The notes: generated by a model from the letters alone, not told the origin. Counted from the first letter of the stretch, positions 1-64,000 are shown. The stretch is DNA of 64,000 bases from Candidatus Omnitrophota bacterium (GCA_035403145.1 DAONEO010000004.1:46816-110815); one strand, 5' to 3'. A program made the numbers and translations.

Positions 1-1
1 A

Positions 2-337
2 CGAAAAGCAGTACAGGAAGCAGGCCCGCAACTTTTAGAGCCGGTTATGGAAGCAACCATTACGATCCCCGATGATTCTCTCGGCGCGATAACAGGCGAT
101 ATTAATTCGCGGCGCGGCCGTATGATAGGGATGGATGTGAGGGCGCATACACACATTATAAAGGCAAACGTTCCGCTTACGGAGATGTTTGCTTATGCGA
201 ATGATTTACGATCTCTGACGGGCGGCCGGGGGGTGTATATCATGCGTTTTAGTCATTATGAAGTAATGCCGCAAAAACAGGCTCAGAGTATCATGGGCGC
301 GTATCAGGCGGCCAAGAAACACGACATCGAAATCTAG
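2..337 (+). CDS. fusA: Elongation factor G family, C-terminal fragment; the 5' end lies outside the window
   Basis: The frame is open from position 2. The translation ...ANVPLTEMFAYANDLRSLTGGRGVYIMRFSHYEVMP matches the conserved EF-G domain V / C-terminal region. Whether this is EF-G proper or an EF-G2 paralog cannot be decided. Confidence 0.7.
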   Translation, partial: RKAVQEAGPQLLEPVMEATITIPDDSLGAITGDINSRRGRMIGMDVRAHTHIIKANVPLTEMFAYANDLRSLTGGRGVYIMRFSHYEVMPQKQAQSIMGAYQAAKKHDIEI

Positions 338-568
338 CCGTTAAGACCGCGCGTACTAGTTCATGCTTCATGGCCCAAGGTTTAAAGCTTGAATTCCGTT
401 AGAAGCGGGTATCACCATTCGCATAACTACGAACTGCCATTGAACAGTGTGCGTTGAACTAGCGTGTGACCGTATGACGTTGTAACTTCCGCGGGTTTTT
501 GCGCATACGACCAATCTAGAAATCATAAACAAAGGATGTATTATCTAACCCTATGAAAGGAATACCCA

Positions 569-1270
569 ATGAAAGTATGCGTTTTTGCTATCGCCGAACT
601 GCAACCGGGAAAGAAGAATGTTAAAGACAGCCGTCTTGATCAGGCGGATTCATTTGTCAAAGCTAAGAAAAGGACGTATATCCAGATTGATCTTGTCGGA
701 GAAGATAAAATCCTTGAAGCGGATTCCGTTCTTATCTTGAAAGAGAACCGCACGGATTTAATTTTAGCGGATCTCGATTTTGTGGAGACGCGTCTTTCCC
801 GTGCGACCGAGGATAATGAAAAAAACCTGCTTTCGAAAATGAAAGCATCGCTTGAAAAGGAGGAGTTTCTTTCTACCCTGACGTTTACCGACGCCGAAAA
901 AGCGCTGATGGCTAGTTATAATATTGTTACGCACAAGCCGGTTGTTTTGGCTGAAAAGGCGGAACTTGAAAATGAGAATGATCTTTTGAGCCGTGCGGTC
1001 AAGGAGAGCGGGTATACGAGTTTCTTTACCGTCGGTGATAAAGAGACCAGGGCATGGTTGATTAAAAAAGGCACGACTGCGCATGAGGCGGCCGGCGCGA
1101 TCCATTCCGATATCCAGAAAGGTTTTATCCGCGCCGAAATTATCGGCTTTGATGATTATATGAAAGCAGGCGGAGAAGTCCCTGCTAAACAGGCGGGTAA
1201 ACTGCATTCCGAGCAAAAAGAATACATTATGCAGGATTGCGATATTGTTAATTTCCGGTTTAATAAATAA
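569..1270 (+). CDS. YchF/Obg-family-like protein with a degenerate G domain; the YchF C-terminal TGS/DUF933 domain is retained
   Basis: The C-terminus FFTVGDKETRAWLIKKGTTAHEAAGAIHSDIQKGFIRAEIIGFDDYM...EYIMQDCDIVNFRFN matches the YchF TGS domain. The N-terminus MKVCVFAIAELQPGKKN aligns to the YchF P-loop (CGIVGLPNVGKST) but has lost GxxxxGKS/T. The protein is 233 aa versus about 363 for YchF, and the switch regions are deleted. Confidence 0.6.
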   Translation: MKVCVFAIAELQPGKKNVKDSRLDQADSFVKAKKRTYIQIDLVGEDKILEADSVLILKENRTDLILADLDFVETRLSRATEDNEKNLLSKMKASLEKEEFLSTLTFTDAEKALMASYNIVTHKPVVLAEKAELENENDLLSRAVKESGYTSFFTVGDKETRAWLIKKGTTAHEAAGAIHSDIQKGFIRAEIIGFDDYMKAGGEVPAKQAGKLHSEQKEYIMQDCDIVNFRFNK

Positions 1271-1337
1271 GAGTTTGGTATCGGTATGATGATGGGGGAT
1301 ACTTCCGGTTATCTTTTCGGGAATACCATATAACGAT

Positions 1338-2789
1338 ATGTCCGGCCAACGTATTTGCAGCTTCATCCTTGGGATTGTCATTATCGGTAAGCTTTGCGGG
1401 GTTTGGTATGGGTTTGATCGATTACCGCTGGTGACAAACACCGATGAATATTGGTTCAGCCAAGCGCCTCTTGCAATGAGTCGAGGAGAGGGGCTTGTGA
1501 TGAAGAGTATGACAGGGGTAATGAACCTGGACAAATACTATGCCTTGCACCCTCCGGTTTATCTTTTAACCCAGGCAGCCGTTTTCCGTATGGCTGGTTT
1601 TTCACCGCTGACCTTGCGCGGTGTCAGCATCCTTTGTTTTAGCGCATGCATGTTCTTTGTTATCCTGTTGTTTTATCGCCTTAAGAAAGCGCGGATTTTT
1701 GATGCGTTCGCTTTTTGGATGGCAACACTGCTTTTTTTATCCGACCCCGTAACGTTTACTATTGCGCGTTCGGGACGAAGCGATATGCTTGGTTTTGTTT
1801 TGGGAGTTGCCGCATTTTTACCGGTCATTTCCAGCCGCGGCATACGTACAACGCTGCTTCCATGGATAGGAGGGGCTTTTTTAATAGGCGCGGCACTTGC
1901 AACCCATGTGGAATTTGTGTTGTTTTGGGCAGTCTATAGCAGCATTGCCTATCTTAGTATACGCAAAAAAAGTTTTTTTGCTCTTGTTGTAAGTATCCCC
2001 CTTCTTGTCTATCTCGGGTTATGGGTCATGGTGTATCAAGTCAATACGTTTGGCGCCTTGCAACAGTTTTTTCGGCACGTGTTTTTAAAAACGGATTTCT
2101 CATGTAATCCGTTTCTTTCTTTTTTCTTCGGTTCATTGCAGGGGTGGGTGTTTTTTTTATTCGCAGTTATTTTTGTTATGTGCACGGCGATACTATCACG
2201 CGTTTGGTATGTCTTCTCGCATAAGGACGATACATGCACATATCTCCGGCGCCGGCTTTTTTTTGTCTCGGTTTTTACCGGTATCAGTATTGCGTATGTG
2301 TGTACCGTGACCGGATGTTCGGTTTATCGGGGCCTTGTTGTTATGCCGATTCTGCTTTTTTGTTTTGGTGTCGCGATTTCGTATATTCGCCTTCCGTATA
2401 GGCGCTTGATAGCGGTTGTTGTCGGCGCACTCATTGTGACCGGCTTGGTGGGGCACGTCTTGTATCTTTCCCGTTTACCCGTGGAGTGGCGCCAGCGGGA
2501 TCCGCAAAGATTTGCTTCTCTGGTGACGAGTATTCCTACCCAGGCAAAGATTGTTACTGTTTCCAGCTTGTGGTATGCGTTAGAATCATCAGGTCATAGG
2601 AATGTCAGTATTATTGATCTGGCTTTTCCTGAAGACAGGAAATTCTGGGAGAAGAATCGGGATACGTTAGCCTCATTCGATGTTATACTATTGCCTTCGG
2701 ACCATCCGTTGCTCCCATCGCTTATCGCCGTACAAAGGGGGCATGAAACGGTAGTGGTTGGGAAAGAGATTTTTTACATATTCCGGTAG
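1338..2789 (+). CDS. Polytopic membrane glycosyltransferase, GT-C fold (ArnT/PMT-like, GT39/GT83-type)
   Basis: The protein has more than 10 predicted TM segments. A TNTDEYWFSQAPL loop after TM1 resembles the DE-x-Y acidic motif of ArnT/PMT family transferases, and the C-terminal domain is soluble. Confidence 0.45.
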   Translation: MSGQRICSFILGIVIIGKLCGVWYGFDRLPLVTNTDEYWFSQAPLAMSRGEGLVMKSMTGVMNLDKYYALHPPVYLLTQAAVFRMAGFSPLTLRGVSILCFSACMFFVILLFYRLKKARIFDAFAFWMATLLFLSDPVTFTIARSGRSDMLGFVLGVAAFLPVISSRGIRTTLLPWIGGAFLIGAALATHVEFVLFWAVYSSIAYLSIRKKSFFALVVSIPLLVYLGLWVMVYQVNTFGALQQFFRHVFLKTDFSCNPFLSFFFGSLQGWVFFLFAVIFVMCTAILSRVWYVFSHKDDTCTYLRRRLFFVSVFTGISIAYVCTVTGCSVYRGLVVMPILLFCFGVAISYIRLPYRRLIAVVVGALIVTGLVGHVLYLSRLPVEWRQRDPQRFASLVTSIPTQAKIVTVSSLWYALESSGHRNVSIIDLAFPEDRKFWEKNRDTLASFDVILLPSDHPLLPSLIAVQRGHETVVVGKEIFYIFR

Positions 2790-2830
2790 CATTTGGTAGC
2801 TCCGCGGTATTATTTTTAATGGAGGGTTCC

Positions 2831-4387
2831 ATGATTAAAATGAAGCGTGCGTTGATAAGCGTGTCCGATAAGACCGGCATCCTTGAATTGGTCAAGTCCT
2901 TGCAGAAATATGACATCGAAATTATTTCAACCGGCGGTACGGCAAAGATGTTACGCGATAATAACATCCCGGTTAAAGACGTTTCTGAATATACCGGTTT
3001 TCCTGAAATGCTTGATGGCCGCGTGAAAACACTGCATCCGAAGATCCATGGGGGGCTTCTTGCAGTGCGTTCGAACCAGGGACATATGCAGAGCCTGGAG
3101 AGTCACGGTATCGGGCTTATTGATATGGTGGTGGTTAATTTATATCCGTTTGAGAAAACTATTGCTAAGCCGAACGTCAGCATCGAAGAGGTGATAGAAA
3201 ATATTGATATCGGGGGCCCCAGCATGTTACGTTCAGCGGCAAAAAATGCAGGAAGCGTTGCGGTTGTTTGTGACCCCGAGCGTTACACCCAGATCATCGA
3301 TGAATTGGGGAAACATAACGGAAGCCTTCCCGAGAGCTTACTGCGTCAATTGGGCATTGAAGCGTATAAACTGACCAGCCACTATGATAGCGTTATTCAC
3401 CGGTATTTAAAAAACCATTTTTATCCCGAGTTCCACAGCGGAATGCCGCAGGAGATGGATATATCATTTACGAAAGTCCAGGATTTACGGTATGGTGAGA
3501 ATCCCCACCAGAAAGCCGCTTTTTATCGCGATGCCGGTAAACTTACGGGTTTGTCGACGATAAAACAGCTTTGGGGGAAAGAGCTTTCATTTAATAATAT
3601 TCTCGATTTAAACGCGGCAGTGAACATTGTCCAAGAATTCGTATTACCCGCGGTCGTTTTTGTCAAACACAATAATCCCTGCGGGGCGGCGGAAAATAAG
3701 AGTATCTATAAGGCGTATACCGATGCCTGGCAGTGTGACGCGCTTTCTGCGTTTGGCGGTATTGTAAGCCTGAATCGTGAGATTGATCTGCGTTTGGCAA
3801 AACTCATCGCACAAAGCGGTTTTTTAGAGTGTATTATCTGCCCGCGTTTTGCTCCTGACGCTCTTGCGCTTTTGAAAGCGAAGAAGAATGTCCGTCTTCT
3901 CGAATTACCGGCATTAACAGAGAGGGTCATCCAGTCTGATTATAAACGCGTTGCCGGAGGGTTTCTGGTGCAGGATGAAGATACGGCACTGTATGACGAA
4001 AAGTCGTTTACGGTTGTTACACGGAAAAAACCGACTAAAAAAGAAATGGATAGTCTTTTGTTTGCCTGGAAAGTAGCAAAATATGTGAAGTCGAACGCGA
4101 TTGTTTTAGTACAGGATAGGCGAACCGTTGGTATTGGCGCGGGGCAAACGTCGCGTGTTGATTCGGTTTTTATCGCGACGAGAAAGGCGGGAAAATCAGC
4201 GCGGGCTTCTGTACTGGCGTCCGACGCATTCTTTCCGAAAGAAGATGGTATCAAACTTGCTGCACGTTTCAAAGTACGGGCTATCATTCAGCCGGGCGGC
4301 TCGATTGCTGATGAAAAGATTATTGCAGTTGCTAATCGATATGAGATCCCCATGGTTTTTACCGGCATGCGGCATTTTCGTCACTAA
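2831..4387 (+). CDS. purH: Bifunctional AICAR transformylase / IMP cyclohydrolase
   Basis: MKRALISVSDKTGILELVKSL...KTLHPKIHGGLL is the classic PurH MGS-like N-terminal domain, and the protein is PurH-sized at about 520 aa. A GGAGGG lies upstream. The start could be ATG 2831 or 2840; the ORF itself opens at 2819. Confidence 0.9.
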   Translation: MIKMKRALISVSDKTGILELVKSLQKYDIEIISTGGTAKMLRDNNIPVKDVSEYTGFPEMLDGRVKTLHPKIHGGLLAVRSNQGHMQSLESHGIGLIDMVVVNLYPFEKTIAKPNVSIEEVIENIDIGGPSMLRSAAKNAGSVAVVCDPERYTQIIDELGKHNGSLPESLLRQLGIEAYKLTSHYDSVIHRYLKNHFYPEFHSGMPQEMDISFTKVQDLRYGENPHQKAAFYRDAGKLTGLSTIKQLWGKELSFNNILDLNAAVNIVQEFVLPAVVFVKHNNPCGAAENKSIYKAYTDAWQCDALSAFGGIVSLNREIDLRLAKLIAQSGFLECIICPRFAPDALALLKAKKNVRLLELPALTERVIQSDYKRVAGGFLVQDEDTALYDEKSFTVVTRKKPTKKEMDSLLFAWKVAKYVKSNAIVLVQDRRTVGIGAGQTSRVDSVFIATRKAGKSARASVLASDAFFPKEDGIKLAARFKVRAIIQPGGSIADEKIIAVANRYEIPMVFTGMRHFRH

Positions 4388-4426
4388 TCATTTTTGTTCT
4401 TCAGAGGTTTTTATAGTGTGTGCGGC

Positions 4427-5770
4427 ATGACATATAAACAGGCGATAGCGTATATAGAATCATTCGTTAATTACGAGAAGGTTTCTTGCTGGTCATATAA
4501 AAAATCCCTGAAGCTTGAGCGCTTGAGGGATTTTTTATCATGCATCGGTAATCCGCATGAGTCATTGTTTGTGGTGCATGTTGCCGGTTCTAAAGGCAAA
4601 GGTTCGACGTGCGCCTCGATTGCGTATATACTCCGTGCGGCCGGCTTTGTAACCGGGCTTTATACGTCGCCGCACCTGGTAAGTTTTCGCGAGCGAATCA
4701 GGATTTTGAAGCCGGGTAAATTGGCGGGGGACGATTTTGAAGGGATGATTCCACCGTCGCAGCTGATTGCAACGATTGAACGCCTGGCCCCGTCTATAAA
4801 CCGGTTTTGCCGTCAATCCCGCTTTGGCCCTCTTTCGTTTTTTGAAGTCTATACGGCGGTGGCATTCGAATATTTCCGGCAGCGGCATGTTGATTGTGTG
4901 GTTTTGGAGACGGGTATGGGGGGACGGCTTGATGCGACCAATGTTGTTGCAAGCCCGGTGCAAGTTATTACTTCGTTGAGTTACGAACATACGGATAAAC
5001 TCGGCACGACCCTGGCAGCAATTGCGTATGAGAAGGCGGGTATTATCAAGCCAGGCGCACTCGTTGTCACGGCGCCTCAAAAACAGGAAGCTTTGCGGGT
5101 CATTGAGGCAACCTGTCGTCGATTAGGGAGCCGTTTATGGCGCTTCGGTGAAGAGATTACGGTTGTACGCGAACAAGGGAGGAAATTTTCCGTTGTAACC
5201 GAGAAACACAGGTACACGGGTTTGCGGACTCGCCTGGAAGGTGAGCACCAGATTGAAAATGCTGCCGTTGCTGTTGCGGCGGTTGAAGCGTTGCGCCGGC
5301 GCGGGGTTTTGATACGCAATGCTGCGGTGCGCGCAGGGTTGTCTGCAACAGTCTGGCCGGGCAGATGTGAAATTATTGCGCGCCAACCGTTTGTTGTTCT
5401 TGATGGCGCTCACAATAGCGCTTCATCCGCATGTTTACGCACGGTGCTTGAAAAATATGCAATGAACCGGCGGAGAATCCTTGTTATTGGTGTTTCTGAC
5501 GACAAAGATATTGCAGGTATCTGTCGGCATCTGGTGCCGTCTATGGATACGGTTATTGTGACCAGATCGCAGAACCCGCGTGCCGCTTCGTGCGCGCGCA
5601 TAGAAGAGGTCATTCGAAAAATGATACATCCCGGATGTGCCGTAGTCAGTACTGATTCCGTACGTCAGGCTAAAAAAACTGCGTTTAGGTTGGCGCGAAA
5701 GCGCGACATGATTATTGTTACCGGTTCGTTATTTGTTGTGGGAGAATTCCGCCGTGAAATTACCGCATAA
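4427..5770 (+). CDS. folC: Folylpolyglutamate synthase / dihydrofolate synthase (Mur ligase family)
   Basis: VHVAGSKGKGSTCASIAYIL is the Mur-ligase P-loop and ...TSPHLVSFRERI is FolC-like. Alternative starts are TTG 4394 and GTG 4418. Confidence 0.85.
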   Translation: MTYKQAIAYIESFVNYEKVSCWSYKKSLKLERLRDFLSCIGNPHESLFVVHVAGSKGKGSTCASIAYILRAAGFVTGLYTSPHLVSFRERIRILKPGKLAGDDFEGMIPPSQLIATIERLAPSINRFCRQSRFGPLSFFEVYTAVAFEYFRQRHVDCVVLETGMGGRLDATNVVASPVQVITSLSYEHTDKLGTTLAAIAYEKAGIIKPGALVVTAPQKQEALRVIEATCRRLGSRLWRFGEEITVVREQGRKFSVVTEKHRYTGLRTRLEGEHQIENAAVAVAAVEALRRRGVLIRNAAVRAGLSATVWPGRCEIIARQPFVVLDGAHNSASSACLRTVLEKYAMNRRRILVIGVSDDKDIAGICRHLVPSMDTVIVTRSQNPRAASCARIEEVIRKMIHPGCAVVSTDSVRQAKKTAFRLARKRDMIIVTGSLFVVGEFRREITA

Positions 5771-7136
5771 TACAGACACAATCGTTGCCATGGCAACAGG
5801 AGCCGGTGATGCCGGTATTGGCATTATCCGCATGAGCGGCGATAAAGCGCTGGCTATTGCCGATGCGTTATTTGTTGCAGCCAACGGTAAAAAAGCATCG
5901 TCGTTTAAAACCTACACCGTTCATTTTGGCTGGGTGAAAGATTCCAATGAAATAATCGATGAAGTGCTGGTGACTGTGATGCGGGCTCCGCGTTCGTATA
6001 CCAGGGAAGATGTTGTTGAAATCAATACGCATGGCGGCATTATCGCTATGCGCCGCGTACTTGAGTTGGCGTTGGCACGAGGTTGCCGTCTTGCAGAACC
6101 GGGAGAATTTACCAAAAGGGCTTTTTTAAACGGCAGGATTGATTTAGCGCAGGCCGAGGCAGTACTTGATATTATGAGGGCACAATCGGATGCTGCTTTG
6201 CGTGTGAGTATGGGGCAGTTAGAAGGCGCGCTTTCTTCAGAGATTTCCGCTATTCGCAATACTATCCTTGAAGCTCTGGCGCCGCTTGAAGCAATGATTG
6301 ATTTTCCTGATGAAGAGATCGGAGCTGTTGAAACGCGTCAGGCGCGGCTTCTTGTGCGGCAGGCATCCGAGCGCTTGTCCCGGTTGTTGAAAACAACTTC
6401 CTATGGCGCAGTCCTGCGTCAGGGGCTTCACGTTGTTATTTGCGGCTGTCCGAATGTCGGTAAATCATCCTTGTTAAATGCGCTTGTACGCAGGGAGCGT
6501 TCAATTGTTACGTCGGTTGCCGGAACAACGCGGGATACTATTGAAGAAATTATTGATATCCGCGGGATCCCCGTTCGTATTGTTGATACAGCCGGTATTC
6601 TTGCGCCGCGCAATTTGGTTGAGAAAAAAGCTGTGCACCGAGCCAAGCATCAGATTGCAATGGCTGATTTAGTGCTTCTTATCTTTGACGGGAGCCGTCC
6701 TCTGAGGCTGTCCGACCGGTTGTTGATAAAAACGTGTAGAAAGAAATCCGTATGTGCGGTCGTGAACAAAATTGATTTACGTCAACGTATTGATACGCAG
6801 TATTTAGTCAAGCATTTCGGCTCATGTATAGCGTTATCTGCACGGAAAGGAAAACATATCAACCTGCTTGAAGACGCGATAGCCGAGCGGGTTTTACAGG
6901 GAACAGTGGTTGCGGGAGAATCCGTCGTGGTGACGAATGCCCGCCATGGGGCAATTCTTAGGAAGACCCAAAAATGTATTGCAGAGTCACTCGTTTCATT
7001 AGATAATAACCTATCGTTAGAATTTGTAACGCAGGATTTGAAAGAATCCGTGCGTTCTCTTGATCAGCTCCTGGGGAAGGAGTTTTCCGAAGATCTGTTG
7101 GAAAGGATCTTCGGCGATTTTTGCATCGGGAAGTAA
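5754..7136 (+). CDS. mnmE: tRNA modification GTPase MnmE
   Basis: DTIVAMATGAGDAGIGIIRMSG is the MnmE N-terminal domain. The G domain carries GCPNVGKSSLLNAL and DTAG, and the C-terminal ...CIGK is the MnmE signature. A GTG start at 5754 is preceded by GGGAGA and overlaps the folC end by 17 nt; the ORF opens at 5715. Confidence 0.9.
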   Translation: MKLPHNTDTIVAMATGAGDAGIGIIRMSGDKALAIADALFVAANGKKASSFKTYTVHFGWVKDSNEIIDEVLVTVMRAPRSYTREDVVEINTHGGIIAMRRVLELALARGCRLAEPGEFTKRAFLNGRIDLAQAEAVLDIMRAQSDAALRVSMGQLEGALSSEISAIRNTILEALAPLEAMIDFPDEEIGAVETRQARLLVRQASERLSRLLKTTSYGAVLRQGLHVVICGCPNVGKSSLLNALVRRERSIVTSVAGTTRDTIEEIIDIRGIPVRIVDTAGILAPRNLVEKKAVHRAKHQIAMADLVLLIFDGSRPLRLSDRLLIKTCRKKSVCAVVNKIDLRQRIDTQYLVKHFGSCIALSARKGKHINLLEDAIAERVLQGTVVAGESVVVTNARHGAILRKTQKCIAESLVSLDNNLSLEFVTQDLKESVRSLDQLLGKEFSEDLLERIFGDFCIGK

Positions 7137-7217
7137 GATGTTTCTTCCGCTTGAAAATTCCCGGAGGAATTTTTTCGCACGCGCGGAATGACGCTCAATA
7201 AAAACGTAAGGTGCCCC

Positions 7218-7775
7218 ATGAATAAAAAAAAGATCGAAAAAGCAGTGCGTGATATCCTGGAAGCGATCGGAGAAAATCCCCGTCGTCAGGATTTGTTGGA
7301 AACCCCGCGACGCGTTGCCGAAATGTACGAAGAAATCTTCGCCGGGCTTATCGTTGATCCGGAGAAGGAACTCGAAGTTATCCTCGACCAGAAGCACGAC
7401 GAAATAATCCTGTTAAAAAATATCCCCCTGTATTCAATCTGCGAGCATCATTTAGTCCCTTTCTTCGGGAAGGCCTTTGTCGCCTATATTCCCAATCAGG
7501 GGCGGGTAACCGGGTTAAGTAAATTGGCGCGCGTTGTTGATGCGTTGGCGCATAGGCCGCAAGTCCAGGAACGTTTGACTTCGCAGATCGCCGAACTTAT
7601 CATGAAAAAACTTAAACCCCGTGGATGCATGGTGGTTATTGAAGCCGAACATATGTGTATGTCGATGCGGGGCGTTAAGAAACCGGGGACATTAACGGTT
7701 ACCAGCGCAGTGCGCGGAATTTTTCAGAAAAGTGAGAAAACTCGCGCCGAGACATTGGCCCTTATGAAAATGTAA
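7218..7775 (+). CDS. folE: GTP cyclohydrolase I
   Basis: [19 protein letters not shown] and ...LSKLARVVD are conserved FolE motifs. An AAGGTG RBS precedes ATG 7218; the ORF opens at 7188. Confidence 0.88.
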
Positions 7776-7801
7776 TTGCTTTATTAAAGGAGAGCAGATC
7801 A

Positions 7802-8998
7802 GTGAAAAAAATTGCTGCGATAATTTTAGCATGTTCCTTCCTGGCAGGATGCGCAACCTATAAATTTGCTCCCGGGAAAGATCCATACGATAAAGGATAT
7901 GTTGCTTCGCGTGATGGCTATGCTATTCCGGAATATACTGTTGGAAAAGATAACGGTGTGCCTGATAATTTAGCGCTTGCCAAGGAGCGTTTTAAGCGAC
8001 GCCGTACCATGGTTGAATATTACTATAAGAAGATGGGGTATATTGAAAATCGTTTCCGGGAACAGGTTTGGGATCGCGGTGCGCTGATGCTTAAGTTTAT
8101 GGCTGCTCCGTTACGGCTGCCGTTTGTCGCGGTTGATAATTATCGTTACGAACATAATAGCGACTATCGGAGACGCGTGCAGGAAAAACAGGATGAGGGT
8201 GATTTAAAAGAAGAAGTACGTGTTTCTAAGATCAAAGAGACCTTGAAACAATATATCCTTCAAGATATGGCACACGAAGACGGGCTCCCCGTGCCTATCG
8301 AGAAGTCTGTGAAAAAGGCGCGGCCTGGTATAAAAAAAGTAGCAAAGAAAGCGGTTAAGAAAACAAAACAAAAAGAATCTGTGCGGGATATAGTATCTCC
8401 TGCGGCAGCGGAAGAAAGATCCGTTTCAACTCCTGCTCTTGCACCGGTTGCCGGAACAAAAACTCCGGAGGCAGTACAGGAGAATACCGTTACGCCGGCA
8501 TTACCAGCAGCGCTTGATGAGACACGGGCCCCAGACTTGGTGCAAGAAACTCCTGCTGTTTCTGCACCAGAGCCAGCTGCTGCAGAAAATAAAGCGCCTG
8601 TTGTGCAACAGGGGTCTGTTGCTACTCCTTCTGCCCCGGTCCAAACGCCGGCACCTCTGGCAAAACCGGTTAAAACTAAGAAAGCCATACAACAAGAATC
8701 GCGTAAAGTCTCCCGTCAGCCGGGGAATATCACGGCGATCATATCCGCTCACCCGATTACCGGCGCATCGCCTTTAAAAGTACGTTTTCGCGGCGATGCA
8801 TCCCGTTCTGATCTGGGTCGTATTATTTCTTATGAATGGGATTTTGGCGATGGAGATACCTCTGTCCTGAGGAATCCGTCGAATACCTATTGGAGCACAC
8901 TTTTCGGGATTAAGACCTTTACCGTTATATTAACGGTGCGGGATGACGCGGGGAATGTTGCTACCGCGACACAGGCAATCGACGTCATCAATAACTAG
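7802..8998 (+). CDS. Lipoprotein with a Pro/Ala/Val-rich linker and a C-terminal PKD-like domain
   Basis: A GTG start follows AAAGGAGAG. The signal peptide and lipobox read MKKIAAIILACSFLAGC. The middle is low-complexity PAxxP repeats. The C-terminus YEWDFGDGDTS...NPSNTY...ILTVRDDAGNVATAT resembles a PKD domain. Confidence 0.6.
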   Translation: MKKIAAIILACSFLAGCATYKFAPGKDPYDKGYVASRDGYAIPEYTVGKDNGVPDNLALAKERFKRRRTMVEYYYKKMGYIENRFREQVWDRGALMLKFMAAPLRLPFVAVDNYRYEHNSDYRRRVQEKQDEGDLKEEVRVSKIKETLKQYILQDMAHEDGLPVPIEKSVKKARPGIKKVAKKAVKKTKQKESVRDIVSPAAAEERSVSTPALAPVAGTKTPEAVQENTVTPALPAALDETRAPDLVQETPAVSAPEPAAAENKAPVVQQGSVATPSAPVQTPAPLAKPVKTKKAIQQESRKVSRQPGNITAIISAHPITGASPLKVRFRGDASRSDLGRIISYEWDFGDGDTSVLRNPSNTYWSTLFGIKTFTVILTVRDDAGNVATATQAIDVINN

Positions 8999-9013
8999 CC
9001 CTTGTTTTAAAGT

Positions 9014-9406
9014 ATGGTTCCTCCCTACCGCGAATCCGAAAGAAGAAAATTCAAACGTCTTGCCGTCAATTTTATCGTTATTTATCGGGTCCATCAGCCG
9101 TTCGAAGTGATTATGATTGTTGGTACCCGGGAAGTCAGTGCGATGATGATTGATTTGAGCCAAGGGGGGATGGCATTGATGACAGAATATGACATTCCTC
9201 CTGATGCGCGTCTTTTGTTGTGTTTTACGCTTATCAACCCGTATGGCGTGACTGCGGATCGCGTTGCGACGATGGAACTTGAAGGAGATGTCCGGTATAA
9301 TGTTGCGCTTGGTAAAAAAGAGCATCGTTTGGGCATTTGTTTTCGAGATGTTTCTCAGTCAGATCAACACGCAATAGCTTCATTTATCCGGCTGTCCCAT
9401 CAATAA
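9014..9406 (+). CDS. PilZ domain protein (c-di-GMP-binding family)
   Basis: ERRKFKRL is the RxxxR motif and DLSQGGMAL is the D/NxSxxG motif, both about 40 residues apart as in PilZ domains. Confidence 0.6.
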   Translation: MVPPYRESERRKFKRLAVNFIVIYRVHQPFEVIMIVGTREVSAMMIDLSQGGMALMTEYDIPPDARLLLCFTLINPYGVTADRVATMELEGDVRYNVALGKKEHRLGICFRDVSQSDQHAIASFIRLSHQ

Positions 9407-9576
9407 TATGCTGTTGACCGGGCAGCGTTTGTTCATCGCCGGTGAAAAGTTCATAATTAAAAGCGTGCGCGCCAAAAAAGTTCCGTATCCAGCATCAGTC
9501 AGAAAAATATTTTTTGCAAGCGGCGTTCTATAGGGACGGGAATATATAGTTTGAGGGGTATGCGGTTTTTAGCGCT

Positions 9577-10641
9577 ATGATTGCAATGAACCACAGGGAA
9601 TTTTTGCAGAAAACACGGAACATGATACGAGGGAAGCTTGTCCGCTCTTTACAGTTCCGGCCATTTTTGGTGGATATTCTCAAAAGGGTATTTTCGCATC
9701 CGTTTCTTGTCAATAATACGTTGTATCAAAAGGTGATTTTACAAAAAGCCCGTCAATTTGCACGCGCGCATCCAGATGGGATTATGGGTGTTTCTCTGGA
9801 AACAACGGTTCTTTGCAATTCGAAATGTGTTATGTGTAACCACCGGTATCATGATATGCGCGGGGTTATGGGCATGGAGCTTTTCAAAAAGATTGTTGCC
9901 GATTGTCTGGATAACCATATTTTAAGAATCGGCTTAAGCGTGTATGGCGAACCGTTCATGGATCCGCATCTCTTTGAGCGGATTCTATATTTGAGGGATT
10001 TTCAGATAGAGTACGGCCTTTCAACGAACGGATCCCTTCTGGATATGTCTTGTGCGGAAAAACTTTTCCGGATCGGCGGGCTTCGCCGGATAAATTTTTC
10101 CGTGTGCGGCTATTCACCGGAAGTCTACGAGTCTGTTATGCAGGGGCTTCAGCGGGATGTGGTATATGAAAATATCCGTAATTTCCTGCTTTTGAAAGAG
10201 CGGTATCACCGCACGGATATAGACGTTGTGATATCAACGGTAAAATTGCATGCCAACCAGCATGAAAGAAAAGAATTTATCCGTTTTTGGCAAAAACAGC
10301 CCGGCGTGAACAGTATTATAACTGCGGATTTATGGGATCGTGTCGGAGACCAGGGAATCGACGAAATTGGCTCCTTGGGGAACATGCATCGCAGAAATAA
10401 TTGGCTTGCTCCGTGCAAACAATTGTGGGGTGCCGCGAATGTTTATTTTGACGGCAGAGTCGCTCCGTGTTGCGATGATGCCGATACCAGAGAACTTATT
10501 GTCGGCGATTTAAATAAAGAATCGCTCCGGCAGGTCTATGCGGGAATACAATTCCGGCAGCTGCGTGCGTTGCATCTTGATAATAAAAGGCGGTTGCATC
10601 CTTTGTGCGGGAAGTGTTATCATTCCTGCGCGTGGATTTAA
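9577..10641 (+). CDS. Radical SAM protein with a C-terminal Cys-rich SPASM/twitch-like domain
   Basis: VSLETTVLCNSKCVMCNH is a CxxxCxxC radical SAM cluster motif. The C-terminus APCKQLWGAANVYFDGRVAPCCDD...CGKCYHSCAWI is a Cys-rich auxiliary-cluster domain. The exact start is uncertain, with 9577 or 9592 possible. Confidence 0.7.
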   Translation: MIAMNHREFLQKTRNMIRGKLVRSLQFRPFLVDILKRVFSHPFLVNNTLYQKVILQKARQFARAHPDGIMGVSLETTVLCNSKCVMCNHRYHDMRGVMGMELFKKIVADCLDNHILRIGLSVYGEPFMDPHLFERILYLRDFQIEYGLSTNGSLLDMSCAEKLFRIGGLRRINFSVCGYSPEVYESVMQGLQRDVVYENIRNFLLLKERYHRTDIDVVISTVKLHANQHERKEFIRFWQKQPGVNSIITADLWDRVGDQGIDEIGSLGNMHRRNNWLAPCKQLWGAANVYFDGRVAPCCDDADTRELIVGDLNKESLRQVYAGIQFRQLRALHLDNKRRLHPLCGKCYHSCAWI

Positions 10642-10678
10642 AAAGAGATTTGTGATAAACCAGAGAAAGAGCCGTTTG

Positions 10679-11734
10679 ATGGCTGTTGATGCGTGGTATT
10701 TGGAAAATTTGGTTTGCCCCCGGGATCACGGACGCTTGGTCGCCGAACAGGATGGTTTGTGCTGTTTGGTTTGCCGAGGGACATATCCTGTTGTTGCAGG
10801 AATTCCTGTTATGTTGCGTGATGATGTGGAGCAGACAATAGGGGTAGCTCAAGCGTCGATACGATGCGCGCACGGTCAGCGCACTGATATGCGGGCTCCG
10901 GATTTGTATCTCGAGACGCTTGGGGTGAACGATGAAGAAAAAACCTTGGCTGCTTCTTTATCCGGGACCTCCGCGATAGACCCTGTTGTCAGCGTCCTTA
11001 TCGGCGCGACATCAGGAAATATGTACCGACGGTTGATTGGTTCGCTGGACCGGTATCCAATTCCGGCATTACGATTAGAACCCGGTTCCGGGAAACGATT
11101 TTTAGATATTGGATGTAATTGGGGCAGATGGTCTATTGCCGCAACGCGGTTGGGTTATCAGGCGGTGGGGATTGATCCAAGCCTGGGGGCTATTCTTGCC
11201 GCCCGCCGAGTGAGTACAGGTTTGGGGATTGATATAAAATATGTTGTAGCCGATGGCAGATATCTTCCGTTCGGTGGCGGGTGCTTCGACGTTGTTTTTT
11301 CTTACAGCGTTTTGCAGCATTTTTCAAAAAATGATGTTGCGATCTGCCTCCGGGAAGTCTCCCGTTTGTTGAAAATCAAAGGATATTGTTTTATCCAGCT
11401 GGCCAATGTGTTTGGTATCCGGAGTTTCTATCATCAACTCAAAAGAGGATTTCAAGAACCAAAGGGGTTTGATGTACGGTATTGGTCGCCGCGGTGCATA
11501 CAACGCACATGTAATGCGCTTATCGGGAAAACAACGCTTGCGGTTGACGGTTATTTTGGGCTGGGTATTCAAGAAAGCGACTGGGCATTAATGCCGGGCT
11601 ATTATAAGGCGGTCATTGCTTTGTCTGAAACGCTGCGCAGGATAAGTACCGTCTTTGTACCGCTGGTTTATGGCGCCGATAGCTTGTACGCTAAGGCAAT
11701 AAAAATCGGCGATGGTGATGAGAGGCTGCCGTAA
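10679..11734 (+). CDS. Class I SAM-dependent methyltransferase with an N-terminal Trm112-like zinc-ribbon
   Basis: The N-terminus LVCPRDHGRL...LCCLVCRGTYPVVAGIPVML is a Trm112/YbaR-type motif. FLDIGCNWGRWS and ...VFSYSVLQHF are the methyltransferase motifs I and post-I. The ORF opens at 10538, overlapping the upstream gene, and ATG 10679 was chosen. Confidence 0.65.
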   Translation: MAVDAWYLENLVCPRDHGRLVAEQDGLCCLVCRGTYPVVAGIPVMLRDDVEQTIGVAQASIRCAHGQRTDMRAPDLYLETLGVNDEEKTLAASLSGTSAIDPVVSVLIGATSGNMYRRLIGSLDRYPIPALRLEPGSGKRFLDIGCNWGRWSIAATRLGYQAVGIDPSLGAILAARRVSTGLGIDIKYVVADGRYLPFGGGCFDVVFSYSVLQHFSKNDVAICLREVSRLLKIKGYCFIQLANVFGIRSFYHQLKRGFQEPKGFDVRYWSPRCIQRTCNALIGKTTLAVDGYFGLGIQESDWALMPGYYKAVIALSETLRRISTVFVPLVYGADSLYAKAIKIGDGDERLP

Positions 11735-11739
11735 TATTT

Positions 11740-13266
11740 TTATAATCCCCGGTCCAAACTTCTGTATTGTATAGCTTCCGCAATATGCTCTTCTTTGATG
11801 CATGATGATTCTTCCAGATCAGCAATTGTCCGCGAAACCTTCAGGATTTTGTCAAAAGCGCGTGCCGATAAACGCAGCTCAAGCATTGCCATTTCTAACA
11901 ATTTTTCGGCATTGGCTTGGAGATTACAGTATTTTTTTATCAGGGGGATATTCATTTGAGAATTATACAGAATCCCTTCTGATTGGAAGCGTTCCTTTTG
12001 TTTAATTCCCGCTTTCTCTACCCGGGCCCGTATTGTTATCGATGATTCGGTTTCTTTCGAACTTGTTAGTTCTTGATACGCCAGAGAAGAAAGTTCAACA
12101 TGGATATCAATTCTGTCAAGAAGAGGACCGGATATTTTGTTGTGGTAGCGCTGAATTTTATTGGGGTTACACCGGCATGGTTTGTGCCGATCACTGTAGA
12201 ATCCGCACGGGCAGGGGTTCATTGCTGCGGTAAGAAGGAACGATGCCGGGAAAACCGCTGTTTGATGTTGCCGGCAAACCGTTATGCTGTTTTCTTCAAG
12301 CGGTTGCCGGAGCGCCTCCAGGCAATTCCGGTTGAATTCCGGTAGCTCATCGAGAAAGAGCACTCCCCGGTGGGCCAGACTTATTTCTCCGGGTTTCGGG
12401 ACTGACCCGCCACCGACCAGCGAAATGTGCGATGCGGTGTGGTGCGGATTCCGGAAGGGCCGGGTGAATATAATGCCGTCTTTTGCTGATTGCGTGCCTG
12501 CCGCGGAATGGATATTGGTAATTTCTAGAGCTTCTTGACGAGTCAGCGGCGGCATGATAGTAGGGATGCGCTTTGCCAGCATTGTTTTTCCGCTGCCGGG
12601 AGGCCCTACAAAAAGGATGTTATGCCAGCCGGCAACGGCGACTTCCACCGCCCGTTTTGCCAGATGCTGGCCTTTTATTTCGGAAAAATCAGACGTGTAT
12701 ACCTGCTGCTGCCCCGGAGTGGGGGATGTCTGATGGATAAATGGCAGGATGTTGGCTTGATTGTGTAAAAATTCAACAACTTCCCGTAACGTGCTTGCCG
12801 GATAACACCTGATCCCTTCTACAATCGCTGCTTCTGCGGCATTGTGCTGGGATACAATGATGCTTTGTATCGATGATTGAGCCATTGCCAGGGCGATGGG
12901 GAGTGTTCCGGCAATGGGTTGTAAAGATCCGTCTAATCCCAAGCCTGCGGCAAAGATATGGTGTTGCAAATGTGCGGGGTTTATTTGTCCCGTAGCCGCA
13001 AGAATCCCAAGGGCTATCCCGAGGTCAAAGAGGACGCCTTCTTTTTTGATATCTGCAGGAAGAAGGCTGATGGTAACCCGCTCGTATGGCCATTCAAATC
13101 CGGCATTTTTTATGGCTGATTTTACGCGTTCTTTGCTCTCGCGGATGGCAGTATCAGCTAATCCCACCAGCAAGACAGCCGGCAGTCCGCTTGAAACATC
13201 TACCTCGGTCTCAACAGGATATGCCTGGATTCCCGCTATTCCATAACCTTTAATCTTTGCCAGCAT
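11740..13266 (-). CDS. comM: Mg-chelatase-like AAA+ ATPase, YifB/ComM family
   Basis: The N-terminal Lon-protease-like domain MLAKIKGYGIAGIQAYPVETEVDVSSGLPAVLLVGLADTAIRESKERV, the Walker A GPPGSGKT and a C-terminal Mg-chelatase ChlI-like domain are all characteristic of YifB/ComM. Confidence 0.85.
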   Translation of the reverse strand: MLAKIKGYGIAGIQAYPVETEVDVSSGLPAVLLVGLADTAIRESKERVKSAIKNAGFEWPYERVTISLLPADIKKEGVLFDLGIALGILAATGQINPAHLQHHIFAAGLGLDGSLQPIAGTLPIALAMAQSSIQSIIVSQHNAAEAAIVEGIRCYPASTLREVVEFLHNQANILPFIHQTSPTPGQQQVYTSDFSEIKGQHLAKRAVEVAVAGWHNILFVGPPGSGKTMLAKRIPTIMPPLTRQEALEITNIHSAAGTQSAKDGIIFTRPFRNPHHTASHISLVGGGSVPKPGEISLAHRGVLFLDELPEFNRNCLEALRQPLEENSITVCRQHQTAVFPASFLLTAAMNPCPCGFYSDRHKPCRCNPNKIQRYHNKISGPLLDRIDIHVELSSLAYQELTSSKETESSITIRARVEKAGIKQKERFQSEGILYNSQMNIPLIKKYCNLQANAEKLLEMAMLELRLSARAFDKILKVSRTIADLEESSCIKEEHIAEAIQYRSLDRGL

Positions 13267-13385
13267 TGTAGTTTCCTCCCTGATAAAAAGGTATCGTTCT
13301 GAATAATTGCTCCAGAATAATAGACGTCTGAGCTGCCAAATTCTAACAAAAAAACTTGCTTTTTACCGGTCCTGCTTTATAATAG

Positions 13386-14024
13386 GTGTTCAGGTATATT
13401 CCTATGAAAATCAGAAAAACATATCTTTTTATTATCCTGCTTTCCGCCATCACGGCGTATAGCTTATTTATGTATATCTCTTCCCAGAAAGAGCGGTATC
13501 AGCTTTTAGATACCCTTTCTCAGGCTCAAGGACGGGCGCAATCTCTGGAACAAGAGAATGGTGATTTGCGTGTTTCTTTAGCTCAGGAAAAGGAGCAGGA
13601 AGCAAAGCTTGTACGGGAAAATACATTGCTCAAAGGCGGTTTAAAGGCCGGGAAGCAAAAAATCGGTAAACTTCATAAACAGGTGCAGAATGCCGATGCT
13701 TTTGGCAATGATTTGAAAGCTCAATTTACCCTGGTTAAGACGGAAAATGAAATACTCAGAAAAGACCGGGATGAAATTAACTCAAAGTTTTCTCAAACTG
13801 TCCAGGAGAATGAGTCTTTAAAGGTTAAATTAAGTTCGATAGCGGAACTTAAAAAAGCAATTCGCGAAGTCAAAAAACAAATGCGCGGGGTGGCTGTTTC
13901 CATTTTCCATAAGGTTGAGGCGCCCCGGATTATTGGCGGCAACGGCGGTTATATTATTCGAAACGGTAAGCCTACCTCCCCACCGAAAATAAAAATTGAA
14001 GTCAAGCCTGTTTCGGAGAAATAA
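13386..14024 (+). CDS. Membrane-anchored coiled-coil protein, function unknown
   Basis: An N-terminal TM segment LFIILLSAITAYSLFMYI is followed by heptad-rich Q/E/K/L sequence. No motif was recognised. Confidence 0.4.
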   Translation: MFRYIPMKIRKTYLFIILLSAITAYSLFMYISSQKERYQLLDTLSQAQGRAQSLEQENGDLRVSLAQEKEQEAKLVRENTLLKGGLKAGKQKIGKLHKQVQNADAFGNDLKAQFTLVKTENEILRKDRDEINSKFSQTVQENESLKVKLSSIAELKKAIREVKKQMRGVAVSIFHKVEAPRIIGGNGGYIIRNGKPTSPPKIKIEVKPVSEK

Positions 14025-14026
14025 TC

Positions 14027-14473
14027 ATGTCCGAAATATTCATTGATATTTGCAAGAACAAAATTTTTGTAACAACGATTCTTGCCTGGGTCGTTGCCCA
14101 GACAATCAAAGTGTTAATCGGCGTCGTCCGCCAGAAGAAATTTGATTTCCGTTGGTTTGTGGGGACCGGCGGCATGCCGTCAAGTCATGCTGCAGGAGCT
14201 TCGTGTTTAGCGGCGGCCAGCGGCTTGGAGTATGGTTTTGACAGCGTTTTTTTTGCGCTCGCCGCTTCTTTTGCGTTGGTGGTTATGTTTGATGCGCAAG
14301 GTGTTCGCCGGTCAGCCGGAAAACAAGCGCAGCTTTTGAATATGATCACCGAAGATATTTATTGGCAGGGAAAAATCAAAGAAAACAGATTACGGGAACT
14401 TATCGGGCATACTCCGGTGGAGGTTATTGTTGGAGGTCTCGTGGGTATTACCGTTGCTTTTTTAGCCGGGTAG
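14027..14473 (+). CDS. Divergent PAP2 / acid phosphatase-vanadium haloperoxidase-related membrane protein (DUF212/YuiD-like)
   Basis: GGMPSSHAAGASCLAAA and FDAQGVRRSAGKQAQLLN match the conserved DUF212 motifs. The protein has four TM segments. Confidence 0.6.
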   Translation: MSEIFIDICKNKIFVTTILAWVVAQTIKVLIGVVRQKKFDFRWFVGTGGMPSSHAAGASCLAAASGLEYGFDSVFFALAASFALVVMFDAQGVRRSAGKQAQLLNMITEDIYWQGKIKENRLRELIGHTPVEVIVGGLVGITVAFLAG

Positions 14474-14518
14474 CTGCGCCATTGCGCGTTGCGGGATCCC
14501 GCTTGATACGAGCATAGA

Positions 14519-15364
14519 GTGTTCGAGGAGGCTTTCGTGGATAGAAAAATTGCGTTAGGGATTATTATCGGCGTGGCGGCGATCGGGTTGGTTTTTGCCG
14601 CGTTTTTTGCGGGTCGTTCAAAACAACCGGTGTCGGTGGATTCTAAAAAAGCGGTTATTCCGGTATCGGCGTCGGCAATCCTTGCACAGGCAAAAGATTT
14701 CGAGGTCAAGGGGAACCTTCTTGATGCAAAAACCGCCTATCAGAAATTGGTTACCGAGTATCCGAATCTTTCCGATGTTATGACCTGGCAGCGTAAGCTT
14801 GAAGAGCTTACCATGAAATTGCTTTTTTCCCCTGTTATTACCCCTAAAAGTATTCAATATGAGATCAAACCGGGAGATACGCTTGCGCGGATCGCAAAAG
14901 ATAATAAAACCACGGTTGAACTTATCAAACGCAGCAATAATCTGTCCAGTGACAATATCGTCCCCGGTAAAAAACTAAAGATCTGGACGGCCCCGTTGAG
15001 CATTCTCGTCTATAAGGGCCAGAATATCCTGATATTGAAGGCGGACGAGGAAATTATTAAAACCTATATCGTTTCAACAGGGGCCAATAATTCCACGCCT
15101 GTTGGAACGTATAAAATCGTCACGAAGTTACCGAACCCGACCTGGTTTAAGGCAGGCGCTGTTGTCGCCTCAGGAAGCGCGGATAATCAGCTTGGTACCC
15201 GCTGGCTTGGCTTTAATCTGCAGGGGTACGGTATCCACGGAACAATCGATCCCCAGAATTTAGGTAAACAAGTGACACAGGGTTGTGTCCGTATGGCCAA
15301 TGCAGATGTTGAAGAAGTTTTTGCCATTGTCCCTTCAGGCACAACTGTGACTATCGTTGACTAG
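14519..15364 (+). CDS. L,D-transpeptidase (YkuD fold) with a LysM domain and an N-terminal TM anchor
   Basis: The LysM reads YEIKPGDTLARIAKDNKTTVELIKRSNNL...PGKKLKIW. The YkuD catalytic motif is GYGIHGT...GCVRMANADVEEVF, containing the His and Cys. Confidence 0.7.
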   Translation: MFEEAFVDRKIALGIIIGVAAIGLVFAAFFAGRSKQPVSVDSKKAVIPVSASAILAQAKDFEVKGNLLDAKTAYQKLVTEYPNLSDVMTWQRKLEELTMKLLFSPVITPKSIQYEIKPGDTLARIAKDNKTTVELIKRSNNLSSDNIVPGKKLKIWTAPLSILVYKGQNILILKADEEIIKTYIVSTGANNSTPVGTYKIVTKLPNPTWFKAGAVVASGSADNQLGTRWLGFNLQGYGIHGTIDPQNLGKQVTQGCVRMANADVEEVFAIVPSGTTVTIVD

Positions 15365-15380
15365 CCAGCCCCCTCGACCT

Positions 15381-16331
15381 ATGCATGGACTTGATTTTGA
15401 AAAACCAATTCTTGAATTAGAGAAGAAGATCCAGGAACTTAAAAACCTCGGCCGCGACAATAAGAAAATCGATATTGTTGCCGAAGTAAAAAAACTGGAA
15501 GAGAAGCTTAACCGTTTGCGTAAAGAAATATACGGTACTCTTTCTGCCTGGCAACGGGTGCAGATTGCCCGCCATCCGCAACGGCCATATACGCTTGATT
15601 ATGTAGCGATGATGATGACTGATTTTATCGAGCTTCATGGTGATCGGGCGTTTGCCGACGATAAAGCGTTGATTACCGGAATGGCTCGTTTTGACGGACA
15701 AAAAGTCGTTATTATGGGGCATCAAAAAGGGCGGGATACCAAGGAAAATTTAAAACGTAATTTTGGCTGCGCGCATCCGGAAGGATACCGCAAGGCACTG
15801 CGGGTTATGGAACTGGCGGATAAATTTAAATTACCGATTCTGGTTTTTATTGATACCCCCGGGGCATATCCGGGAGTTGATGCGGAAGAGCGGGGGCAAG
15901 CTCAGGCAATTGCGTTAAACTTGCGTCAAATGGCTCTTATCGGAGTTCCCATTATTGCAACGGTTATTGGTGAAGGGGGTTCCGGTGGTGCACTTGGTAT
16001 CGGCGTGGCCGATCGCGTCTGTGTTCTAGAAAATGCGTATTACTCCGTTATTTCTCCTGAAGGGTGCGCAGCAATTCTTTGGAAAAGCGGAACAAAGGCT
16101 CCGGAAGCTGCCGAAGTCCTGAAATTAACCGCGCCGGATCTTTTAAAGCTGGGTATTATTGATGAAGTTGTCCCTGAACCGTTAGGCGGTGCGCATCGTG
16201 ATCCTCAGGAAATGGGGCAGGCCCTGAAAGAAGTGATCAAGCGGCGGTTAAAGGAATTAATGCCGCTGGATCGTACTGAACTTCTTGATGAACGTTACAA
16301 AAAATTCAGGTCAATCGGCAAGTTTGCATGA
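15381..16331 (+). CDS. accA: Acetyl-CoA carboxylase carboxyltransferase alpha subunit
   Basis: LDFEKPILELEKKIQEL...RHPQRPYTLDYV...ITGMARFDGQKVVIMGHQKGRDTKENLKRNFG is a hallmark AccA sequence. The ORF opens at 15357. Confidence 0.9.
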   Translation: MHGLDFEKPILELEKKIQELKNLGRDNKKIDIVAEVKKLEEKLNRLRKEIYGTLSAWQRVQIARHPQRPYTLDYVAMMMTDFIELHGDRAFADDKALITGMARFDGQKVVIMGHQKGRDTKENLKRNFGCAHPEGYRKALRVMELADKFKLPILVFIDTPGAYPGVDAEERGQAQAIALNLRQMALIGVPIIATVIGEGGSGGALGIGVADRVCVLENAYYSVISPEGCAAILWKSGTKAPEAAEVLKLTAPDLLKLGIIDEVVPEPLGGAHRDPQEMGQALKEVIKRRLKELMPLDRTELLDERYKKFRSIGKFA

Positions 16332-16846
16332 CAGAGCAGGAATTAATATTATTAGGGCTTTTGCACGAAAGTCCTAAACATGGTTACGAAATAAAAAAGA
16401 AAATCCGCGAAATCCTGTTCCTTTTTGCGGGCGTCGATTTAAAGTCAATTTATTATCCTCTCGGGATCCTTGAGAAAAAAGGGTATGTCCATAAACGCAC
16501 CGGCCGTCAGGGAAAAAGGCCGGAACGCTATGTTTATGCGCTTACTCCGCTGGGTGAGACGCGTTTTAATGAACTCCTTTCGAAGAGTTTCCTTGATTTT
16601 AAGCGGCCGCAATTCAGTCTTGATTTGAGCCTGTATTTTTTACAATATATTCCCGCGCATGTTTCGCGTCGACGTCTGCGTGCGCGGTTGCAATTATTGT
16701 CTGGTTTGTGCCGCAGTATGCGCCAGATGATTACCGCAGCCCGGAAAAAGGGGCCTCGACAACTTACCTATATCTTAGAGCATAATCTTTCCATGGTGGA
16801 AGCTGAGGCGACATTTTTACGGGGATTAATCAATACGCTTGAATAA
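16328..16846 (+). CDS. PadR-family transcriptional regulator
   Basis: LLGLLHESPKHGYEIKKKI...YYPLGILEKKGYV is the PadR winged-helix signature. The gene overlaps the accA stop by 4 nt. Confidence 0.6.
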   Translation: MTEQELILLGLLHESPKHGYEIKKKIREILFLFAGVDLKSIYYPLGILEKKGYVHKRTGRQGKRPERYVYALTPLGETRFNELLSKSFLDFKRPQFSLDLSLYFLQYIPAHVSRRRLRARLQLLSGLCRSMRQMITAARKKGPRQLTYILEHNLSMVEAEATFLRGLINTLE

Positions 16847-16899
16847 CGCAGGGGATTGTTTTTCTTGATGATGCGGTAAATCTTGCTATAATAACGTAT

Positions 16900-18366
16900 A
16901 TGCTGAAATTCTCCGAAATTATTACAGAATCCATTACATGGACAGGAACGGTTCTTTTCCGGCCGTTTCGTCTTAAAAAATGGATTTTTCTTGCTCTCGT
17001 TGCTCTCTTCGCAGGGCAGCTTCCAGGAACGTTTAATTCTTCTAACAATTTGTCTCCCGATAGAAAACAGGCACACGCGCAGACCCAGGGCATTGCACCG
17101 GCACCGGCGACTTCCCAAACAACAGCGGATCGTCCTATCATTGATGTATTACGTGCGTCGAAACAAGAATTTGTCAAATATACATCGGACAGTAGGTTTG
17201 TTCCGCTAGCCTGGGGTATCGGGCTGGTTGTTGCGTTTCTTGTTTTACTGATGATTTGGATTTCCAGCCGTTTTTCGTTTATCTTTGTCGACGATGTTGT
17301 TAAAAATGATGCTTCTATCCGCGCCCCGTTCCGCGCCTATAAAAAGGCAGGTAATTCCCTGTTTGGTTTTGCGTTGATTACCGCAATTATTTCATTGGGG
17401 ATTTCTCTTTTGTTTTCGTGGGGAGCGTTCACGGCGCTTTTGAAAACAGGCGTTTTAAATCAAACATTTACCTGGACATTTGTTGCGCAGGCAACGGGGA
17501 TTATTTGGCCCTGGCTGCTTGCTCTTCTTGTAGTTTTGTGCGGCATCATACTTATTCATTTTCTTGTCTATGATTTTGTTGTGCCGGTTATGTATACAGA
17601 GAAGGTTGGCGTGTGCGCCGGTTGGAAAAAAGTCCTTTCTATTGTTGGCGGGCATGTTTTCGATACGGTTTGCTATGCGTTTTTAAAAGTCGTCCTGTAT
17701 ATTGCTTCATTGATTGTGCTGATGTTTGTTGGTCTTGTCGCTTTCGCAGGGCTCTTATTTCAAGGTTTTATCGGTGCGATTATTGCGTTCGGGATATATA
17801 AAATTTCACCGCTTGTTTTGCATCTGCCGTATAAGATTATTTTTATTGGTGTTGCTGTGCCGGTTGTTATCGTGCTTGCGTGTGCTTTTATATGTTTAGC
17901 GTTGCCTATCGCAGTATTCTTCCGGACGTTCAGCATTAAATTTCTCGGCCGCCTGATTCCCGAATATACGTTTTTTACATTGTGCAGACAGTGCGCCGCG
18001 GAGCACCCCGATACCGCAGGATATTGCGCCGCTTGTAGCGCGGTTCGAAAAGGAGAGGTGCCGGTCAAACCATACCGGTCGCCGGCATTAGCAGCTATCA
18101 TGAGTTTTGTTGTCAGCGGATTCGGTCAGATTTATAACGGACAGGTGGCAAAGGGGCTTTTGTTTTTCTTTACGTCGTGGCTTGTTGTTCCCTGGGTTTT
18201 CGGTATTCGAGATGCATATAAAACCGCCCGGAAGATTAATGAGGGGGTTTTGATTACGAAGAAACGGTTGGGTTGTTTGCTGGCAATGGCAATTGCTGTT
18301 GCGGTACTTGCGCTTATTGTCCTTGTTCTTGCGGTGGCAGCCAGTTTTCTAATTCAAAAAAGGTGA
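16900..18366 (+). CDS. Polytopic membrane protein with a C-terminal zinc-ribbon and a TM2-like domain
   Basis: Many TM helices are predicted. CRQCAAEHPDTAGYCAACSA is a zinc ribbon, and SGFGQIYNGQVAKGLLFF resembles the TM2 domain motif. Confidence 0.4.
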   Translation: MLKFSEIITESITWTGTVLFRPFRLKKWIFLALVALFAGQLPGTFNSSNNLSPDRKQAHAQTQGIAPAPATSQTTADRPIIDVLRASKQEFVKYTSDSRFVPLAWGIGLVVAFLVLLMIWISSRFSFIFVDDVVKNDASIRAPFRAYKKAGNSLFGFALITAIISLGISLLFSWGAFTALLKTGVLNQTFTWTFVAQATGIIWPWLLALLVVLCGIILIHFLVYDFVVPVMYTEKVGVCAGWKKVLSIVGGHVFDTVCYAFLKVVLYIASLIVLMFVGLVAFAGLLFQGFIGAIIAFGIYKISPLVLHLPYKIIFIGVAVPVVIVLACAFICLALPIAVFFRTFSIKFLGRLIPEYTFFTLCRQCAAEHPDTAGYCAACSAVRKGEVPVKPYRSPALAAIMSFVVSGFGQIYNGQVAKGLLFFFTSWLVVPWVFGIRDAYKTARKINEGVLITKKRLGCLLAMAIAVAVLALIVLVLAVAASFLIQKR

Positions 18367-18382
18367 TTAAGGAGTTTAGGGT

Positions 18383-19111
18383 ATGTATATGAGACGCGTG
18401 ATTGCGATGATGTTGGCAATACTTGTGTTTGGGATAGGCGTGGTGTATGCCGATATGGTGGTTTTAAAATCAGGCAAAAAAGTTGAGGGAAAAATCACCG
18501 AGCGGAAAACCGATCTTATCATGGTCGATGTGGAAGGCGTGGGGGTACCGTATTTTCTCGATGAGATCTCTGAGATAAACGGAGAGAAGGTAGTCCCTCC
18601 GGCACCTGTTGTTGTTCCTCCGCAATCGTCACCGGTTGCGCCAAACGCCGCGTCAAATCCTCTTGTCGGAAGCGCAACGACAGCGACACATGACTCTGTG
18701 GCAGGAAGTTCCCTGCGCCAAGATGATATCGAAAGAACAAATGCTCAAACAAAGGCAATCATGCTTATCGGTGTTATTATGATCGGCATTATCGTGTTGA
18801 TCTATATTTATATTTCACTGTGCCTTTTTTTAATTGCCAAAAAATTGGCCAAAGAACCCGCCTGGCTTGCCTGGATTCCCATTGGTAATCTTTTTCTGGT
18901 ATGTAATCTTGCCGGTATCCGATACTGGTGGCTTTTAGTGTTACTGTCTGCTATTTTACCGTATCTGGCAATTTTGGCAGGTATGGCATTTTCTGCGTTT
19001 GTTTGGTGGCATATCTCGAAAACCCGGGGAAAACCCGCATGGCTGGGGATTCTTACTATTCTTCCGGTGGTCAATTTTATTATTATCGGGTATTTGGCTT
19101 TTAGCGAATAA
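18383..19111 (+). CDS. Secreted or membrane protein of unknown function: a signal peptide, a Pro-rich linker and a C-terminal multi-TM region
   Basis: An AAGGAG RBS precedes the start. A signal-like MRRVIAMMLAILVFGIGVVYA is followed by a PPAPVVVPPQSSP linker and three or four TM helices. Confidence 0.4.
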   Translation: MYMRRVIAMMLAILVFGIGVVYADMVVLKSGKKVEGKITERKTDLIMVDVEGVGVPYFLDEISEINGEKVVPPAPVVVPPQSSPVAPNAASNPLVGSATTATHDSVAGSSLRQDDIERTNAQTKAIMLIGVIMIGIIVLIYIYISLCLFLIAKKLAKEPAWLAWIPIGNLFLVCNLAGIRYWWLLVLLSAILPYLAILAGMAFSAFVWWHISKTRGKPAWLGILTILPVVNFIIIGYLAFSE

Positions 19112-19195
19112 AACATTTCGTATCCCGCACTTATAAATTCTTTCTCCTCCCCTTGAAAACCGATAAATCTCACGGTATACTTTAAGCACATACTA

Positions 19196-19268
19196 GGCCT
19201 GTCCCTTAAGGGGCAGGCAATGCCACGGCGACAAAGGGTTTATCCTTAAGGCCGTGGTTTTTTTTGGG
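19196..19268 (+). terminator. Intrinsic terminator candidate: two hairpins followed by a T8 run
   Basis: The first hairpin is CCTGTCCC-TTAA-GGGGCAGG and the second is GCCACGGC...GCCGTGG, immediately followed by TTTTTTTT at 19258-19265. Confidence 0.5.
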
Positions 19269-19277
19269 AGATACGTA

Positions 19278-19688
19278 ATGCGGGATCTTTCCAACAGGCT
19301 TCCATTTGAAGACAGGCGGCGTTTTCAGCGATTGAGCGTCAATATTACGGTTTTCTTCCAGATCGAAGAGCCGGGTGATCTGCGCCAAACCATTGGTTCT
19401 CAGGAAATTGAAGCAACGACCGTTAATATCAGTGAAGGAGGTATGGCCTTTATAACGCGCCATAACTTGCCTGCCTGGACAAAGCTCGCCGTTAAGTTTT
19501 ACCTTTTTAAAAGCGGTATGAGCCGCGGGATTTTGCGTTTTATGAAGCCAGTTCGTATTGCCGCGGAAGTCCGGACAAATCTTGCTCTTGAAATGAATGA
19601 ATATCGAGTCGGTGTCAGTTTTAAGGATGTCAGTCCCGTTGATCAAGAGCGCTTGAGCGCTTTCTTCCGGTCAGTATCGTGTAACTAG
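19278..19688 (+). CDS. PilZ domain protein (second paralog)
   Basis: DRRRFQRL is the RxxxR motif and NISEGGMAF is the xxSxxG motif. A GGGAGA RBS lies 7 nt upstream of ATG 19278. The ORF opens at 19254, inside the terminator. Confidence 0.55.
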   Translation: MRDLSNRLPFEDRRRFQRLSVNITVFFQIEEPGDLRQTIGSQEIEATTVNISEGGMAFITRHNLPAWTKLAVKFYLFKSGMSRGILRFMKPVRIAAEVRTNLALEMNEYRVGVSFKDVSPVDQERLSAFFRSVSCN

Positions 19689-19810
19689 TTTCTGTCCGAG
19701 AATCGTAAACCGAATACCGCTTCCCGATGCGAATTCTTTTCTTGCCGGGGTAAATTTTTTATAGTACAATACCTTCATGCACGGGACAATGATAAAGCGA
19801 TAACATGGGA

Positions 19811-19846
19811 AAGCAGCTTTTTAAAGGCTGCTTTTTGTTTTTGTGG
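19811..19846 (+). terminator. Intrinsic terminator candidate
   Basis: An AAGCAGC-TTTTTAAAG-GCTGCTT hairpin is followed by TTTGTTTTTG. Confidence 0.4.
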
Positions 19847-19858
19847 TGAGGCAAGCGC

Positions 19859-20182
19859 ATGGTGTTTGATGAATTAAAGCAAAAGCTGGCAACGTTTTCA
19901 TATTCGGAGAAACGAGCCGATGATGCGGAGTATTTTGAAGGAGTGATTGATGCGGCTCAGCGCCAGAATATGTGCGCCTGTTTGGAGAATTTCTTAGGCA
20001 AACCGGTATGGCCGTCAAACGGCGATTTGCCTGAGCATATCGAAGAAGCGATTCAGGATTTGGGGGGTGTTTGGGAAAACCAGATGTTGTATTTCGGCGG
20101 GGATAGTCCCCAGGCGGTTTTTGCTATGCTTTGGCCGTGGAGCGACGGTAAACATATTACGGTAAAAGTCGGATTAAAATAG
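19859..20182 (+). CDS. Hypothetical protein
   Basis: A 107-aa ORF with no recognised motif. Confidence 0.35.
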   Translation: MVFDELKQKLATFSYSEKRADDAEYFEGVIDAAQRQNMCACLENFLGKPVWPSNGDLPEHIEEAIQDLGGVWENQMLYFGGDSPQAVFAMLWPWSDGKHITVKVGLK

Positions 20183-20195
20183 AGCGGAGGATATC

Positions 20196-20357
20196 ATGAT
20201 TGAAAGAAGCGAATTTAAAGGGAAGCCGGTACTTATTTTAAAAAGGGATGAGGAAGATCGTTATCCGTTTTCATTTGGCGTCGGCAAGGCACGTTTGATC
20301 GTCGAGAATTTCGAAGAGATCAAGAAATTTGTGCAGGAAAACGAAGAAAAAGCATAG
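20196..20357 (+). CDS. Small hypothetical protein of 53 aa, not in the supplied ORF track
   Basis: ATG 20196 is preceded by GGAGG with 5 nt spacing. It encodes MIERSEFKGKPVLILKRDEEDRYPFSFGVGKARLIVENFEEIKKFVQENEEKA. Confidence 0.35.
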   Translation: MIERSEFKGKPVLILKRDEEDRYPFSFGVGKARLIVENFEEIKKFVQENEEKA

Positions 20358-20521
20358 CGGAGTTTCTGAACGGGGTTATTTGCAAAACACCGTGGAATAT
20401 GGTATGCTTTATATAGGAGACCACAGAATCGGCAAGGGGAAAAATTACCAGCGGGCAGGCAATGCTCCGGTAAAACCAAAATTAAATTTTCTCCCCTTGC
20501 TTTTTATTTTGTAGAGGGGTT

Positions 20522-20791
20522 ATGCACGAAAAGAAATCGTTCTGGCAGCGTCTGATGTATACATACGAACTCGTGGGGACTGTTGAGCGTGACGGGCAGA
20601 TATTTAAGAAATATAAAAAGATCCCCCGTTATCCTGCGCTTAAAAGTATTGCGATTGTGTTTATGTATATGTGCGTATTAGGGGCAGTTTTTGTTTTTTT
20701 CAACTTTTTATGGAACCTGACGCAGTCCAAAAAAGATGTTCCTCCCCAGCAGCAGACACGGGCGTCTATACTGCAGCAGTATTTCGTGTAG
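20522..20791 (+). CDS. Small membrane protein, hypothetical
   Basis: An 89-aa ORF with one TM helix, IAIVFMYMCVLGAVFVFF, and a GAGGGG RBS. Confidence 0.35.
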   Translation: MHEKKSFWQRLMYTYELVGTVERDGQIFKKYKKIPRYPALKSIAIVFMYMCVLGAVFVFFNFLWNLTQSKKDVPPQQQTRASILQQYFV

Positions 20792-20830
20792 ACCTATCTA
20801 AAACCATATGTGTGCAATAAGGAGGGTGGT

Positions 20831-21376
20831 ATGAAACGTTTCTCTATCATCGGAGTATTTATTATGTGTGCGGCACTCTGTGCCGGGAAAGGGTTTGGCA
20901 TGGGCAATGCAACGGTTGTTCTTGAAACGACGCAGGGAAGTATCGAGGTAAAATTGTTTTCGGATATCGCACCCAAGGCCTGCGAGAATTTCACCGGTCT
21001 TGTTGAAAAAGGCTATTATAACGGAATCATATTCCATCGCGTTATCAAGGATTTTATGATCCAGGGCGGAGATCCGACTGGTACCGGTAGGGGCGGTCAG
21101 TCGTTGTGGGGAACGCCGTTTGAAGATGAGTGCAAGCCGGGTATTACGTTTAGCAAAAAAGGGATATTGGCAATGGCTAATGCCGGGCCGAGCACCAATG
21201 GCAGCCAATTTTTTATTACAACCGCTCCGACGCCATGGCTTAATATGAAACACACTATTTTTGGCGAGGTAGTTTCCGGCTACGATGTGGTTGCCAAGAT
21301 TGAGGGGGTTGCGACAGGCCCCGGTGACCGTCCGGTACAAGATGTTAAGATTATAAAGGCGTATGTCAAGAAATAA
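20831..21376 (+). CDS. ppiB: Peptidyl-prolyl cis-trans isomerase, cyclophilin type, secreted
   Basis: [26 protein letters not shown] and ...NGSQFFIT are cyclophilin signatures. A signal peptide is present, and an AAGGAGG RBS lies 6 nt before ATG 20831. Confidence 0.85.
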
Positions 21377-21378
21377 GC

Positions 21379-21876
21379 ATGGCAGATACTTTTTCATTTG
21401 ATATCGTTTCCGAGGTTAATTTGCAGGAAGTTGATAATGCAGTGAATCAGGCTGCCAAAGAGCTTGCGCAGCGGTATGATTTTAAGGGCTCACAATCGTC
21501 GTTTGCCTTTGATCGCGCTGAAAAAAAGATTACCGTGATTGCCGACGACGATTTTAAGCTGCGCGCGCTTAAAGATATGCTTGCTACGCGGCTTGCCAAA
21601 CGCGGCGTATCGCTTAAATCGTTGCAGTTTGGCGGAGAAGAGCATGCGTTTGAGGGGACGATCCGTCAGGTTGCGGAAATTGCCACCGGACTTCCGAAAG
21701 AAAAAGCCAAAGAATTGGTACAGATTATTAAAGGAGTTAATCCAAAGATTCAGACGCAGATTGAGGGAGAGAAAGTCAGGGTTCTATCACCTAAGAAAGA
21801 TGATTTGCAGGCCGTTATTGCTCACCTAAGGTCGCTGGACTTTTCCCTGCCGTTGAGTTTCTGTAATTACCGATAG
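21379..21876 (+). CDS. yajQ: YajQ family nucleotide-binding protein (UPF0234)
   Basis: MADTFSFDIVSEVNLQEVDNAVNQAAKEL..RYDFKGS is typical of the YajQ N-terminus, and the protein is about 165 aa. Confidence 0.75.
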   Translation: MADTFSFDIVSEVNLQEVDNAVNQAAKELAQRYDFKGSQSSFAFDRAEKKITVIADDDFKLRALKDMLATRLAKRGVSLKSLQFGGEEHAFEGTIRQVAEIATGLPKEKAKELVQIIKGVNPKIQTQIEGEKVRVLSPKKDDLQAVIAHLRSLDFSLPLSFCNYR

Positions 21877-22255
21877 TTTTGGAAAGTGGCTTTTGTAGCG
21901 ATGGTACTGTAATGAGTATCCGTGAGAAAAATCCTGTTCGGTTTAATGAGTCCGGGATATTTTCTTGCTCAAGCTACATTGCCTAAAATCGACATTCGCT
22001 CAATAATATTCCTGATTCATTTTAGCAATGGGTTTACTTTTTTTTAAGAATAGGCAAGAACGTATGCTTGTGGTGATGGCAAGGCTTGTCGTACGCAGGA
22101 CGTGGGAGGCTACGATCGGGCACGGATCGTCTGTAGAATACTTCCGGCGAGAGCGAGCGTGACGACCACGAGCGAAGATTTTCCACGCCGGGGGAAATCG
22201 AGTGATCCTGCGGAAAATCATGATTTGCCAGGACCCGCAACCAAAAAATGAACCG

Positions 22256-24307
22256 ATGAAAAAAATAGACTACACACAAGAGTTGAATTCCGCACAATTA
22301 CAGGCTGTTCAGTCTACTGAAGGCCCGCATCTGGTTATTGCCGGTGCCGGAAGCGGTAAGACGCGTGTTCTGGTTTATCGCGTGGCGCATCTGGTAGAAA
22401 AAGGGATATTGCCGGAGCAGATTCTTCTGTTGACCTTTACGCGCAAAGCTTCTTTTGAAATGTTGCGGCGCGCTTCGCTTCTTCTGGATGACCGATGTCA
22501 GCATGTTGCCGGAGGGACCTTCCACTCTTTTGCAAACATGACGTTGCGCAAATATGCCGCATATATCGGTATTTCAAATTCATTTACCATCCTTGATCAG
22601 TCTGATGCCGAGGATACGCTTAATTTAGTGCGCACGCAGCTCGGTTTTCATAAACTCGATAAACGTTTCCCCCGCAAACACGCCTTGCTTGAAATTATTT
22701 CAAAAAGCGTTAATACATCACAGGAGCTTGGCAAGGTTATGTATGATGAATTTCCCCATTTTCTTGAATGGGAGAAAGAGGTTAGTAAGATCCGCGATGG
22801 GTATGCGGCGTATAAGAAAGAAAAGTCACTTCTTGATTATGATGATCTCTTGGTTTATCTGAAAAATCTCCTGGTAACCAGGGATGATATCCGTAAAACC
22901 CTTTCTCGCATGTACCGGTATATCATGGTTGACGAGTATCAGGATACAAATAAGTTGCAGGCCTATATTGTCTGCCTTTTGGCAAGCGAACATAAGAATG
23001 TGATGGTTGTCGGAGATGATTCACAGAGTATTTATTCATTCCGCGGCGCTAATTTTAAAAATATCATGGATTTTCCCCGGATATTTGAAGGCGCCAAAAT
23101 TATCACGCTTGAAGAAAATTATCGGTCTATGCAGCCAATTTTGAATCTTACAAATGAGGTTTTGGTCCATGCGCGTGAAAAATTCGAAAAGACACTGTAT
23201 ACGAAGAAGAAGGGGGGCACAACGCCGGTTTTCGTCGATGCGCACGATGACCATGCGCAGTCGCGATATGTCGCTGATAGGATCCTGGAGCTTCGCGAAG
23301 AGGGGGTTGAGCTTGGTGATATCGCCGTTCTCTTCCGGTCAGGCTGGCACTCGAACGATCTGGAGGTCGAACTTACCAGCCGCAATATCCCCTTTGTAAA
23401 ATACGGCGGCCAGAAATTCGTCGAAGCAGCGCATATTAAAGATATTATTTCATTTTTGCGCATTGTTTATAATAAGGCTGATGCGGTGAGTTGGTATCGG
23501 GCATTGCTTCTTTTGCGCGGGGTTGGTCCTAAAACCGCGGAGAAAATAATCGCGGAAATCATTGGTAACAAAAAAGGGTTTGCTCTTGAAGATCGGTTAA
23601 TTAAAAAGCAGGAAGATATGGCTGCCTTATTTGATATTCTGCGTAAAGTTGACACTGCACCAATGACGCCGGTTGAATTGATCCAGGTCTTTCTCGGGTA
23701 TTACCAGCCGCTTCTACAGGATAAGTATGATGATTATCACAAGCGGTTGAATGACCTTGCTTCATTGGAACGGATTGCTGAGCGGTATGATACTTTGGAG
23801 GGATTTTTGACGGATATGGCGCTTGAGCCTCCCGAACGCACGCTGGTTGAAGCAGGCAGGCGTGATGGCGATGATTCAACGTTGACACTCTCTACGATAC
23901 ACTCAGCCAAAGGCTTGGAGTGGCATACGGTTTTTGTTCTCTATGTTGCCGAAGGGCACCTGCCGTCCTATTTATCTATGGAGGATGAAGAAGCGATTGA
24001 AGAAGAACGCAGGCTTTTTTATGTTGCGTGTACCCGCGCAAAAGAGAATCTGTATCTTCTTAAGCCGCATATGGATCATTCTCCCCGTGGTTTTATGAAC
24101 AGCGGCGGGTCTGTTTTTACCGAAATCTCGCGGTTTCTTCTTGAGGGTAACCTCATGGAACGTTTTTTGACTATTGAAGGTGCCGGTCAGGAAGAAGGGC
24201 TTGATGCTGTTGGAATAGAAGATATTATCGGTGAAGACAAAGGTATGGATCGCAACTTGTTGGGGCGTATGCGCGAGTTCTTCCCTGATGAAGACTACCC
24301 CGTATAA
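22256..24307 (+). CDS. UvrD/PcrA/Rep-family ATP-dependent DNA helicase
   Basis: LNSAQLQAVQSTEGPHLVIAGAGSGKTRVL is helicase motif I and the Q-motif region. VDEYQDT is motif II, and the C-terminus has ...YVACTRAKENLYLL. The ORF opens at 22202. Confidence 0.85.
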   Translation: MKKIDYTQELNSAQLQAVQSTEGPHLVIAGAGSGKTRVLVYRVAHLVEKGILPEQILLLTFTRKASFEMLRRASLLLDDRCQHVAGGTFHSFANMTLRKYAAYIGISNSFTILDQSDAEDTLNLVRTQLGFHKLDKRFPRKHALLEIISKSVNTSQELGKVMYDEFPHFLEWEKEVSKIRDGYAAYKKEKSLLDYDDLLVYLKNLLVTRDDIRKTLSRMYRYIMVDEYQDTNKLQAYIVCLLASEHKNVMVVGDDSQSIYSFRGANFKNIMDFPRIFEGAKIITLEENYRSMQPILNLTNEVLVHAREKFEKTLYTKKKGGTTPVFVDAHDDHAQSRYVADRILELREEGVELGDIAVLFRSGWHSNDLEVELTSRNIPFVKYGGQKFVEAAHIKDIISFLRIVYNKADAVSWYRALLLLRGVGPKTAEKIIAEIIGNKKGFALEDRLIKKQEDMAALFDILRKVDTAPMTPVELIQVFLGYYQPLLQDKYDDYHKRLNDLASLERIAERYDTLEGFLTDMALEPPERTLVEAGRRDGDDSTLTLSTIHSAKGLEWHTVFVLYVAEGHLPSYLSMEDEEAIEEERRLFYVACTRAKENLYLLKPHMDHSPRGFMNSGGSVFTEISRFLLEGNLMERFLTIEGAGQEEGLDAVGIEDIIGEDKGMDRNLLGRMREFFPDEDYPV

Positions 24308-24314
24308 CAATTTT

Positions 24315-24331
24315 TACACCTCTGGGGTGTA
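24315..24331. repeat. REP-like palindrome TACACCTCTGGGGTGTA, related to the palindromes flanking the RAYT transposase at 62.2-63.0 kb
   Basis: It is a near-perfect 17-bp palindrome followed by A6 and T6 runs, and it matches TACACCCCTGGGGTGTA at 62970-62986. Confidence 0.55.
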
Positions 24332-24405
24332 AAAAAGGTTTTTTGATGAAGATTATCTGCTATAACTCCGCATGAATCATAGACTTAACTTTCAGTTAAA
24401 ATTTC

Positions 24406-24433
24406 TTGACAGACCAGAAATAGGAATTATAAT
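24406..24433 (+). promoter_or_regulatory. Consensus sigma70-type promoter
   Basis: TTGACA at 24406-24411, a 16-nt spacer and TATAAT at 24428-24433 sit about 40 nt upstream of the first gene of the biosynthetic cluster. Confidence 0.5.
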
Positions 24434-24472
24434 ATTCAGACATAGTCAAATTTTACTATTTATGGTGAACAT

Positions 24473-24736
24473 ATGAATTGGAATCCCCAGACACTAGAAA
24501 AATTTAAAGTTATGATCTCTAAAATCCCGATTTTTCATCGAGCGATTACTCTGGAGGTTGTTACTAAAAAAGCAGAAGAGTTGGCAGTAGCGCGGCAAGC
24601 TTCGCAGGTGGAAGAAGTGGATATTATAAACGCATTTTTCTCCGATGTCCCCAGTCCTTTTTATAGCATGATGGTCCGCCTTTTGGAGCAGAACGGTTTT
24701 GATTATAAGAAATACGGATATCCGAAAACGCATTAG
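24473..24736 (+). CDS. Small protein with a PCP-reductase-type domain (the domain found at the C-terminus of protochlorophyllide reductase BchB, PF08369-like)
   Basis: MNWNPQTLEKFKVMISKIPIFHRAITLEVVTKKAEELAVARQ fits the W..EA...L..IP.F.R.....E..A pattern of that domain. Confidence 0.4.
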   Translation: MNWNPQTLEKFKVMISKIPIFHRAITLEVVTKKAEELAVARQASQVEEVDIINAFFSDVPSPFYSMMVRLLEQNGFDYKKYGYPKTH

Positions 24737-24739
24737 AGT

Positions 24740-25756
24740 ATGAAGATTGCTGTTATCGGTGCGGGTGCTATCGGCGGGCTTGTCGCCGGTTATCTGAAGC
24801 AAAAAGGCAATGACGTTGCGTTAGTTGCTCATGCGGATTCGGTTGCTGCTATCCGGCGCGACGGGTTACATATTGCAGGTGTTCGTCATGAAGTTTCTGT
24901 GCGGATTGATGTTACTGACCACCTTGCATGTTCGCCTGATTTGACAATTCTTGCCACCAAATCTCAGGATTTGGATGATTGTATGCGTTACCATGCGCCT
25001 TGTATGAAAACAGGGCTTGTTTTGACTACGCAGAACGGCGTTCGAGCCGATGAAATTGTTGCTCAGTATATCCCTCGCCTGAATATTGTCTCAAGTATCG
25101 TAATGTTTGGCGCAACACGGCTCAAGCCAGGCAGGATTATGCATAATTTTGAAGGGGACTGGATCATCGGTAAACCCTTTAGTCCGAATGATGCAACGGT
25201 CGCAACGATTGCCGGAGTGCTTGATCAGGCATTCCCAACTGTTGTCAGCGATACTATTTCCGGGATGAAGTACCTTAAATTATTCGTGAACGCCAATAAT
25301 TGTATTCCCGGGATACTCGGTGTCAGTATGCAGGAGGCATTTGCCGACGAGAAAGTATGCGCGATCAGCATTGCTCTCTGGAAAGAAGGATTGGCGGTTG
25401 TTAATACCGCAGGGATTAAGCTTGCGTCGCTCCCCGATTTCCCTTTGGAGCGTTTGATGAAATTGACTGCGATGCCGCTTCGTGAAGCCGCCAAGATCTT
25501 TTCTGGTATTATGGTGAATTTGAGTAAAGCGCCGTTGTATGGCTCCATCTTGCAGAGTATTAAACGCGGCAAGCAGTCAGAGATAGATTTTATAAACGGG
25601 GAATTTGTCCTTTTGGCGCGGACGTTCAAGACGGTCGCTCCATTGCATGAGAAAGTGGTTGTGATGGTGCATGAAGTTGAACGTACGAATAAATTTTTTA
25701 GCAAAGACGAGTTATTGAGATCAGTAAACCAGTTTGTTCCTGAAGGAGTGCTGTAA
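24740..25756 (+). CDS. Ketopantoate reductase (ApbA/PanE) family NAD(P)-dependent oxidoreductase
   Basis: MKIAVIGAGAIGGLVAGYL is a Rossmann motif. The length and the C-terminal helical domain fit ApbA/PanE. Confidence 0.6.
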   Translation: MKIAVIGAGAIGGLVAGYLKQKGNDVALVAHADSVAAIRRDGLHIAGVRHEVSVRIDVTDHLACSPDLTILATKSQDLDDCMRYHAPCMKTGLVLTTQNGVRADEIVAQYIPRLNIVSSIVMFGATRLKPGRIMHNFEGDWIIGKPFSPNDATVATIAGVLDQAFPTVVSDTISGMKYLKLFVNANNCIPGILGVSMQEAFADEKVCAISIALWKEGLAVVNTAGIKLASLPDFPLERLMKLTAMPLREAAKIFSGIMVNLSKAPLYGSILQSIKRGKQSEIDFINGEFVLLARTFKTVAPLHEKVVVMVHEVERTNKFFSKDELLRSVNQFVPEGVL

Positions 25757-25758
25757 GT

Positions 25759-26352
25759 ATGGTAGATACGCCGTTTCCAAAGTTGAAATTAACCGTTACC
25801 GGAGTTGGAGGGGTGTGTTATCACGGGTATACGATCGGGGATGAAATTATCCTTGATGATTTTACTCATCCGCCGCAACATTTTTGCCTTGGTTTGGCAC
25901 ATGCGGCGTTCCCTAATCTCTACGCTCTCAGTTTTGGCGCACAATTTCCTTTTCGCGATAATCAGCGATCATTGTCGGTTACCTGCCCTGACGGCGGGAA
26001 GCTTGAATTCAAAGTCGAGATTCTCGATAAACAGGGCAATGTCGAAGTTGTTCCTAAAGATCCCAATTTCAAGGGACCCAATCCAAAAAAAATGGTTATT
26101 GAAGTTGTTAAAGCAAAAGGTAAATGTACGTTTGGGTATAAGATCGGTGATACATGGGAGACCACGGGATTAAAGTGTATCCCCGGTTTTTGCGGTGCGG
26201 CGTTTCATTGCGCGTTCCCAGCGTTGTTTGCGCTTAATTTCGGCGCGCGGTTCTTTTTTATGCAGGATCCGAATTCTATTGATACGGTTACCTGCCCTGA
26301 CGGCGGCAATATAGTATTCAAGGTTCGTAGAGTAGAAGAGAAAAAAGAATAG
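25759..26352 (+). CDS. Cys/His-rich protein made of two tandem homologous ~95-aa modules, function unknown
   Basis: Both modules share C..G[YF].IGD, C.G.A.H.AFP.L.AL.FGA.F.F.D and VTCPDGG...FKV. This is an internal duplication. Confidence 0.55.
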   Translation: MVDTPFPKLKLTVTGVGGVCYHGYTIGDEIILDDFTHPPQHFCLGLAHAAFPNLYALSFGAQFPFRDNQRSLSVTCPDGGKLEFKVEILDKQGNVEVVPKDPNFKGPNPKKMVIEVVKAKGKCTFGYKIGDTWETTGLKCIPGFCGAAFHCAFPALFALNFGARFFFMQDPNSIDTVTCPDGGNIVFKVRRVEEKKE

Positions 26353-26493
26353 TTGAGCGCCTGGCTCATTGCGTAGAGGTCATAGGATGTTTTTCGACGG
26401 AGGCTGACCCGCGATTTTAAATTTTACGGTGAGCTATCAGCTACGAGCAATGATCTCAACGCGCAATCAGTATATTACCTAAGGAAGTGCATT

Positions 26494-27756
26494 ATGTTTA
26501 AAAAGAGAAGAGTTGTCGTTACCGGTATTGGCGTTATTTCGCCGAATGGTATTGGGAAAGAAAACGTGTGGAAGTCGATGTCAAACGGTGTTTCCGGCAT
26601 TCGCCGGGTCGATCAATTTGACGTCTCCGTTTTTAATACGAAGATCGCGGCGCAAGTGCTTGATTTTGATCCGTTCAAATTCGGCCTGACGCATGACGAA
26701 GTTATGCGCATGGACCGGTATGTGCAATTCGGCGTCGTAGCCGGTACGATGGCTGTCCAGGACAGCAAAATAGATTTTTCAACGCTTGACCGTAACCGGG
26801 TCGGTGTTTGTTTAGCAAATGCGATCTGCGGGACTAAATATATGGAAGAAGAATTCGCCTTGGTTACCGACGGCGGGAAAAACCCGATTGACCCGGCTCA
26901 GGGCAGACCCGATCTCTATGATGCCGCAATGTTCAATACCCCTTCGATCGAGTTGTCCGCAAAATACAAATTAAACGGTGTTTGTACGACCATCTCAACG
27001 GGATGCACTGCCGGAACAGACGCGATCGGATATGCATTGGAGTCAATCCAAGATGGCGAGCATGATGTGATTATTGCCGGAGCCGCGGAAGCGCCGCTGA
27101 CCCCGATCACGTTTGGTGCATTTGACGTGGTGAATGTTTTGTCTGCTCATAATGATGAACCGCAAAAAGCTTCGCGTCCGTTTGATAATAAACGCGATGG
27201 ATTTGTCCTTTCCGAGGGGGCGGGCGTTTTGATCCTTGAGGAACTGGGACATGCTTTGAAACGCAACGCGCATATTTACGCGGAAGTACTTGGTTTTGGT
27301 ACAAGCTGTAACGCGTTTCACATGACGGATCTACCGGCAGATGGCGGCGCTATGGCCCGTTGTATTAAACTTGCGCTTGACGACGCCTCCATGAAACCCG
27401 CGGAGATCGAGTATATCAGCGCGCATGGTTCATCAACACGTATGAATGATATTTTTGAAACAGCCGCCTATAAAATGGTCTTTGGAGAGCATGCCTATAC
27501 GATTCCTATCAGTTCGTTGAAATCAATGATCGGGCATCCTTTGGCGGCGTCCAATGCTGTGGAGTTAACGGTTTGCATGATGATTTTTCAGAATAATCTC
27601 TTGCCTCCGACGATAAATCAGGAAGAAAAAGATCCTTTGTGCGATCTCGATTATATTCCGAATGTCGCCCGCAGCAAGAAAGTCAATACGATTATTAAAA
27701 CGAGCAGCGGTTTTTCGGGGATTCATTCGTCATTAATTATGAGGCGGTACTCATGA
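26494..27756 (+). CDS. Beta-ketoacyl synthase, KS-alpha (FabF/type II PKS KS)
   Basis: The active-site Cys lies in TISTGCTAGTDAIGYA, and the two His lie in YISAHGSST and KSMIGHPLAAS. Confidence 0.85.
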   Translation: MFKKRRVVVTGIGVISPNGIGKENVWKSMSNGVSGIRRVDQFDVSVFNTKIAAQVLDFDPFKFGLTHDEVMRMDRYVQFGVVAGTMAVQDSKIDFSTLDRNRVGVCLANAICGTKYMEEEFALVTDGGKNPIDPAQGRPDLYDAAMFNTPSIELSAKYKLNGVCTTISTGCTAGTDAIGYALESIQDGEHDVIIAGAAEAPLTPITFGAFDVVNVLSAHNDEPQKASRPFDNKRDGFVLSEGAGVLILEELGHALKRNAHIYAEVLGFGTSCNAFHMTDLPADGGAMARCIKLALDDASMKPAEIEYISAHGSSTRMNDIFETAAYKMVFGEHAYTIPISSLKSMIGHPLAASNAVELTVCMMIFQNNLLPPTINQEEKDPLCDLDYIPNVARSKKVNTIIKTSSGFSGIHSSLIMRRYS

Positions 27757-27965
27757 ACCCCGCATCTTCAATATGTTCCACAAGGTACCATGGTTACTTG
27801 TTGCAGGGCCAGCGCAAGGGTATTTCTTTTGAAGATGCCCCAAAATATGAGGAATCCCTTCAATCAAGTGGTAAGGCATATAGTCTTTTAAAGAAAAGAA
27901 TTCATACAAGTTTTGACCAATTACCGTCTTCACCTATGAATACTTTGGAGGTGCAGGGTGGATAA
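27753..27965 (+). CDS. Small 70-aa ORF translationally coupled between the KS-alpha and KS-beta genes, hypothetical
   Basis: Its ATG overlaps the KS-alpha TGA as ATGA, and its stop overlaps the KS-beta GTG start by 8 nt. No motif was recognised. Confidence 0.35.
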   Translation: MNPASSICSTRYHGYLLQGQRKGISFEDAPKYEESLQSSGKAYSLLKKRIHTSFDQLPSSPMNTLEVQGG

Positions 27966-29184
27966 GATAGCAATTACCGGATTTGGGATTGTGGCGCCAA
28001 GCGGCATCGGGCGCAGGCAGTTCTGGGCTAACATTAAAGCAGGCAGGTCGTTTGTCAAGAAAGTCACTCGCTTTGATTCTTCCAAATATCAGACGCAGAT
28101 TGCAGGGCAGATCGATGACCTGGAGAAATATTCCACGTTCTCTGAGCGGCTGTTAAAAAAGATCGATACGTTCTCCCACATGGCCCTGATCGGATCAGAA
28201 ATGGCGATGCAGGATGCCGGTATCGCTATCAAAGAAGAAGATCTTAATCGTGTGGGTATTTTTATGGGTAATGCTATCGGCGGATGGCTTTACGCAGAAA
28301 CCGAATTGCGCGATCTATATCTTGAAGGGCGGGAAGGGGTTTCTCCGTATATGGCATCGGCATGGTTCCCCGCTGCTCCGCAAGGACAAGTTTCTATCTA
28401 TTATGGTATTAAGGGTTTTTCAAAAACCGTTGTTTCCGATCGCGCCAGTTCTCTTGATGCTATCGGGTATGCGCGTAAGACGCTGCTTAAAGATAAACTG
28501 AACATGATTTTAGCAGGGGGTACCGAAGCACCTGTTTCTCCCTATGGTTTTTTATGCTGCAATACCTATGGTTGCCTTTCGACGAACAACGCGGATCCCC
28601 GCGGTGCATATCGGCCGTTTGACAAAAAACGCTCTGGTTTTGTAGTTGGCGAGGGCGCAGGGATCATGGTTATGGAGCCTGTGGCGCGCGCTCAGGCTCG
28701 TGGTAAGACGCCGATCGGGTTTATTTCCGGTTATGGCACAACCTGCGACGGAGTCTCCCGGCTGGATCCTGATCCGTCTGGCGATCAATTGTGCAGGGCT
28801 ATTACCATTGCCTTAGAAGACGCGGGACTTTCTGCGCGTGATATTGATTATGTTTCTTTGGACGGTTTAGCGGTTGATATCTGGGATACAAGTGAAGTTG
28901 CGGGGCTGAAGAAAGCTTTGGGGAAACATCTTGAAAAGATCCCGGTGAGCTGCCCAAAATCAATGTTTGGGAATTTACTTGGTGCTTCAAGCGCGGTTGA
29001 CGTGATCATCACGTTGTTGGCAATGGAAAATAATTTAATTCCCCCGACTATTAATTTAGAGGTTCCTGATCCGAACGGCTTGAATTATGTCATAGGAGAG
29101 GCCCAGGAATTTACTGTAAACAAGGCATTAGTTATTGCCCGCGGCAGAGGCGGGATTAATTCTGTATTGGTGATAGAAAAATAA
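27958..29184 (+). CDS. KS-beta / chain-length-factor-like ketosynthase paralog lacking the catalytic triad
   Basis: The protein has KS thiolase fold homology throughout. The Cys position reads TVVSDRASSLDAIGYA, so Cys is replaced by Arg. The His positions read VSLDGLAV, with His replaced by Asp, and KSMFGNLLGASSA, with His replaced by Asn. A GTG start follows a GGAGGTG RBS. Confidence 0.75.
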   Translation: MDKIAITGFGIVAPSGIGRRQFWANIKAGRSFVKKVTRFDSSKYQTQIAGQIDDLEKYSTFSERLLKKIDTFSHMALIGSEMAMQDAGIAIKEEDLNRVGIFMGNAIGGWLYAETELRDLYLEGREGVSPYMASAWFPAAPQGQVSIYYGIKGFSKTVVSDRASSLDAIGYARKTLLKDKLNMILAGGTEAPVSPYGFLCCNTYGCLSTNNADPRGAYRPFDKKRSGFVVGEGAGIMVMEPVARAQARGKTPIGFISGYGTTCDGVSRLDPDPSGDQLCRAITIALEDAGLSARDIDYVSLDGLAVDIWDTSEVAGLKKALGKHLEKIPVSCPKSMFGNLLGASSAVDVIITLLAMENNLIPPTINLEVPDPNGLNYVIGEAQEFTVNKALVIARGRGGINSVLVIEK

Positions 29185-29257
29185 GTTGTCGATGGACCAT
29201 AGGCTATAGTCTATAGACCCCGAGTAATACACGTATCTATAAGGAGGAGGAAAAAGC

Positions 29258-30718
29258 ATGAAGATCTTATTTGTAATGCCTAAAGTCGGTGCCTGGGCAA
29301 CACACGGAAAACATCTCGGACCGAACCAGCTTTACGCGCATTGGGCAGCATATGTCCGCGAAAAAGGATATGCGGATGTTGAAGTCCTTGATTGTAAGGC
29401 CCTTGATATAGAGATGGACCAGATGGTTGAAACGGTTAAATCAAAAAAGCCCGATGTCATTGTTATGGGTGAGCAGTTACATTCATACGGCGGCTACGCA
29501 GTTGTCGCGCATTTTAACGATACGGCTAAACGCATTAAAGCGGCATATCCGGCGGGAACGATTGTTTTCGGCGGTCTCTGGTATTCTGCTATGCCGACCG
29601 AGACCCTTGCGGCAAACCCTGCGGTTGACTACGTGGTTATGGGCGAAGAAGAATCTTTTTACGATCTGATCAATGCCATTGATACAAAGAAGAACATGAA
29701 AGATGTCGCTGGGGTTACCAGCCGCATCGGCAGCGAGATTGTTATGGGACCGTACAAGCCTCTTTTAATGGATCTGGATTCTCTTCCGCTTCCGGCATAC
29801 GACCTTTTTCCGATGGATAAATACGTAGGGCATACGTTCTGGAAGCCGTTTGTAGAGTTGGTTACCAGCAGAGGTTGTCCTTCGGCATGTACGTTCTGTT
29901 ATGAATGGGATCAGTATGATCCCCGCAATCCCGGTGATTTCTTGAAATGGCGGTCGAAGAGCCCGGAACGCGTTATTGAAGAGTTGAACCTTTTGCATAA
30001 AAAATACGGTGTTAAAGTGGTGGTTTTGCAGGATGATAATTTTAACGTTAATCCCGCGCGCGTCAAGAAGTTTTGCGAATTGAAAAAAGCCAGCAATAAT
30101 CCGATCAAGTGGGTTTCGCTCGGACGTGCGGTGGACTGGATCAATTGCGAATCGATCCTGCCGCTTATGAAAGAAACGGGATTATTTACCGGTGTTTTCG
30201 GGATTGAAGTTACGACCCCCGAAGAGCTGAAGAAGATCGCTAAGGGTATTACCGTTGAGCAGATCATGAAGACGGTCGAAATTTTGCGTAAAAACAATAT
30301 CGCCGTTGTCGCCGATATCATGATGGGGTTTGATTATGACGATGAAGCGGTTATCAAACAGCGTTATGAATTCACCGATATGGTTGATCCGGATATTCTC
30401 TGGATCGGGTATGTTACGCCGGCACCCAACTCACCGATGTGGAAGATGGGGTTGAAGAAAAAATGGATCGATCCGACAAAGATCGATTTCGCGCGCTGGG
30501 ATTTCCTGCATCCGGTTATGCCGACAGACCACTTAACCATCGAAGACCTGGGCCGCCTGGGTTCTTGGTGTATGCGTGAATTCTTCTCAAAACCAGGCCG
30601 TATCAACCGTATTATGGAGACAGATTTCGATATATTGGCAAAACTTTGTTTCCAGGATGTTATGGCTGGTGTCGGCAAGTGGGAGGCAGGCGCCACAAAA
30701 GGCGAAGTTCATATTTGA
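29258..30718 (+). CDS. Cobalamin-binding (class B) radical SAM enzyme
   Basis: The N-terminal B12-binding domain reads MKILFVMPK...DVIVMGEQLHSYG. The radical SAM cluster motif is VTSRGCPSACTFCYE, a CxxxCxxC. Confidence 0.75.
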   Translation: MKILFVMPKVGAWATHGKHLGPNQLYAHWAAYVREKGYADVEVLDCKALDIEMDQMVETVKSKKPDVIVMGEQLHSYGGYAVVAHFNDTAKRIKAAYPAGTIVFGGLWYSAMPTETLAANPAVDYVVMGEEESFYDLINAIDTKKNMKDVAGVTSRIGSEIVMGPYKPLLMDLDSLPLPAYDLFPMDKYVGHTFWKPFVELVTSRGCPSACTFCYEWDQYDPRNPGDFLKWRSKSPERVIEELNLLHKKYGVKVVVLQDDNFNVNPARVKKFCELKKASNNPIKWVSLGRAVDWINCESILPLMKETGLFTGVFGIEVTTPEELKKIAKGITVEQIMKTVEILRKNNIAVVADIMMGFDYDDEAVIKQRYEFTDMVDPDILWIGYVTPAPNSPMWKMGLKKKWIDPTKIDFARWDFLHPVMPTDHLTIEDLGRLGSWCMREFFSKPGRINRIMETDFDILAKLCFQDVMAGVGKWEAGATKGEVHI

Positions 30719-30812
30719 AATTGGGCAGCGGTTTTCGGTTAACGGTTATCGGTGTGCGCCGGTTCGACGCCCACCGGTACCGGAACATCGCTTGCTGAAG
30801 AAGGAGGAAATA

Positions 30813-31049
30813 ATGGATGTTAAAGCAGTTGCCAGAAATACGCTGGTTCAGCTTTTGAAAATCAAACCGGAAGAATTGAAAGATGATGTGCAGCTGACGA
30901 ACGGCATTGGCGTAGACTCGACAGAGATGGTGGAATATTGTATTGCGCTTGAAAAAGCGTTTAATACAAAAATAAGCCCCAAAGAGATTACCAAATACTC
31001 CACGATCAATGAGATCGAGCAAATTGTAAAGGCAAAGCTGAACTTTTAG
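30813..31049 (+). CDS. Acyl carrier protein
   Basis: The 78-aa protein carries LTNGIGVDSTEMVEY with the phosphopantetheine Ser in DS. A GAAGGAGG RBS lies 5 nt upstream of ATG 30813; the ORF-track frame opens at 30576. Confidence 0.8.
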   Translation: MDVKAVARNTLVQLLKIKPEELKDDVQLTNGIGVDSTEMVEYCIALEKAFNTKISPKEITKYSTINEIEQIVKAKLNF

Positions 31050-31059
31050 AAGGGGGATC

Positions 31060-31860
31060 TTGATGAAGATCGTTGATTTAAGTCTTCCTATTGATGAGCG
31101 GGCACCCGAAGTGCATCCGATGTGGATTGATCGCCTGGGGCATAAAGAAGGCGTTCGTCATATTAACTGGGTGATGATGAAACATACCCTGAAAGGGAAA
31201 ATCGAATTCTTTTTGGGGAAGCGCATTATTGAGCCGTCACATTTGCCGGATGGGGAATTCCTCTCACTTGAAACCGTGCATTGCCCGGTGCATATCGGCA
31301 CGCATATTGATTTCTCATTCCATTACGGGACGCAGTCGCAAGGCCGCCCTTCAAAACCGATCATTGAACTTCCGCTTGAATGGTGTTACGCGGATGCGGT
31401 TGTTTTGAATTTTACGCACAAGAAACCGGGAGAAGTCATCTCCAAAGATGACGTTGTGCAGGCATTAGTTAAAGTCAAGTATGCTATAAAACCCAACGAC
31501 ATTGTTTTATTACATACCGGCGCCGATCAATATTTCGGGACGCGGGAATATCTGACGAATTATCCCGGAGTTTCGCCGGAGGCTATCGCCTATATTCTTG
31601 ATCATAACGTTCATATCATCGGAGTTGACTCGCTTGGTTTTGACCGGCCGTATAAATACATGATGGCTGATTTCCATAAAACCAAAGATGGCTCGGTTCT
31701 CTGGCCGGCGCATTTTTACGGCCGCAAACAGGAGTATGCGCATATCGAACGATTGACGAATTTAGGAAAATTACCGGCGCATGGCTTTAAAATCCAGTGT
31801 TTCCCGATCAAGATCCTTGATTGCGGAGCTGCCTGGTCGCGCGTCGTTGCGTTTGTGTGA
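31060..31860 (+). CDS. Putative cyclase family protein (PF04199, kynurenine formamidase-like fold)
   Basis: HCPVHIGTHIDFSFH is the HxGTHxD metal-binding motif typical of this family. A GAAGGGGG RBS precedes the start. Confidence 0.65.
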   Translation: MMKIVDLSLPIDERAPEVHPMWIDRLGHKEGVRHINWVMMKHTLKGKIEFFLGKRIIEPSHLPDGEFLSLETVHCPVHIGTHIDFSFHYGTQSQGRPSKPIIELPLEWCYADAVVLNFTHKKPGEVISKDDVVQALVKVKYAIKPNDIVLLHTGADQYFGTREYLTNYPGVSPEAIAYILDHNVHIIGVDSLGFDRPYKYMMADFHKTKDGSVLWPAHFYGRKQEYAHIERLTNLGKLPAHGFKIQCFPIKILDCGAAWSRVVAFV

Positions 31861-32177
31861 TGAGAAAAATTTATCCGGTTATCGAAGATCTCGATGCGTT
31901 GATGGAATTTCCCCGGCAGGGAGTTTTCAGTAAGGTTTTAGCAAAGACTCCCGGTTCGAATTATACGCTTATGTGCCTTGCTCAGGGAAGCGATATATCG
32001 GAACATACCTCAACGCGTGAAGCGGCAGTAATCGTATTAAAAGGTACAGGCGTATTCATGCTTGGCAGGAAAAAGATCGTTATGAAACCGGGCGTTTTTA
32101 TCTTTATGCCGAAGAATGCGCCGCATAGTTTAAGTGCGGATGAAAATTTGGCTATTGTGTTGAGTATATTTGGATAA
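31860..32177 (+). CDS. Cupin domain protein (TcmJ-like small cupin)
   Basis: The roughly 105-aa protein reads ...EHTSTREAAVIVLKGTGVFMLGRKKIVMKPGVFIFMPKNAPHSL, a two-motif cupin. Its ATG overlaps the upstream stop as TGATG. Confidence 0.6.
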   Translation: MRKIYPVIEDLDALMEFPRQGVFSKVLAKTPGSNYTLMCLAQGSDISEHTSTREAAVIVLKGTGVFMLGRKKIVMKPGVFIFMPKNAPHSLSADENLAIVLSIFG

Positions 32178-32270
32178 TTTGTTAGGTTTTCGGTTTGCGG
32201 TGTTCGGTTAGCGGCGTATTCCCGAAAACCGATAACCGTTCACCGATAACCAAGGAAGACGAGGTGCCTT

Positions 32271-32711
32271 ATGGGTCATACATGTAACTCAATTATCATA
32301 AACGCTCCGTATGAAAAAGTTTTTGATATTTCCAACGATATCCCCCGCTGGACCGAACTTTTTGGCGGCGAGTATAAAAAAGCGGAAATTATACGTAAAG
32401 AAGGCAATACGATTACGTTTCGTCTTACTGATGATGAAAATCAGTCCTGGGTATCATGGAGACTTCTTTTGAAAGATAAGAATTTAGCGTATGCCGAGCG
32501 CCAGGAGCCGAAATTTCCCTTCCGGTATATGAAAATTGTCTGGCTCTACACGCAGAAGCCGCAGGGTGTTGAATTGACCTGGATCCAGCATTTCGAGATG
32601 GATGAAAAAGCGAAATTCAACGATGAACAGGTTGAAGGGTTTATTAATAAACATTCCAAAGATAATTTGAAGATATTCAGGGATGCAATAGAGAAGGCTG
32701 CCCGGGAGTAA
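32271..32711 (+). CDS. SRPBCC-superfamily polyketide cyclase/aromatase-like protein (TcmN/Bet v1-like)
   Basis: The 146-aa protein begins ...CNSIIINAPYEKVFDISNDIPRWTELF, typical of the Polyketide_cyc2 fold. The assignment is by fold-level motif only. Confidence 0.55.
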   Translation: MGHTCNSIIINAPYEKVFDISNDIPRWTELFGGEYKKAEIIRKEGNTITFRLTDDENQSWVSWRLLLKDKNLAYAERQEPKFPFRYMKIVWLYTQKPQGVELTWIQHFEMDEKAKFNDEQVEGFINKHSKDNLKIFRDAIEKAARE

Positions 32712-32807
32712 TTTCAATGGCATCACGTCACACTGGTATCAAAAAAGCTTTTACTTGTGGCGGTGTGATCTGTGCCTTTGTGACATCGCATTGTCGTTCT
32801 TTGAGTA

Positions 32808-33929
32808 ATGAATAAGCGAACATTTTTTCTACTCTGCCTTGAAGGCGCGTTGTTATCATTCAATGTTGCTGCTTCAGCGGCACTGGTTCCGTCAATTGCC
32901 GCAGAATTCGGGGTTTCGCAGTTTATCGCCGGCAGGATCATCTGGCTCTATATGCTTCCCTATGGTCTGGCCGCGCTTTTCTATGGCCCGCTTATCAGGG
33001 CGATTGACGCCAAGAAAGTGGAACTTGTTTGTCTGATCCTATTTTCATTGGCAAATCTGCTGGTGGGAGTTTCGAATAGTATCGGAATGCTTTTTGCGGG
33101 TAGACTGCTGATGGGAGTATTTGGCGCATCCGTTATTCCGTTGGGAATAATTCTTATCGGTCGGCATATAACGCCTCTTCGCCGCGGCAGGGCAGTCGGT
33201 ATTTTCTTCGGCGGCACGTTTAGTGCCTCTCTTGCGGGGCTTGTTTTAAGCGGTATTATACCCTGGCGTTTGATTTATATTGCTCCGGCAATTGCCGGGT
33301 TTATTCTTGTGATTTTTTTATGGATTTACCTGCCGAGTTTTCAGCAGGATGTTACGCGATTTAGTTGTAACTATCGTAAGGTATTTGCTAACGCGAACGT
33401 TGCGCGTGTATTTCTGTATATATTTCTTATCAGCATTTTTTATCACGGCGTACAGCAATGGCTGGCGGTGTATTTTTCAAAGAAATTCGGATTCAGCCAG
33501 TTTGTTATCAGTATGCTGGTTATGGCAACGAGTTTGAGCGGTATTTTCGGCGAAGTCATCGGTGGTTTTTGCGCCGATACGCTGGGCCGTATCAAGACCG
33601 CCAATATCGGCTCTTTGATTATGATTCTTACCGTTGCCGCGGTCCTTATGAAGCTGCCGCTTGCGGTGATTGGTATAGTGATGCTTGCCTGGGGATTCGG
33701 CTGGACATTGAATCACGCGGGAATTTCCACGATTTTAACTGATTTACCGCATGATCATCTGCATGAATCAGCGAGTTTAAACAGTAGCCTGCGCTTTATT
33801 GCCGGCGGTATAGGGGCTGCGTGGGGCGGATATTTGATGCAGTTCGATATTCATTTGGGTTTTATTGTGTTTGGTGTGTGTGTAGCCGGATTATTGGTTT
33901 GTACGAAGCCGTTACTGAAGAAGGCCTAG
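32808..33929 (+). CDS. MFS transporter
   Basis: Twelve TM segments are predicted, and GRLLMGVFGASVIPLG plus a ...RRGRAVGIFF loop motif after TM2 are MFS signatures. Confidence 0.75.
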   Translation: MNKRTFFLLCLEGALLSFNVAASAALVPSIAAEFGVSQFIAGRIIWLYMLPYGLAALFYGPLIRAIDAKKVELVCLILFSLANLLVGVSNSIGMLFAGRLLMGVFGASVIPLGIILIGRHITPLRRGRAVGIFFGGTFSASLAGLVLSGIIPWRLIYIAPAIAGFILVIFLWIYLPSFQQDVTRFSCNYRKVFANANVARVFLYIFLISIFYHGVQQWLAVYFSKKFGFSQFVISMLVMATSLSGIFGEVIGGFCADTLGRIKTANIGSLIMILTVAAVLMKLPLAVIGIVMLAWGFGWTLNHAGISTILTDLPHDHLHESASLNSSLRFIAGGIGAAWGGYLMQFDIHLGFIVFGVCVAGLLVCTKPLLKKA

Positions 33930-33946
33930 AAGAAAGGAAGATACGC

Positions 33947-34723
33947 ATGAGTATAGAATTAAAAGGTAAGATAGCGATTGTTACAGGCGCCAGCCGCGGG
34001 ATAGGAAAAGCTTTGGCATCAACGGTAGCAAGTATGGGCGCCAATGTTGTGATTGCCGCTCGTCAGGAAGGCCCTTTACAAGAAACCGCACAAGAGCTTA
34101 AAAATAAATACAAGGTTGAGGTCCTCCCGGTTGTGTGCGATGTTACGAAGCTGGAAGACCTGGAGAACCTGGTGAATCAGACAAAAAAGAAATTCGGCAA
34201 ACTTGATATTCTGATTAATAACGCAGGTGTTTCCAGCCAGTATCCTTTTGAGAAACAGCCGATCGAAGACATTGAAAAACTCGCATATACCAATTATCTT
34301 GGATATGTCCGGTTGATCCGTCTGGTGATCAATGATTTTATCGCCCAGAAATCGGGTGCTATCATTAATATGGTTTCAGGCTCAACTCTGTGCGATCCGC
34401 TTCCCAGGACGTTTGTTGTGTATAGCTCGCTGAAGGTTGGTTTGCGCGCCTTCTGTAAAGGACTTTTCTGGGAATTACGCGATCATGGTATTAAAATTAC
34501 CTCGCTTTTGCCCGGGGTTACCGACACCGATTTAACCGGTAAATTAAAAGAAGTTACCGGTGATACGTCGAGGCTGATGTCCACCGAAGCTATTGAAAAT
34601 GCGGTGCGTTTTGCATTGACGGTGCCGCACAATGTCTGCCCGCTCGAAATAGCCATTATTAATCAGCAGACGCCGTGGACAGCGCCGGTCATTCCGTTTA
34701 AGCAGGAGCATCCGGAGAAGTAA
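33947..34723 (+). CDS. SDR-family oxidoreductase (ketoreductase-like)
   Basis: KIAIVTGASRGIGKA is the TGxxxGxG motif, followed by NNAG and the catalytic YSSLK (YxxxK). The ORF track opens at 33821, but ATG 33947 follows a GAAAGGAAG RBS. Confidence 0.8.
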   Translation: MSIELKGKIAIVTGASRGIGKALASTVASMGANVVIAARQEGPLQETAQELKNKYKVEVLPVVCDVTKLEDLENLVNQTKKKFGKLDILINNAGVSSQYPFEKQPIEDIEKLAYTNYLGYVRLIRLVINDFIAQKSGAIINMVSGSTLCDPLPRTFVVYSSLKVGLRAFCKGLFWELRDHGIKITSLLPGVTDTDLTGKLKEVTGDTSRLMSTEAIENAVRFALTVPHNVCPLEIAIINQQTPWTAPVIPFKQEHPEK

Positions 34724-34820
34724 GGTTCCATGGTTTGCTGCGAGTCGTCTGGAGTGCGTTTTGAGTAAAAACAATCGGCCTGATCAGGGTACAAGCTATT
34801 CTCTAGCATGGAGGAGTCCA

Positions 34821-35429
34821 ATGAAAAAATTACTATTTGCGTTCAGTCTTGTTGTTGTATGTGCGGCATGGGCGTTTGCTGCTGAAAAGAGTGTTCAACT
34901 TGATGATTTTGAAGGGGTAATTTCCGGCGGTGCTGAGGGTACGGTTGATTTTGGCGCTGGTAATGGTTCGGCGGTAGAAGTAACGGCAACACCTGAACAG
35001 GCGCATGGCGGGAAGCAATCTTTGAAGGTTGTCTATGATGCGGTTTCCGGCGGATACATGTATATTGCCAAAGGTACAAAACTGGACGCCAAGAAAGCTG
35101 ATTGGAAGGTTAAGCCTGAGGATGTGAATTGGAAAGAATTTAACGCGATCTCTGTTTGGGTTTTTGGCGCTGATTCCAAAGAAACGGTGGCAATCGATGT
35201 GAAAGATAATGGCGGAGAAATTTGGCGCTCGACCTTTGTCGATGATTTTAAAGGATGGAAACAAATTGCGATTTTATTTAATGAGTTCAAGGCGCGCGAT
35301 GATTGGCAGCCGGATAGCGCGGATAAAAACGGCACGCTTGATTTTCCGGTCAGAAGTTACCAATTCGAACCGCTGACACCGGGCAAAGGTGTTTTATATT
35401 TCGACGATGTTGAGATAATTCAAAAATAG
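34821..35429 (+). CDS. Secreted beta-sandwich protein (CBM11/CIA30-like carbohydrate-binding-type domain)
   Basis: A signal peptide MKKLLFAFSLVVVCAAWAFAA is followed by LDDFEG...W...YFDDVEI, a pattern reminiscent of CIA30/CBM11 domains. A GGAGGAG RBS precedes the start. Confidence 0.4.
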   Translation: MKKLLFAFSLVVVCAAWAFAAEKSVQLDDFEGVISGGAEGTVDFGAGNGSAVEVTATPEQAHGGKQSLKVVYDAVSGGYMYIAKGTKLDAKKADWKVKPEDVNWKEFNAISVWVFGADSKETVAIDVKDNGGEIWRSTFVDDFKGWKQIAILFNEFKARDDWQPDSADKNGTLDFPVRSYQFEPLTPGKGVLYFDDVEIIQK

Positions 35430-35447
35430 CCGGAAGGGGAGACGACT

Positions 35448-35849
35448 ATGGCAAAAAAATGCGACTATAAGAATCTTCATAAGCGGTATCTGATATGGCT
35501 TTATAAAACCACCCAGGAACAGGTGGATACGGTAGAGCGGAAATTTTCCCAGCTTGAGATTGATGAGATGATTATCGAGCAGATCAAGAAGTTTGATAAA
35601 GAAAAGAAGCTTGAAACGTATAGTGATGAGTTTAAAACGTATATTGATAACAAGAAAAAGAAAGGGTTGGAGCTTAAATTCGACGGTCTTGAAGTAAAAC
35701 CGGAGTTCCAGTTCCTTGTATACAAGTTGGCTGCTATTGAGGTTTTGATTGTTAAGGAGTTTGGTGAAGTTGCGTTGCAGGAAATAAAATGTGCTTATGA
35801 AGAAGAAATGATCAGGCGGATTTTAGCTGAACGGGAAGAAAAGCGTTGA
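35448..35849 (+). CDS. Hypothetical protein
   Basis: A 133-aa charged helical protein with no recognised motif. It has an RBS and overlaps the next gene by 4 nt. Confidence 0.4.
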   Translation: MAKKCDYKNLHKRYLIWLYKTTQEQVDTVERKFSQLEIDEMIIEQIKKFDKEKKLETYSDEFKTYIDNKKKKGLELKFDGLEVKPEFQFLVYKLAAIEVLIVKEFGEVALQEIKCAYEEEMIRRILAEREEKR

Positions 35850-36763
35850 TGATCGTTGACGCGCACAGCCATTGGCTGCCGAATGAGATTATCACCAATG
35901 CCCATTTTTATCATACGGGCTGGGGTGATATTGAGGCTCAGGTCAAGATGATGGATGAGGCGGGGATTGCGCAGGCGGTTTTGTCGTATCCGACATCAGA
36001 TGCGCATCTGAAGCTTGGCGGTCTTGCGCAGGTCAGCACAATTTTTAATGATAACGTTGCTGCAATTATAAAACGATATCCGAAACGATTTATCGGCGCG
36101 GCGATTCTTCCGGTCGGGAATGCCGATATGATGCTTCGGGAGTGGTACCGGGCGCGTGATGTAGGCTTCCAGGCAATCTCTCTTGCCACCAGCTATGAGG
36201 GGAGATATCTTGACGATAAAGAATTCATCCCGCTTTATCAAGAAGCGCAGGCGCATTCAATACCCATCTTCGTGCATCCCCAGATTGTTAATCCGATCGG
36301 TTTTGAGCGGGTGCAGGATCCTTTATTGACCCCGGTGATCGAGTATGTTTTTGATACGACTATTTGTATCGGTAAATTGATGATGTCGGGAGTCCTTGAT
36401 GAGTATCAGGAAGTCAAATTTGTTTTTGCTTATTTCGGCGGGGCGATACCGTTTTTAGCGCATCGCTTTGACGCGACGTATCAAATGTTGCGCTCGATTA
36501 ATTTCGTGAAAGATCTCAGAGTTGACCCGACGGTATTGTTAAAACGCGTGTATGTTGATACCAGCGGTGATACAACACAGGCGAATTTAGAGGCGGCACG
36601 CGTATTATTTGGGACAAAACATCTTGTGTGGGGAAGCGACTGGCCTGCGAAAAAAAATATTGGAGGTTCCATCCAAGCGATCAGTGATTTGGATTTAACG
36701 CCGGAAGAGAAAGACGGGATATTAGGCGGGAATCTGATGCGGTTGTTTACGGATGGAGGGTAG
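35846..36763 (+). CDS. Amidohydrolase-2 family metal-dependent hydrolase/decarboxylase (ACMSD/LigI-like)
   Basis: MMIVDAHSHW starts with the HxH metal motif at the N-terminus. ...FVHP, ...HLVWGSDWP and the overall TIM-barrel pattern fit PF04909. Confidence 0.65.
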   Translation: MMIVDAHSHWLPNEIITNAHFYHTGWGDIEAQVKMMDEAGIAQAVLSYPTSDAHLKLGGLAQVSTIFNDNVAAIIKRYPKRFIGAAILPVGNADMMLREWYRARDVGFQAISLATSYEGRYLDDKEFIPLYQEAQAHSIPIFVHPQIVNPIGFERVQDPLLTPVIEYVFDTTICIGKLMMSGVLDEYQEVKFVFAYFGGAIPFLAHRFDATYQMLRSINFVKDLRVDPTVLLKRVYVDTSGDTTQANLEAARVLFGTKHLVWGSDWPAKKNIGGSIQAISDLDLTPEEKDGILGGNLMRLFTDGG

Positions 36764-36764
36764 A

Positions 36765-37493
36765 ATGCGTATGGGGAAGCGCATCATGTTAGGCAGTTGT
36801 TTGTTTTGGCTGGGGTTTATGAGTTGTGTTTTGGCGGAAGTTCCTACCTATAAAGGATTCCCCGTGTATCCGGACAGCTCTATAGATACGGTTGCACGAG
36901 AGGGCAATGATGAATTCACCACGAAAGAGGTATGTACAGCCGCGAATAAAGAGTCGAAGAACAAAGCTGCCGAGAAATATATAATGGATAATGCCGTAGC
37001 ATTGGGCTGGCGATTTATCCGCAAACAAGCTTATGAGTGCCCATGCCACGGGTTGGTTTTTGGCAAAGTCGATACGAAGGCCCATTACGTAGAAGTAATG
37101 TTTGAAGATGGCGGATTTGAAATAGACGATCCATTCCAAAAAAAGACTGTCCTTGATTTTGTAAAGCCTGTTGAGAATTCGATTAAATATAAATTCAGGG
37201 AGCATGGTTTACCGATATTGTATGAAGGCTTTCCTTTGGCATATAATACAGCAGATAGCTCTTTGTTTAATCGAATCAATACAGAAGAGGGAGTTGTTAT
37301 GGAGGCGTCTGCTGATTATAATGATCCCTCTGGCGTTCGATTCGATTATGATCTTCCCGAATTATATGGCTGGGAAAAAAAGGCATCTAGTGATTTTGTA
37401 TTCTCTGAAGCTACCTATACAAAGAATGGCGTGCGGGTGAAAACGTCTGTAAAAAATAGTAAGATTAGCATTGTTTTCTATAACCAGCCTTAA
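36765..37493 (+). CDS. Secreted protein, hypothetical
   Basis: A signal peptide MRMGKRIMLGSCLFWLGFMSCVLA is present, with no recognised domain. Confidence 0.4.
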   Translation: MRMGKRIMLGSCLFWLGFMSCVLAEVPTYKGFPVYPDSSIDTVAREGNDEFTTKEVCTAANKESKNKAAEKYIMDNAVALGWRFIRKQAYECPCHGLVFGKVDTKAHYVEVMFEDGGFEIDDPFQKKTVLDFVKPVENSIKYKFREHGLPILYEGFPLAYNTADSSLFNRINTEEGVVMEASADYNDPSGVRFDYDLPELYGWEKKASSDFVFSEATYTKNGVRVKTSVKNSKISIVFYNQP

Positions 37494-37628
37494 TCATTTA
37501 TGTATGGAGATGGAAGAGAAAGACGGGATATTAGCAATAAATTAGGTTTACGGTTTTCGGTTAACGGTTAGCGTCGGAATTTGCGCCGAACGCTGCTAAC
37601 AGGAGTTACTATTAAGGAGAAGAGACAT

Positions 37629-38378
37629 ATGCAAATGCAAAAAGATGTTCATATGACCGGAAAAGATTTGACAGCGATGGTGCAGCTGAGGCCGCAGGAT
37701 GTGGGTTCGTACGCGATCGTCCCCGGGCCGCGCGACAGACTGGATGTTCTCATGAAAAAGATCGAGAATCCGGTGCGTAATTTCTCTTTCATGGAATATA
37801 CGATGTATACCGGCACCTTCGAGGGAATCAAAGTGACGGGTATTAACGGCGGCCGGTTTTCGACGGATACTTCAATTACCTCGGAAGTTATGTGTAATGC
37901 CGGGATCAAGAATATCATCCGCATCGGTTCGTGCGGATCTCTTGATGAGAATATCCAAATCGGCGATTTGTTTATTGTAGATTCGGTTATCCGCGGTGAT
38001 GGAGTGACCCCGTATTACGTGAAACCGGATTTCAAAACTGTGGCCGATAAGAAAATATCGGATACCATGTTTGGCATAGCGCACGACATGGGATTAAAGG
38101 TGCACCGCGGTGTTGCCTGGACAACAGACGCTTTATTGCGTGAAACCCGGGAGATTGTCGAGGCAAAACGTACAGAAGGAGCCCAGGTTGTTGATATGGT
38201 TTCTTCAACGCTTTTAACGATTGCACAGACATATCATGTTAAAGCCGGCTCAATCCTGGCGGTGAGTGATAATGTTGTTACCGGTGAAATGGGATTTATG
38301 AATCCCCTGTATTACATGGCCGAGACGAATTTGATAAAAATAGCGCTTGAGACGGTTAAGAAACTGGAAGGCAAATAA
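37629..38378 (+). CDS. Purine/uridine nucleoside phosphorylase family (PNP_UDP_1) enzyme, candidate 5'-deoxyadenosine/MTA phosphorylase
   Basis: VPGPRDRLDVL and RIGSCGSL are motifs of the PNP/UDP/MTAP fold. An AAGGAGA RBS lies 8 nt before ATG 37629; the ORF opens at 37581. Confidence 0.6.
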   Translation: MQMQKDVHMTGKDLTAMVQLRPQDVGSYAIVPGPRDRLDVLMKKIENPVRNFSFMEYTMYTGTFEGIKVTGINGGRFSTDTSITSEVMCNAGIKNIIRIGSCGSLDENIQIGDLFIVDSVIRGDGVTPYYVKPDFKTVADKKISDTMFGIAHDMGLKVHRGVAWTTDALLRETREIVEAKRTEGAQVVDMVSSTLLTIAQTYHVKAGSILAVSDNVVTGEMGFMNPLYYMAETNLIKIALETVKKLEGK

Positions 38379-38477
38379 ATGGTCGATGGACGATAGCCAA
38401 TGGACGATGGTAAAGCCTAAATACAATCAAGGGTTTTAACAATTGACTATTGACCATAGACTATAGACTGCGAAGCT

Positions 38478-39416
38478 ATGAAGTATTCCCCATTATTTTG
38501 GCCCATTGAATATAAAGACGGCGTTATCCGCATTCTTGACGAGACACTGCTGCCGCATACCGTGCAGTATATTGAAGCGCGGACGTATCAGGATTGTTGT
38601 AACGCCATCAAGGAGATGAAAACGCGCGCCGTGGGGCAGGTGATCCTGGTTTTTTATACCTTTCTGATGGTGTTGGAACAGAATGCGAGTAAAAAGGATT
38701 TGTCCGGGATCATTGCGCACGTTGCCGAAGCAATGAACGCGACTCGGCCGACGCTTTCTTTCAAATACCTGACGGATATGATTCTTGGATGGCACAAAAA
38801 AGGAGCGCCGCTTGAGCAGAGCATTGAAGGATTCCTTGAGATGCTCAAGGCAAAACGTATTCAACAAGCCGAGGATGCCAGTAATCTCTTAAGTGACAAA
38901 GATGTTGTTTTAACACATTGCAATATGAGCGGTCTTATGCCTTTGATCGCGGAGTTTGCCGAAGAGCATGGCAAGGCGATAAGTTTCTTTGTCACGGAAA
39001 CACGTCCGTATCTGCAAGGCTCGCGTTTGACTGCCTGGGAATTACATGAGGCGGGGTACCCGGTGACAATTATTGCCGATAATATGGTGGCAGCGGTGAT
39101 GGCTGAGGGAAAGATTTCGAAAGTTATCGTTGGTGCTGACCACTTAACGCAGAATGGCGATATTGCAAATAAAATCGGCACCTATCAAATTGCGCTCTTA
39201 GCAAAGCATTTCCACATACCTTTTTATGTTATTTGTCCGCCGCCATCGTCATTAAAAACCGGCAAGGATATCCATATCGAGATCCGCCCGGATACAGAGT
39301 TACTCGAATATCAGGGGATTTGTCTTGCTCCTAAAGGGTGCAAAGGGTATTATCCTGCGTTTGATGTGACGCCGAATGATTTAATTACCAAGCATATTTA
39401 TCTGGAGGTGCGTTAG
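38478..39416 (+). CDS. mtnA: eIF-2B alpha/beta/delta-related sugar-phosphate isomerase (MtnA-like 5-(methylthio/deoxy)ribose-1-phosphate isomerase)
   Basis: GADHLTQNGDIANKIGTYQIALLAKHFHIPFYVICP is the conserved MtnA/e2b2 C-terminal motif. Confidence 0.7.
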   Translation: MKYSPLFWPIEYKDGVIRILDETLLPHTVQYIEARTYQDCCNAIKEMKTRAVGQVILVFYTFLMVLEQNASKKDLSGIIAHVAEAMNATRPTLSFKYLTDMILGWHKKGAPLEQSIEGFLEMLKAKRIQQAEDASNLLSDKDVVLTHCNMSGLMPLIAEFAEEHGKAISFFVTETRPYLQGSRLTAWELHEAGYPVTIIADNMVAAVMAEGKISKVIVGADHLTQNGDIANKIGTYQIALLAKHFHIPFYVICPPPSSLKTGKDIHIEIRPDTELLEYQGICLAPKGCKGYYPAFDVTPNDLITKHIYLEVR

Positions 39417-40418
39417 ATGTATGACCATCAGAGGAAGATGAAAGAAGAGATCATAAAGATCGGCCGGCGCCTCTATGCGCAAGGCTTAGCAGTGGCTAAA
39501 TCGGGGAATTTAAGCTGTCGTTTAGATGCCGAACATATTTTAATCACCGCGACAGGTACCCGTTTAGGTGAATTGGATTATGACGATATTGTAAAAGTGA
39601 ATGTTTCTTCCGGAGAATCGGCTGACGGGAAGAAACCGAGTTCTGAATTGCCGTTACATGGTCTGATTTATAAGAATTTTCCTGCCAAAGCGGTGATTCA
39701 TGCGCATCCGCCGTTGACCAACGGCTATTTTGCAGTACGGGATACGCTGGAGGCGCTGACTTTTGAAACGAAATTTTATATAGGTAATGTGCCGTGCGTT
39801 ACGCAAGAGACCCCGACGGTTACCAAGCCAGACCAGGTGATCGATGCTTTGAAAGCGAATAAGCTGGTGGTGTTGAAGAACCATGGTATTGTTGCCATGG
39901 CGGATAAATTCGACGATGCTTTGGAGTTAGTGGAAGCGCTGGAAGAAGCGGTTAAGACCGCGGCGCTTGCGCATATTTTTTCGCAAGGCGCTTCTGCTGC
40001 CGCACAATCGCAGCGTATCGAGGGGGTATCTTCAACCGAGAGTGCATACGACATGTTCTCACGCGAGCATATTCAGGCGATTGTTGACCTGGTTAATAAA
40101 GATACGTTCATCGCACAAAAAGGCCAGGAGCTTGATCTGACGGTGCAGCTTGCTATAAAAATGGATGGCGCGCAAGACGCATTTAAATTCAATTTTGAAA
40201 AAGGCAGAATTATCCGGCTTGATTTCGATGATAACGCGCCGTTTGTGATTTCAGCGCCTGCTGCAACGTGGGAGCAGGTGTTTCATGGCAAGCTCGATTC
40301 ATTTGTCGCGGTAACGCAAGGGAAAATGAATTTGAAGGGCGAGCTCGGCAAGCTTTCCCGCTGGTATGTGCCCTTTACCAGGCTCTTTGAACTTTTTAAG
40401 CAGGTAAAGATTAAGTAA
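39417..40418 (+). CDS. Class II aldolase/adducin-family protein (MtnB / MTRu-1-P aldolase-like) fused to a C-terminal SCP2-like domain
   Basis: The N-terminal ~200 aa carry ...AKSGNLSCRLD... and VIHAHPP of the class II aldolase fold. The C-terminal ~120 aa end in ...AVTQGKMNLKGELGKLSRW, an SCP2 sterol-carrier signature. Confidence 0.6.
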   Translation: MYDHQRKMKEEIIKIGRRLYAQGLAVAKSGNLSCRLDAEHILITATGTRLGELDYDDIVKVNVSSGESADGKKPSSELPLHGLIYKNFPAKAVIHAHPPLTNGYFAVRDTLEALTFETKFYIGNVPCVTQETPTVTKPDQVIDALKANKLVVLKNHGIVAMADKFDDALELVEALEEAVKTAALAHIFSQGASAAAQSQRIEGVSSTESAYDMFSREHIQAIVDLVNKDTFIAQKGQELDLTVQLAIKMDGAQDAFKFNFEKGRIIRLDFDDNAPFVISAPAATWEQVFHGKLDSFVAVTQGKMNLKGELGKLSRWYVPFTRLFELFKQVKIK

Positions 40419-40440
40419 TAGATGCGGGTTCCACGGTCAC

Positions 40441-40475
40441 ACGTCACAAGTAAGAACTTTTTGTACTTGTGACGT
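40441..40475. promoter_or_regulatory. Perfect 12-bp inverted repeat ACGTCACAAGTA-N11-TACTTGTGACGT, a candidate operator
   Basis: Read directly from the sequence. It lies 30 nt upstream of the ALDH start and contains TCACA/TGTGA half-sites. Confidence 0.4.
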
Positions 40476-40505
40476 TGCAACCCTGCCAATGTTCAGGATC
40501 TCATT

Positions 40506-41990
40506 ATGAGTATTTATTCGCCTTACATTAACGGCCAATTTAAAGAAACCAGCCAGAAGCGCGATGTGATTGATCCATCGACGGGCGAAGTTTTTGCGCA
40601 GGCGGGGCTTGCTTCACGCGAAGATGTTGAAGAGGCGCTTATTGCGGCGCGTCTTGCTTTTGATTACGGCGAATGGCCGCGCCTGCCGCTTTCCGAGAGA
40701 AAAATATATATCCAGAAAATTTGTGATGGTATCCTTGCAAAGGCGGGAGAGCTAGCGGCGCTTGAAACCCGGAATACAGGTAAGCCGATCAAGGAATCGA
40801 CCTTCATGGATATTCCCTCTGCCGCAAGGACCTTTCGGCACTTTGCCGATCATCTGGAAGAATATGTAAAGCCGGAGATTCTCAATGTGGAAAATGCGCA
40901 GTCGACACTCCTGCGTGAGCCTCGTGGTGTTGTCGTGCTTATCGTCCCCTGGAATTATCCGCTTCTTATCGCCTCATGGAAACTTGCTTCTGCTTTGGCA
41001 GCAGGTAATACGGTTATTCTCAAACCTTCCAGCCTAACACCCCTCACCGTATTGGAATTGGCAAAGATACTTCATGCGGCAGGTTTGCCCAAAGGCGTCG
41101 TTAATATTGTAAATGCCGACGGATCGTTGATGAGCGAGACGCTTTGTAAAGATAGTCGCGTTGATATGATTTCTTTTACCGGCAGCAATGAAGTCGGGAA
41201 AAAGATCATTGAAAATTCGGCAGCTTCTGCAAAAAAGCTTATTTTGGAGCTTGGCGGAAAATCAGCTTCAATTGTTTGTAAAGATGCGGATCTGGAACTA
41301 GCGGTCAATGGCGCGCTTTGTTCGGCATTTTTGAATGGCGGGCAGATGTGTACGCAGATGTCGCGCATTTTTGTTGATGAAAGTATTTATGATGATTTCG
41401 TCGGCGAATTTGTTGCAAAGGCCAAGAGAATAAAGGTGGGGCCGGGGGCTGATTATGAAACGCAGATCGGTCCGCTTGTTTCTCGAGCGCAACAGGAGCG
41501 CTGCAAAGATTTTGTTGATAAAGCAAAGCAGGAAGGTGCGCGGGTTTTGTGCGGCGGAGGAATTCCCCGTCATAATGGTTTTTATTTTGAGCCGACGGTT
41601 TTAGCTGGGGTCACGAATAAAATGGGGATCTTTCATGAAGAAGTTTTTGGGCCTGTTGTTTGTATCGGTACATTTTCTTCTGTTGATGATGCGGTTATGC
41701 AGGTAAATGATAGCGATTTTGGGCTTGCGGCGGCTCTTTGGTCGCTCGATACGAAGAACGCACCTGCAATTGCCAGCCGGCTTAATGTCGGCACCGTATG
41801 GATTAATACCTATGGCATGTTTTATCCGGAATTGCCCTATGGCGGATGCAAGCAGAGCGGTTTTGGAAAAGAGCTGGGGAGGGAAGGATTTTTAGAATAC
41901 ACGAGGTTAAAGAATATCTTTCTTGACCGCACGCAGGGCGCTAAGCCGCTGGTCAATTATTGGTATGGTTTATCGCACGGAGGTGTTTAA
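40506..41990 (+). CDS. NAD(P)-dependent aldehyde dehydrogenase
   Basis: ELGGKSASIV is the Glu-active-site region, and FLNGGQMCTQMSRIFV contains the catalytic Cys. Confidence 0.85.
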   Translation: MSIYSPYINGQFKETSQKRDVIDPSTGEVFAQAGLASREDVEEALIAARLAFDYGEWPRLPLSERKIYIQKICDGILAKAGELAALETRNTGKPIKESTFMDIPSAARTFRHFADHLEEYVKPEILNVENAQSTLLREPRGVVVLIVPWNYPLLIASWKLASALAAGNTVILKPSSLTPLTVLELAKILHAAGLPKGVVNIVNADGSLMSETLCKDSRVDMISFTGSNEVGKKIIENSAASAKKLILELGGKSASIVCKDADLELAVNGALCSAFLNGGQMCTQMSRIFVDESIYDDFVGEFVAKAKRIKVGPGADYETQIGPLVSRAQQERCKDFVDKAKQEGARVLCGGGIPRHNGFYFEPTVLAGVTNKMGIFHEEVFGPVVCIGTFSSVDDAVMQVNDSDFGLAAALWSLDTKNAPAIASRLNVGTVWINTYGMFYPELPYGGCKQSGFGKELGREGFLEYTRLKNIFLDRTQGAKPLVNYWYGLSHGGV

Positions 41991-43498
41991 TGGACGTTAT
42001 TAAACTTTTGCAGAAACGCGCGGAAGAGTTTCCTTCAAAACCGGCTGTGATTGCCCGGGGGAATCCTGTTACATTTTCCCAATTGAGGGATACTGTTTTC
42101 AAACTTGCCGATAGCTTGGAAAAACTCGGAGTTAAAAAAGGCGATGCGGTCGCAATTTATCTTCCCGGTTGCCCGGAATATATGTATAGCTATTTGGCGG
42201 TCTGGTGCCTGGGCGCGGTTGCCGTCCCCCTTGATTATATGTTAACCGGCGATGAGCTTATTTCCTGTTTGGGCCATTCCGAAGCAGTACTCTTGATCGC
42301 CCGGCCAAAGCCGATCGTATCATTTGATACGATTAAAAGTCAAAGCCCCGCGCTTAAAGATATCGTTGTTTGCCAGGCGCACGAATCATCGCTGCCGTTG
42401 TTTGAATCGCTTCTGGAACATGGCACGCCGGCACTACGTGTGTCATCTGTATCGGAACGGGACCGCGCGATCATTTTCTATACGTCCGGCACAACAGGGA
42501 AACCCAAGGGGGTTATCATTAATTATCGGCAGTTGGGAGCGCCTCCTGAATCAATGGGTTTTTTTGTGGGTGATCTTTCAAGCCAGGATGTGGCGTTGTG
42601 CGCGTTGCCGTTTTCGCATCTCGGCGGGCTTATCTATATCCTTAATTGTATTGCTTTCGGGATGACGTTTGTTTTGATGGAGCGTTTTGTCCCGGCGGAG
42701 TTTTTGAAAAATATTCAGCAATATAAAGTAACCTGTTTCTGGATTGTTCCCTCAATGTACTATGCGTTTTTACAGCTGAAGGAATTTGAAAGTATTGGTT
42801 TGTCGAGTTTGCGGTGGATGGTTACTTTTGGTGCTTCCAATTCTCCTGATGCGTTGCGCCGCTTCCAGCAGTATTGCCCGAAGGCGCATTTATTGAACGG
42901 CTGGGGTTTAACTGAGACAAACGCGCCGACGACGGTTATCCCCCGCGGTTCAAACAAGATCGAGAGTGTTGGCAGGCCCGCGCCCTGGATTGATGTTAAG
43001 ATTTTTGACGATGCCGATAAACCGCTTCCGGCAGGCAGTGTCGGAGAGGTGGTGGTAAAAAGCTGGGTCGTTACCCAAGGATATTTTAAGGATCCGGAAC
43101 TTACCGCCGAGACGATTAAAAACGGCTGGTTCCACACCGGTGATTTGGGAAGATTGGATGCCGAAGGGCTCTTATATATTGTCGGCCGGAAAAAAGAGAT
43201 GATTAAGGTTTCGGGTGAAATTGTTTTCGAGCCGGAAGTTGAGGCTGCAATCCATAAACATCCGGCAATCGCGGAAGTCGCAGTCATCGGTGTGCCGGAT
43301 ACCCTGCGGGGAGAGATCCCGAAAGCGTTTATTGTTGTGAAACCTCAGGAAAATACGGACGGTGAAGACCTGCGGCAGTTCTGCCGGCAACACTTGGCGC
43401 ATTTTAAAGTTCCTCACTATTTTGAATTTGTCACAGAACTCCCTAAAAACCGCACCGGTAAGATCGATAAAGAACTGTTGCGGCGGAAAGGGCTCTAG
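41990..43498 (+). CDS. AMP-dependent synthetase/ligase (acyl- or aryl-CoA ligase)
   Basis: IFYTSGTTGKPKGV is the AMP-binding motif I. YGLTET and ...GWFHTGDLG follow. A GGAGGTG RBS precedes the start, and the ATG overlaps the ALDH stop as TAATG. The ORF opens at 41960. Confidence 0.85.
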   Translation: MDVIKLLQKRAEEFPSKPAVIARGNPVTFSQLRDTVFKLADSLEKLGVKKGDAVAIYLPGCPEYMYSYLAVWCLGAVAVPLDYMLTGDELISCLGHSEAVLLIARPKPIVSFDTIKSQSPALKDIVVCQAHESSLPLFESLLEHGTPALRVSSVSERDRAIIFYTSGTTGKPKGVIINYRQLGAPPESMGFFVGDLSSQDVALCALPFSHLGGLIYILNCIAFGMTFVLMERFVPAEFLKNIQQYKVTCFWIVPSMYYAFLQLKEFESIGLSSLRWMVTFGASNSPDALRRFQQYCPKAHLLNGWGLTETNAPTTVIPRGSNKIESVGRPAPWIDVKIFDDADKPLPAGSVGEVVVKSWVVTQGYFKDPELTAETIKNGWFHTGDLGRLDAEGLLYIVGRKKEMIKVSGEIVFEPEVEAAIHKHPAIAEVAVIGVPDTLRGEIPKAFIVVKPQENTDGEDLRQFCRQHLAHFKVPHYFEFVTELPKNRTGKIDKELLRRKGL

Positions 43499-43642
43499 AG
43501 TTCTGATACAAGAAGAGAATTGGTCGTAACGTCATAAAGTCATACCAACACAAGCAACTATGAACATCTGCTATTTGTGCTTCTTTGTGGCGTATGACGG
43601 TGTGACTTTACCTCGTGCACCATCGTGAGGGTATAATAAGAA

Positions 43643-44962
43643 TTGCGAAGTCACGTGAAAGAAGGCAGAGTTAAACAGAGCTTGCGGGTTTCTTTCTGGG
43701 ACGGAGTTTTTTACGCCTGCATGACCGGGCTTGTTTCTGATTATTTGACTCCGTATGCGCTTGCCTTGAAGGCGACTCCCGGCGATATCGGCATTCTTGC
43801 TGCGGCTCCCAGTTTAGTCGCAACGCTGACTCAATCCAAAGCCCCTGATTTGACCGAGCGTTTCAAAAGTCGCACGACCACGATAAATCTCTTTGTGTTC
43901 ATGCAGGCGCTGATGCTGATACCGATCATGGCTATTCCGTATTTGTTCAAAGCAAATCCCGTTATTGCCCTCATTATTTTTGCGACACTCTTTACCGCGT
44001 TCGGCGGTTTGGCGAATCCCCCCTGGGCGGGGTTAATGGCGGAGTATATCCCGGCGCGGAAACGGGGAGCATATTTTGGCTGGCGCAATAAAATTACCGG
44101 TATTGTTACCGTCGCGGCGTCGTTTGTTTCCGGATTTATTTTGTTCCGTTTGACGCATAATATCTTCGTTGCTTTTCTGACAATTCTCATCTTGGCTTTC
44201 ATCTGTCGTCTTATTTCATGGGGGTTCCTTACGCGGATGTACGAGCCTCGTTTTGCGCCGGCGCGGGAAGATTATTTCAGTATTTGGGATTTTATTAAGC
44301 GTATGCGTCAAACAAATTTCGGCAAGTTTGTTTTTTTTGCCGCCAGTTTTAATTTTTGTGTGCAGATTGCCGCTCCGTTCTTTCCCGTTTTCATGCTCAA
44401 GGATTTGCAGTTTAATTATTTGACCTATACCCTTTTAACGATCACCGTGACAGCGGCCCAGATAATTGCCATTGACCGCTGGGGGATGCTTGCCGACAGA
44501 ACCGGTAACATCAAAGTTCTCAAGGTTTGTTCCCTGCTTATTGCTTTTAACCCGCTCTTTTGGATCATCAATCGGCATCCGGCATATCTTATTTTTGCCC
44601 AGATTGCCGCCGGATTTTCGTGGGCGGGGTTTAATATCTGCGCAACTAATTTCATTTATGATGCGGTAACCCCGCAAAAGCGGGTGCGGTGCATCGCTTA
44701 TTTCAACGTATTGGTCGGGTTAGGAATATTCCTGGGCGCTTTGTGCGGCGGACTGCTTGCTACGCGTATGCCGATCCTCTTTGGATACCGCCTGCTTTCG
44801 CTTTTTTTGCTTGCCAGTATTATGCGTTTTGCCGTTATTGCGATTATGGCGCCCCGGATACACGAGGTTCGGCGTGCAGCGGAACCGATGAGGAAACGGG
44901 ATTTATTTTACAGCGTTATCGGCATCAAGCCGTTAACCGAAGGACAGAGCCTTAAAGAATAA
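43643..44962 (+). CDS. MFS transporter (second)
   Basis: Twelve TM helices are predicted. It has a TTG or GTG start, with GAGGGT upstream. Confidence 0.6.
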   Translation: MRSHVKEGRVKQSLRVSFWDGVFYACMTGLVSDYLTPYALALKATPGDIGILAAAPSLVATLTQSKAPDLTERFKSRTTTINLFVFMQALMLIPIMAIPYLFKANPVIALIIFATLFTAFGGLANPPWAGLMAEYIPARKRGAYFGWRNKITGIVTVAASFVSGFILFRLTHNIFVAFLTILILAFICRLISWGFLTRMYEPRFAPAREDYFSIWDFIKRMRQTNFGKFVFFAASFNFCVQIAAPFFPVFMLKDLQFNYLTYTLLTITVTAAQIIAIDRWGMLADRTGNIKVLKVCSLLIAFNPLFWIINRHPAYLIFAQIAAGFSWAGFNICATNFIYDAVTPQKRVRCIAYFNVLVGLGIFLGALCGGLLATRMPILFGYRLLSLFLLASIMRFAVIAIMAPRIHEVRRAAEPMRKRDLFYSVIGIKPLTEGQSLKE

Positions 44963-45010
44963 CAACGAGCCTGTTTCACTGCGTTCGTAGAATAGGTAGA
45001 GGGCGGCAGT

Positions 45011-46054
45011 ATGCGGGATATAAAAGAACTTTCACAGTCACAGCTGGAAGCGATTGTTTTGGGTTGGGGATTAAAGCGTTTTTACGCCGGGGAGATTTTT
45101 CAATGGATCTTTCAAAAAGGTATTGTTGACTTTTCGAAAATGAGCAATCTGCCGCGCCACCTTCGTGAAAAATTACTCGCTGAATTCCGGATTACCAGCC
45201 TTTCCATACAAGAAGTTGTTACTTCAAAAGACGGAACGGAGAAATTGCTCCTGGAGCTTTCCGATGGGAATGTTGTAGAGGCGGTCATTATTCCTACCGC
45301 TGCGCGGGTGACAATCTGTATTTCTTCGCAGGTTGGGTGTAAATTCGCCTGCCGCTTTTGCGCCAGCGGTCTGAAGGGATTTCAGCGTGATTTAACTGTC
45401 GCAGAAATTATCGATGAAGTGCTGCTTCTTAAAAATCGTCTTAATGTGCAAAAGCGGAATTTGACCCATGTGGTTTTTATGGGGACAGGAGAGCCGCTTG
45501 ATAATTACGATACTGTTTTGCAAGCTGTGAGAATTTTAAACGATGAGTCCGGTTTTCATATCGGTGCCCGGCGCATCACGATTTCCACGTGTGGAATTAT
45601 CCCTGGTATTAAGCGGTTGTCGGAAGAGGGGATACAGGTTGAGCTTTCCATTTCTTTGCATGCTGCGGATGAGTTGACGCGGGAGAAACTTATGCCGGTT
45701 AATCATAAATACCCGCTGAAAGATTTAATTGAAACATGCAAAGAGTATGTTGAACGGACTAATCGCCAAATCACCTTTGAATATATACTCTTGCAAGGTC
45801 TTAATGCTGATTTGCAAACTGCTCAAAAATTGGGTATACTATTACAGGGTGTACGGCTTGCCAAGGTGAATCTTATCCCCGCAAACTATATCCCCGAGTT
45901 GGGCTTGAAACCGCCTGCGCATGAAGAAATTCATGCGTTTAAAGAAGTCCTTCTTCAGGCAGGTATTCATGTTACGGTAAGGGCTTCGCGCGGCGAGGAT
46001 ATTGAAGCCGCCTGCGGGCAATTGAGGTTGCGTCATGAAACAGGAAAATCGTAA
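45011..46054 (+). CDS. rlmN: 23S rRNA (adenine2503-C2)/tRNA methyltransferase RlmN (radical SAM)
   Basis: ICISSQVGCKFACRFCASG is the RlmN/Cfr-type CxxxCxxC context, and the C-terminus ...EAACGQL is as in RlmN. Confidence 0.85.
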   Translation: MRDIKELSQSQLEAIVLGWGLKRFYAGEIFQWIFQKGIVDFSKMSNLPRHLREKLLAEFRITSLSIQEVVTSKDGTEKLLLELSDGNVVEAVIIPTAARVTICISSQVGCKFACRFCASGLKGFQRDLTVAEIIDEVLLLKNRLNVQKRNLTHVVFMGTGEPLDNYDTVLQAVRILNDESGFHIGARRITISTCGIIPGIKRLSEEGIQVELSISLHAADELTREKLMPVNHKYPLKDLIETCKEYVERTNRQITFEYILLQGLNADLQTAQKLGILLQGVRLAKVNLIPANYIPELGLKPPAHEEIHAFKEVLLQAGIHVTVRASRGEDIEAACGQLRLRHETGKS

Positions 46055-46718
46055 GTCATTTATACAGAACTGGGGCATGCCGATTACAGGCATGCTTTTT
46101 TTTGCTTTGGCAACACTTTATGTAGCAAGCGGCTGTGCTCAAAAAGAGGTTATCAATCGTGATTCAAAAGGCACATCGGTTGTTTGCTTCGGGGATAGCC
46201 TGACGTATGGCTATGGCGTTGAGCGCGGCAGTGATTATCCGCGGATCCTTTCGCAAAAAATAAATATGCCGGTTATTAACGCCGGCATCAATAGCAATAC
46301 CTCGGAACTTGCCAAAGTCCGCATGCAATCGGATGTTCTGTCGTATGACCCTTACATTGTTGTTATTGAATTCGGCGCCAATGATTTTATGACGCATGTG
46401 CCCATTGATACGACGATCGCAAATGTGCGCCAACTTATTCGAAAATCGCAGGAAGGCGGCGCAATGGCTTTCTTGGTTGATGTCAGCGCCGGTCTTTTGA
46501 TGAAAGAATATCAGCCGGCGTATGCCCGCCTTGCTTCTCAAACCGGAGCTGTTTTTATCCCGGATGTTTTTGCCGGTATTATTACGAATCCCCGTTTAAA
46601 AAGCGATTTTGTTCATCCGAATGCCGCTGGTTACGACCTTATCGCGGAACGTATTCATAAAGCGCTTCTTCCGTATTTGGTAAAAAAAGATCTGCTTAAG
46701 AAGATAGTCCGGAAATAG
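46035..46718 (+). CDS. SGNH/GDSL hydrolase-family lipoprotein (TesA-like esterase/lipase)
   Basis: VVCFGDSLTYGYG is the GDSL block I. ...GANDF is block III, and DxxHP lies near the C-terminus. The signal and lipobox-like sequence reads ...LYVASGC. The gene overlaps the rlmN end by 20 nt. Confidence 0.7.
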   Translation: MKQENRKSFIQNWGMPITGMLFFALATLYVASGCAQKEVINRDSKGTSVVCFGDSLTYGYGVERGSDYPRILSQKINMPVINAGINSNTSELAKVRMQSDVLSYDPYIVVIEFGANDFMTHVPIDTTIANVRQLIRKSQEGGAMAFLVDVSAGLLMKEYQPAYARLASQTGAVFIPDVFAGIITNPRLKSDFVHPNAAGYDLIAERIHKALLPYLVKKDLLKKIVRK

Positions 46719-47042
46719 CTAAAAATCCTCTCTAAAGTAGAAAGAAATCAATAAAAAGTGGAAGTAAGAGCTTTACCATTGTTTAATTTCTTAGTACAAT
46801 AACACAATTACTTACCTTATATACTAAAATAGTTCGTGGGGCATTGTTCATTGATCGTATCCCTTTTTAGTCGTGCCTACAGCAGACAGGTGATTTTAAA
46901 ACCCGTAGTTTTTTGTTACGAAGCATCCCTTTCTGACGTAACACCTATGAGCTATCAGCTATGAGCCGTGAACTAAATAGTTGATTTAGGTAAGGCGCTA
47001 TACTACACTAAGAGGTATCTTTTTTTACAGGAGGATTCCTGG

Positions 47043-49988
47043 TTGTTTAAAACTATTTTTCCCGCGCTTGAAAAGAAACTTTCCAATCTTACCAGTAAAC
47101 CGGTCCGCTTACGGGCTATCCTTTCTGTCCTTCTCGTTATTCCCCTTTTCATATTTGCAGTAATTTCCTACTTGTATACGAACCGGGTGCTTACCGACGC
47201 TATTATTGCAGAACGTCACGATATTACGCAACTTTCGGCGGATATCATTAAAGAGCGTTTAGATAAGGTAGTTGGTCTTGCTTCTTCGTTGGCAAGCCGT
47301 CCGAGCGTGGTTGACGCTGTTTCTCAAGGCAGATGGGATGACGCAAGCAATGCTTTGCGGACTATCCCCGCGGAATTCCCGTTTGTGCAGGCCTTGACCC
47401 TGTATGATACAAAGAGTATTTTAAAAACAGGTATTCCTTCAGGGACATCTCCCGTTGGCCGGGATTTTTCTTTTCGTGATTGGTATAAGGGGGTATCTCA
47501 TTCGTGGTCTCCCTATGTTTCCGAAGTTTATCATAGTATAACGAAACCGGAGCTTAATATTATCGGTGTTGTCGTTCCTATTCGGCACCGGGTTTTGGAA
47601 GAGCAAAGCACGTCAGACCGTGCCGTTGTTCCTTCGGAAATTGCGGGTATTCTGAATCTTCATATCCGTGTGGAGGTCCTGGGAACCTGGGCGCAGGATA
47701 TAAGCCGGCTCAGTAATAACGCCACTATTATTATTCTTGATAAAAACGGTAATCTTGTTTTTCATCAAAAGTATGATGCTCAGGGGTTGATCAGAAAATA
47801 TCCGAATACCGGCATTCTGGGGCAGCTTTTAGAACGCAAGCATGGGGTTATGGTTTTTCAGGAGCCGGGAGAGTCTCAGAGGATTCTGTGCGCATTTTAT
47901 CCGGTTCCGCAATATGATTTTAGCGTGGTTATGGAAGAACCCGAACGATCAGCGTTTAAGGAACGCGATAGACAGCTTATGTTATTGTTGCTTATCTATC
48001 TGGCATTTTTTGTTTTGGCATCCTGGGTTGTGTATTCCACCGTCAGCAATATTGTTCTGCGCAAGGCAATTGATGATGTGACAAAGGAATCAGAGCGCAG
48101 GTATCAGGGGCTCTTTGATTCAATGCGCGATGGCGTTATCCGCGTTTCAATGGATTGGAAGATCCAGGAGGTCAATGCCTCATTTGCAGAGATCGTTGGC
48201 TATACGAAGGCTGAGTTGCTTCAGATGACGTTTATGGATCTGACTGCGGATGCCTGGAAGGAGTCTACCCGTAAGATTATTCAGGAACAAACCATTGGCC
48301 GGGGATATAGTGATGAGTACGAGAAGGAATATATCCGTAAAGATGGGATCATCGTACCTATTAGTGCCAAGAGCTGGTTGATCAGGGATGAATATGGCAA
48401 AGGGGTGGGGATGTGGGGTTTTGTTCGGGATATTAGCGAGCGCAAGCGTATGGAGAAGGAGCTTCAAGAATACAGAATCGGACTTGAGAATCTGGTGAAC
48501 GAGCGGACAAAAGAGTTGCGGCAGTCAGAAGAGAAATACCGCCGTCTTATTGAAACGGCCAACGAAGCCATTTGGCAGATGGATAAGGACTTTGTTACGA
48601 CATTCGTTAATCTGCACATGGAAAAATTGACCGGCTATACTGCGCACGAGATGGTGGGGCATCCGACATATGAATTCATTTTTCCGGAAGATCGTGATGA
48701 CCATGAAAAACGCTTACAGAATCGAAGGGACGGTTTCTCGGAGCATTATGAACGGCGTTTGCGGCATAAAGATGGGCACGAGGTATGGACGATTGTATCA
48801 TCGACTCCACTTTATGGTTTGAATAGCGAGTTTAACGGGGCATTTGCTTTTTTTACCGATATTACGGAACGCAAGAGGCTTGAAGAATCACGTACCAATC
48901 TTTCAAAAGTTGTTGAGTCCAGTTTGAACGAGATCTATTTTTTTGATCCCCGGACGCTGAAATTTCAATTCGTCAATCTCGGCGCTTTGAAAAATCTCGG
49001 CTATACACTCGAGGAAATGAAAGAAATGACTGTTATTGACGTCAAACCGGAATTTACTATGGAATCGTATCATGCTATGGTAGATCCGCTTATAAAACAC
49101 CAGCAAGAAGGGGTGGAGTTTAGGTCTGTACAACGGCGCAAAGATGGGAGTATTTATCCCGTTGAAGTGCATCTGCATTTAGGTTCGACGCTTTCGGGAA
49201 CAGTTTTTATGGCGATTATCCTTGATATCAGCGAACGTATCAAAGCGGAAGAAGAGATCATGAAGTTGAATCAGGAGCTTGAGGCGCGTGTTGAGCAGCG
49301 TACCACACAGCTGGCAGAAGCAAATAAGGAGTTGGAAGCATTTAGTTATTCGGTTTCGCATGATTTGCGCGCTCCGTTGCGCAGTATGGATGGTTTTAGC
49401 CAGGCTGTGCTGGAGGATTATAAGGATAAGCTGGATGCCCAGGGTAAAGACTATCTTTTGCGTATCCGGAATGCAACGCAGCGGATGGCAGGGCTTATCG
49501 ATGATCTTCTTGATTTATCGCGGGTCGGCCGGGCTGTTATGCATCTCCAGGAAATTGATCTGGCGATTCTGGCAAAGCAGATTATTGAAGAGCTGCATGT
49601 TGTTGAACCTGATAGAAATATTGATATAAATATCGGACAGAATTTAATCGTTCATGCTGACGAGCATCTGATGCGGGTACTATTGGACAATCTTTTGAGG
49701 AATGCCTGGAAATTCACCAGTAAAATCGATCATGCGCATATCTGGCTTGATCAGACAACTATTGACGGTAATCGAGTTTTTTTTGTGCGTGATAACGGTG
49801 CTGGTTTTGATATGAATTATGCCGATAAACTCTTTACCGCGTTTTCGCGTCTTCACTCCGAAAAGGAGTTCCCCGGCAGTGGTATTGGTTTGGCATTAGT
49901 GCGGAGAATCATGAACCGGCATCAAGGCACGGTTTGGGCTGAAGGTGTACCCGGGAGAGGGGCGACAGTGTATTTCAGGTTGCCGTAA
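47043..49988 (+). CDS. Sensor histidine kinase: two TM segments flanking a ~290-aa periplasmic Cache-like domain, then PAS repeats, HisKA and HATPase
   Basis: A TTG start follows AGGAGGA. TM helices lie at about residues 20-45 and 320-345. The H-box reads FSYSVSHDLRAPLRSM, and the HATPase G-boxes read DNGAGFD...GSGIGLALV. Confidence 0.8.
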   Translation: MFKTIFPALEKKLSNLTSKPVRLRAILSVLLVIPLFIFAVISYLYTNRVLTDAIIAERHDITQLSADIIKERLDKVVGLASSLASRPSVVDAVSQGRWDDASNALRTIPAEFPFVQALTLYDTKSILKTGIPSGTSPVGRDFSFRDWYKGVSHSWSPYVSEVYHSITKPELNIIGVVVPIRHRVLEEQSTSDRAVVPSEIAGILNLHIRVEVLGTWAQDISRLSNNATIIILDKNGNLVFHQKYDAQGLIRKYPNTGILGQLLERKHGVMVFQEPGESQRILCAFYPVPQYDFSVVMEEPERSAFKERDRQLMLLLLIYLAFFVLASWVVYSTVSNIVLRKAIDDVTKESERRYQGLFDSMRDGVIRVSMDWKIQEVNASFAEIVGYTKAELLQMTFMDLTADAWKESTRKIIQEQTIGRGYSDEYEKEYIRKDGIIVPISAKSWLIRDEYGKGVGMWGFVRDISERKRMEKELQEYRIGLENLVNERTKELRQSEEKYRRLIETANEAIWQMDKDFVTTFVNLHMEKLTGYTAHEMVGHPTYEFIFPEDRDDHEKRLQNRRDGFSEHYERRLRHKDGHEVWTIVSSTPLYGLNSEFNGAFAFFTDITERKRLEESRTNLSKVVESSLNEIYFFDPRTLKFQFVNLGALKNLGYTLEEMKEMTVIDVKPEFTMESYHAMVDPLIKHQQEGVEFRSVQRRKDGSIYPVEVHLHLGSTLSGTVFMAIILDISERIKAEEEIMKLNQELEARVEQRTTQLAEANKELEAFSYSVSHDLRAPLRSMDGFSQAVLEDYKDKLDAQGKDYLLRIRNATQRMAGLIDDLLDLSRVGRAVMHLQEIDLAILAKQIIEELHVVEPDRNIDINIGQNLIVHADEHLMRVLLDNLLRNAWKFTSKIDHAHIWLDQTTIDGNRVFFVRDNGAGFDMNYADKLFTAFSRLHSEKEFPGSGIGLALVRRIMNRHQGTVWAEGVPGRGATVYFRLP

Positions 49989-50002
49989 GAAAGGAGCTAC
50001 CT

Positions 50003-50455
50003 GTGGTTAAGAAAAATTATATTCTCCTTATTGAAGATAGCTTGGATGATGCGACACTTATTGAGCGGTCGTTTCTGAAAAATAATATCCAGAATGAAAT
50101 AGTCCATTTGACTGATGGCGCTCAGGCAGTTGATTACATAACATGCCAGGGGCAGTATGCCGGGCGTGACCAGTATGAAATACCGATGTTAGTTCTACTT
50201 GATTTAAAACTGCCTAAACGCAATGGGGTTGAAGTTTTAAGAGTTATACGCGCCTGCGAGCATACAAAATTACTGCCTGTGGTGATCCTTACTTCGTCCA
50301 AAGAAGAGCAGGATGTTGTTAACGGCTATACCAATGGCGCTAATAGTTTTGTCCGTAAGCCGGTAGCATTTGAGGATTTTGCCAAGGCAGTGCAAACGCT
50401 TGGCTTGTATTGGTTGTTGTTAAATGAGTCACCCCCGCAATGCAAGAAGGAGTAA
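50003..50455 (+). CDS. Stand-alone response-regulator receiver domain protein
   Basis: ILLIEDSLDD...LVLLDLKLPKRNG...ILTSS...K is a REC fold with the conserved Asp/Lys. No output domain is present. Confidence 0.75.
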   Translation: MVKKNYILLIEDSLDDATLIERSFLKNNIQNEIVHLTDGAQAVDYITCQGQYAGRDQYEIPMLVLLDLKLPKRNGVEVLRVIRACEHTKLLPVVILTSSKEEQDVVNGYTNGANSFVRKPVAFEDFAKAVQTLGLYWLLLNESPPQCKKE

Positions 50456-50457
50456 CT

Positions 50458-51564
50458 ATGGCTATACCGTTGAATGTTTTAATGGTTGAAGATTCTGAAA
50501 ATGACGCCGCGTTAATCATTCGCGAACTCTCCAAAGGGGGTTTTGTTCTCTCCTGTGATCGCGTTGAAACTGCCGAGGCAATGGAGAATGCCCTTTCCCG
50601 GAAATGCTGGGATTTGATTATCGCCGACTATAAAATGCCCCGTTTTAGCGGGCTTGAAGCGATCCTTCTGGCAAAAGAGAAAGATCCTGCGATGCCGGTT
50701 ATTATTACTTCGGGAACGGTAGGCGAAGATGTTGCGGTTGAGACGATTAAAGCCGGGGCTAATGATTATCTTCTTAAGGGGAACCTTATTCGTTTGATAC
50801 CTGCCGTGCAGCGGGCTTTGCGTGAAGCGCATATGACCAGGGAACATAAAGAAATGCAAGAAGAGATTGTGCGTTCGAATACCGAATTACAGCAATTCGC
50901 CTATTCTCTTTCCCATGATTTACAGGAGCCGTTGCATATGGTTGTTAGTTACATGCGTTTATTAAGCCAGCGGTATAAGGGAAAGTTCGACACGGATGCC
51001 GATGAGTTCATCGATTTTGCGGTTGCCGGGGGGACGCGTATGCAGGAGATGATCAACGGGCTTCTGGAATATTCCCGGATACATACCAGGGGCGAGAAAT
51101 TTATGCATATTGATACCGAGGCCGCTTTACTGAGCGCGTTAGAAAATTTGCGTTTTATGATCCAGGATGCGCATGCGGTTATTACCCATGATCCCTTGCC
51201 TCTGGTGTGGGGAGATGCAACTCAGCTGACGCGTGTTTTTCAGAATCTTATCAGTAATGCTATTAAATTCAAGGGTGCGCAACCGCTGGTAATACATGTT
51301 GCGTGCGCCGAAAAAGATACTGAGTACGTTTTTAGCGTGCAGGATAATGGTATCGGCTTGGCGGTAGAATTTCAAGAGCGCATTTTTGGGTTTTTCCAGA
51401 GATTACACGGGAATAGTTATGCCGGAGTCGGTATCGGGCTTGCTATTACCAAGCGTATTATTGAACGCCATGCCGGCCGTATCTGGGTTGAATCCCTGCC
51501 GGATAAAGGGTCAACATTCTTCTTTAGTATCCCTGTGCAACCAAAGGAGACAGCGACAACGTGA
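50458..51564 (+). CDS. Hybrid REC-HisKA-HATPase histidine kinase
   Basis: The N-terminal REC contains ADYKMP and the H-box reads FAYSLSHDLQEPLHMV. The HATPase motifs are QDNGIGL...GVGIGLAI. An AAGGAG RBS precedes ATG 50458. Confidence 0.8.
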   Translation: MAIPLNVLMVEDSENDAALIIRELSKGGFVLSCDRVETAEAMENALSRKCWDLIIADYKMPRFSGLEAILLAKEKDPAMPVIITSGTVGEDVAVETIKAGANDYLLKGNLIRLIPAVQRALREAHMTREHKEMQEEIVRSNTELQQFAYSLSHDLQEPLHMVVSYMRLLSQRYKGKFDTDADEFIDFAVAGGTRMQEMINGLLEYSRIHTRGEKFMHIDTEAALLSALENLRFMIQDAHAVITHDPLPLVWGDATQLTRVFQNLISNAIKFKGAQPLVIHVACAEKDTEYVFSVQDNGIGLAVEFQERIFGFFQRLHGNSYAGVGIGLAITKRIIERHAGRIWVESLPDKGSTFFFSIPVQPKETATT

Positions 51565-54500
51565 TGATGGAAAAGGGAACAATGCGCGTTCTTCTTATCG
51601 AAGATAATTCCGGAGAGGCCCGGCTCATCCAGGAAATGCTTGCAAATTCACCAGCATTAGCATTTGATGTTGTCTGGGCTGCTTCCTTGCAAGTCGGTTT
51701 AGAACGCTTGAGCCAGGAGCATTTTGATATTGCACTGCTCGATCTTGGTTTGGAGGACAGCCAGGGGCTTACAACACTTAAAAAAGTTCATGAGAAAAAT
51801 CAGGAAATCCCCGTTATTATTGTTACCACGCTTGTTGACGAGATGGTGGGCGTTCAGGCTGTTCAGTTGGGCGCCCAGGATCATCTTTTAAAACAGCAGC
51901 TTACCGCGCCACTTTTAATCCGTTCCCTGCAATATGCCTTTGAACGCAAAAACTCTGAGCGCCTCATGCGTGAAAGCGAAGAGCGTTTTCGTACGCTTAC
52001 CGCGATGTCTCCATCAGGCGTTTTTTTTACGGATCAAAAAGGAAAATATATATATGTGAATCAGGCCTGGCTCGATATGGCGGGGATGGCATTCCAGGAT
52101 GTTTTGGGTGATGGCTGGACGCGGGCCTTATTCTCCGATGATCGCGCCAGTAGTATCACTGCCTGGAATGATTTTATTTCCGGTCAAGGCGTTTGGAACA
52201 GGGAATATCGTTTAAGTGTACCCGGCGGTAAGCTTGTGTGGGTGTATAGCAAAGCTGTTGCGCTTCGGGATACCCAGGGGGTTATTACGGGATATCTGGG
52301 GGCAAATACCGATATTACCGAACGTAAATTAGTAGAGAGCGCACTGCGTAAACAACGGGACAGAACCCAGCGTTATCTTGATATTTCGGGAAATGTTATT
52401 ATCGTGCTTGATTGCCAAGGGGCGGTTACGCTCGTCAATAAAAAAGGGTGTGAAATTTTCGGCCACAAGGAAGAGGAGATCGTTGGCAAGAATTGGTTTG
52501 ATTTATATGTACCGGCGGAGTATCGGGAGCAGATACAAGGGCAATTCCGGCAATTTATCTCCGGTAATTTTAAAGACAATGAATATTTTGATGTTGAAAT
52601 TATCAATGCGCACGGAGAGTATAAGATTCTTTCCTTGCATAACATTTCTTTGTACAATGACGCCGGTTTAATTGTCGGCGTGCTTTCTTCGGGAGAAGAT
52701 GTTACCGAACGCAGGCGTCTTGAACAGGAAAAAACATCCCGCTCTGAACAGATTATCCGTCATCAGGGCGCATTGTTGGCGTTGGCTAAGGAGAGCGGGA
52801 CAGATCTAGCCAAGGTTATTGAACGGGTTATTGAAGTTGCCGCAAAGACGTTGCATGCTCAACGCGCCAGCGTAGGGTTCTTTGACAATGCTCACCAAAC
52901 GCTTATGTACGATGATGTTTTTGAGGTATCGAATAATCGCCATGTTTCGGGTGAGCGGCTTTCAGTCGCAGAATTCCCGCTGTATTTTAAGGCTTTTGAA
53001 GAGAACCGGGTTATCGCGGCCCATGACAGCTTTTTAGACAGCCGTACCAGCCAGTTACACGATGCGTATTTGCAGCCGCGGGGGATTACTTCGTTGCTGG
53101 ATGTTCCTATACGCCTTCATGGAAAAGTTGTCGGTGTGGTGAGTATTGGACATGTGGGAGAAAAACGATTCTGGCTTGAAGAGGAGCAGAATTTTGCCGC
53201 CTCCCTTGCTGATTATATTGCTTTGTCCATGGAAACATTAGAGCGCCGGGAAACGGAAGATGCTTTGCGCAAGAGTGAAGGCAGGCTCTGGACGGTTTTT
53301 GAATCGGCAAAGGACGTCGCTTTTATTGTCACTGATTATGTCGGCGCGCATTCACGGATACTTGAGTTCAGCGCCGGCGCACAGGTAATTTTCGGATATA
53401 CCCGGCAGGAGGTTATCGGCAGTCCGGTGTCTGTTTTGCAATTTCCTAACGAATTCTTGGATGAACAGGAATTCCGCGAGAAACAAAGCGTTATTTCCCG
53501 GGAGGTTCTTCTAGAACGCAACGGAAAAGGAAGATTCCCCGCGTCATGTTCCGTTTATACCTTAGTTGATGCCCAGGGGCAGCCGTATGGTTTGTTATGG
53601 GTTGTTTTGGATTTAACCGAGCGTAAGCGGTTTGAGGAACGTTTAAAAAAGATTAACGAATGTTTCCTGCGTTTTGTTCCCGATCCTCTTGAGAACATCG
53701 AACGGCTGACCATTCTCTGCGGTGATGTCCTGGAAGCCGATATGGTGCTCTATAATCGTTTGGAGAACGGGAAGTTATATGCAATGGGGCAATGGAATGT
53801 TCCGGACGATTTTAGTGCGGTTTCTGATGCCAAGGGCCACATCTGTTCCGATGTTATCGCTCATTCCGGTGAAGAGATCCGTTTGTTGCGGAATTTACCT
53901 GAAACCGAATACGCCGCGACGGATCCGGCAATAGCCCGGTATCACTTAAAAACGTACATGGGGCATGTTGTTAAAGACCGGGGCAAGGCGGTTGGTTCTC
54001 TGTGCGCTCTTTTTACCAGGGATGTGTCTCCCGGCGAGTTCGATATAAAAACAATGGGTATTCTTTCCGCGGCTATTGGGATCGAAGAAGAACGCCGGGG
54101 AATGATTATTTCTTTACGCAAGAGTGAATTAAATTACCGCGAGCTTGTTGAAGGAGCCAATAGTATTATCTTGCGTATGGATACCAACGGCGTTGTTATC
54201 TTTTTAAATGAGTTTGCGCAGAGATTTTTCGGATTTCGTGCCGAAGAGATAATCGGGCAGAATGTTGTCGGTACGATTGTCCCGGAAACGGATACGGGAG
54301 GAAGAAATTTAAGAGGGATGATCGAGGATATCGGTAAGAATCCGGAACGCTATGCTGCGAATGAAAATGAGAATATCCGTAAAGATGGTACACGGGTAAC
54401 TGTTGCCTGGACCAACAGGGTTTTGTTTGATAAAGAAGGGCATGTTTCAGAGATTCTCTGTGTCGGGAATGATATCACCGAGCTTAAGAACGCACGGGAA

Positions 54501-56564
54501 CATATACAAGAACAGTATCTTTTTTTACAGCGTCTCATGGATACTATCCCTAATCCGATTTTTTACAAAGATCTGCATGGCGTGTATCTTGGTTGCAATG
54601 AGGCATACGGGCGTTTCTTAGGGAAATCCTGCGCTGAGATCATCGGCAAGACCGTGTTTGATATTATGCCGGAAAATTTAGCACGGACGCATACCGATCT
54701 TGATACGCAACTTTTTGATAATCCCGGGTTGCAGGTTAATGAAGAGGATGTCCTTGATTCCGATGGCGCGCGCAGACATGTTTATTTTAACAAGGCGACG
54801 TTTAACAACCGGTATGGCATGGTTGCCGGTCTTGTCGGCGTTATTATTGATGTGAGCGATATCAAGGCGGCGCAGGAAGAGTTGCGTAAATCAAAAGAAT
54901 TCCTCGGGAGCATTATTAATACGATTGGAGATCCGATTTTTGTTAAAGATGAGGCGCATCGGTTTATGATTGTCAATGACGCCGAATGTACGCTTATTGG
55001 AAAACCCCGGGAAGAGATCATTGGCAGGACCGATGCCGATTTCTTTCCCCTGGAGCAGGTTGCCGTGTTTTGGGAGAACGACAACTTTGTTATGGTGACA
55101 GGAGTTACCAATGAGAATGAAGAGAATATTACTGATAAGGAAGGCCAGACGCACATTATTCTTACCAAGAAAGCGCTTCATAGAGATCCAACCTCCGGCA
55201 AGAAGCTGTTGGTTGGAGTTATCCGTGATATTACCGATCGTAAGAAAGCCGAACAGGATGTGACACGGAGTTATGCTGTTCAAAATACGGTGAACGCGTT
55301 GTTACGGCTTTCCCTAGAAGACGCTTCTCTTGAAGAAATCCTTTCCCAGGCATTACATTTGATACTCGAGGCTGATTGGATCGCGCAGGAGAAAAAAGGA
55401 GTGATTTTTCTTATTGAAGATGATCCTGATACGCTGGTTATGAAAGCCCAGGTGGGATTATCTGAGCAGCGTCAGCACCTATGTTCCCGGATACGCAAAG
55501 GGTTCTGCTATTGCGGGTGCGCGGCATTGGAAGAAAAACTGGAATTTACCAGTTGTGTTGATACGAAGCACGAGGCTGTTTATGACGGGATGCCCGGACA
55601 TGGCCATTACTGCGCGCCTATTATTGCGGGTCAACGGCTGATCGGCGTTTTGAACGTGTATGTTTCTGAAGGAGCCCAGCGGACAACAGCGACCGATGCT
55701 TTTATGAATGCCATTGCAACCACTCTTTCCGGTGTTATTCAGCGTAAACGGGCGGAATTTGAGCTTAAGAATGCCTATCAGCGGTTGCGAGAAACGCAGT
55801 CGCAGCTTATTCATGCCGAGAAGATGCAGGTTGTGGGAACCCTTGCCAGCGGTATTGCGCATGAAGTAAAGAATCCTTTGGGGATTATTATTCAGGGAGT
55901 TGGGTTTCTGGAAAAAGAGCCTGGCACTAATCGGGGGACATCGGGGGAAGTTCTGATGATGATTAAAGAAGCTGTGGAACGGGCAAATCGTATTATCCAT
56001 GGGCTCCTTGATTTTACTCGCAGCTCCCCGATTGAATTTAAGCCCCAGGAAATCCAGGAGGTCCTGGAAACCTCGTTGATGTTAGTGCAAAAACAACTGG
56101 TTCTGAAGAATATCAAGATTATCCGGGATTATCAGGAAAGCCAGCGCGTTGTACGCGCTGATAAACATCAGTTGGAACAGGTTTTTGTCAACGTTATTTT
56201 AAATGCCTTTCAGGCAATGCCAAAAGGTGGTATACTAACGGTGCGGACGTTTAATAAGACCTTTATTCAGCTCCAGGAAGGCATGGGCCGCAGAGCAACC
56301 GACTTTTTGCACCCGGGGGACAGTGCTCTTGTTGTTGAGATAGAAGATACCGGTTCCGGAGTACAACCGGAACTGATCAATAAAATTTTCGATCCGTTTT
56401 TTACGACTAAGCCGCCGGGACAGGGAGTAGGCCTTGGGTTAAGTATCTGCCGCTCGATTATCGATAGTCACGGAGGGTTGATGACGATGGAGAGTGCGCC
56501 TGGCAAGGGAGCAAAAATTGTTATTATGCTGCCGGTATTTCTTGAAAAAAGACAATTAGTATAA
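51561..56564 (+). CDS. Giant 1667-aa multi-sensor hybrid histidine kinase: REC, multiple PAS, GAF domains, HisKA and HATPase
   Basis: The N-terminal REC is ...ALLDLGLEDSQG. Recurrent PAS signatures include ...TERK and ...DITERK linkers, and GAF-like blocks are present. The H-box reads LASGIAHEVKNPLGII, and the HATPase region reads ...GSGVQPE...GLGLSI. Confidence 0.8.
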   Translation: MMMEKGTMRVLLIEDNSGEARLIQEMLANSPALAFDVVWAASLQVGLERLSQEHFDIALLDLGLEDSQGLTTLKKVHEKNQEIPVIIVTTLVDEMVGVQAVQLGAQDHLLKQQLTAPLLIRSLQYAFERKNSERLMRESEERFRTLTAMSPSGVFFTDQKGKYIYVNQAWLDMAGMAFQDVLGDGWTRALFSDDRASSITAWNDFISGQGVWNREYRLSVPGGKLVWVYSKAVALRDTQGVITGYLGANTDITERKLVESALRKQRDRTQRYLDISGNVIIVLDCQGAVTLVNKKGCEIFGHKEEEIVGKNWFDLYVPAEYREQIQGQFRQFISGNFKDNEYFDVEIINAHGEYKILSLHNISLYNDAGLIVGVLSSGEDVTERRRLEQEKTSRSEQIIRHQGALLALAKESGTDLAKVIERVIEVAAKTLHAQRASVGFFDNAHQTLMYDDVFEVSNNRHVSGERLSVAEFPLYFKAFEENRVIAAHDSFLDSRTSQLHDAYLQPRGITSLLDVPIRLHGKVVGVVSIGHVGEKRFWLEEEQNFAASLADYIALSMETLERRETEDALRKSEGRLWTVFESAKDVAFIVTDYVGAHSRILEFSAGAQVIFGYTRQEVIGSPVSVLQFPNEFLDEQEFREKQSVISREVLLERNGKGRFPASCSVYTLVDAQGQPYGLLWVVLDLTERKRFEERLKKINECFLRFVPDPLENIERLTILCGDVLEADMVLYNRLENGKLYAMGQWNVPDDFSAVSDAKGHICSDVIAHSGEEIRLLRNLPETEYAATDPAIARYHLKTYMGHVVKDRGKAVGSLCALFTRDVSPGEFDIKTMGILSAAIGIEEERRGMIISLRKSELNYRELVEGANSIILRMDTNGVVIFLNEFAQRFFGFRAEEIIGQNVVGTIVPETDTGGRNLRGMIEDIGKNPERYAANENENIRKDGTRVTVAWTNRVLFDKEGHVSEILCVGNDITELKNAREHIQEQYLFLQRLMDTIPNPIFYKDLHGVYLGCNEAYGRFLGKSCAEIIGKTVFDIMPENLARTHTDLDTQLFDNPGLQVNEEDVLDSDGARRHVYFNKATFNNRYGMVAGLVGVIIDVSDIKAAQEELRKSKEFLGSIINTIGDPIFVKDEAHRFMIVNDAECTLIGKPREEIIGRTDADFFPLEQVAVFWENDNFVMVTGVTNENEENITDKEGQTHIILTKKALHRDPTSGKKLLVGVIRDITDRKKAEQDVTRSYAVQNTVNALLRLSLEDASLEEILSQALHLILEADWIAQEKKGVIFLIEDDPDTLVMKAQVGLSEQRQHLCSRIRKGFCYCGCAALEEKLEFTSCVDTKHEAVYDGMPGHGHYCAPIIAGQRLIGVLNVYVSEGAQRTTATDAFMNAIATTLSGVIQRKRAEFELKNAYQRLRETQSQLIHAEKMQVVGTLASGIAHEVKNPLGIIIQGVGFLEKEPGTNRGTSGEVLMMIKEAVERANRIIHGLLDFTRSSPIEFKPQEIQEVLETSLMLVQKQLVLKNIKIIRDYQESQRVVRADKHQLEQVFVNVILNAFQAMPKGGILTVRTFNKTFIQLQEGMGRRATDFLHPGDSALVVEIEDTGSGVQPELINKIFDPFFTTKPPGQGVGLGLSICRSIIDSHGGLMTMESAPGKGAKIVIMLPVFLEKRQLV

Positions 56565-56588
56565 GATGCTCGTAAAGGAGGGATCCAC

Positions 56589-56981
56589 ATGTCAAAGAAA
56601 AAAATTCTGATTATTGATGATGAAAAAGATTTTACGCAGATGGTAAAGCTGAATCTTGAAAAAGGCGGCAGATTCGAGGTTTATATTGAGAACAAGAGCC
56701 CTCATGCTTTGGCGGCAGCCAAACGGTATGTTCCCGACGTTATTTTATTGGATATCTTGATGCCCGAAATGGACGGGTTTAAAGTTTTGGAACTCTTAAA
56801 GAAGGATTATAATACGATTTCTATCCCGGTTGTCATGCTTACGGCAGTTATGACTGATGAGGCAAAAGCCAAGTCAACCAGCCTTTATGATGAGGGGTAT
56901 ATAGAAAAGCCGGTTACCGCAGAAGAGCTGGAACGTGAAATCGAGAAAGTGTTACGTATTCGGGATAGCGCTAAAGAATAA
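56589..56981 (+). CDS. Stand-alone response-regulator receiver domain protein
   Basis: KKILIIDDEKDF...VILLDILMPEMDGF...VVMLTA is a REC fold. A GGAGGG RBS precedes it. Confidence 0.75.
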   Translation: MSKKKILIIDDEKDFTQMVKLNLEKGGRFEVYIENKSPHALAAAKRYVPDVILLDILMPEMDGFKVLELLKKDYNTISIPVVMLTAVMTDEAKAKSTSLYDEGYIEKPVTAEELEREIEKVLRIRDSAKE

Positions 56982-57013
56982 CGGTATCAAACTGACAACG
57001 AGGAAAATCGAAA

Positions 57014-57391
57014 ATGGAAAAAAAGAAGGTTCTCATTGTTGATGATGAAAAAACTTTTTGCGAGCTCGCAAAAATCAATCTTGAAGCAACGGGCGAATTC
57101 ATTGTTCAGACGGTGAGCGATTCCCGCCAGACAATTGCTGCGGTGCGTTCCTTTGTGCCGCATATGATCCTTCTTGATCTGATTATGCCGCATATTGGAG
57201 GGATGGAAGTTTTAGAAATGCTTAATAGTGACGAAGTCAGCAGCAGAATCCCGGTTGTTATTTTATCGGCCCTGGAAAAAGATACGGATAAATTAAGGGC
57301 ATATAAACTTGGTGTTGTCGGATACCTGGTTAAACCGGCGCAGACTACGGATATTATTCAGGCTATCCATAAAGCGTTGGAGTTTAAGTGA
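57014..57391 (+). CDS. Stand-alone response-regulator receiver domain protein
   Basis: KKVLIVDDEKTF...MILLDLIMPHIGG...VVILSA is a REC fold. Confidence 0.75.
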   Translation: MEKKKVLIVDDEKTFCELAKINLEATGEFIVQTVSDSRQTIAAVRSFVPHMILLDLIMPHIGGMEVLEMLNSDEVSSRIPVVILSALEKDTDKLRAYKLGVVGYLVKPAQTTDIIQAIHKALEFK

Positions 57392-57525
57392 GGAGTCCCT
57401 GCCGCAGTAGGTCCGTCATAAAAACCCGCGAGTAAATGTATCCTTTGTATTGAGCGGTTCCTCTTTTGTTCTCAAAACACCTGCACACTGTTTTGCCTGT
57501 CTGCCGGCGCGCGCGGATATTTTGA

Positions 57526-57681
57526 TTATTGGCGCGTTGATTTTGAAAGGGTGTTCCTTTCTTTTAACAGCCTGGACAGCCAGTCGATTTTTTCCCGGAA
57601 TTCCTTTCTTTGAGGAGTATCACCTAATTCTTTGGAAATAACCGCCCACTCTGAATACGATACATAGTGTTGATCTCGCAT
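57526..57681 (-). CDS. Small 51-aa hypothetical protein, weakly supported
   Basis: A GGAGGG RBS lies 4 nt upstream of the minus-strand ATG at 57681. It encodes MRDQHYVSYSEWAVISKELGDTPQRKEFREKIDWLSRLLKERNTLSKSTRQ. The longer track ORF 57526..57765 begins without an RBS. Confidence 0.25.
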   Translation of the reverse strand: MRDQHYVSYSEWAVISKELGDTPQRKEFREKIDWLSRLLKERNTLSKSTRQ

Positions 57682-58061
57682 TTTCCCTCCGTTCTTTATC
57701 GTGGCAAATATCCCTGTTGTGGCGAAATGCCGCTTGAAAGAATAATAATACAGTAATGCCTGCACGTATGGCCGCGGTTTCTAAAAAAATGTCAGGGTGT
57801 CCCCTCCGACAGTTTTAACATATGGTTTGTTCCGGACACGGGTGTATTCTTAAGAAGAGATTTGCTAGTGAAGAAATAACAAGAGAAGCGGGAAAATTAT
57901 CCGGAACTTCCGGAGTAAATTCGCGCATATAACGTACGGTATCCCTTCGGGATTCCGTAAGCGCGGGATCGGTTTTCTGAAAATGAGCTGAGGGAAAATT
58001 CAGTGTCGAAGAAGGAAGTTGCCAACCATCAAAACATGGGCTGATCCGCGTGGAAATCTAG

Positions 58062-58144
58062 TGCTGGAGGAGGGAGTTGAACCCTCACGGGCGTGAACCC
58101 ATCGGTTTTTGAGACCGACATGTATGCCATTCCATCACTCCAGC
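58062..58144 (-). tRNA. tRNA-Leu(CAA), class II with a long variable arm, no encoded CCA
   Basis: Manual fold of the minus-strand sequence. The acceptor is GCTGGAG/CTCCAGC plus discriminator A. The D-arm contains GG. The anticodon stem TCGGT/ACCGA encloses the loop CTCAAAA, giving anticodon CAA. The variable arm reads TCAC-GCCC-GTGA. The T-arm is GAGGG-TTCAACT-CCCTC. Confidence 0.7.
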
Positions 58145-58204
58145 AAAAAAAGCTATTTGTATTGGCGTGGTCTGCCAATATGTGTGGCGGCAACCTTTAC
58201 GAGG

Positions 58205-58250
58205 TTGCCCGCATCGGTTTTTGAGACCGATCTGCATGCCATTGTATTAC
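58205..58250 (-). pseudogene. Partial duplicate of tRNA-Leu(CAA) covering the D-loop through the anticodon arm, with no matching acceptor or T-arm
   Basis: CATCGGTTTTTGAGACCGAtcTGcATGCCATT on the + strand matches 58100-58131 of the intact tRNA with 3 mismatches. The flanks do not form an acceptor stem. Confidence 0.5.
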
Positions 58251-58276
58251 TTCGGCGAAAATGTATTGTGGTTTCG

Positions 58277-58416
58277 CACTCGCTCGCCGAAAAACTGCAC
58301 ACTGGCCTATCCAATTAGGCCAGGTGATACGCTCGTTCCGTACGTTGTGACATTTTGGCACGCCGCTCGCTGCCTCGCTTGCCGCTCGGCTACGCTCGCT
58401 TTGTGCACTTTTCAAT
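58277..58416. repeat. 140-bp direct repeat, copy 1. The minus strand carries a hairpin plus a T5 terminator-like element and (GCGAGC)n-rich sequence
   Basis: It is about 98% identical to 58501-58640, with 3 mismatches. The minus strand carries CACCTGGCC-TAATTGGATA-GGCCAGTGTG followed by CAGTTTTTCGG. Confidence 0.7.
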
Positions 58417-58500
58417 ACTGACTCCGACACCTACGCATTCGCAAATTCCATAGGAATTTGCTCATAGGTGCGGAGTAAATTTGCGCATACAACTTACGTT

Positions 58501-58640
58501 CACTCGCTCGCCGAAAAACTGCACACTGGACTATCCAATTAGGCCAGGTGATACGCTCATTCCGTAAGTTGTGACATTTTGGCACGCCGCTCGCTGCCTC
58601 GCTTGCCGCTCGGCTACGCTCGCTTTGTGCACTTTTCAAT
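58501..58640. repeat. 140-bp direct repeat, copy 2
   Basis: As for copy 1. It ends 24 nt from the 3' end of tRNA-Ala. Confidence 0.7.
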
Positions 58641-58664
58641 TTTCTTTGTCAGAAAATTGAAAAG

Positions 58665-58737
58665 TGGAGCTGAGGAGGATCGAACTCCTGACCCCTTGCA
58701 TGCCATGCAAGTGCTCTCCCAGCTGAGCTACAGCCCC
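58665..58737 (-). tRNA. tRNA-Ala(GGC)
   Basis: The minus strand reads GGGGCTGTAGCTCAGCTGGGAGAGCACTTGCATGGCATGCAAGGGGTCAGGAGTTCGATCCTCCTCAGCTCCA, a canonical 73-nt cloverleaf. The G3-U70 Ala identity pair is present, the anticodon loop ATGGCAT gives GGC, and the T-loop is TTCGATC. Confidence 0.9.
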
Positions 58738-58936
58738 GATTATCTAAATTATGCAGACCTTCCCTGGGGAACGGCCGTATTATTTCACAATTAAGCTCAA
58801 TAAATATAACATTCAAGCCGTGGATTGTCAACGTTGTTTTTCAGCCTGTTATAGACTGCCGTTAATCGAATTTCTCCTTTGCATAGGGAACACCGGTCTT
58901 GACCCTGGATTGTAACTAGAGTATAATCAATAAACT

Positions 58937-59785
58937 ATGATTTTAGGGGTGCATACTTCTACGCAGGGCGGGATTCAGAATGCAATACTGCGGGCGCATG
59001 AACTTGGGTGCAATACGCTTCAAATCTTCTCCCGTAACCCGCAGCAATGGCGTAGCGTTGCCTTGGACGCCGGACGCGTTGCAGAATTTCGCTTTTTTCG
59101 CAAAGAGTATCATATCGATCCGGTTTTTATTCATATCCCCTATTTGATAAATCTTGCTTCTCCCAATCCGCGGCTTTATAAAGCTTCTGTACAGGCATAT
59201 ATCGAGGATATTCAGGAAGCGGCTTGTCTTGAAGCCGATTTTATTGTTACGCATATGGGAAGTCATAAAGATACGACAGAGATTGGCGGGATACGCCGTT
59301 TTGCGCGCGCATTAAACAAGATTATCGGAAAAACCGCTGATTCCAATGTCGGGATTTTACTGGAAAATACCGCGGGTTCCGGCTCATGGCTCGGGTATAA
59401 ATTCAGTCATCAGCGTAAAGTGCTTGAGCATGTAAAAGATCCAGCGCGTATCGGGCTTTGCCTGGATACAGCCCATGCGTATGCGGCAGGGTATGATTTA
59501 GCAACGCCTGAAGGTCTTGCAAAGCTTCTTGATGATGTTGACAAGAATGTCGGCGTTCAGCGCATAAAGCTTATTCACTTGAACGATACGCCGGAAAAAT
59601 TGAAGTCGCGGCGTGATCACCATACGCATATTGGCGAAGGCAATATCGGTCTTGCCGGGATGAAGCGGATTATCAACCATGAAACGCTGAGGGATTGTGC
59701 GTTTATTTTAGAGACTCCCAAGATGGTCCCGCAGGATGATGCGCGTAATCTAGCGGTGGTACGGACATTACGGAAAGAAGTATAA
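58937..59785 (+). CDS. nfo: Endonuclease IV (AP endonuclease, Nfo)
   Basis: [12 protein letters not shown]...[11 protein letters not shown]...[15 protein letters not shown]...THMGSH... are conserved Nfo TIM-barrel metal-site motifs. Confidence 0.85.
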
Positions 59786-59792
59786 CGGAAAG

Positions 59793-62186
59793 ATGAAAGA
59801 ATACGTATTTAAGACAATTGAGGCGGCATGGCAACAGAAGTGGCGTCAGGAGAAAACATTTAAAGCGACTATTTCCGGCAAAGCGAAATTTTACTGCCTG
59901 GAGATGTTTCCGTATCCGTCGGGACGTATCCATATGGGGCATGTGCGTAATTATACTATTGGTGATGTGTACAGCCGGTATAAATGGATGCGCGGGTTCG
60001 ATGTTCTACATCCCATGGGGTTTGATGCTTTTGGTCAGCCCGCGGAAAACGCGGCAATAAAGAATAAAAGTAAACCCGATGTCTGGACCCATAAATGTAT
60101 TGCCGACATGGAAGTTGAGTTGTCCAAAATGGGTTTTTCCTATGATTGGGACAGGGAAATTTCCACATGCGATGCAACCTATTATATGTGGAATCAATGG
60201 ATATTCCTGAAAATGATGGAGCGCGGCCTGGCGTATAAAAAGGCCTCGCGGGTGAATTGGTGCCCGTCATGTGCCACGACGCTTGCCAATGAGGAAGTTA
60301 TTGAAGGCGGCTGCTGGCGTTGTAAAACGCAGGTTGAACAAAAAGAGCTTGATCAGTGGTACCTGAAGATTACCGAATACAAAGAGCGGCTGTTGGATGA
60401 TTTAAAACATTTGAAAAATTGGCCTGAGCGCGTGGTTGCTATGCAGACGAACTGGATCGGTAAGAGCCAGGGTGTCGAGGTTTATTTTAAGCATGTCGAA
60501 TCCGATACTATTATTCCGGTTTTTACCACGCGCGTTGATACGATTTTCGGCGCAACCTACATTGTCCTTGCCCCCGAACATCCGCTTGTTGAAAAACTTA
60601 TTCAGGGTACTACGCAGGCGTCCAGCGTGAGATCGTTTGTTGAAAAAGTAAAACAGGAAAAAGCTTCCAGCCGTTCTCTTGGAGAGACTAAAAAAGAAGG
60701 GGTTTTTACCGGCTCGTTTGCCGTTAATCCCGCGAATAAAGAAACGATTCCGATTTGGGTTGCCGATTATGTTTTGATGGAATACGGGACTGGTGCGATT
60801 ATGGCGGTACCGACGCATGACCAGCGTGATTTTCTTTTTGCCAAAGAACACGCGCTTGCCATGCGCGTGGTGATCCAGCCGGAAGGGATGACATTGTCGC
60901 CGGAAACAATGAGTCAGGCGTATGAAGACGACGGCATGCAAATTAATTCCGGCGGATTTGACGGTATTCCAAATAAAGAAGGGAAATTACGTATTGCCTC
61001 ATGGATGGAAGAAAAAGGGATCGGAAAGATCCGGACTCATTGGCGTCTGCGCGATTGGCTTATCTCTCGCCAGAGATATTGGGGGACTCCGATACCTGTT
61101 ATCTATTGCGACCGATGCGGTATTGTCCCTGTTCCGTATGACCAGCTTCCGGTTAAACTTCCCGCTGATGCGCCGTTTACCGGCGAAGGAGGGAGCCCTC
61201 TGGGGAAAGTACAAGATTTTGTTGAGGTGCCATGCCCCCGTTGTAACCGTCCTGCCCGCAGGGAAACAGATACTATGGCGACATTTTTTGACTCATCGTG
61301 GTATTTTTTGCGTTATTGCAGCCCGAAGGAATTACAGCAGCCTTTTGATCCTGAAGAAGCAAAGTACTGGATGCCGGTTGATCAATATATCGGGGGTATT
61401 GAGCATGCGATTTTACATCTCTTATATTCCCGCTTCTTTACAAAATTTTTTCATGACCTGGGCTTGATTTCTTTTACCGAACCGTTCCGCAGCCTTTTAA
61501 CGCAAGGGATGGTTTTAAAAGAGGGCGAGGTCATGTCAAAGTCAAAAGGGAACATCGTTGACCCCGATTTGATCATTGATAAATATGGTGCCGATACGTT
61601 GCGTCTTTTTATCCTGTTTGCAGCTCCCCCTGAAACTGAACTTGAGTGGGATGACCGCGGGCTTGAGGGTGCATATAAGTTTTTGAACCGTATCTGGCGT
61701 ATTCAGGAGAATTTGAAGGACCAGGCGGATCCGGCCTTAGTGCGTAGTCTCCATAAAACCATTAAAAAAGTTACTGAAGACATAGAAGCATTTAAATTTA
61801 ATACGGCTATCGCCAGTCTTATGGAATTAGTGAATGAGATTTATAAACGCGGCGCGGATAAGGATGTTTTTGAAAAACTTCTTCTATTAATCGCGCCCAT
61901 TGTCCCGCATTTTTGCGAAGAACTGTGGAGAGAACGAGGGTATACGGAAAGTATTTGCCGAGCCAGTTGGCCGGCATGGGATCCTGCCATGCTGGTCGAG
62001 TCAGTGGTAACTATTGTCGTACAGGTTAATGGTAAGGTTCGTTCTAAGATTGATGTTCCCGCAGATATATCCGAGGCTGCTTTGAAAGAAATGGTATTGG
62101 CTGATGAGCGGATTAAGTTTTGGGTAACCGCTGTCCCCCGCACCGTGATTATTGTCCCCAAAAAACTCGTCAATATAGTCGTCTAG
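59793..62186 (+). CDS. leuS: Leucyl-tRNA synthetase
   Basis: [21 protein letters not shown] is the class I HIGH motif region. VMSKSKGN is the KMSKS motif. The CP1 editing domain is present, and the protein is about 797 aa. Confidence 0.92.
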
Positions 62187-62197
62187 ACCCCTTTTTC

Positions 62198-62994
62198 CAC
62201 CCCGTAGGTGTTTAACACCCCGTAGGTGTAAAATATTTGTTAGATTTTTATCTTGCCTGCGTCAAATACATGTAGAGAAGATGTAATGTGCATAATGTAG
62301 AAAGGGGAGAAAATGCAAGCAAGACATCTTGTTACTGGGGAAGTATACCATATTTTCAGTAAAAGCATTGCAGGGTATCGGATTTTTAATGCTCAAGACG
62401 ATTATGTACGAATGAGACGTCTTATTGAGTATTATCGGTTCTGTGGAATAAAACAAAAATTTATACACTATAGCGGAATTAGGAAGGAAATATCTCCTGT
62501 TTTGACTGATGTGTATATTGAGATTATAGCGTATTGTTTTATGCCGACGCACTTTCATTTTGTGCTCAAACAGCAGGTTGATCAGGGAATTTCTTTGTTC
62601 TTGGGGAGGATACTTAATAGCTATACGCGATATTTTAATATTAAATATAGGAGGAAAGGTCCCCTATGGGAATCTCGTTTTAAAAGTGTGCATGTCGCAG
62701 GCGATGAGCAGCTTATTCATTTGACACGATACGTGCATCTTAATCCCGTATCAGCTTTTTTGGTCAAAACTCCCAGTCAATGGCAATATTCATCGTATAG
62801 CGAGTACGTTTTAAACAGAAATGAAAAGCAAGATATTTGCTGCCGTAGTATGATTGGTTTGGCGGGGAGTATGTATAAGAGGTTTGTTGAAAATCATGCG
62901 GACTACCAAAGAAAGCTAGGTTTGGTAAGAAAATTAATAGGTGACCATCTTGACACCCCGTAGGTGTTTTACACCCCTGGGGTGTAGGGGGGGG
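62198..62994. mobile_element. REP-RAYT unit: an IS200/Y1-type transposase gene flanked by REP-like palindromes
   Basis: Upstream is the tandem CACCCCGTAGGTGT x2 at 62198-62229. Downstream is ACACCCCGTAGGTGT, which overlaps the stop, plus TACACCCCTGGGGTGTA and a G8 run at 62954-62994. Confidence 0.6.
62313..62963 (+). CDS. REP-associated tyrosine transposase (IS200/IS605 TnpA-like, Y1 transposase)
   Basis: ...CFMPTHFHFVLKQ is the HuH motif and ...LTRYVHLNPV contains the catalytic Tyr. The length is 216 aa and an AAAGGGGAG RBS precedes it. Confidence 0.75.
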   Translation: MQARHLVTGEVYHIFSKSIAGYRIFNAQDDYVRMRRLIEYYRFCGIKQKFIHYSGIRKEISPVLTDVYIEIIAYCFMPTHFHFVLKQQVDQGISLFLGRILNSYTRYFNIKYRRKGPLWESRFKSVHVAGDEQLIHLTRYVHLNPVSAFLVKTPSQWQYSSYSEYVLNRNEKQDICCRSMIGLAGSMYKRFVENHADYQRKLGLVRKLIGDHLDTP

Positions 62995-62995
62995 C

Positions 62996-63364
62996 TTACT
63001 TGAGGATGTTTTTGATGCAGAAGAGGAGCTTGTGAAAGTCTACGGGCTTTTCGAGGTAATCCTCTATCCCGCTTATTGCGGCCGCGTGTTTATCGATATC
63101 TTCTTTCCGCAATGAAATTGCGATGATAGGTATTGCGGCATATTCCGGATTTTGTTTAATTTCCTGCGCCGTTTTAAAACCGCTTTGTCCGGGAAGGACC
63201 AGGTCGAGAAGAATAATACGGGGTTTTTCCTGGGGAATTTTTATAATCCCTTCTTCGCCGCTTTCGGCAAGAACAACATCAAATCCTTCTGAATCAAGAA
63301 ATTCTTTCAAGCTTGCTGCGGCATTGCGGTCATCGTCAATGACGAGAATACGCGATTTTTCCAT
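62996..63364 (-). CDS. Stand-alone response-regulator receiver domain protein
   Basis: RILVIDDDRNA...IILLDLVLPGQSGF...IIAIS...K is a REC fold. Confidence 0.7.
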   Translation of the reverse strand: MEKSRILVIDDDRNAAASLKEFLDSEGFDVVLAESGEEGIIKIPQEKPRIILLDLVLPGQSGFKTAQEIKQNPEYAAIPIIAISLRKEDIDKHAAAISGIEDYLEKPVDFHKLLFCIKNILK

Positions 63365-63619
63365 ATCTTAAGTATGCCTTAAAAATAAGTAGATTGCAAG
63401 TGAGTTCATAGCTCTTGGCTTGTAGATCATAGGGTGTATTTTGTTAGAAACGACTAAATTTTTCAAAAAACTCAATTTTTTAATACGTCCCCCCCCCGGC
63501 GTAACGCAGTCTATGAGCCATGAGCTATGGCCTATGAGCTCAGCGGTAGTACAGTTGCGAAGATATTTGTTAGAAAATTCAACTCTCCGCGTCTTATAGA
63601 TGAGAAAGGAGAGGGTTTT

Positions 63620-63949
63620 ATGTTTGCGTTGAATCGAGAAGAGAAAAAGGCGGCACTCGTCATTCTTGTATTTGCCTGTATCGGTCTGTGTGTTCGTTTC
63701 GCAGCAAAAACCAATTACAGCGTGTCCCGTCATATCGCCCTTGAAGAGAAAATTACTCAATTTGATGCCAATCAAATTACGTTGCATGAGCTTTTGAGAT
63801 TCCGGGTGTTTCCCCGTAAGGTTGCCGAATCCTATATTTCTTTTCGCAATGAACAAGGGCCTTTCCGTGATATTGAAGATATTAAACGTGTTCCCGGGAT
63901 AGGGCCGCAGCGCTTTGAAAAACTCAAGAACGTACTCTATGTGGATTGA
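63620..63949 (+). CDS. comEA: ComEA-like helix-hairpin-helix DNA-binding protein
   Basis: An N-terminal TM segment is followed by ...ITLHELLRFRV...IEDIKRVPGIGPQRFEKLKNVLYV, an HhH motif. An AAGGAG RBS lies 8 nt upstream of ATG 63620; the ORF-track frame opens at 63527. Confidence 0.6.
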   Translation: MFALNREEKKAALVILVFACIGLCVRFAAKTNYSVSRHIALEEKITQFDANQITLHELLRFRVFPRKVAESYISFRNEQGPFRDIEDIKRVPGIGPQRFEKLKNVLYVD

Positions 63950-64000
63950 TCGGATTCCCGCGGTCATGGTGGGTGCGTTTTGTATGGCCGCAGGGATTAT

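Follow-up and report, generated by a model that had tools for sequence, protein, structure and literature searches.

The window analysed is a stretch of 64,000 nucleotides of Candidatus Omnitrophota DNA. Five genes lie in a row on one strand at 37629-43498, an interval that begins at the start codon of the first and finishes at the stop codon of the last. The five enzyme families named in the original prediction are borne out by both Pfam and NCBIfam:

37629-38378, + strand: PNP-family (NP-I, PNP_UDP_1) phosphorylase-like enzyme (PNP), 249 aa (Pfam E=4.9e-33)
38478-39416, + strand: MtnA-like (IF-2B family) aldose-1-phosphate/ketose-1-phosphate isomerase, shortened, 312 aa (Pfam E=2e-56)
39417-40418, + strand: class II aldolase with C-terminal SCP2 domain (Pfam Aldolase_II E=4.5e-38; SCP2 22.2 bits)
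40506-41990, + strand: NAD(P)+ aldehyde dehydrogenase (ALDH), non-acylating type, 494 aa (Pfam Aldedh E~1e-163)
41990-43498, + strand: ANL-family acyl-CoA (or acyl-ACP) ligase, 502 aa (Pfam AMP-binding and AMP-binding_C)

The PNP gene has an alternative TTG start at 37581, and the ligase ORF opens at a TTG at 41960.

These five genes, here called the module, sit inside a cluster of about 20 kb. The radical SAM biosynthetic cluster that had been suggested is real, and contains the KS, CLF-like, radical SAM, ACP, cyclase, KR and decarboxylase-like genes listed here with their neighbors:

24740-25756, + strand: ApbA/ketopantoate-reductase-like (KPR-like) oxidoreductase, upstream cluster edge (Pfam/NCBIfam)
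25759-26352, + strand: tandem TIGR04076-family protein, upstream cluster edge (Pfam/NCBIfam)
26494-27756, + strand: KS (ketoacyl-synt N and C domains)
27958-29184, + strand: CLF-like partner, catalytically dead (ketoacyl-synt N and C domains)
29258-30718, + strand: B12-binding radical SAM enzyme, class B (Pfam B12-binding and Radical_SAM)
30813-31049, + strand: ACP (Pfam)
31063-31860, + strand: PF04199 cyclase (Pfam)
31860-32177, + strand: cupin (Pfam)
32271-32711, + strand: SRPBCC polyketide cyclase (Pfam)
within 32808-37493, + strand: MFS transporter (Pfam)
within 32808-37493, + strand: secreted CBM_11-like protein (Pfam; signal peptide) and a conserved uncharacterized protein of 133 aa
33899-34723, + strand: SDR ketoreductase, KR (Pfam)
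35849-36763, + strand: Amidohydro_2 decarboxylase-like protein (Pfam)
36765-37493, + strand: secreted uncharacterized protein (signal peptide in translation)
43643-44962, + strand: second MFS transporter, probable downstream edge (Pfam MFS_1)
45011-46054, + strand: RlmN, housekeeping (390 against an equivalog cut-off of 290)

The second MFS transporter was not found in the other related loci. The KS carries a Cys-His-His triad, at the positions of which its partner has Arg/Lys, Asp and Asn, with no Gln. The radical SAM protein contains the motif 'CPSACTFC' (CxxxCxxC). Its best NCBIfam match is BchE, at 198 bits and far under the cut-off, and it shows weak likeness to BchE, HpnJ and methylases and none to HpnH or MqnE. 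The nucleoside that the module acts on probably comes from this enzyme.

None of the three sugar enzymes of the module (PNP, isomerase and aldolase) reaches the NCBIfam cut-off of a characterized family. The PNP misses all nucleoside phosphorylase cut-offs widely. Its best NCBIfam match is uridine phosphorylase (112 bits, cut-off 280), its best HMM and PDB matches are uridine phosphorylases and DeoD, and a phosphorylase of the MtnP/MTAP type does not fit (TIGR01694, 25.8 bits against 274.85). Its sequence marks a distinct subfamily of hexameric enzymes, divergent and DeoD/Udp-like, and not MTAP-like. Residue roles are taken from PMC6193948. In alignments Arg24, Arg87, Ser90 and the purine-type Asp204 ('VSDN') are retained, Met stands at the position of Arg43 and Val at that of Glu181 ('VDMVSS'), and distant module-linked PNP homologs have the same pattern. 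The Udp insertion with Gln166/Arg168 and the Udp Arg223 are absent from the alignment. With Arg43 and the ribose-binding Glu181 missing, neither the PNP's substrate nor even phosphate as its co-substrate can be taken as certain.

The isomerase falls below the cut-offs of the MtnA models (252 against 271 and 239 against 279) and above that of eIF-2B_rel (202 against 186). It conserves the catalytic Cys ('THCN'), the Asp ('VGADH') and 'ETRPYLQGSRLTAWEL', and in alignment lacks a helix of 15 aa, a loop of 7 aa that follows the Cys and roughly 20 residues at the C terminus. Its identity to a Bacillus DrdI-type isomerase is 39%.

The aldolase protein consists of a class II aldolase domain (about residues 1-190), a disordered linker and an SCP2 lipid-binding domain (about residues 210-333). 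The latter, unmentioned in the original prediction, passes its Pfam cut-off (22.2 bits against 21.3), aligns with human SCP2 in hhalign (E=0.0018), the GK..P....F..GK.K..G motif falling in register, and stays on aldolase relatives from 31% to 100% identity. The Zn ligands His95/His97/His156 and Glu77 are invariant (the role of the Glu follows PMC6079011), as are the residues of the DHAP phosphate site, Asn31, Thr46-Gly47 and Ser75-Ser76. In an AF2 model (pLDDT 79) the N-terminal domain superposes on YgbL, FucA and DrdA with TM 0.76-0.78. Identity is 25% to FucA and 25-26% to Ald2 and DrdA, and the protein stays below every equivalog cut-off (those of DrdA-type PRK06833, FucA and MtnB included). 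The MtnB-specific insertion of 10-12 residues and the 'EMxK' motif are absent from the alignment. Tyr113, common to FucA, Ald2 and DrdA, is missing, its place being taken by Phe116-Glu117.

The ALDH shows the catalytic Glu ('ELGGKS') and Cys ('GQMC'), and the solved structures closest to it belong to betaine-, phenylacet- and aminoaldehyde dehydrogenases. The ligase motifs are visible in translation; it scores 439 against a cut-off of 476 on PRK06187, and its nearest structures are FadD5, FadD13, feruloyl-CoA synthetase, 4CL and MenE, not acetyl-CoA synthetase.

The cluster is syntenic in dozens of Omnitrophota contigs. Many of the compared loci are metagenome contigs, some of them near-duplicates of each other, and the following counts are to be read in that light: the MtnA-like gene immediately precedes the aldolase in all 59 related loci that extend far enough to judge, the PNP is upstream in 37 of 45, the ALDH follows the aldolase in 65, the ligase is found in 37, and the ACP, cyclase and SRPBCC genes are syntenic in about 30. 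Chance is a very poor explanation of this arrangement. Several of the cluster's proteins exceed LeuRS in conservation (median identity 82% for the PNP, 82% for the KR and 78% for the B12-radical SAM enzyme, against 72%). Rather than a sporadic secondary-metabolite cluster, this is a lineage-wide, strongly conserved locus beside housekeeping genes in Omnitrophota. Because the synteny extends to RlmN and LeuRS, as well as to a GDSL gene, synteny inside Omnitrophota alone is no proof of functional coupling.

More distant loci bear on that coupling. Locus L108, whose aldolase is 40% identical, has this gene set rearranged, with the ligase moved to upstream of the PNP. Identities to the window there are 55% (ligase), 61% (PNP), 43% (MtnA), 40% (aldolase) and 43% (ALDH) for the module, and 53% (B12-radical SAM), 51% (KPR), 66% (KS), 60% (CLF), 49% (cyclase) and 63% (SRPBCC) for its partners. 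L109 reads B12-radical SAM, PNP, MtnA, an intervening gene, aldolase/SCP2, ALDH, with no KS gene within 10 kb of the module. The B12-radical SAM gene adjoins the module in L099, L108 and L109 and is its most constant neighbor. The link between the module and the radical SAM/PKS genes, which survives the rearrangement in L108 and in L109 persists as adjacency to the B12-radical SAM gene with no KS gene, is stronger than could be seen originally. In L099 a phosphopantetheinyl transferase gene directly follows the ALDH, and in L084 a TIGR04076 gene is upstream of the KS. In L010, L101 and L111 the aldolase-SCP2 occurs without the isomerase, which counts against the reading proposed below.

The gene order matches phosphorolysis, aldose-ketose isomerization, aldol cleavage, aldehyde oxidation and thioester activation, as originally read. 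The closest known system is the DHAP shunt or 5-deoxyribose disposal route of R. rubrum, ExPEC E. coli and Bacillus thuringiensis, which runs through MtnP or MtnN and MtnK, MtnA/DrdI and Ald2/DrdA. The two share adjacent genes for conversion of an adenine nucleoside to a sugar-1-phosphate, IF-2B-type isomerization and class II aldol cleavage to DHAP and an aldehyde; the isomerase keeps its catalytic Cys/Asp and the aldolase its Zn/Glu/DHAP site. They differ in that the phosphorylase here is of the NP-I DeoD/Udp-like type rather than MTAP, the isomerase is a shorter one that misses the MtnA cut-offs, the aldolase lacks the Ald2/DrdA Tyr and carries SCP2, and the module adds an ALDH and a ligase and is embedded in a radical SAM/PKS cluster. 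In its gene order the module fits DHAP-shunt chemistry, but not one of its three sugar enzymes is a canonical representative.

These features suggest, with about even confidence, that the five genes form a "nucleoside-to-acyl" module which uses DHAP-shunt chemistry and is dedicated to working with the cluster's B12-radical SAM enzyme and type II PKS-like system. The radical SAM enzyme would release an adenine-type 5'-deoxy (5'-substituted) nucleoside as it consumes SAM, and the NP-I enzyme would cleave it with phosphate to a 5-substituted ribose-1-phosphate. No kinase is present, so the 1-phosphate has to arise by phosphorolysis; a phosphorolytic rather than hydrolytic first step, like the direction of flux, the identity of X below and the hand-over to the PKS, is our inference. 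The isomerase would give the ribulose-1-phosphate, which the Zn-dependent aldolase would split into DHAP and an aldehyde, X-CH2-CHO. In this proposal the aldolase's SCP2 domain stands where FucA has its C-terminal lid and covers the aldehyde side of the active site. The ALDH would then yield X-CH2-COOH, and the ligase a thioester for the adjoining KS/CLF-like/ACP machinery, whose dead CLF-like subunit lacks the Gln used in decarboxylative self-priming. X is taken as H by default (5'-deoxyadenosine to an acetyl unit). A bulkier, lipophilic X has to be considered seriously in view of the SCP2 fusion, the FadD/4CL/MenE-like ligase and the altered pockets for the ribose and its 5' side; the fusion and the ligase argue against plain acetaldehyde and acetate as the intended intermediates. 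The module is no stray salvage operon. Throughout the uncultured phylum Omnitrophota it is conserved as the partner of a B12-radical SAM enzyme and a type II polyketide-like synthase, and it looks able to turn a SAM-derived nucleoside into DHAP and an activated acid.

The PKS genes resemble non-actinobacterial type II PKS or "ladderane-like" clusters in having a KS with a dead partner KS, an ACP, a KR and SRPBCC and PF04199 cyclases, and are unlike them in that Arg/Lys takes the place of Gln in the active site of the partner KS. One survey lists KS-CLF pairs in Candidatus Omnitrophica (PMC10132072) and another calls "ladderane" type clusters in Omnitrophota MAGs (PMC9902471); neither reports a product, a nucleoside module or phylum-wide conservation.

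An unlikely alternative, though the best placed, is that the trio and the ALDH are a general route for removal of the 5'-deoxyadenosine, the MTA or both made by all SAM enzymes, with carbon regained as DHAP and acetate or (methylthio)acetate, the PKS adjacency merely inherited and the ligase belonging to the PKS. Locus L110, where PNP, MtnA and aldolase/SCP2 stand between housekeeping genes with no radical SAM, ALDH or PKS gene nearby, is consistent with this, as are the synteny reaching RlmN, GDSL and LeuRS, the high conservation of the PNP, which suits a core function, and one group of loci in which the PKS genes, isomerase, aldolase and ALDH are present and PNP and ligase are together absent from the cluster. 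Stand-alone clusters of kinase/phosphorylase, isomerase and aldolase are also widespread (PMC6079011), the Bacillus cluster L098 among them. However, the full gene set is re-associated after the L108 rearrangement and the B12-radical SAM gene abuts the module in L109. The conserved SCP2 domain has no role for acetaldehyde or methylthioacetaldehyde, and a non-acylating ALDH with an ATP-consuming FadD-like ligase would be a costly acetaldehyde salvage.

Somewhat less probable still is that the radical SAM enzyme joins the 5'-deoxyadenosyl radical to a lipophilic acceptor, so that the SAM ribose becomes a C2 donor. The PNP would strip adenine, the isomerase and aldolase would trim the ribose to acceptor-CH2-CHO, and this would be oxidized and activated for cyclization or chain extension. 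HpnH (hopanoid side chain) and MqnE (futalosine route to menaquinone) attach this radical to an acceptor, HpnG and MqnB remove the adenine, and in the futalosine route the ribose carbons end in the product. Here too the cluster joins a radical SAM gene to one for a PNP_UDP_1-family enzyme, whose part would be to take off adenine, and the lipid-binding domain suggests a lipophilic substrate. The replacement of the aldehyde-side lid of the aldolase by SCP2, the ligase's resemblance to fatty-acyl, aryl and MenE-type ligases, and the constancy of the B12-radical SAM neighbor would all suit it, as would predicted pockets lacking Glu181/Arg43 in the PNP and the loops near the catalytic Cys in the isomerase in every lineage examined, an argument drawn from sequence. 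Against it, the radical SAM enzyme is of the B12-binding class B, unrelated to HpnH and MqnE, and B12-binding radical SAM enzymes are not known to adenosylate substrates; ribose trimming by isomerase and aldolase is not a known step of the Hpn and Mqn pathways, and the HpnG model gives the PNP just 42 bits.

Ordinary catabolism, with no link to SAM, is improbable, whether a uridine or purine phosphorylase supplies ribose-1-phosphate that is isomerized and cleaved to DHAP and glycolaldehyde or the substrate is a 6-deoxy sugar of the fuculose type. The uridine phosphorylase and DeoD matches of the PNP, its conserved N-terminal His, like the 5'-OH-contacting His4/His8, and weak matches of the aldolase to halophile ribulose-1-phosphate aldolase and FucA models point that way. 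They are set against the missing Udp residues, the widely missed phosphorylase cut-offs, the low identity to FucA and the loss of Tyr113. Annotation of the ORFs with Pfam/NCBIfam gave no ribose-1-phosphate kinase or phosphatase of the pentose-bisphosphate route, and the conserved partners are radical SAM, KS, ACP and cyclase genes, not sugar transporters or kinases.

With Tyr113 lost, the aldolase-fold protein could be an epimerase, decarboxylase or MtnB-type dehydratase that releases no aldehyde; this is very improbable. Bacillus MtnB likewise has Phe at the Tyr site, MtnB relies on a Glu that lies a few positions later, and MtnB models score similarly to aldolase models on the N-terminal half. 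They match that half only, however, and an ALDH follows the gene in the 65 loci. The absence of MtnC/D/W genes, noted originally, holds for the window, as does that of MtnX. Canonical methionine salvage is unlikely because these genes and the MtnB insertion and 'EMxK' are missing.

The Streptomyces cattleya fluoroacetate pathway consists of fluorinase, the FlB PNP, an isomerase, an aldolase and fluoroacetaldehyde dehydrogenase, and the order PNP, isomerase, aldolase, ALDH that follows the halogenase is exactly that of the module. Extended by a ligase, it would take 5'-fluoro-5'-deoxyadenosine through fluoroacetaldehyde and fluoroacetate to a fluoroacetyl thioester as PKS primer, which is hardly credible here: no fluorinase/DUF62 domain was found by Pfam in the cluster ORFs, nor a fluorinase by tblastn with a provisional query sequence in 1.23 Mb of related loci, nor a fluoride riboswitch, the window itself has no crcB, the module PNP is of another subfamily, and the organisms are anaerobic and uncultured. 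The analogy with the post-fluorinase route is noted in PMC6079011. In favor of this route, 13 of 34 loci with a PNP carry genes for a CrcB fluoride channel and DUF190 immediately before it, and these loci are scattered across the aldolase tree; against it, CrcB exports fluoride.

The original prediction placed five genes in a row at 37629-43498, and the open reading frames fill that interval with boundaries correct to the base. These five genes are referred to here as the module. The cluster (24740-44962, about 20 kb) contains the module and, upstream of it, genes for a ketosynthase (KS), a partner resembling a chain-length factor (CLF), an acyl carrier protein (ACP), a B12-binding radical SAM enzyme (B12-rSAM), cyclases and a ketoreductase (KR). 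The window has a GC content of about 46%, nearly all of its genes are on the forward strand, and the same sequence is present in the metagenome contigs JGI 3300009694 and ENA ERZ27257423. Databases that supplied the family assignments are in parentheses.

37629-38378, forward strand: PNP_UDP_1 protein, here PNP (Pfam, NCBIfam)
38478-39416, forward strand: IF-2B/MtnA-like protein, the isomerase (Pfam, NCBIfam)
39417-40418, forward strand: class II aldolase with a C-terminal SCP2 domain (Pfam)
40506-41990, forward strand: aldehyde dehydrogenase, ALDH (Pfam)
41990-43498, forward strand: AMP-forming ligase (Pfam)
In the cluster, upstream of the KS: ApbA/KPR-like reductase and TIGR04076 protein (Pfam, NCBIfam)
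Upstream of the module: KS with intact Cys-His-His, and partner KS with Arg, Asp and Asn there
Upstream of the module: B12-binding radical SAM enzyme with a CxxxCxxC motif, and ACP
Upstream of the module: PF04199 cyclase, cupin and SRPBCC cyclase
Upstream of the module: MFS transporter and SDR ketoreductase
Upstream of the module: CBM_11-like secreted protein, 133-aa protein without assigned function, Amidohydro_2 (decarboxylase-like) protein and secreted unknown
Downstream of the module: second MFS transporter, RlmN (above its equivalog cut-off), GDSL esterase, sensor kinases and leucyl-tRNA synthetase (LeuRS)

The remainder of the window consists of housekeeping genes. A promoter and terminator scan found no intergenic terminator between the module and the PKS genes, with counts near shuffle expectation.

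The phosphorylase, isomerase and aldolase genes are adjacent and co-oriented (37629-40418), as in the DHAP shunt, which converts 5'-deoxyadenosine or methylthioadenosine (MTA) through a sugar-1-phosphate and a ketose-1-phosphate to DHAP and an aldehyde. The original description of the module as DHAP-shunt-like holds for the gene order, the adjacency of the three genes and the retained catalytic residues. It does not extend to the identity of the enzymes, none of which appears to be a canonical DHAP-shunt enzyme. We see an even chance that the module is a dedicated partner of the B12-rSAM/PKS system and performs DHAP-shunt chemistry for it. A SAM-derived adenine nucleoside would be converted to a sugar-1-phosphate and this to a ketose-1-phosphate, which would be cleaved to DHAP and an aldehyde, X-CH2-CHO. 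The aldehyde would then be oxidized to an acid and the acid activated as a thioester. If this is true, the DHAP shunt is more than waste disposal and can be recruited as a fixed part of a biosynthetic system, here tied to a single radical SAM enzyme and to a synthase of the polyketide type.

Relatives of the aldolase-SCP2 protein number more than 1,000, and all that are named belong to Candidatus Omnitrophota MAGs. Long Omnitrophota contigs (1.19 Mb, 646 kb and 1.55 Mb) show synteny over the entire cluster. Scanning metagenome contigs yielded 306 relatives and 80 loci; the window proteins were mapped onto these loci by tblastn, and a scan of genome contigs with the aldolase alone gave 4 loci. 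Related loci, many of them metagenome contigs, that carry aldolase or isomerase relatives are denoted by L numbers, and coordinates after an L number are those of that locus. The MtnA-like gene is directly upstream of the aldolase gene in 59 of 59 loci and PNP is upstream of this pair in 37 of 45; an ALDH comes after the aldolase in 65 loci, and 37 have the ligase, although some loci are near-duplicates of one another, so these counts overstate the independent observations. Median identity to the window across loci is 82% for PNP, 82% for KR, 78% for B12-rSAM, 77% for the SRPBCC cyclase and 76% for KS, compared with 72% for LeuRS (59793-62186) and 57% for RlmN. Purifying selection on the cluster is therefore at least as strong as on a tRNA synthetase. 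Such conservation is not typical of an optional secondary-metabolite cluster, and its level above LeuRS and RlmN suggests that the product is essential. Conservation of the cluster extends over a whole uncultured phylum, with several proteins above LeuRS, and points to an important metabolite, for example a cofactor, a quinone-like compound or a lipid, and not to an optional antibiotic.

The main rival explanation is that the module performs general housekeeping salvage and owes its position to inherited synteny. Synteny within the Omnitrophota also spans RlmN and LeuRS and is thus, by itself, weak evidence of a functional tie. Divergent lineages, found with a library of 50%-identity representatives, were counted as more informative. 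L108, which lies on a 3.36-Mb contig and has an aldolase 40% identical to that of the window, shows the order ligase, PNP, MtnA, a small IF-2B-like ORF, aldolase-SCP2, ALDH and B12-rSAM, followed by two other genes and then KPR, KS, CLF, ACP, cyclase, SRPBCC and MFS. These genes are orthologous to those of the window at 38-66% identity, and the same gene set has been kept together through a rearrangement. L109 has B12-rSAM, PNP, MtnA, one other gene, aldolase-SCP2 and ALDH, with no KS gene within 10 kb, and in L099 a phosphopantetheinyl transferase gene directly follows ALDH. There are counter-examples. L110, labelled Syntrophaceae, has only PNP, MtnA, one other gene and aldolase-SCP2, behind an LpxL-like acyltransferase gene, and one Omnitrophota variant is without PNP and ligase. 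Overall, the most constant partners of the PNP-isomerase-aldolase trio are ALDH and B12-rSAM. We regard housekeeping salvage as unlikely.

The gene complement of the trio also varies. A class IV aminotransferase-like gene occupies the place of PNP in five loci (L028, 8158-8970; L026; L050; L051; L062). It belongs to the BCAT/ADC-lyase family, falls below all cut-offs, and is found in a variant from which the ligase is missing. In L084, L086 and L090 the PNP position is empty. Aldolase-SCP2 occurs without the isomerase in L010, L101 and L111, and the 350-aa gene upstream of the aldolase in L101 was ruled out as an MtnA relative. In L010 (9180-9719) aldolase-SCP2 is followed by a POR gamma gene (2-oxoacid:ferredoxin oxidoreductase), and in L101 (11110-13997) by 2-oxoacid:ferredoxin oxidoreductase gamma, delta, alpha and beta genes. 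Neither locus has ALDH or ligase there.

The first enzyme of the DHAP shunt is an MTA phosphorylase (MtnP/MTAP) or MtnN acting with MtnK. The module departs from this: PNP scores 25.8 bits on the MTAP model TIGR01694 (cut-off 274.85), and no such kinase was found with Pfam or NCBIfam. The protein is a hexameric-type NP-I member whose nearest solved structures are uridine phosphorylases and hexameric PNPs. When aligned with E. coli DeoD, Udp and MtnN (alignments A1 and A6), it keeps Arg24, Arg87, Ser/Thr90 and the purine-type general acid Asp204 ('VSDN'). The trans-subunit Arg43 is replaced by Met, the ribose-binding Glu181 by Val or Ile, and Arg217 is not conserved; this applies to all module-linked homologues (residue roles are from PMC6193948). 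The same substitutions in the module-linked PNPs of L099, L108, L109 and L110 define a PNP subfamily. These changes, with scores of 79-90 bits on DeoD models (79 on TIGR00107, cut-off 232), exclude a standard DeoD. A uridine phosphorylase was likewise rejected, as the Udp-specific insertion with Gln166 and Arg168 is absent from both alignments, as is Arg223, and the score on TIGR01718 is 112 bits (cut-off 280). Our best guess for the substrate is an adenine or purine nucleoside whose sugar environment would be unusual. Phosphorolysis is the favoured reaction because Arg24 and Arg87 are retained and a kinase is absent.

The isomerase keeps the catalytic Cys ('THCN'), the Asp ('VGADH') and the 'ETRPYLQGSRLTAWEL' signature, and is 39% identical to a Bacillus DrdI-type enzyme. 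It scores 239 bits on TIGR00512 (cut-off 279) and 252 on PRK05720 (cut-off 271), about half the 450-510 bits of canonical MtnA/DrdI proteins. It has lost a helix of 15 residues, a loop of 7 residues that directly follows the catalytic Cys, and about 20 C-terminal residues, so that the deletions include loops next to the active site. The ExPEC E. coli MtnA gene was disrupted in the record examined as a reference. An extra small ORF (141-172 aa) lies between the isomerase and aldolase-SCP2 genes in L108 (9583-10008), L109 (9568-10008) and L110 (9361-9879), and in two of the three cases it has a weak IF-2B match. The Omnitrophota are without this ORF and their isomerase is C-terminally short.

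For the aldolase, annotated records supplied E. coli FucA, ExPEC Ald2 (mtnK-mtnA-ald2 locus), Bacillus DrdA and a Haloarcula aldolase as references, together with the MtnB proteins of B. velezensis and K. pneumoniae. The protein keeps the three Zn histidines, the catalytic Glu77 (Glu73 in FucA, Glu76 in DrdA; PMC6079011) and the DHAP phosphate-binding Asn, Thr-Gly and Ser-Ser. Tyr at FucA position 113 is common to all four reference aldolases; the Omnitrophota proteins have Phe-Glu in its place, with Phe116 at the Tyr position. Both MtnB references have a 10-12-residue insertion and an 'EMxK' motif, and the Omnitrophota proteins are without the insertion. Their identity to every reference is 23-29%. 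The window aldolase scores 72 bits on the DrdA-type model PRK06833 (cut-off 264; Bacillus DrdA, 404), 52 on the FucA model TIGR01086 (cut-off 400) and 67.5 on the MtnB model TIGR03328 (cut-off 137). The comparison with Ald2/DrdA and MtnB that the original prediction had called for thus places it with neither type, while the Zn, Glu and DHAP sites are kept. Because of the Phe-Glu pair, the missing insertion and the low identity to all references, the window aldolase and its relatives appear to form a separate clade. Classing by nearest solved structure was uninformative (YgbL, an Aquifex MtnB-like protein, DrdA and FucA all gave 45-67 bits), and plasmid tblastn matches were all about 32% identical. 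Aldol cleavage is suggested by the intact DHAP/Zn site and the ALDH that follows, not by family membership. The closest relative found in a cultured organism, at 33% identity, is in Brevibacillus laterosporus (L097, NZ_CP011076.1, 1393-5819), in a cluster of a NupC nucleoside transporter, MtnA and a class II aldolase. This 295-aa aldolase scores below every family cut-off and shares with the Omnitrophota enzymes a Glu at the corresponding position ('LPES').

The C-terminal SCP2 domain had been overlooked earlier. A linker and this domain replace the FucA-like tail over the aldehyde pocket. The window protein scores 22.2 bits on PF02036 (cut-off 21.3), many homologues carry precomputed PF02036 matches, and hhalign against human SCP2 gave E=0.0018 in register with the SCP2 glycine/lysine motif. 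The AF2 model has an alpha/beta C-domain (order a-a-b-b-b-b-a-a-b-a) behind a disordered linker (residues 191-207). A full-chain Foldseek search returned only aldolase-fold matches in the top 50; the aldolase domain dominated this search, so the SCP2 fold is without independent structural confirmation. No similarity to E. coli UbiT was detectable with hhalign. The domain is kept from 31% to 100% aldolase identity. Three enzyme subfamilies can thus be recognized: an NP-I phosphorylase without Glu181 and Arg43, a shortened MtnA, and an aldolase-SCP2 fusion.

The ALDH is of the standard non-acylating type, and its closest relatives are betaine-, aminobutyr- and phenylacetaldehyde dehydrogenases. 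Those of the ligase are FadD5/FadD13, feruloyl-CoA synthetase, 4-coumarate ligase and MenE rather than acetyl-CoA synthetase. A non-acylating ALDH with an ATP-consuming ligase would be a costly way to recover acetaldehyde; the pairing is easier to understand if the pathway needs the acid as a building block. The B12-rSAM has Pfam B12-binding and Radical_SAM domains and 'CPSACTFC' (CxxxCxxC) in its translation, and reaches no equivalog cut-off; a PDB search gave only weak matches to AprD4, TokK and CysS. The cluster is type II PKS-like, with a KS that has Cys-His-His, a dead partner, a discrete ACP, SRPBCC and PF04199 cyclases, and a KR. On a FabF subfamily model the KS scores 449, above the cut-off of 387. 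The CLF-like partner (27958-29184) has lost both catalytic His residues and has Arg, or Lys in some relatives, at the active-site Cys position. Chain-length factors normally carry Gln there, and this Gln normally primes type II PKSs via malonyl decarboxylation. A dead partner without the usual priming Gln would fit an externally supplied primer.

Free 5'-deoxyadenosine is the default nucleoside for the module. To our knowledge, all known class B radical SAM enzymes yield it. That X may instead be bulkier and lipophilic is hinted at by the SCP2 domain, the sugar and phosphate contacts lost from PNP, the loops deleted from the isomerase and the family of the ligase. An adenosyl adduct of the HpnH or MqnE kind as the nucleoside substrate is distinctly unlikely. 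An equally speculative, low-probability extension is that the B12-rSAM would put 5'-deoxyadenosyl on a lipophilic intermediate, from which PNP without Glu181/Arg43, the loop-deleted MtnA and the SCP2-fused aldolase would strip adenine and DHAP. The resulting intermediate-CH2-CHO would be oxidized and activated as the primer or cyclization substrate of a type II PKS-like synthase, with an essential aromatic or lipid cofactor of Omnitrophota as the product and SAM ribose as a two-carbon building block.

An organofluorine route is less likely. The PNP-isomerase-aldolase-ALDH series is the post-fluorinase part of the fluoroacetate pathway, and a CrcB fluoride-channel and DUF190 gene pair is directly upstream of PNP in 13 of the 34 loci that have a PNP; on the aldolase tree these loci are scattered. 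The pair lies between the Amidohydro_2 gene and PNP at the following loci.

L007, 7529-8246: CrcB and DUF190
L017, L030, L031, L036, L039, L058, L059, L063, L074, L078, L081, L082, L083: CrcB and DUF190

These CrcB proteins share 60-78% identity with the L017 copy, which served as query. The window is without crcB, no cluster ORF has a Pfam match to a fluorinase (SAM_HAT/DUF62; PF01887, PF20257), tblastn found none in 1.23 Mb of related loci, and an RNA scan for fluoride riboswitches and other elements gave only tRNAs. The secreted 242-aa protein upstream of PNP was considered as a fluorinase, and its signal peptide rules against this. We give the CrcB/DUF190 association little weight. Ordinary nucleoside or sugar catabolism is also less likely; the original prediction had linked it to specificity of the phosphorylase for uridine or purine nucleosides, and the uridine-specific residues are absent, and to fuculose-phosphate aldolases, with which the aldolase does not group since both Tyr113 and the C-terminal tail of FucA are replaced. 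An MtnB-like dehydratase is less likely as well, because the insertion and the 'xGxEMxK' motif after HxH are absent in comparison with both MtnB references; MtnC/D/W/X genes are absent from the window.

Published surveys list KS-CLF pairs for Candidatus Omnitrophica (PMC10132072) and assign 'ladderane-type' clusters to Omnitrophota MAGs (PMC9902471). Neither polyketides nor methylthioadenosine is mentioned in the main genomics paper on the phylum (PMC10066038). In the literature on Omnitrophota polyketides and type II PKSs, and on MtnA, aldolase and ALDH in connection with polyketides, we found no account of the cluster or the aldolase-SCP2 fusion, nor of a PKS with a DHAP-shunt module attached.

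Several other features of the window were recorded. Two cluster proteins have N-terminal signal peptides, the CBM_11-like protein (34821-35429) and the 242-aa unknown (36765-37493), which is odd for a cytoplasmic biosynthetic pathway; the latter is poorly conserved among loci. The TIGR04076 protein (25759-26352), just upstream of the KS, is a tandem repeat of two units with 'CPDGG' motifs and is 78% identical in L084. About 15 kb upstream of the cluster, a gene for a SPASM-domain radical SAM enzyme extends into the beginning of one for a class I SAM methyltransferase (9577-11734). Beside the B12-rSAM, the SPASM enzyme is a second and RlmN (45011-46054) a third source of 5'-deoxyadenosine in the window. 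Two tRNA genes (58062-58144 and 58665-58737) are on the reverse strand in an otherwise forward region, and an IS200-like Y1 transposase ORF (62313-62963) lies near the end of the window.
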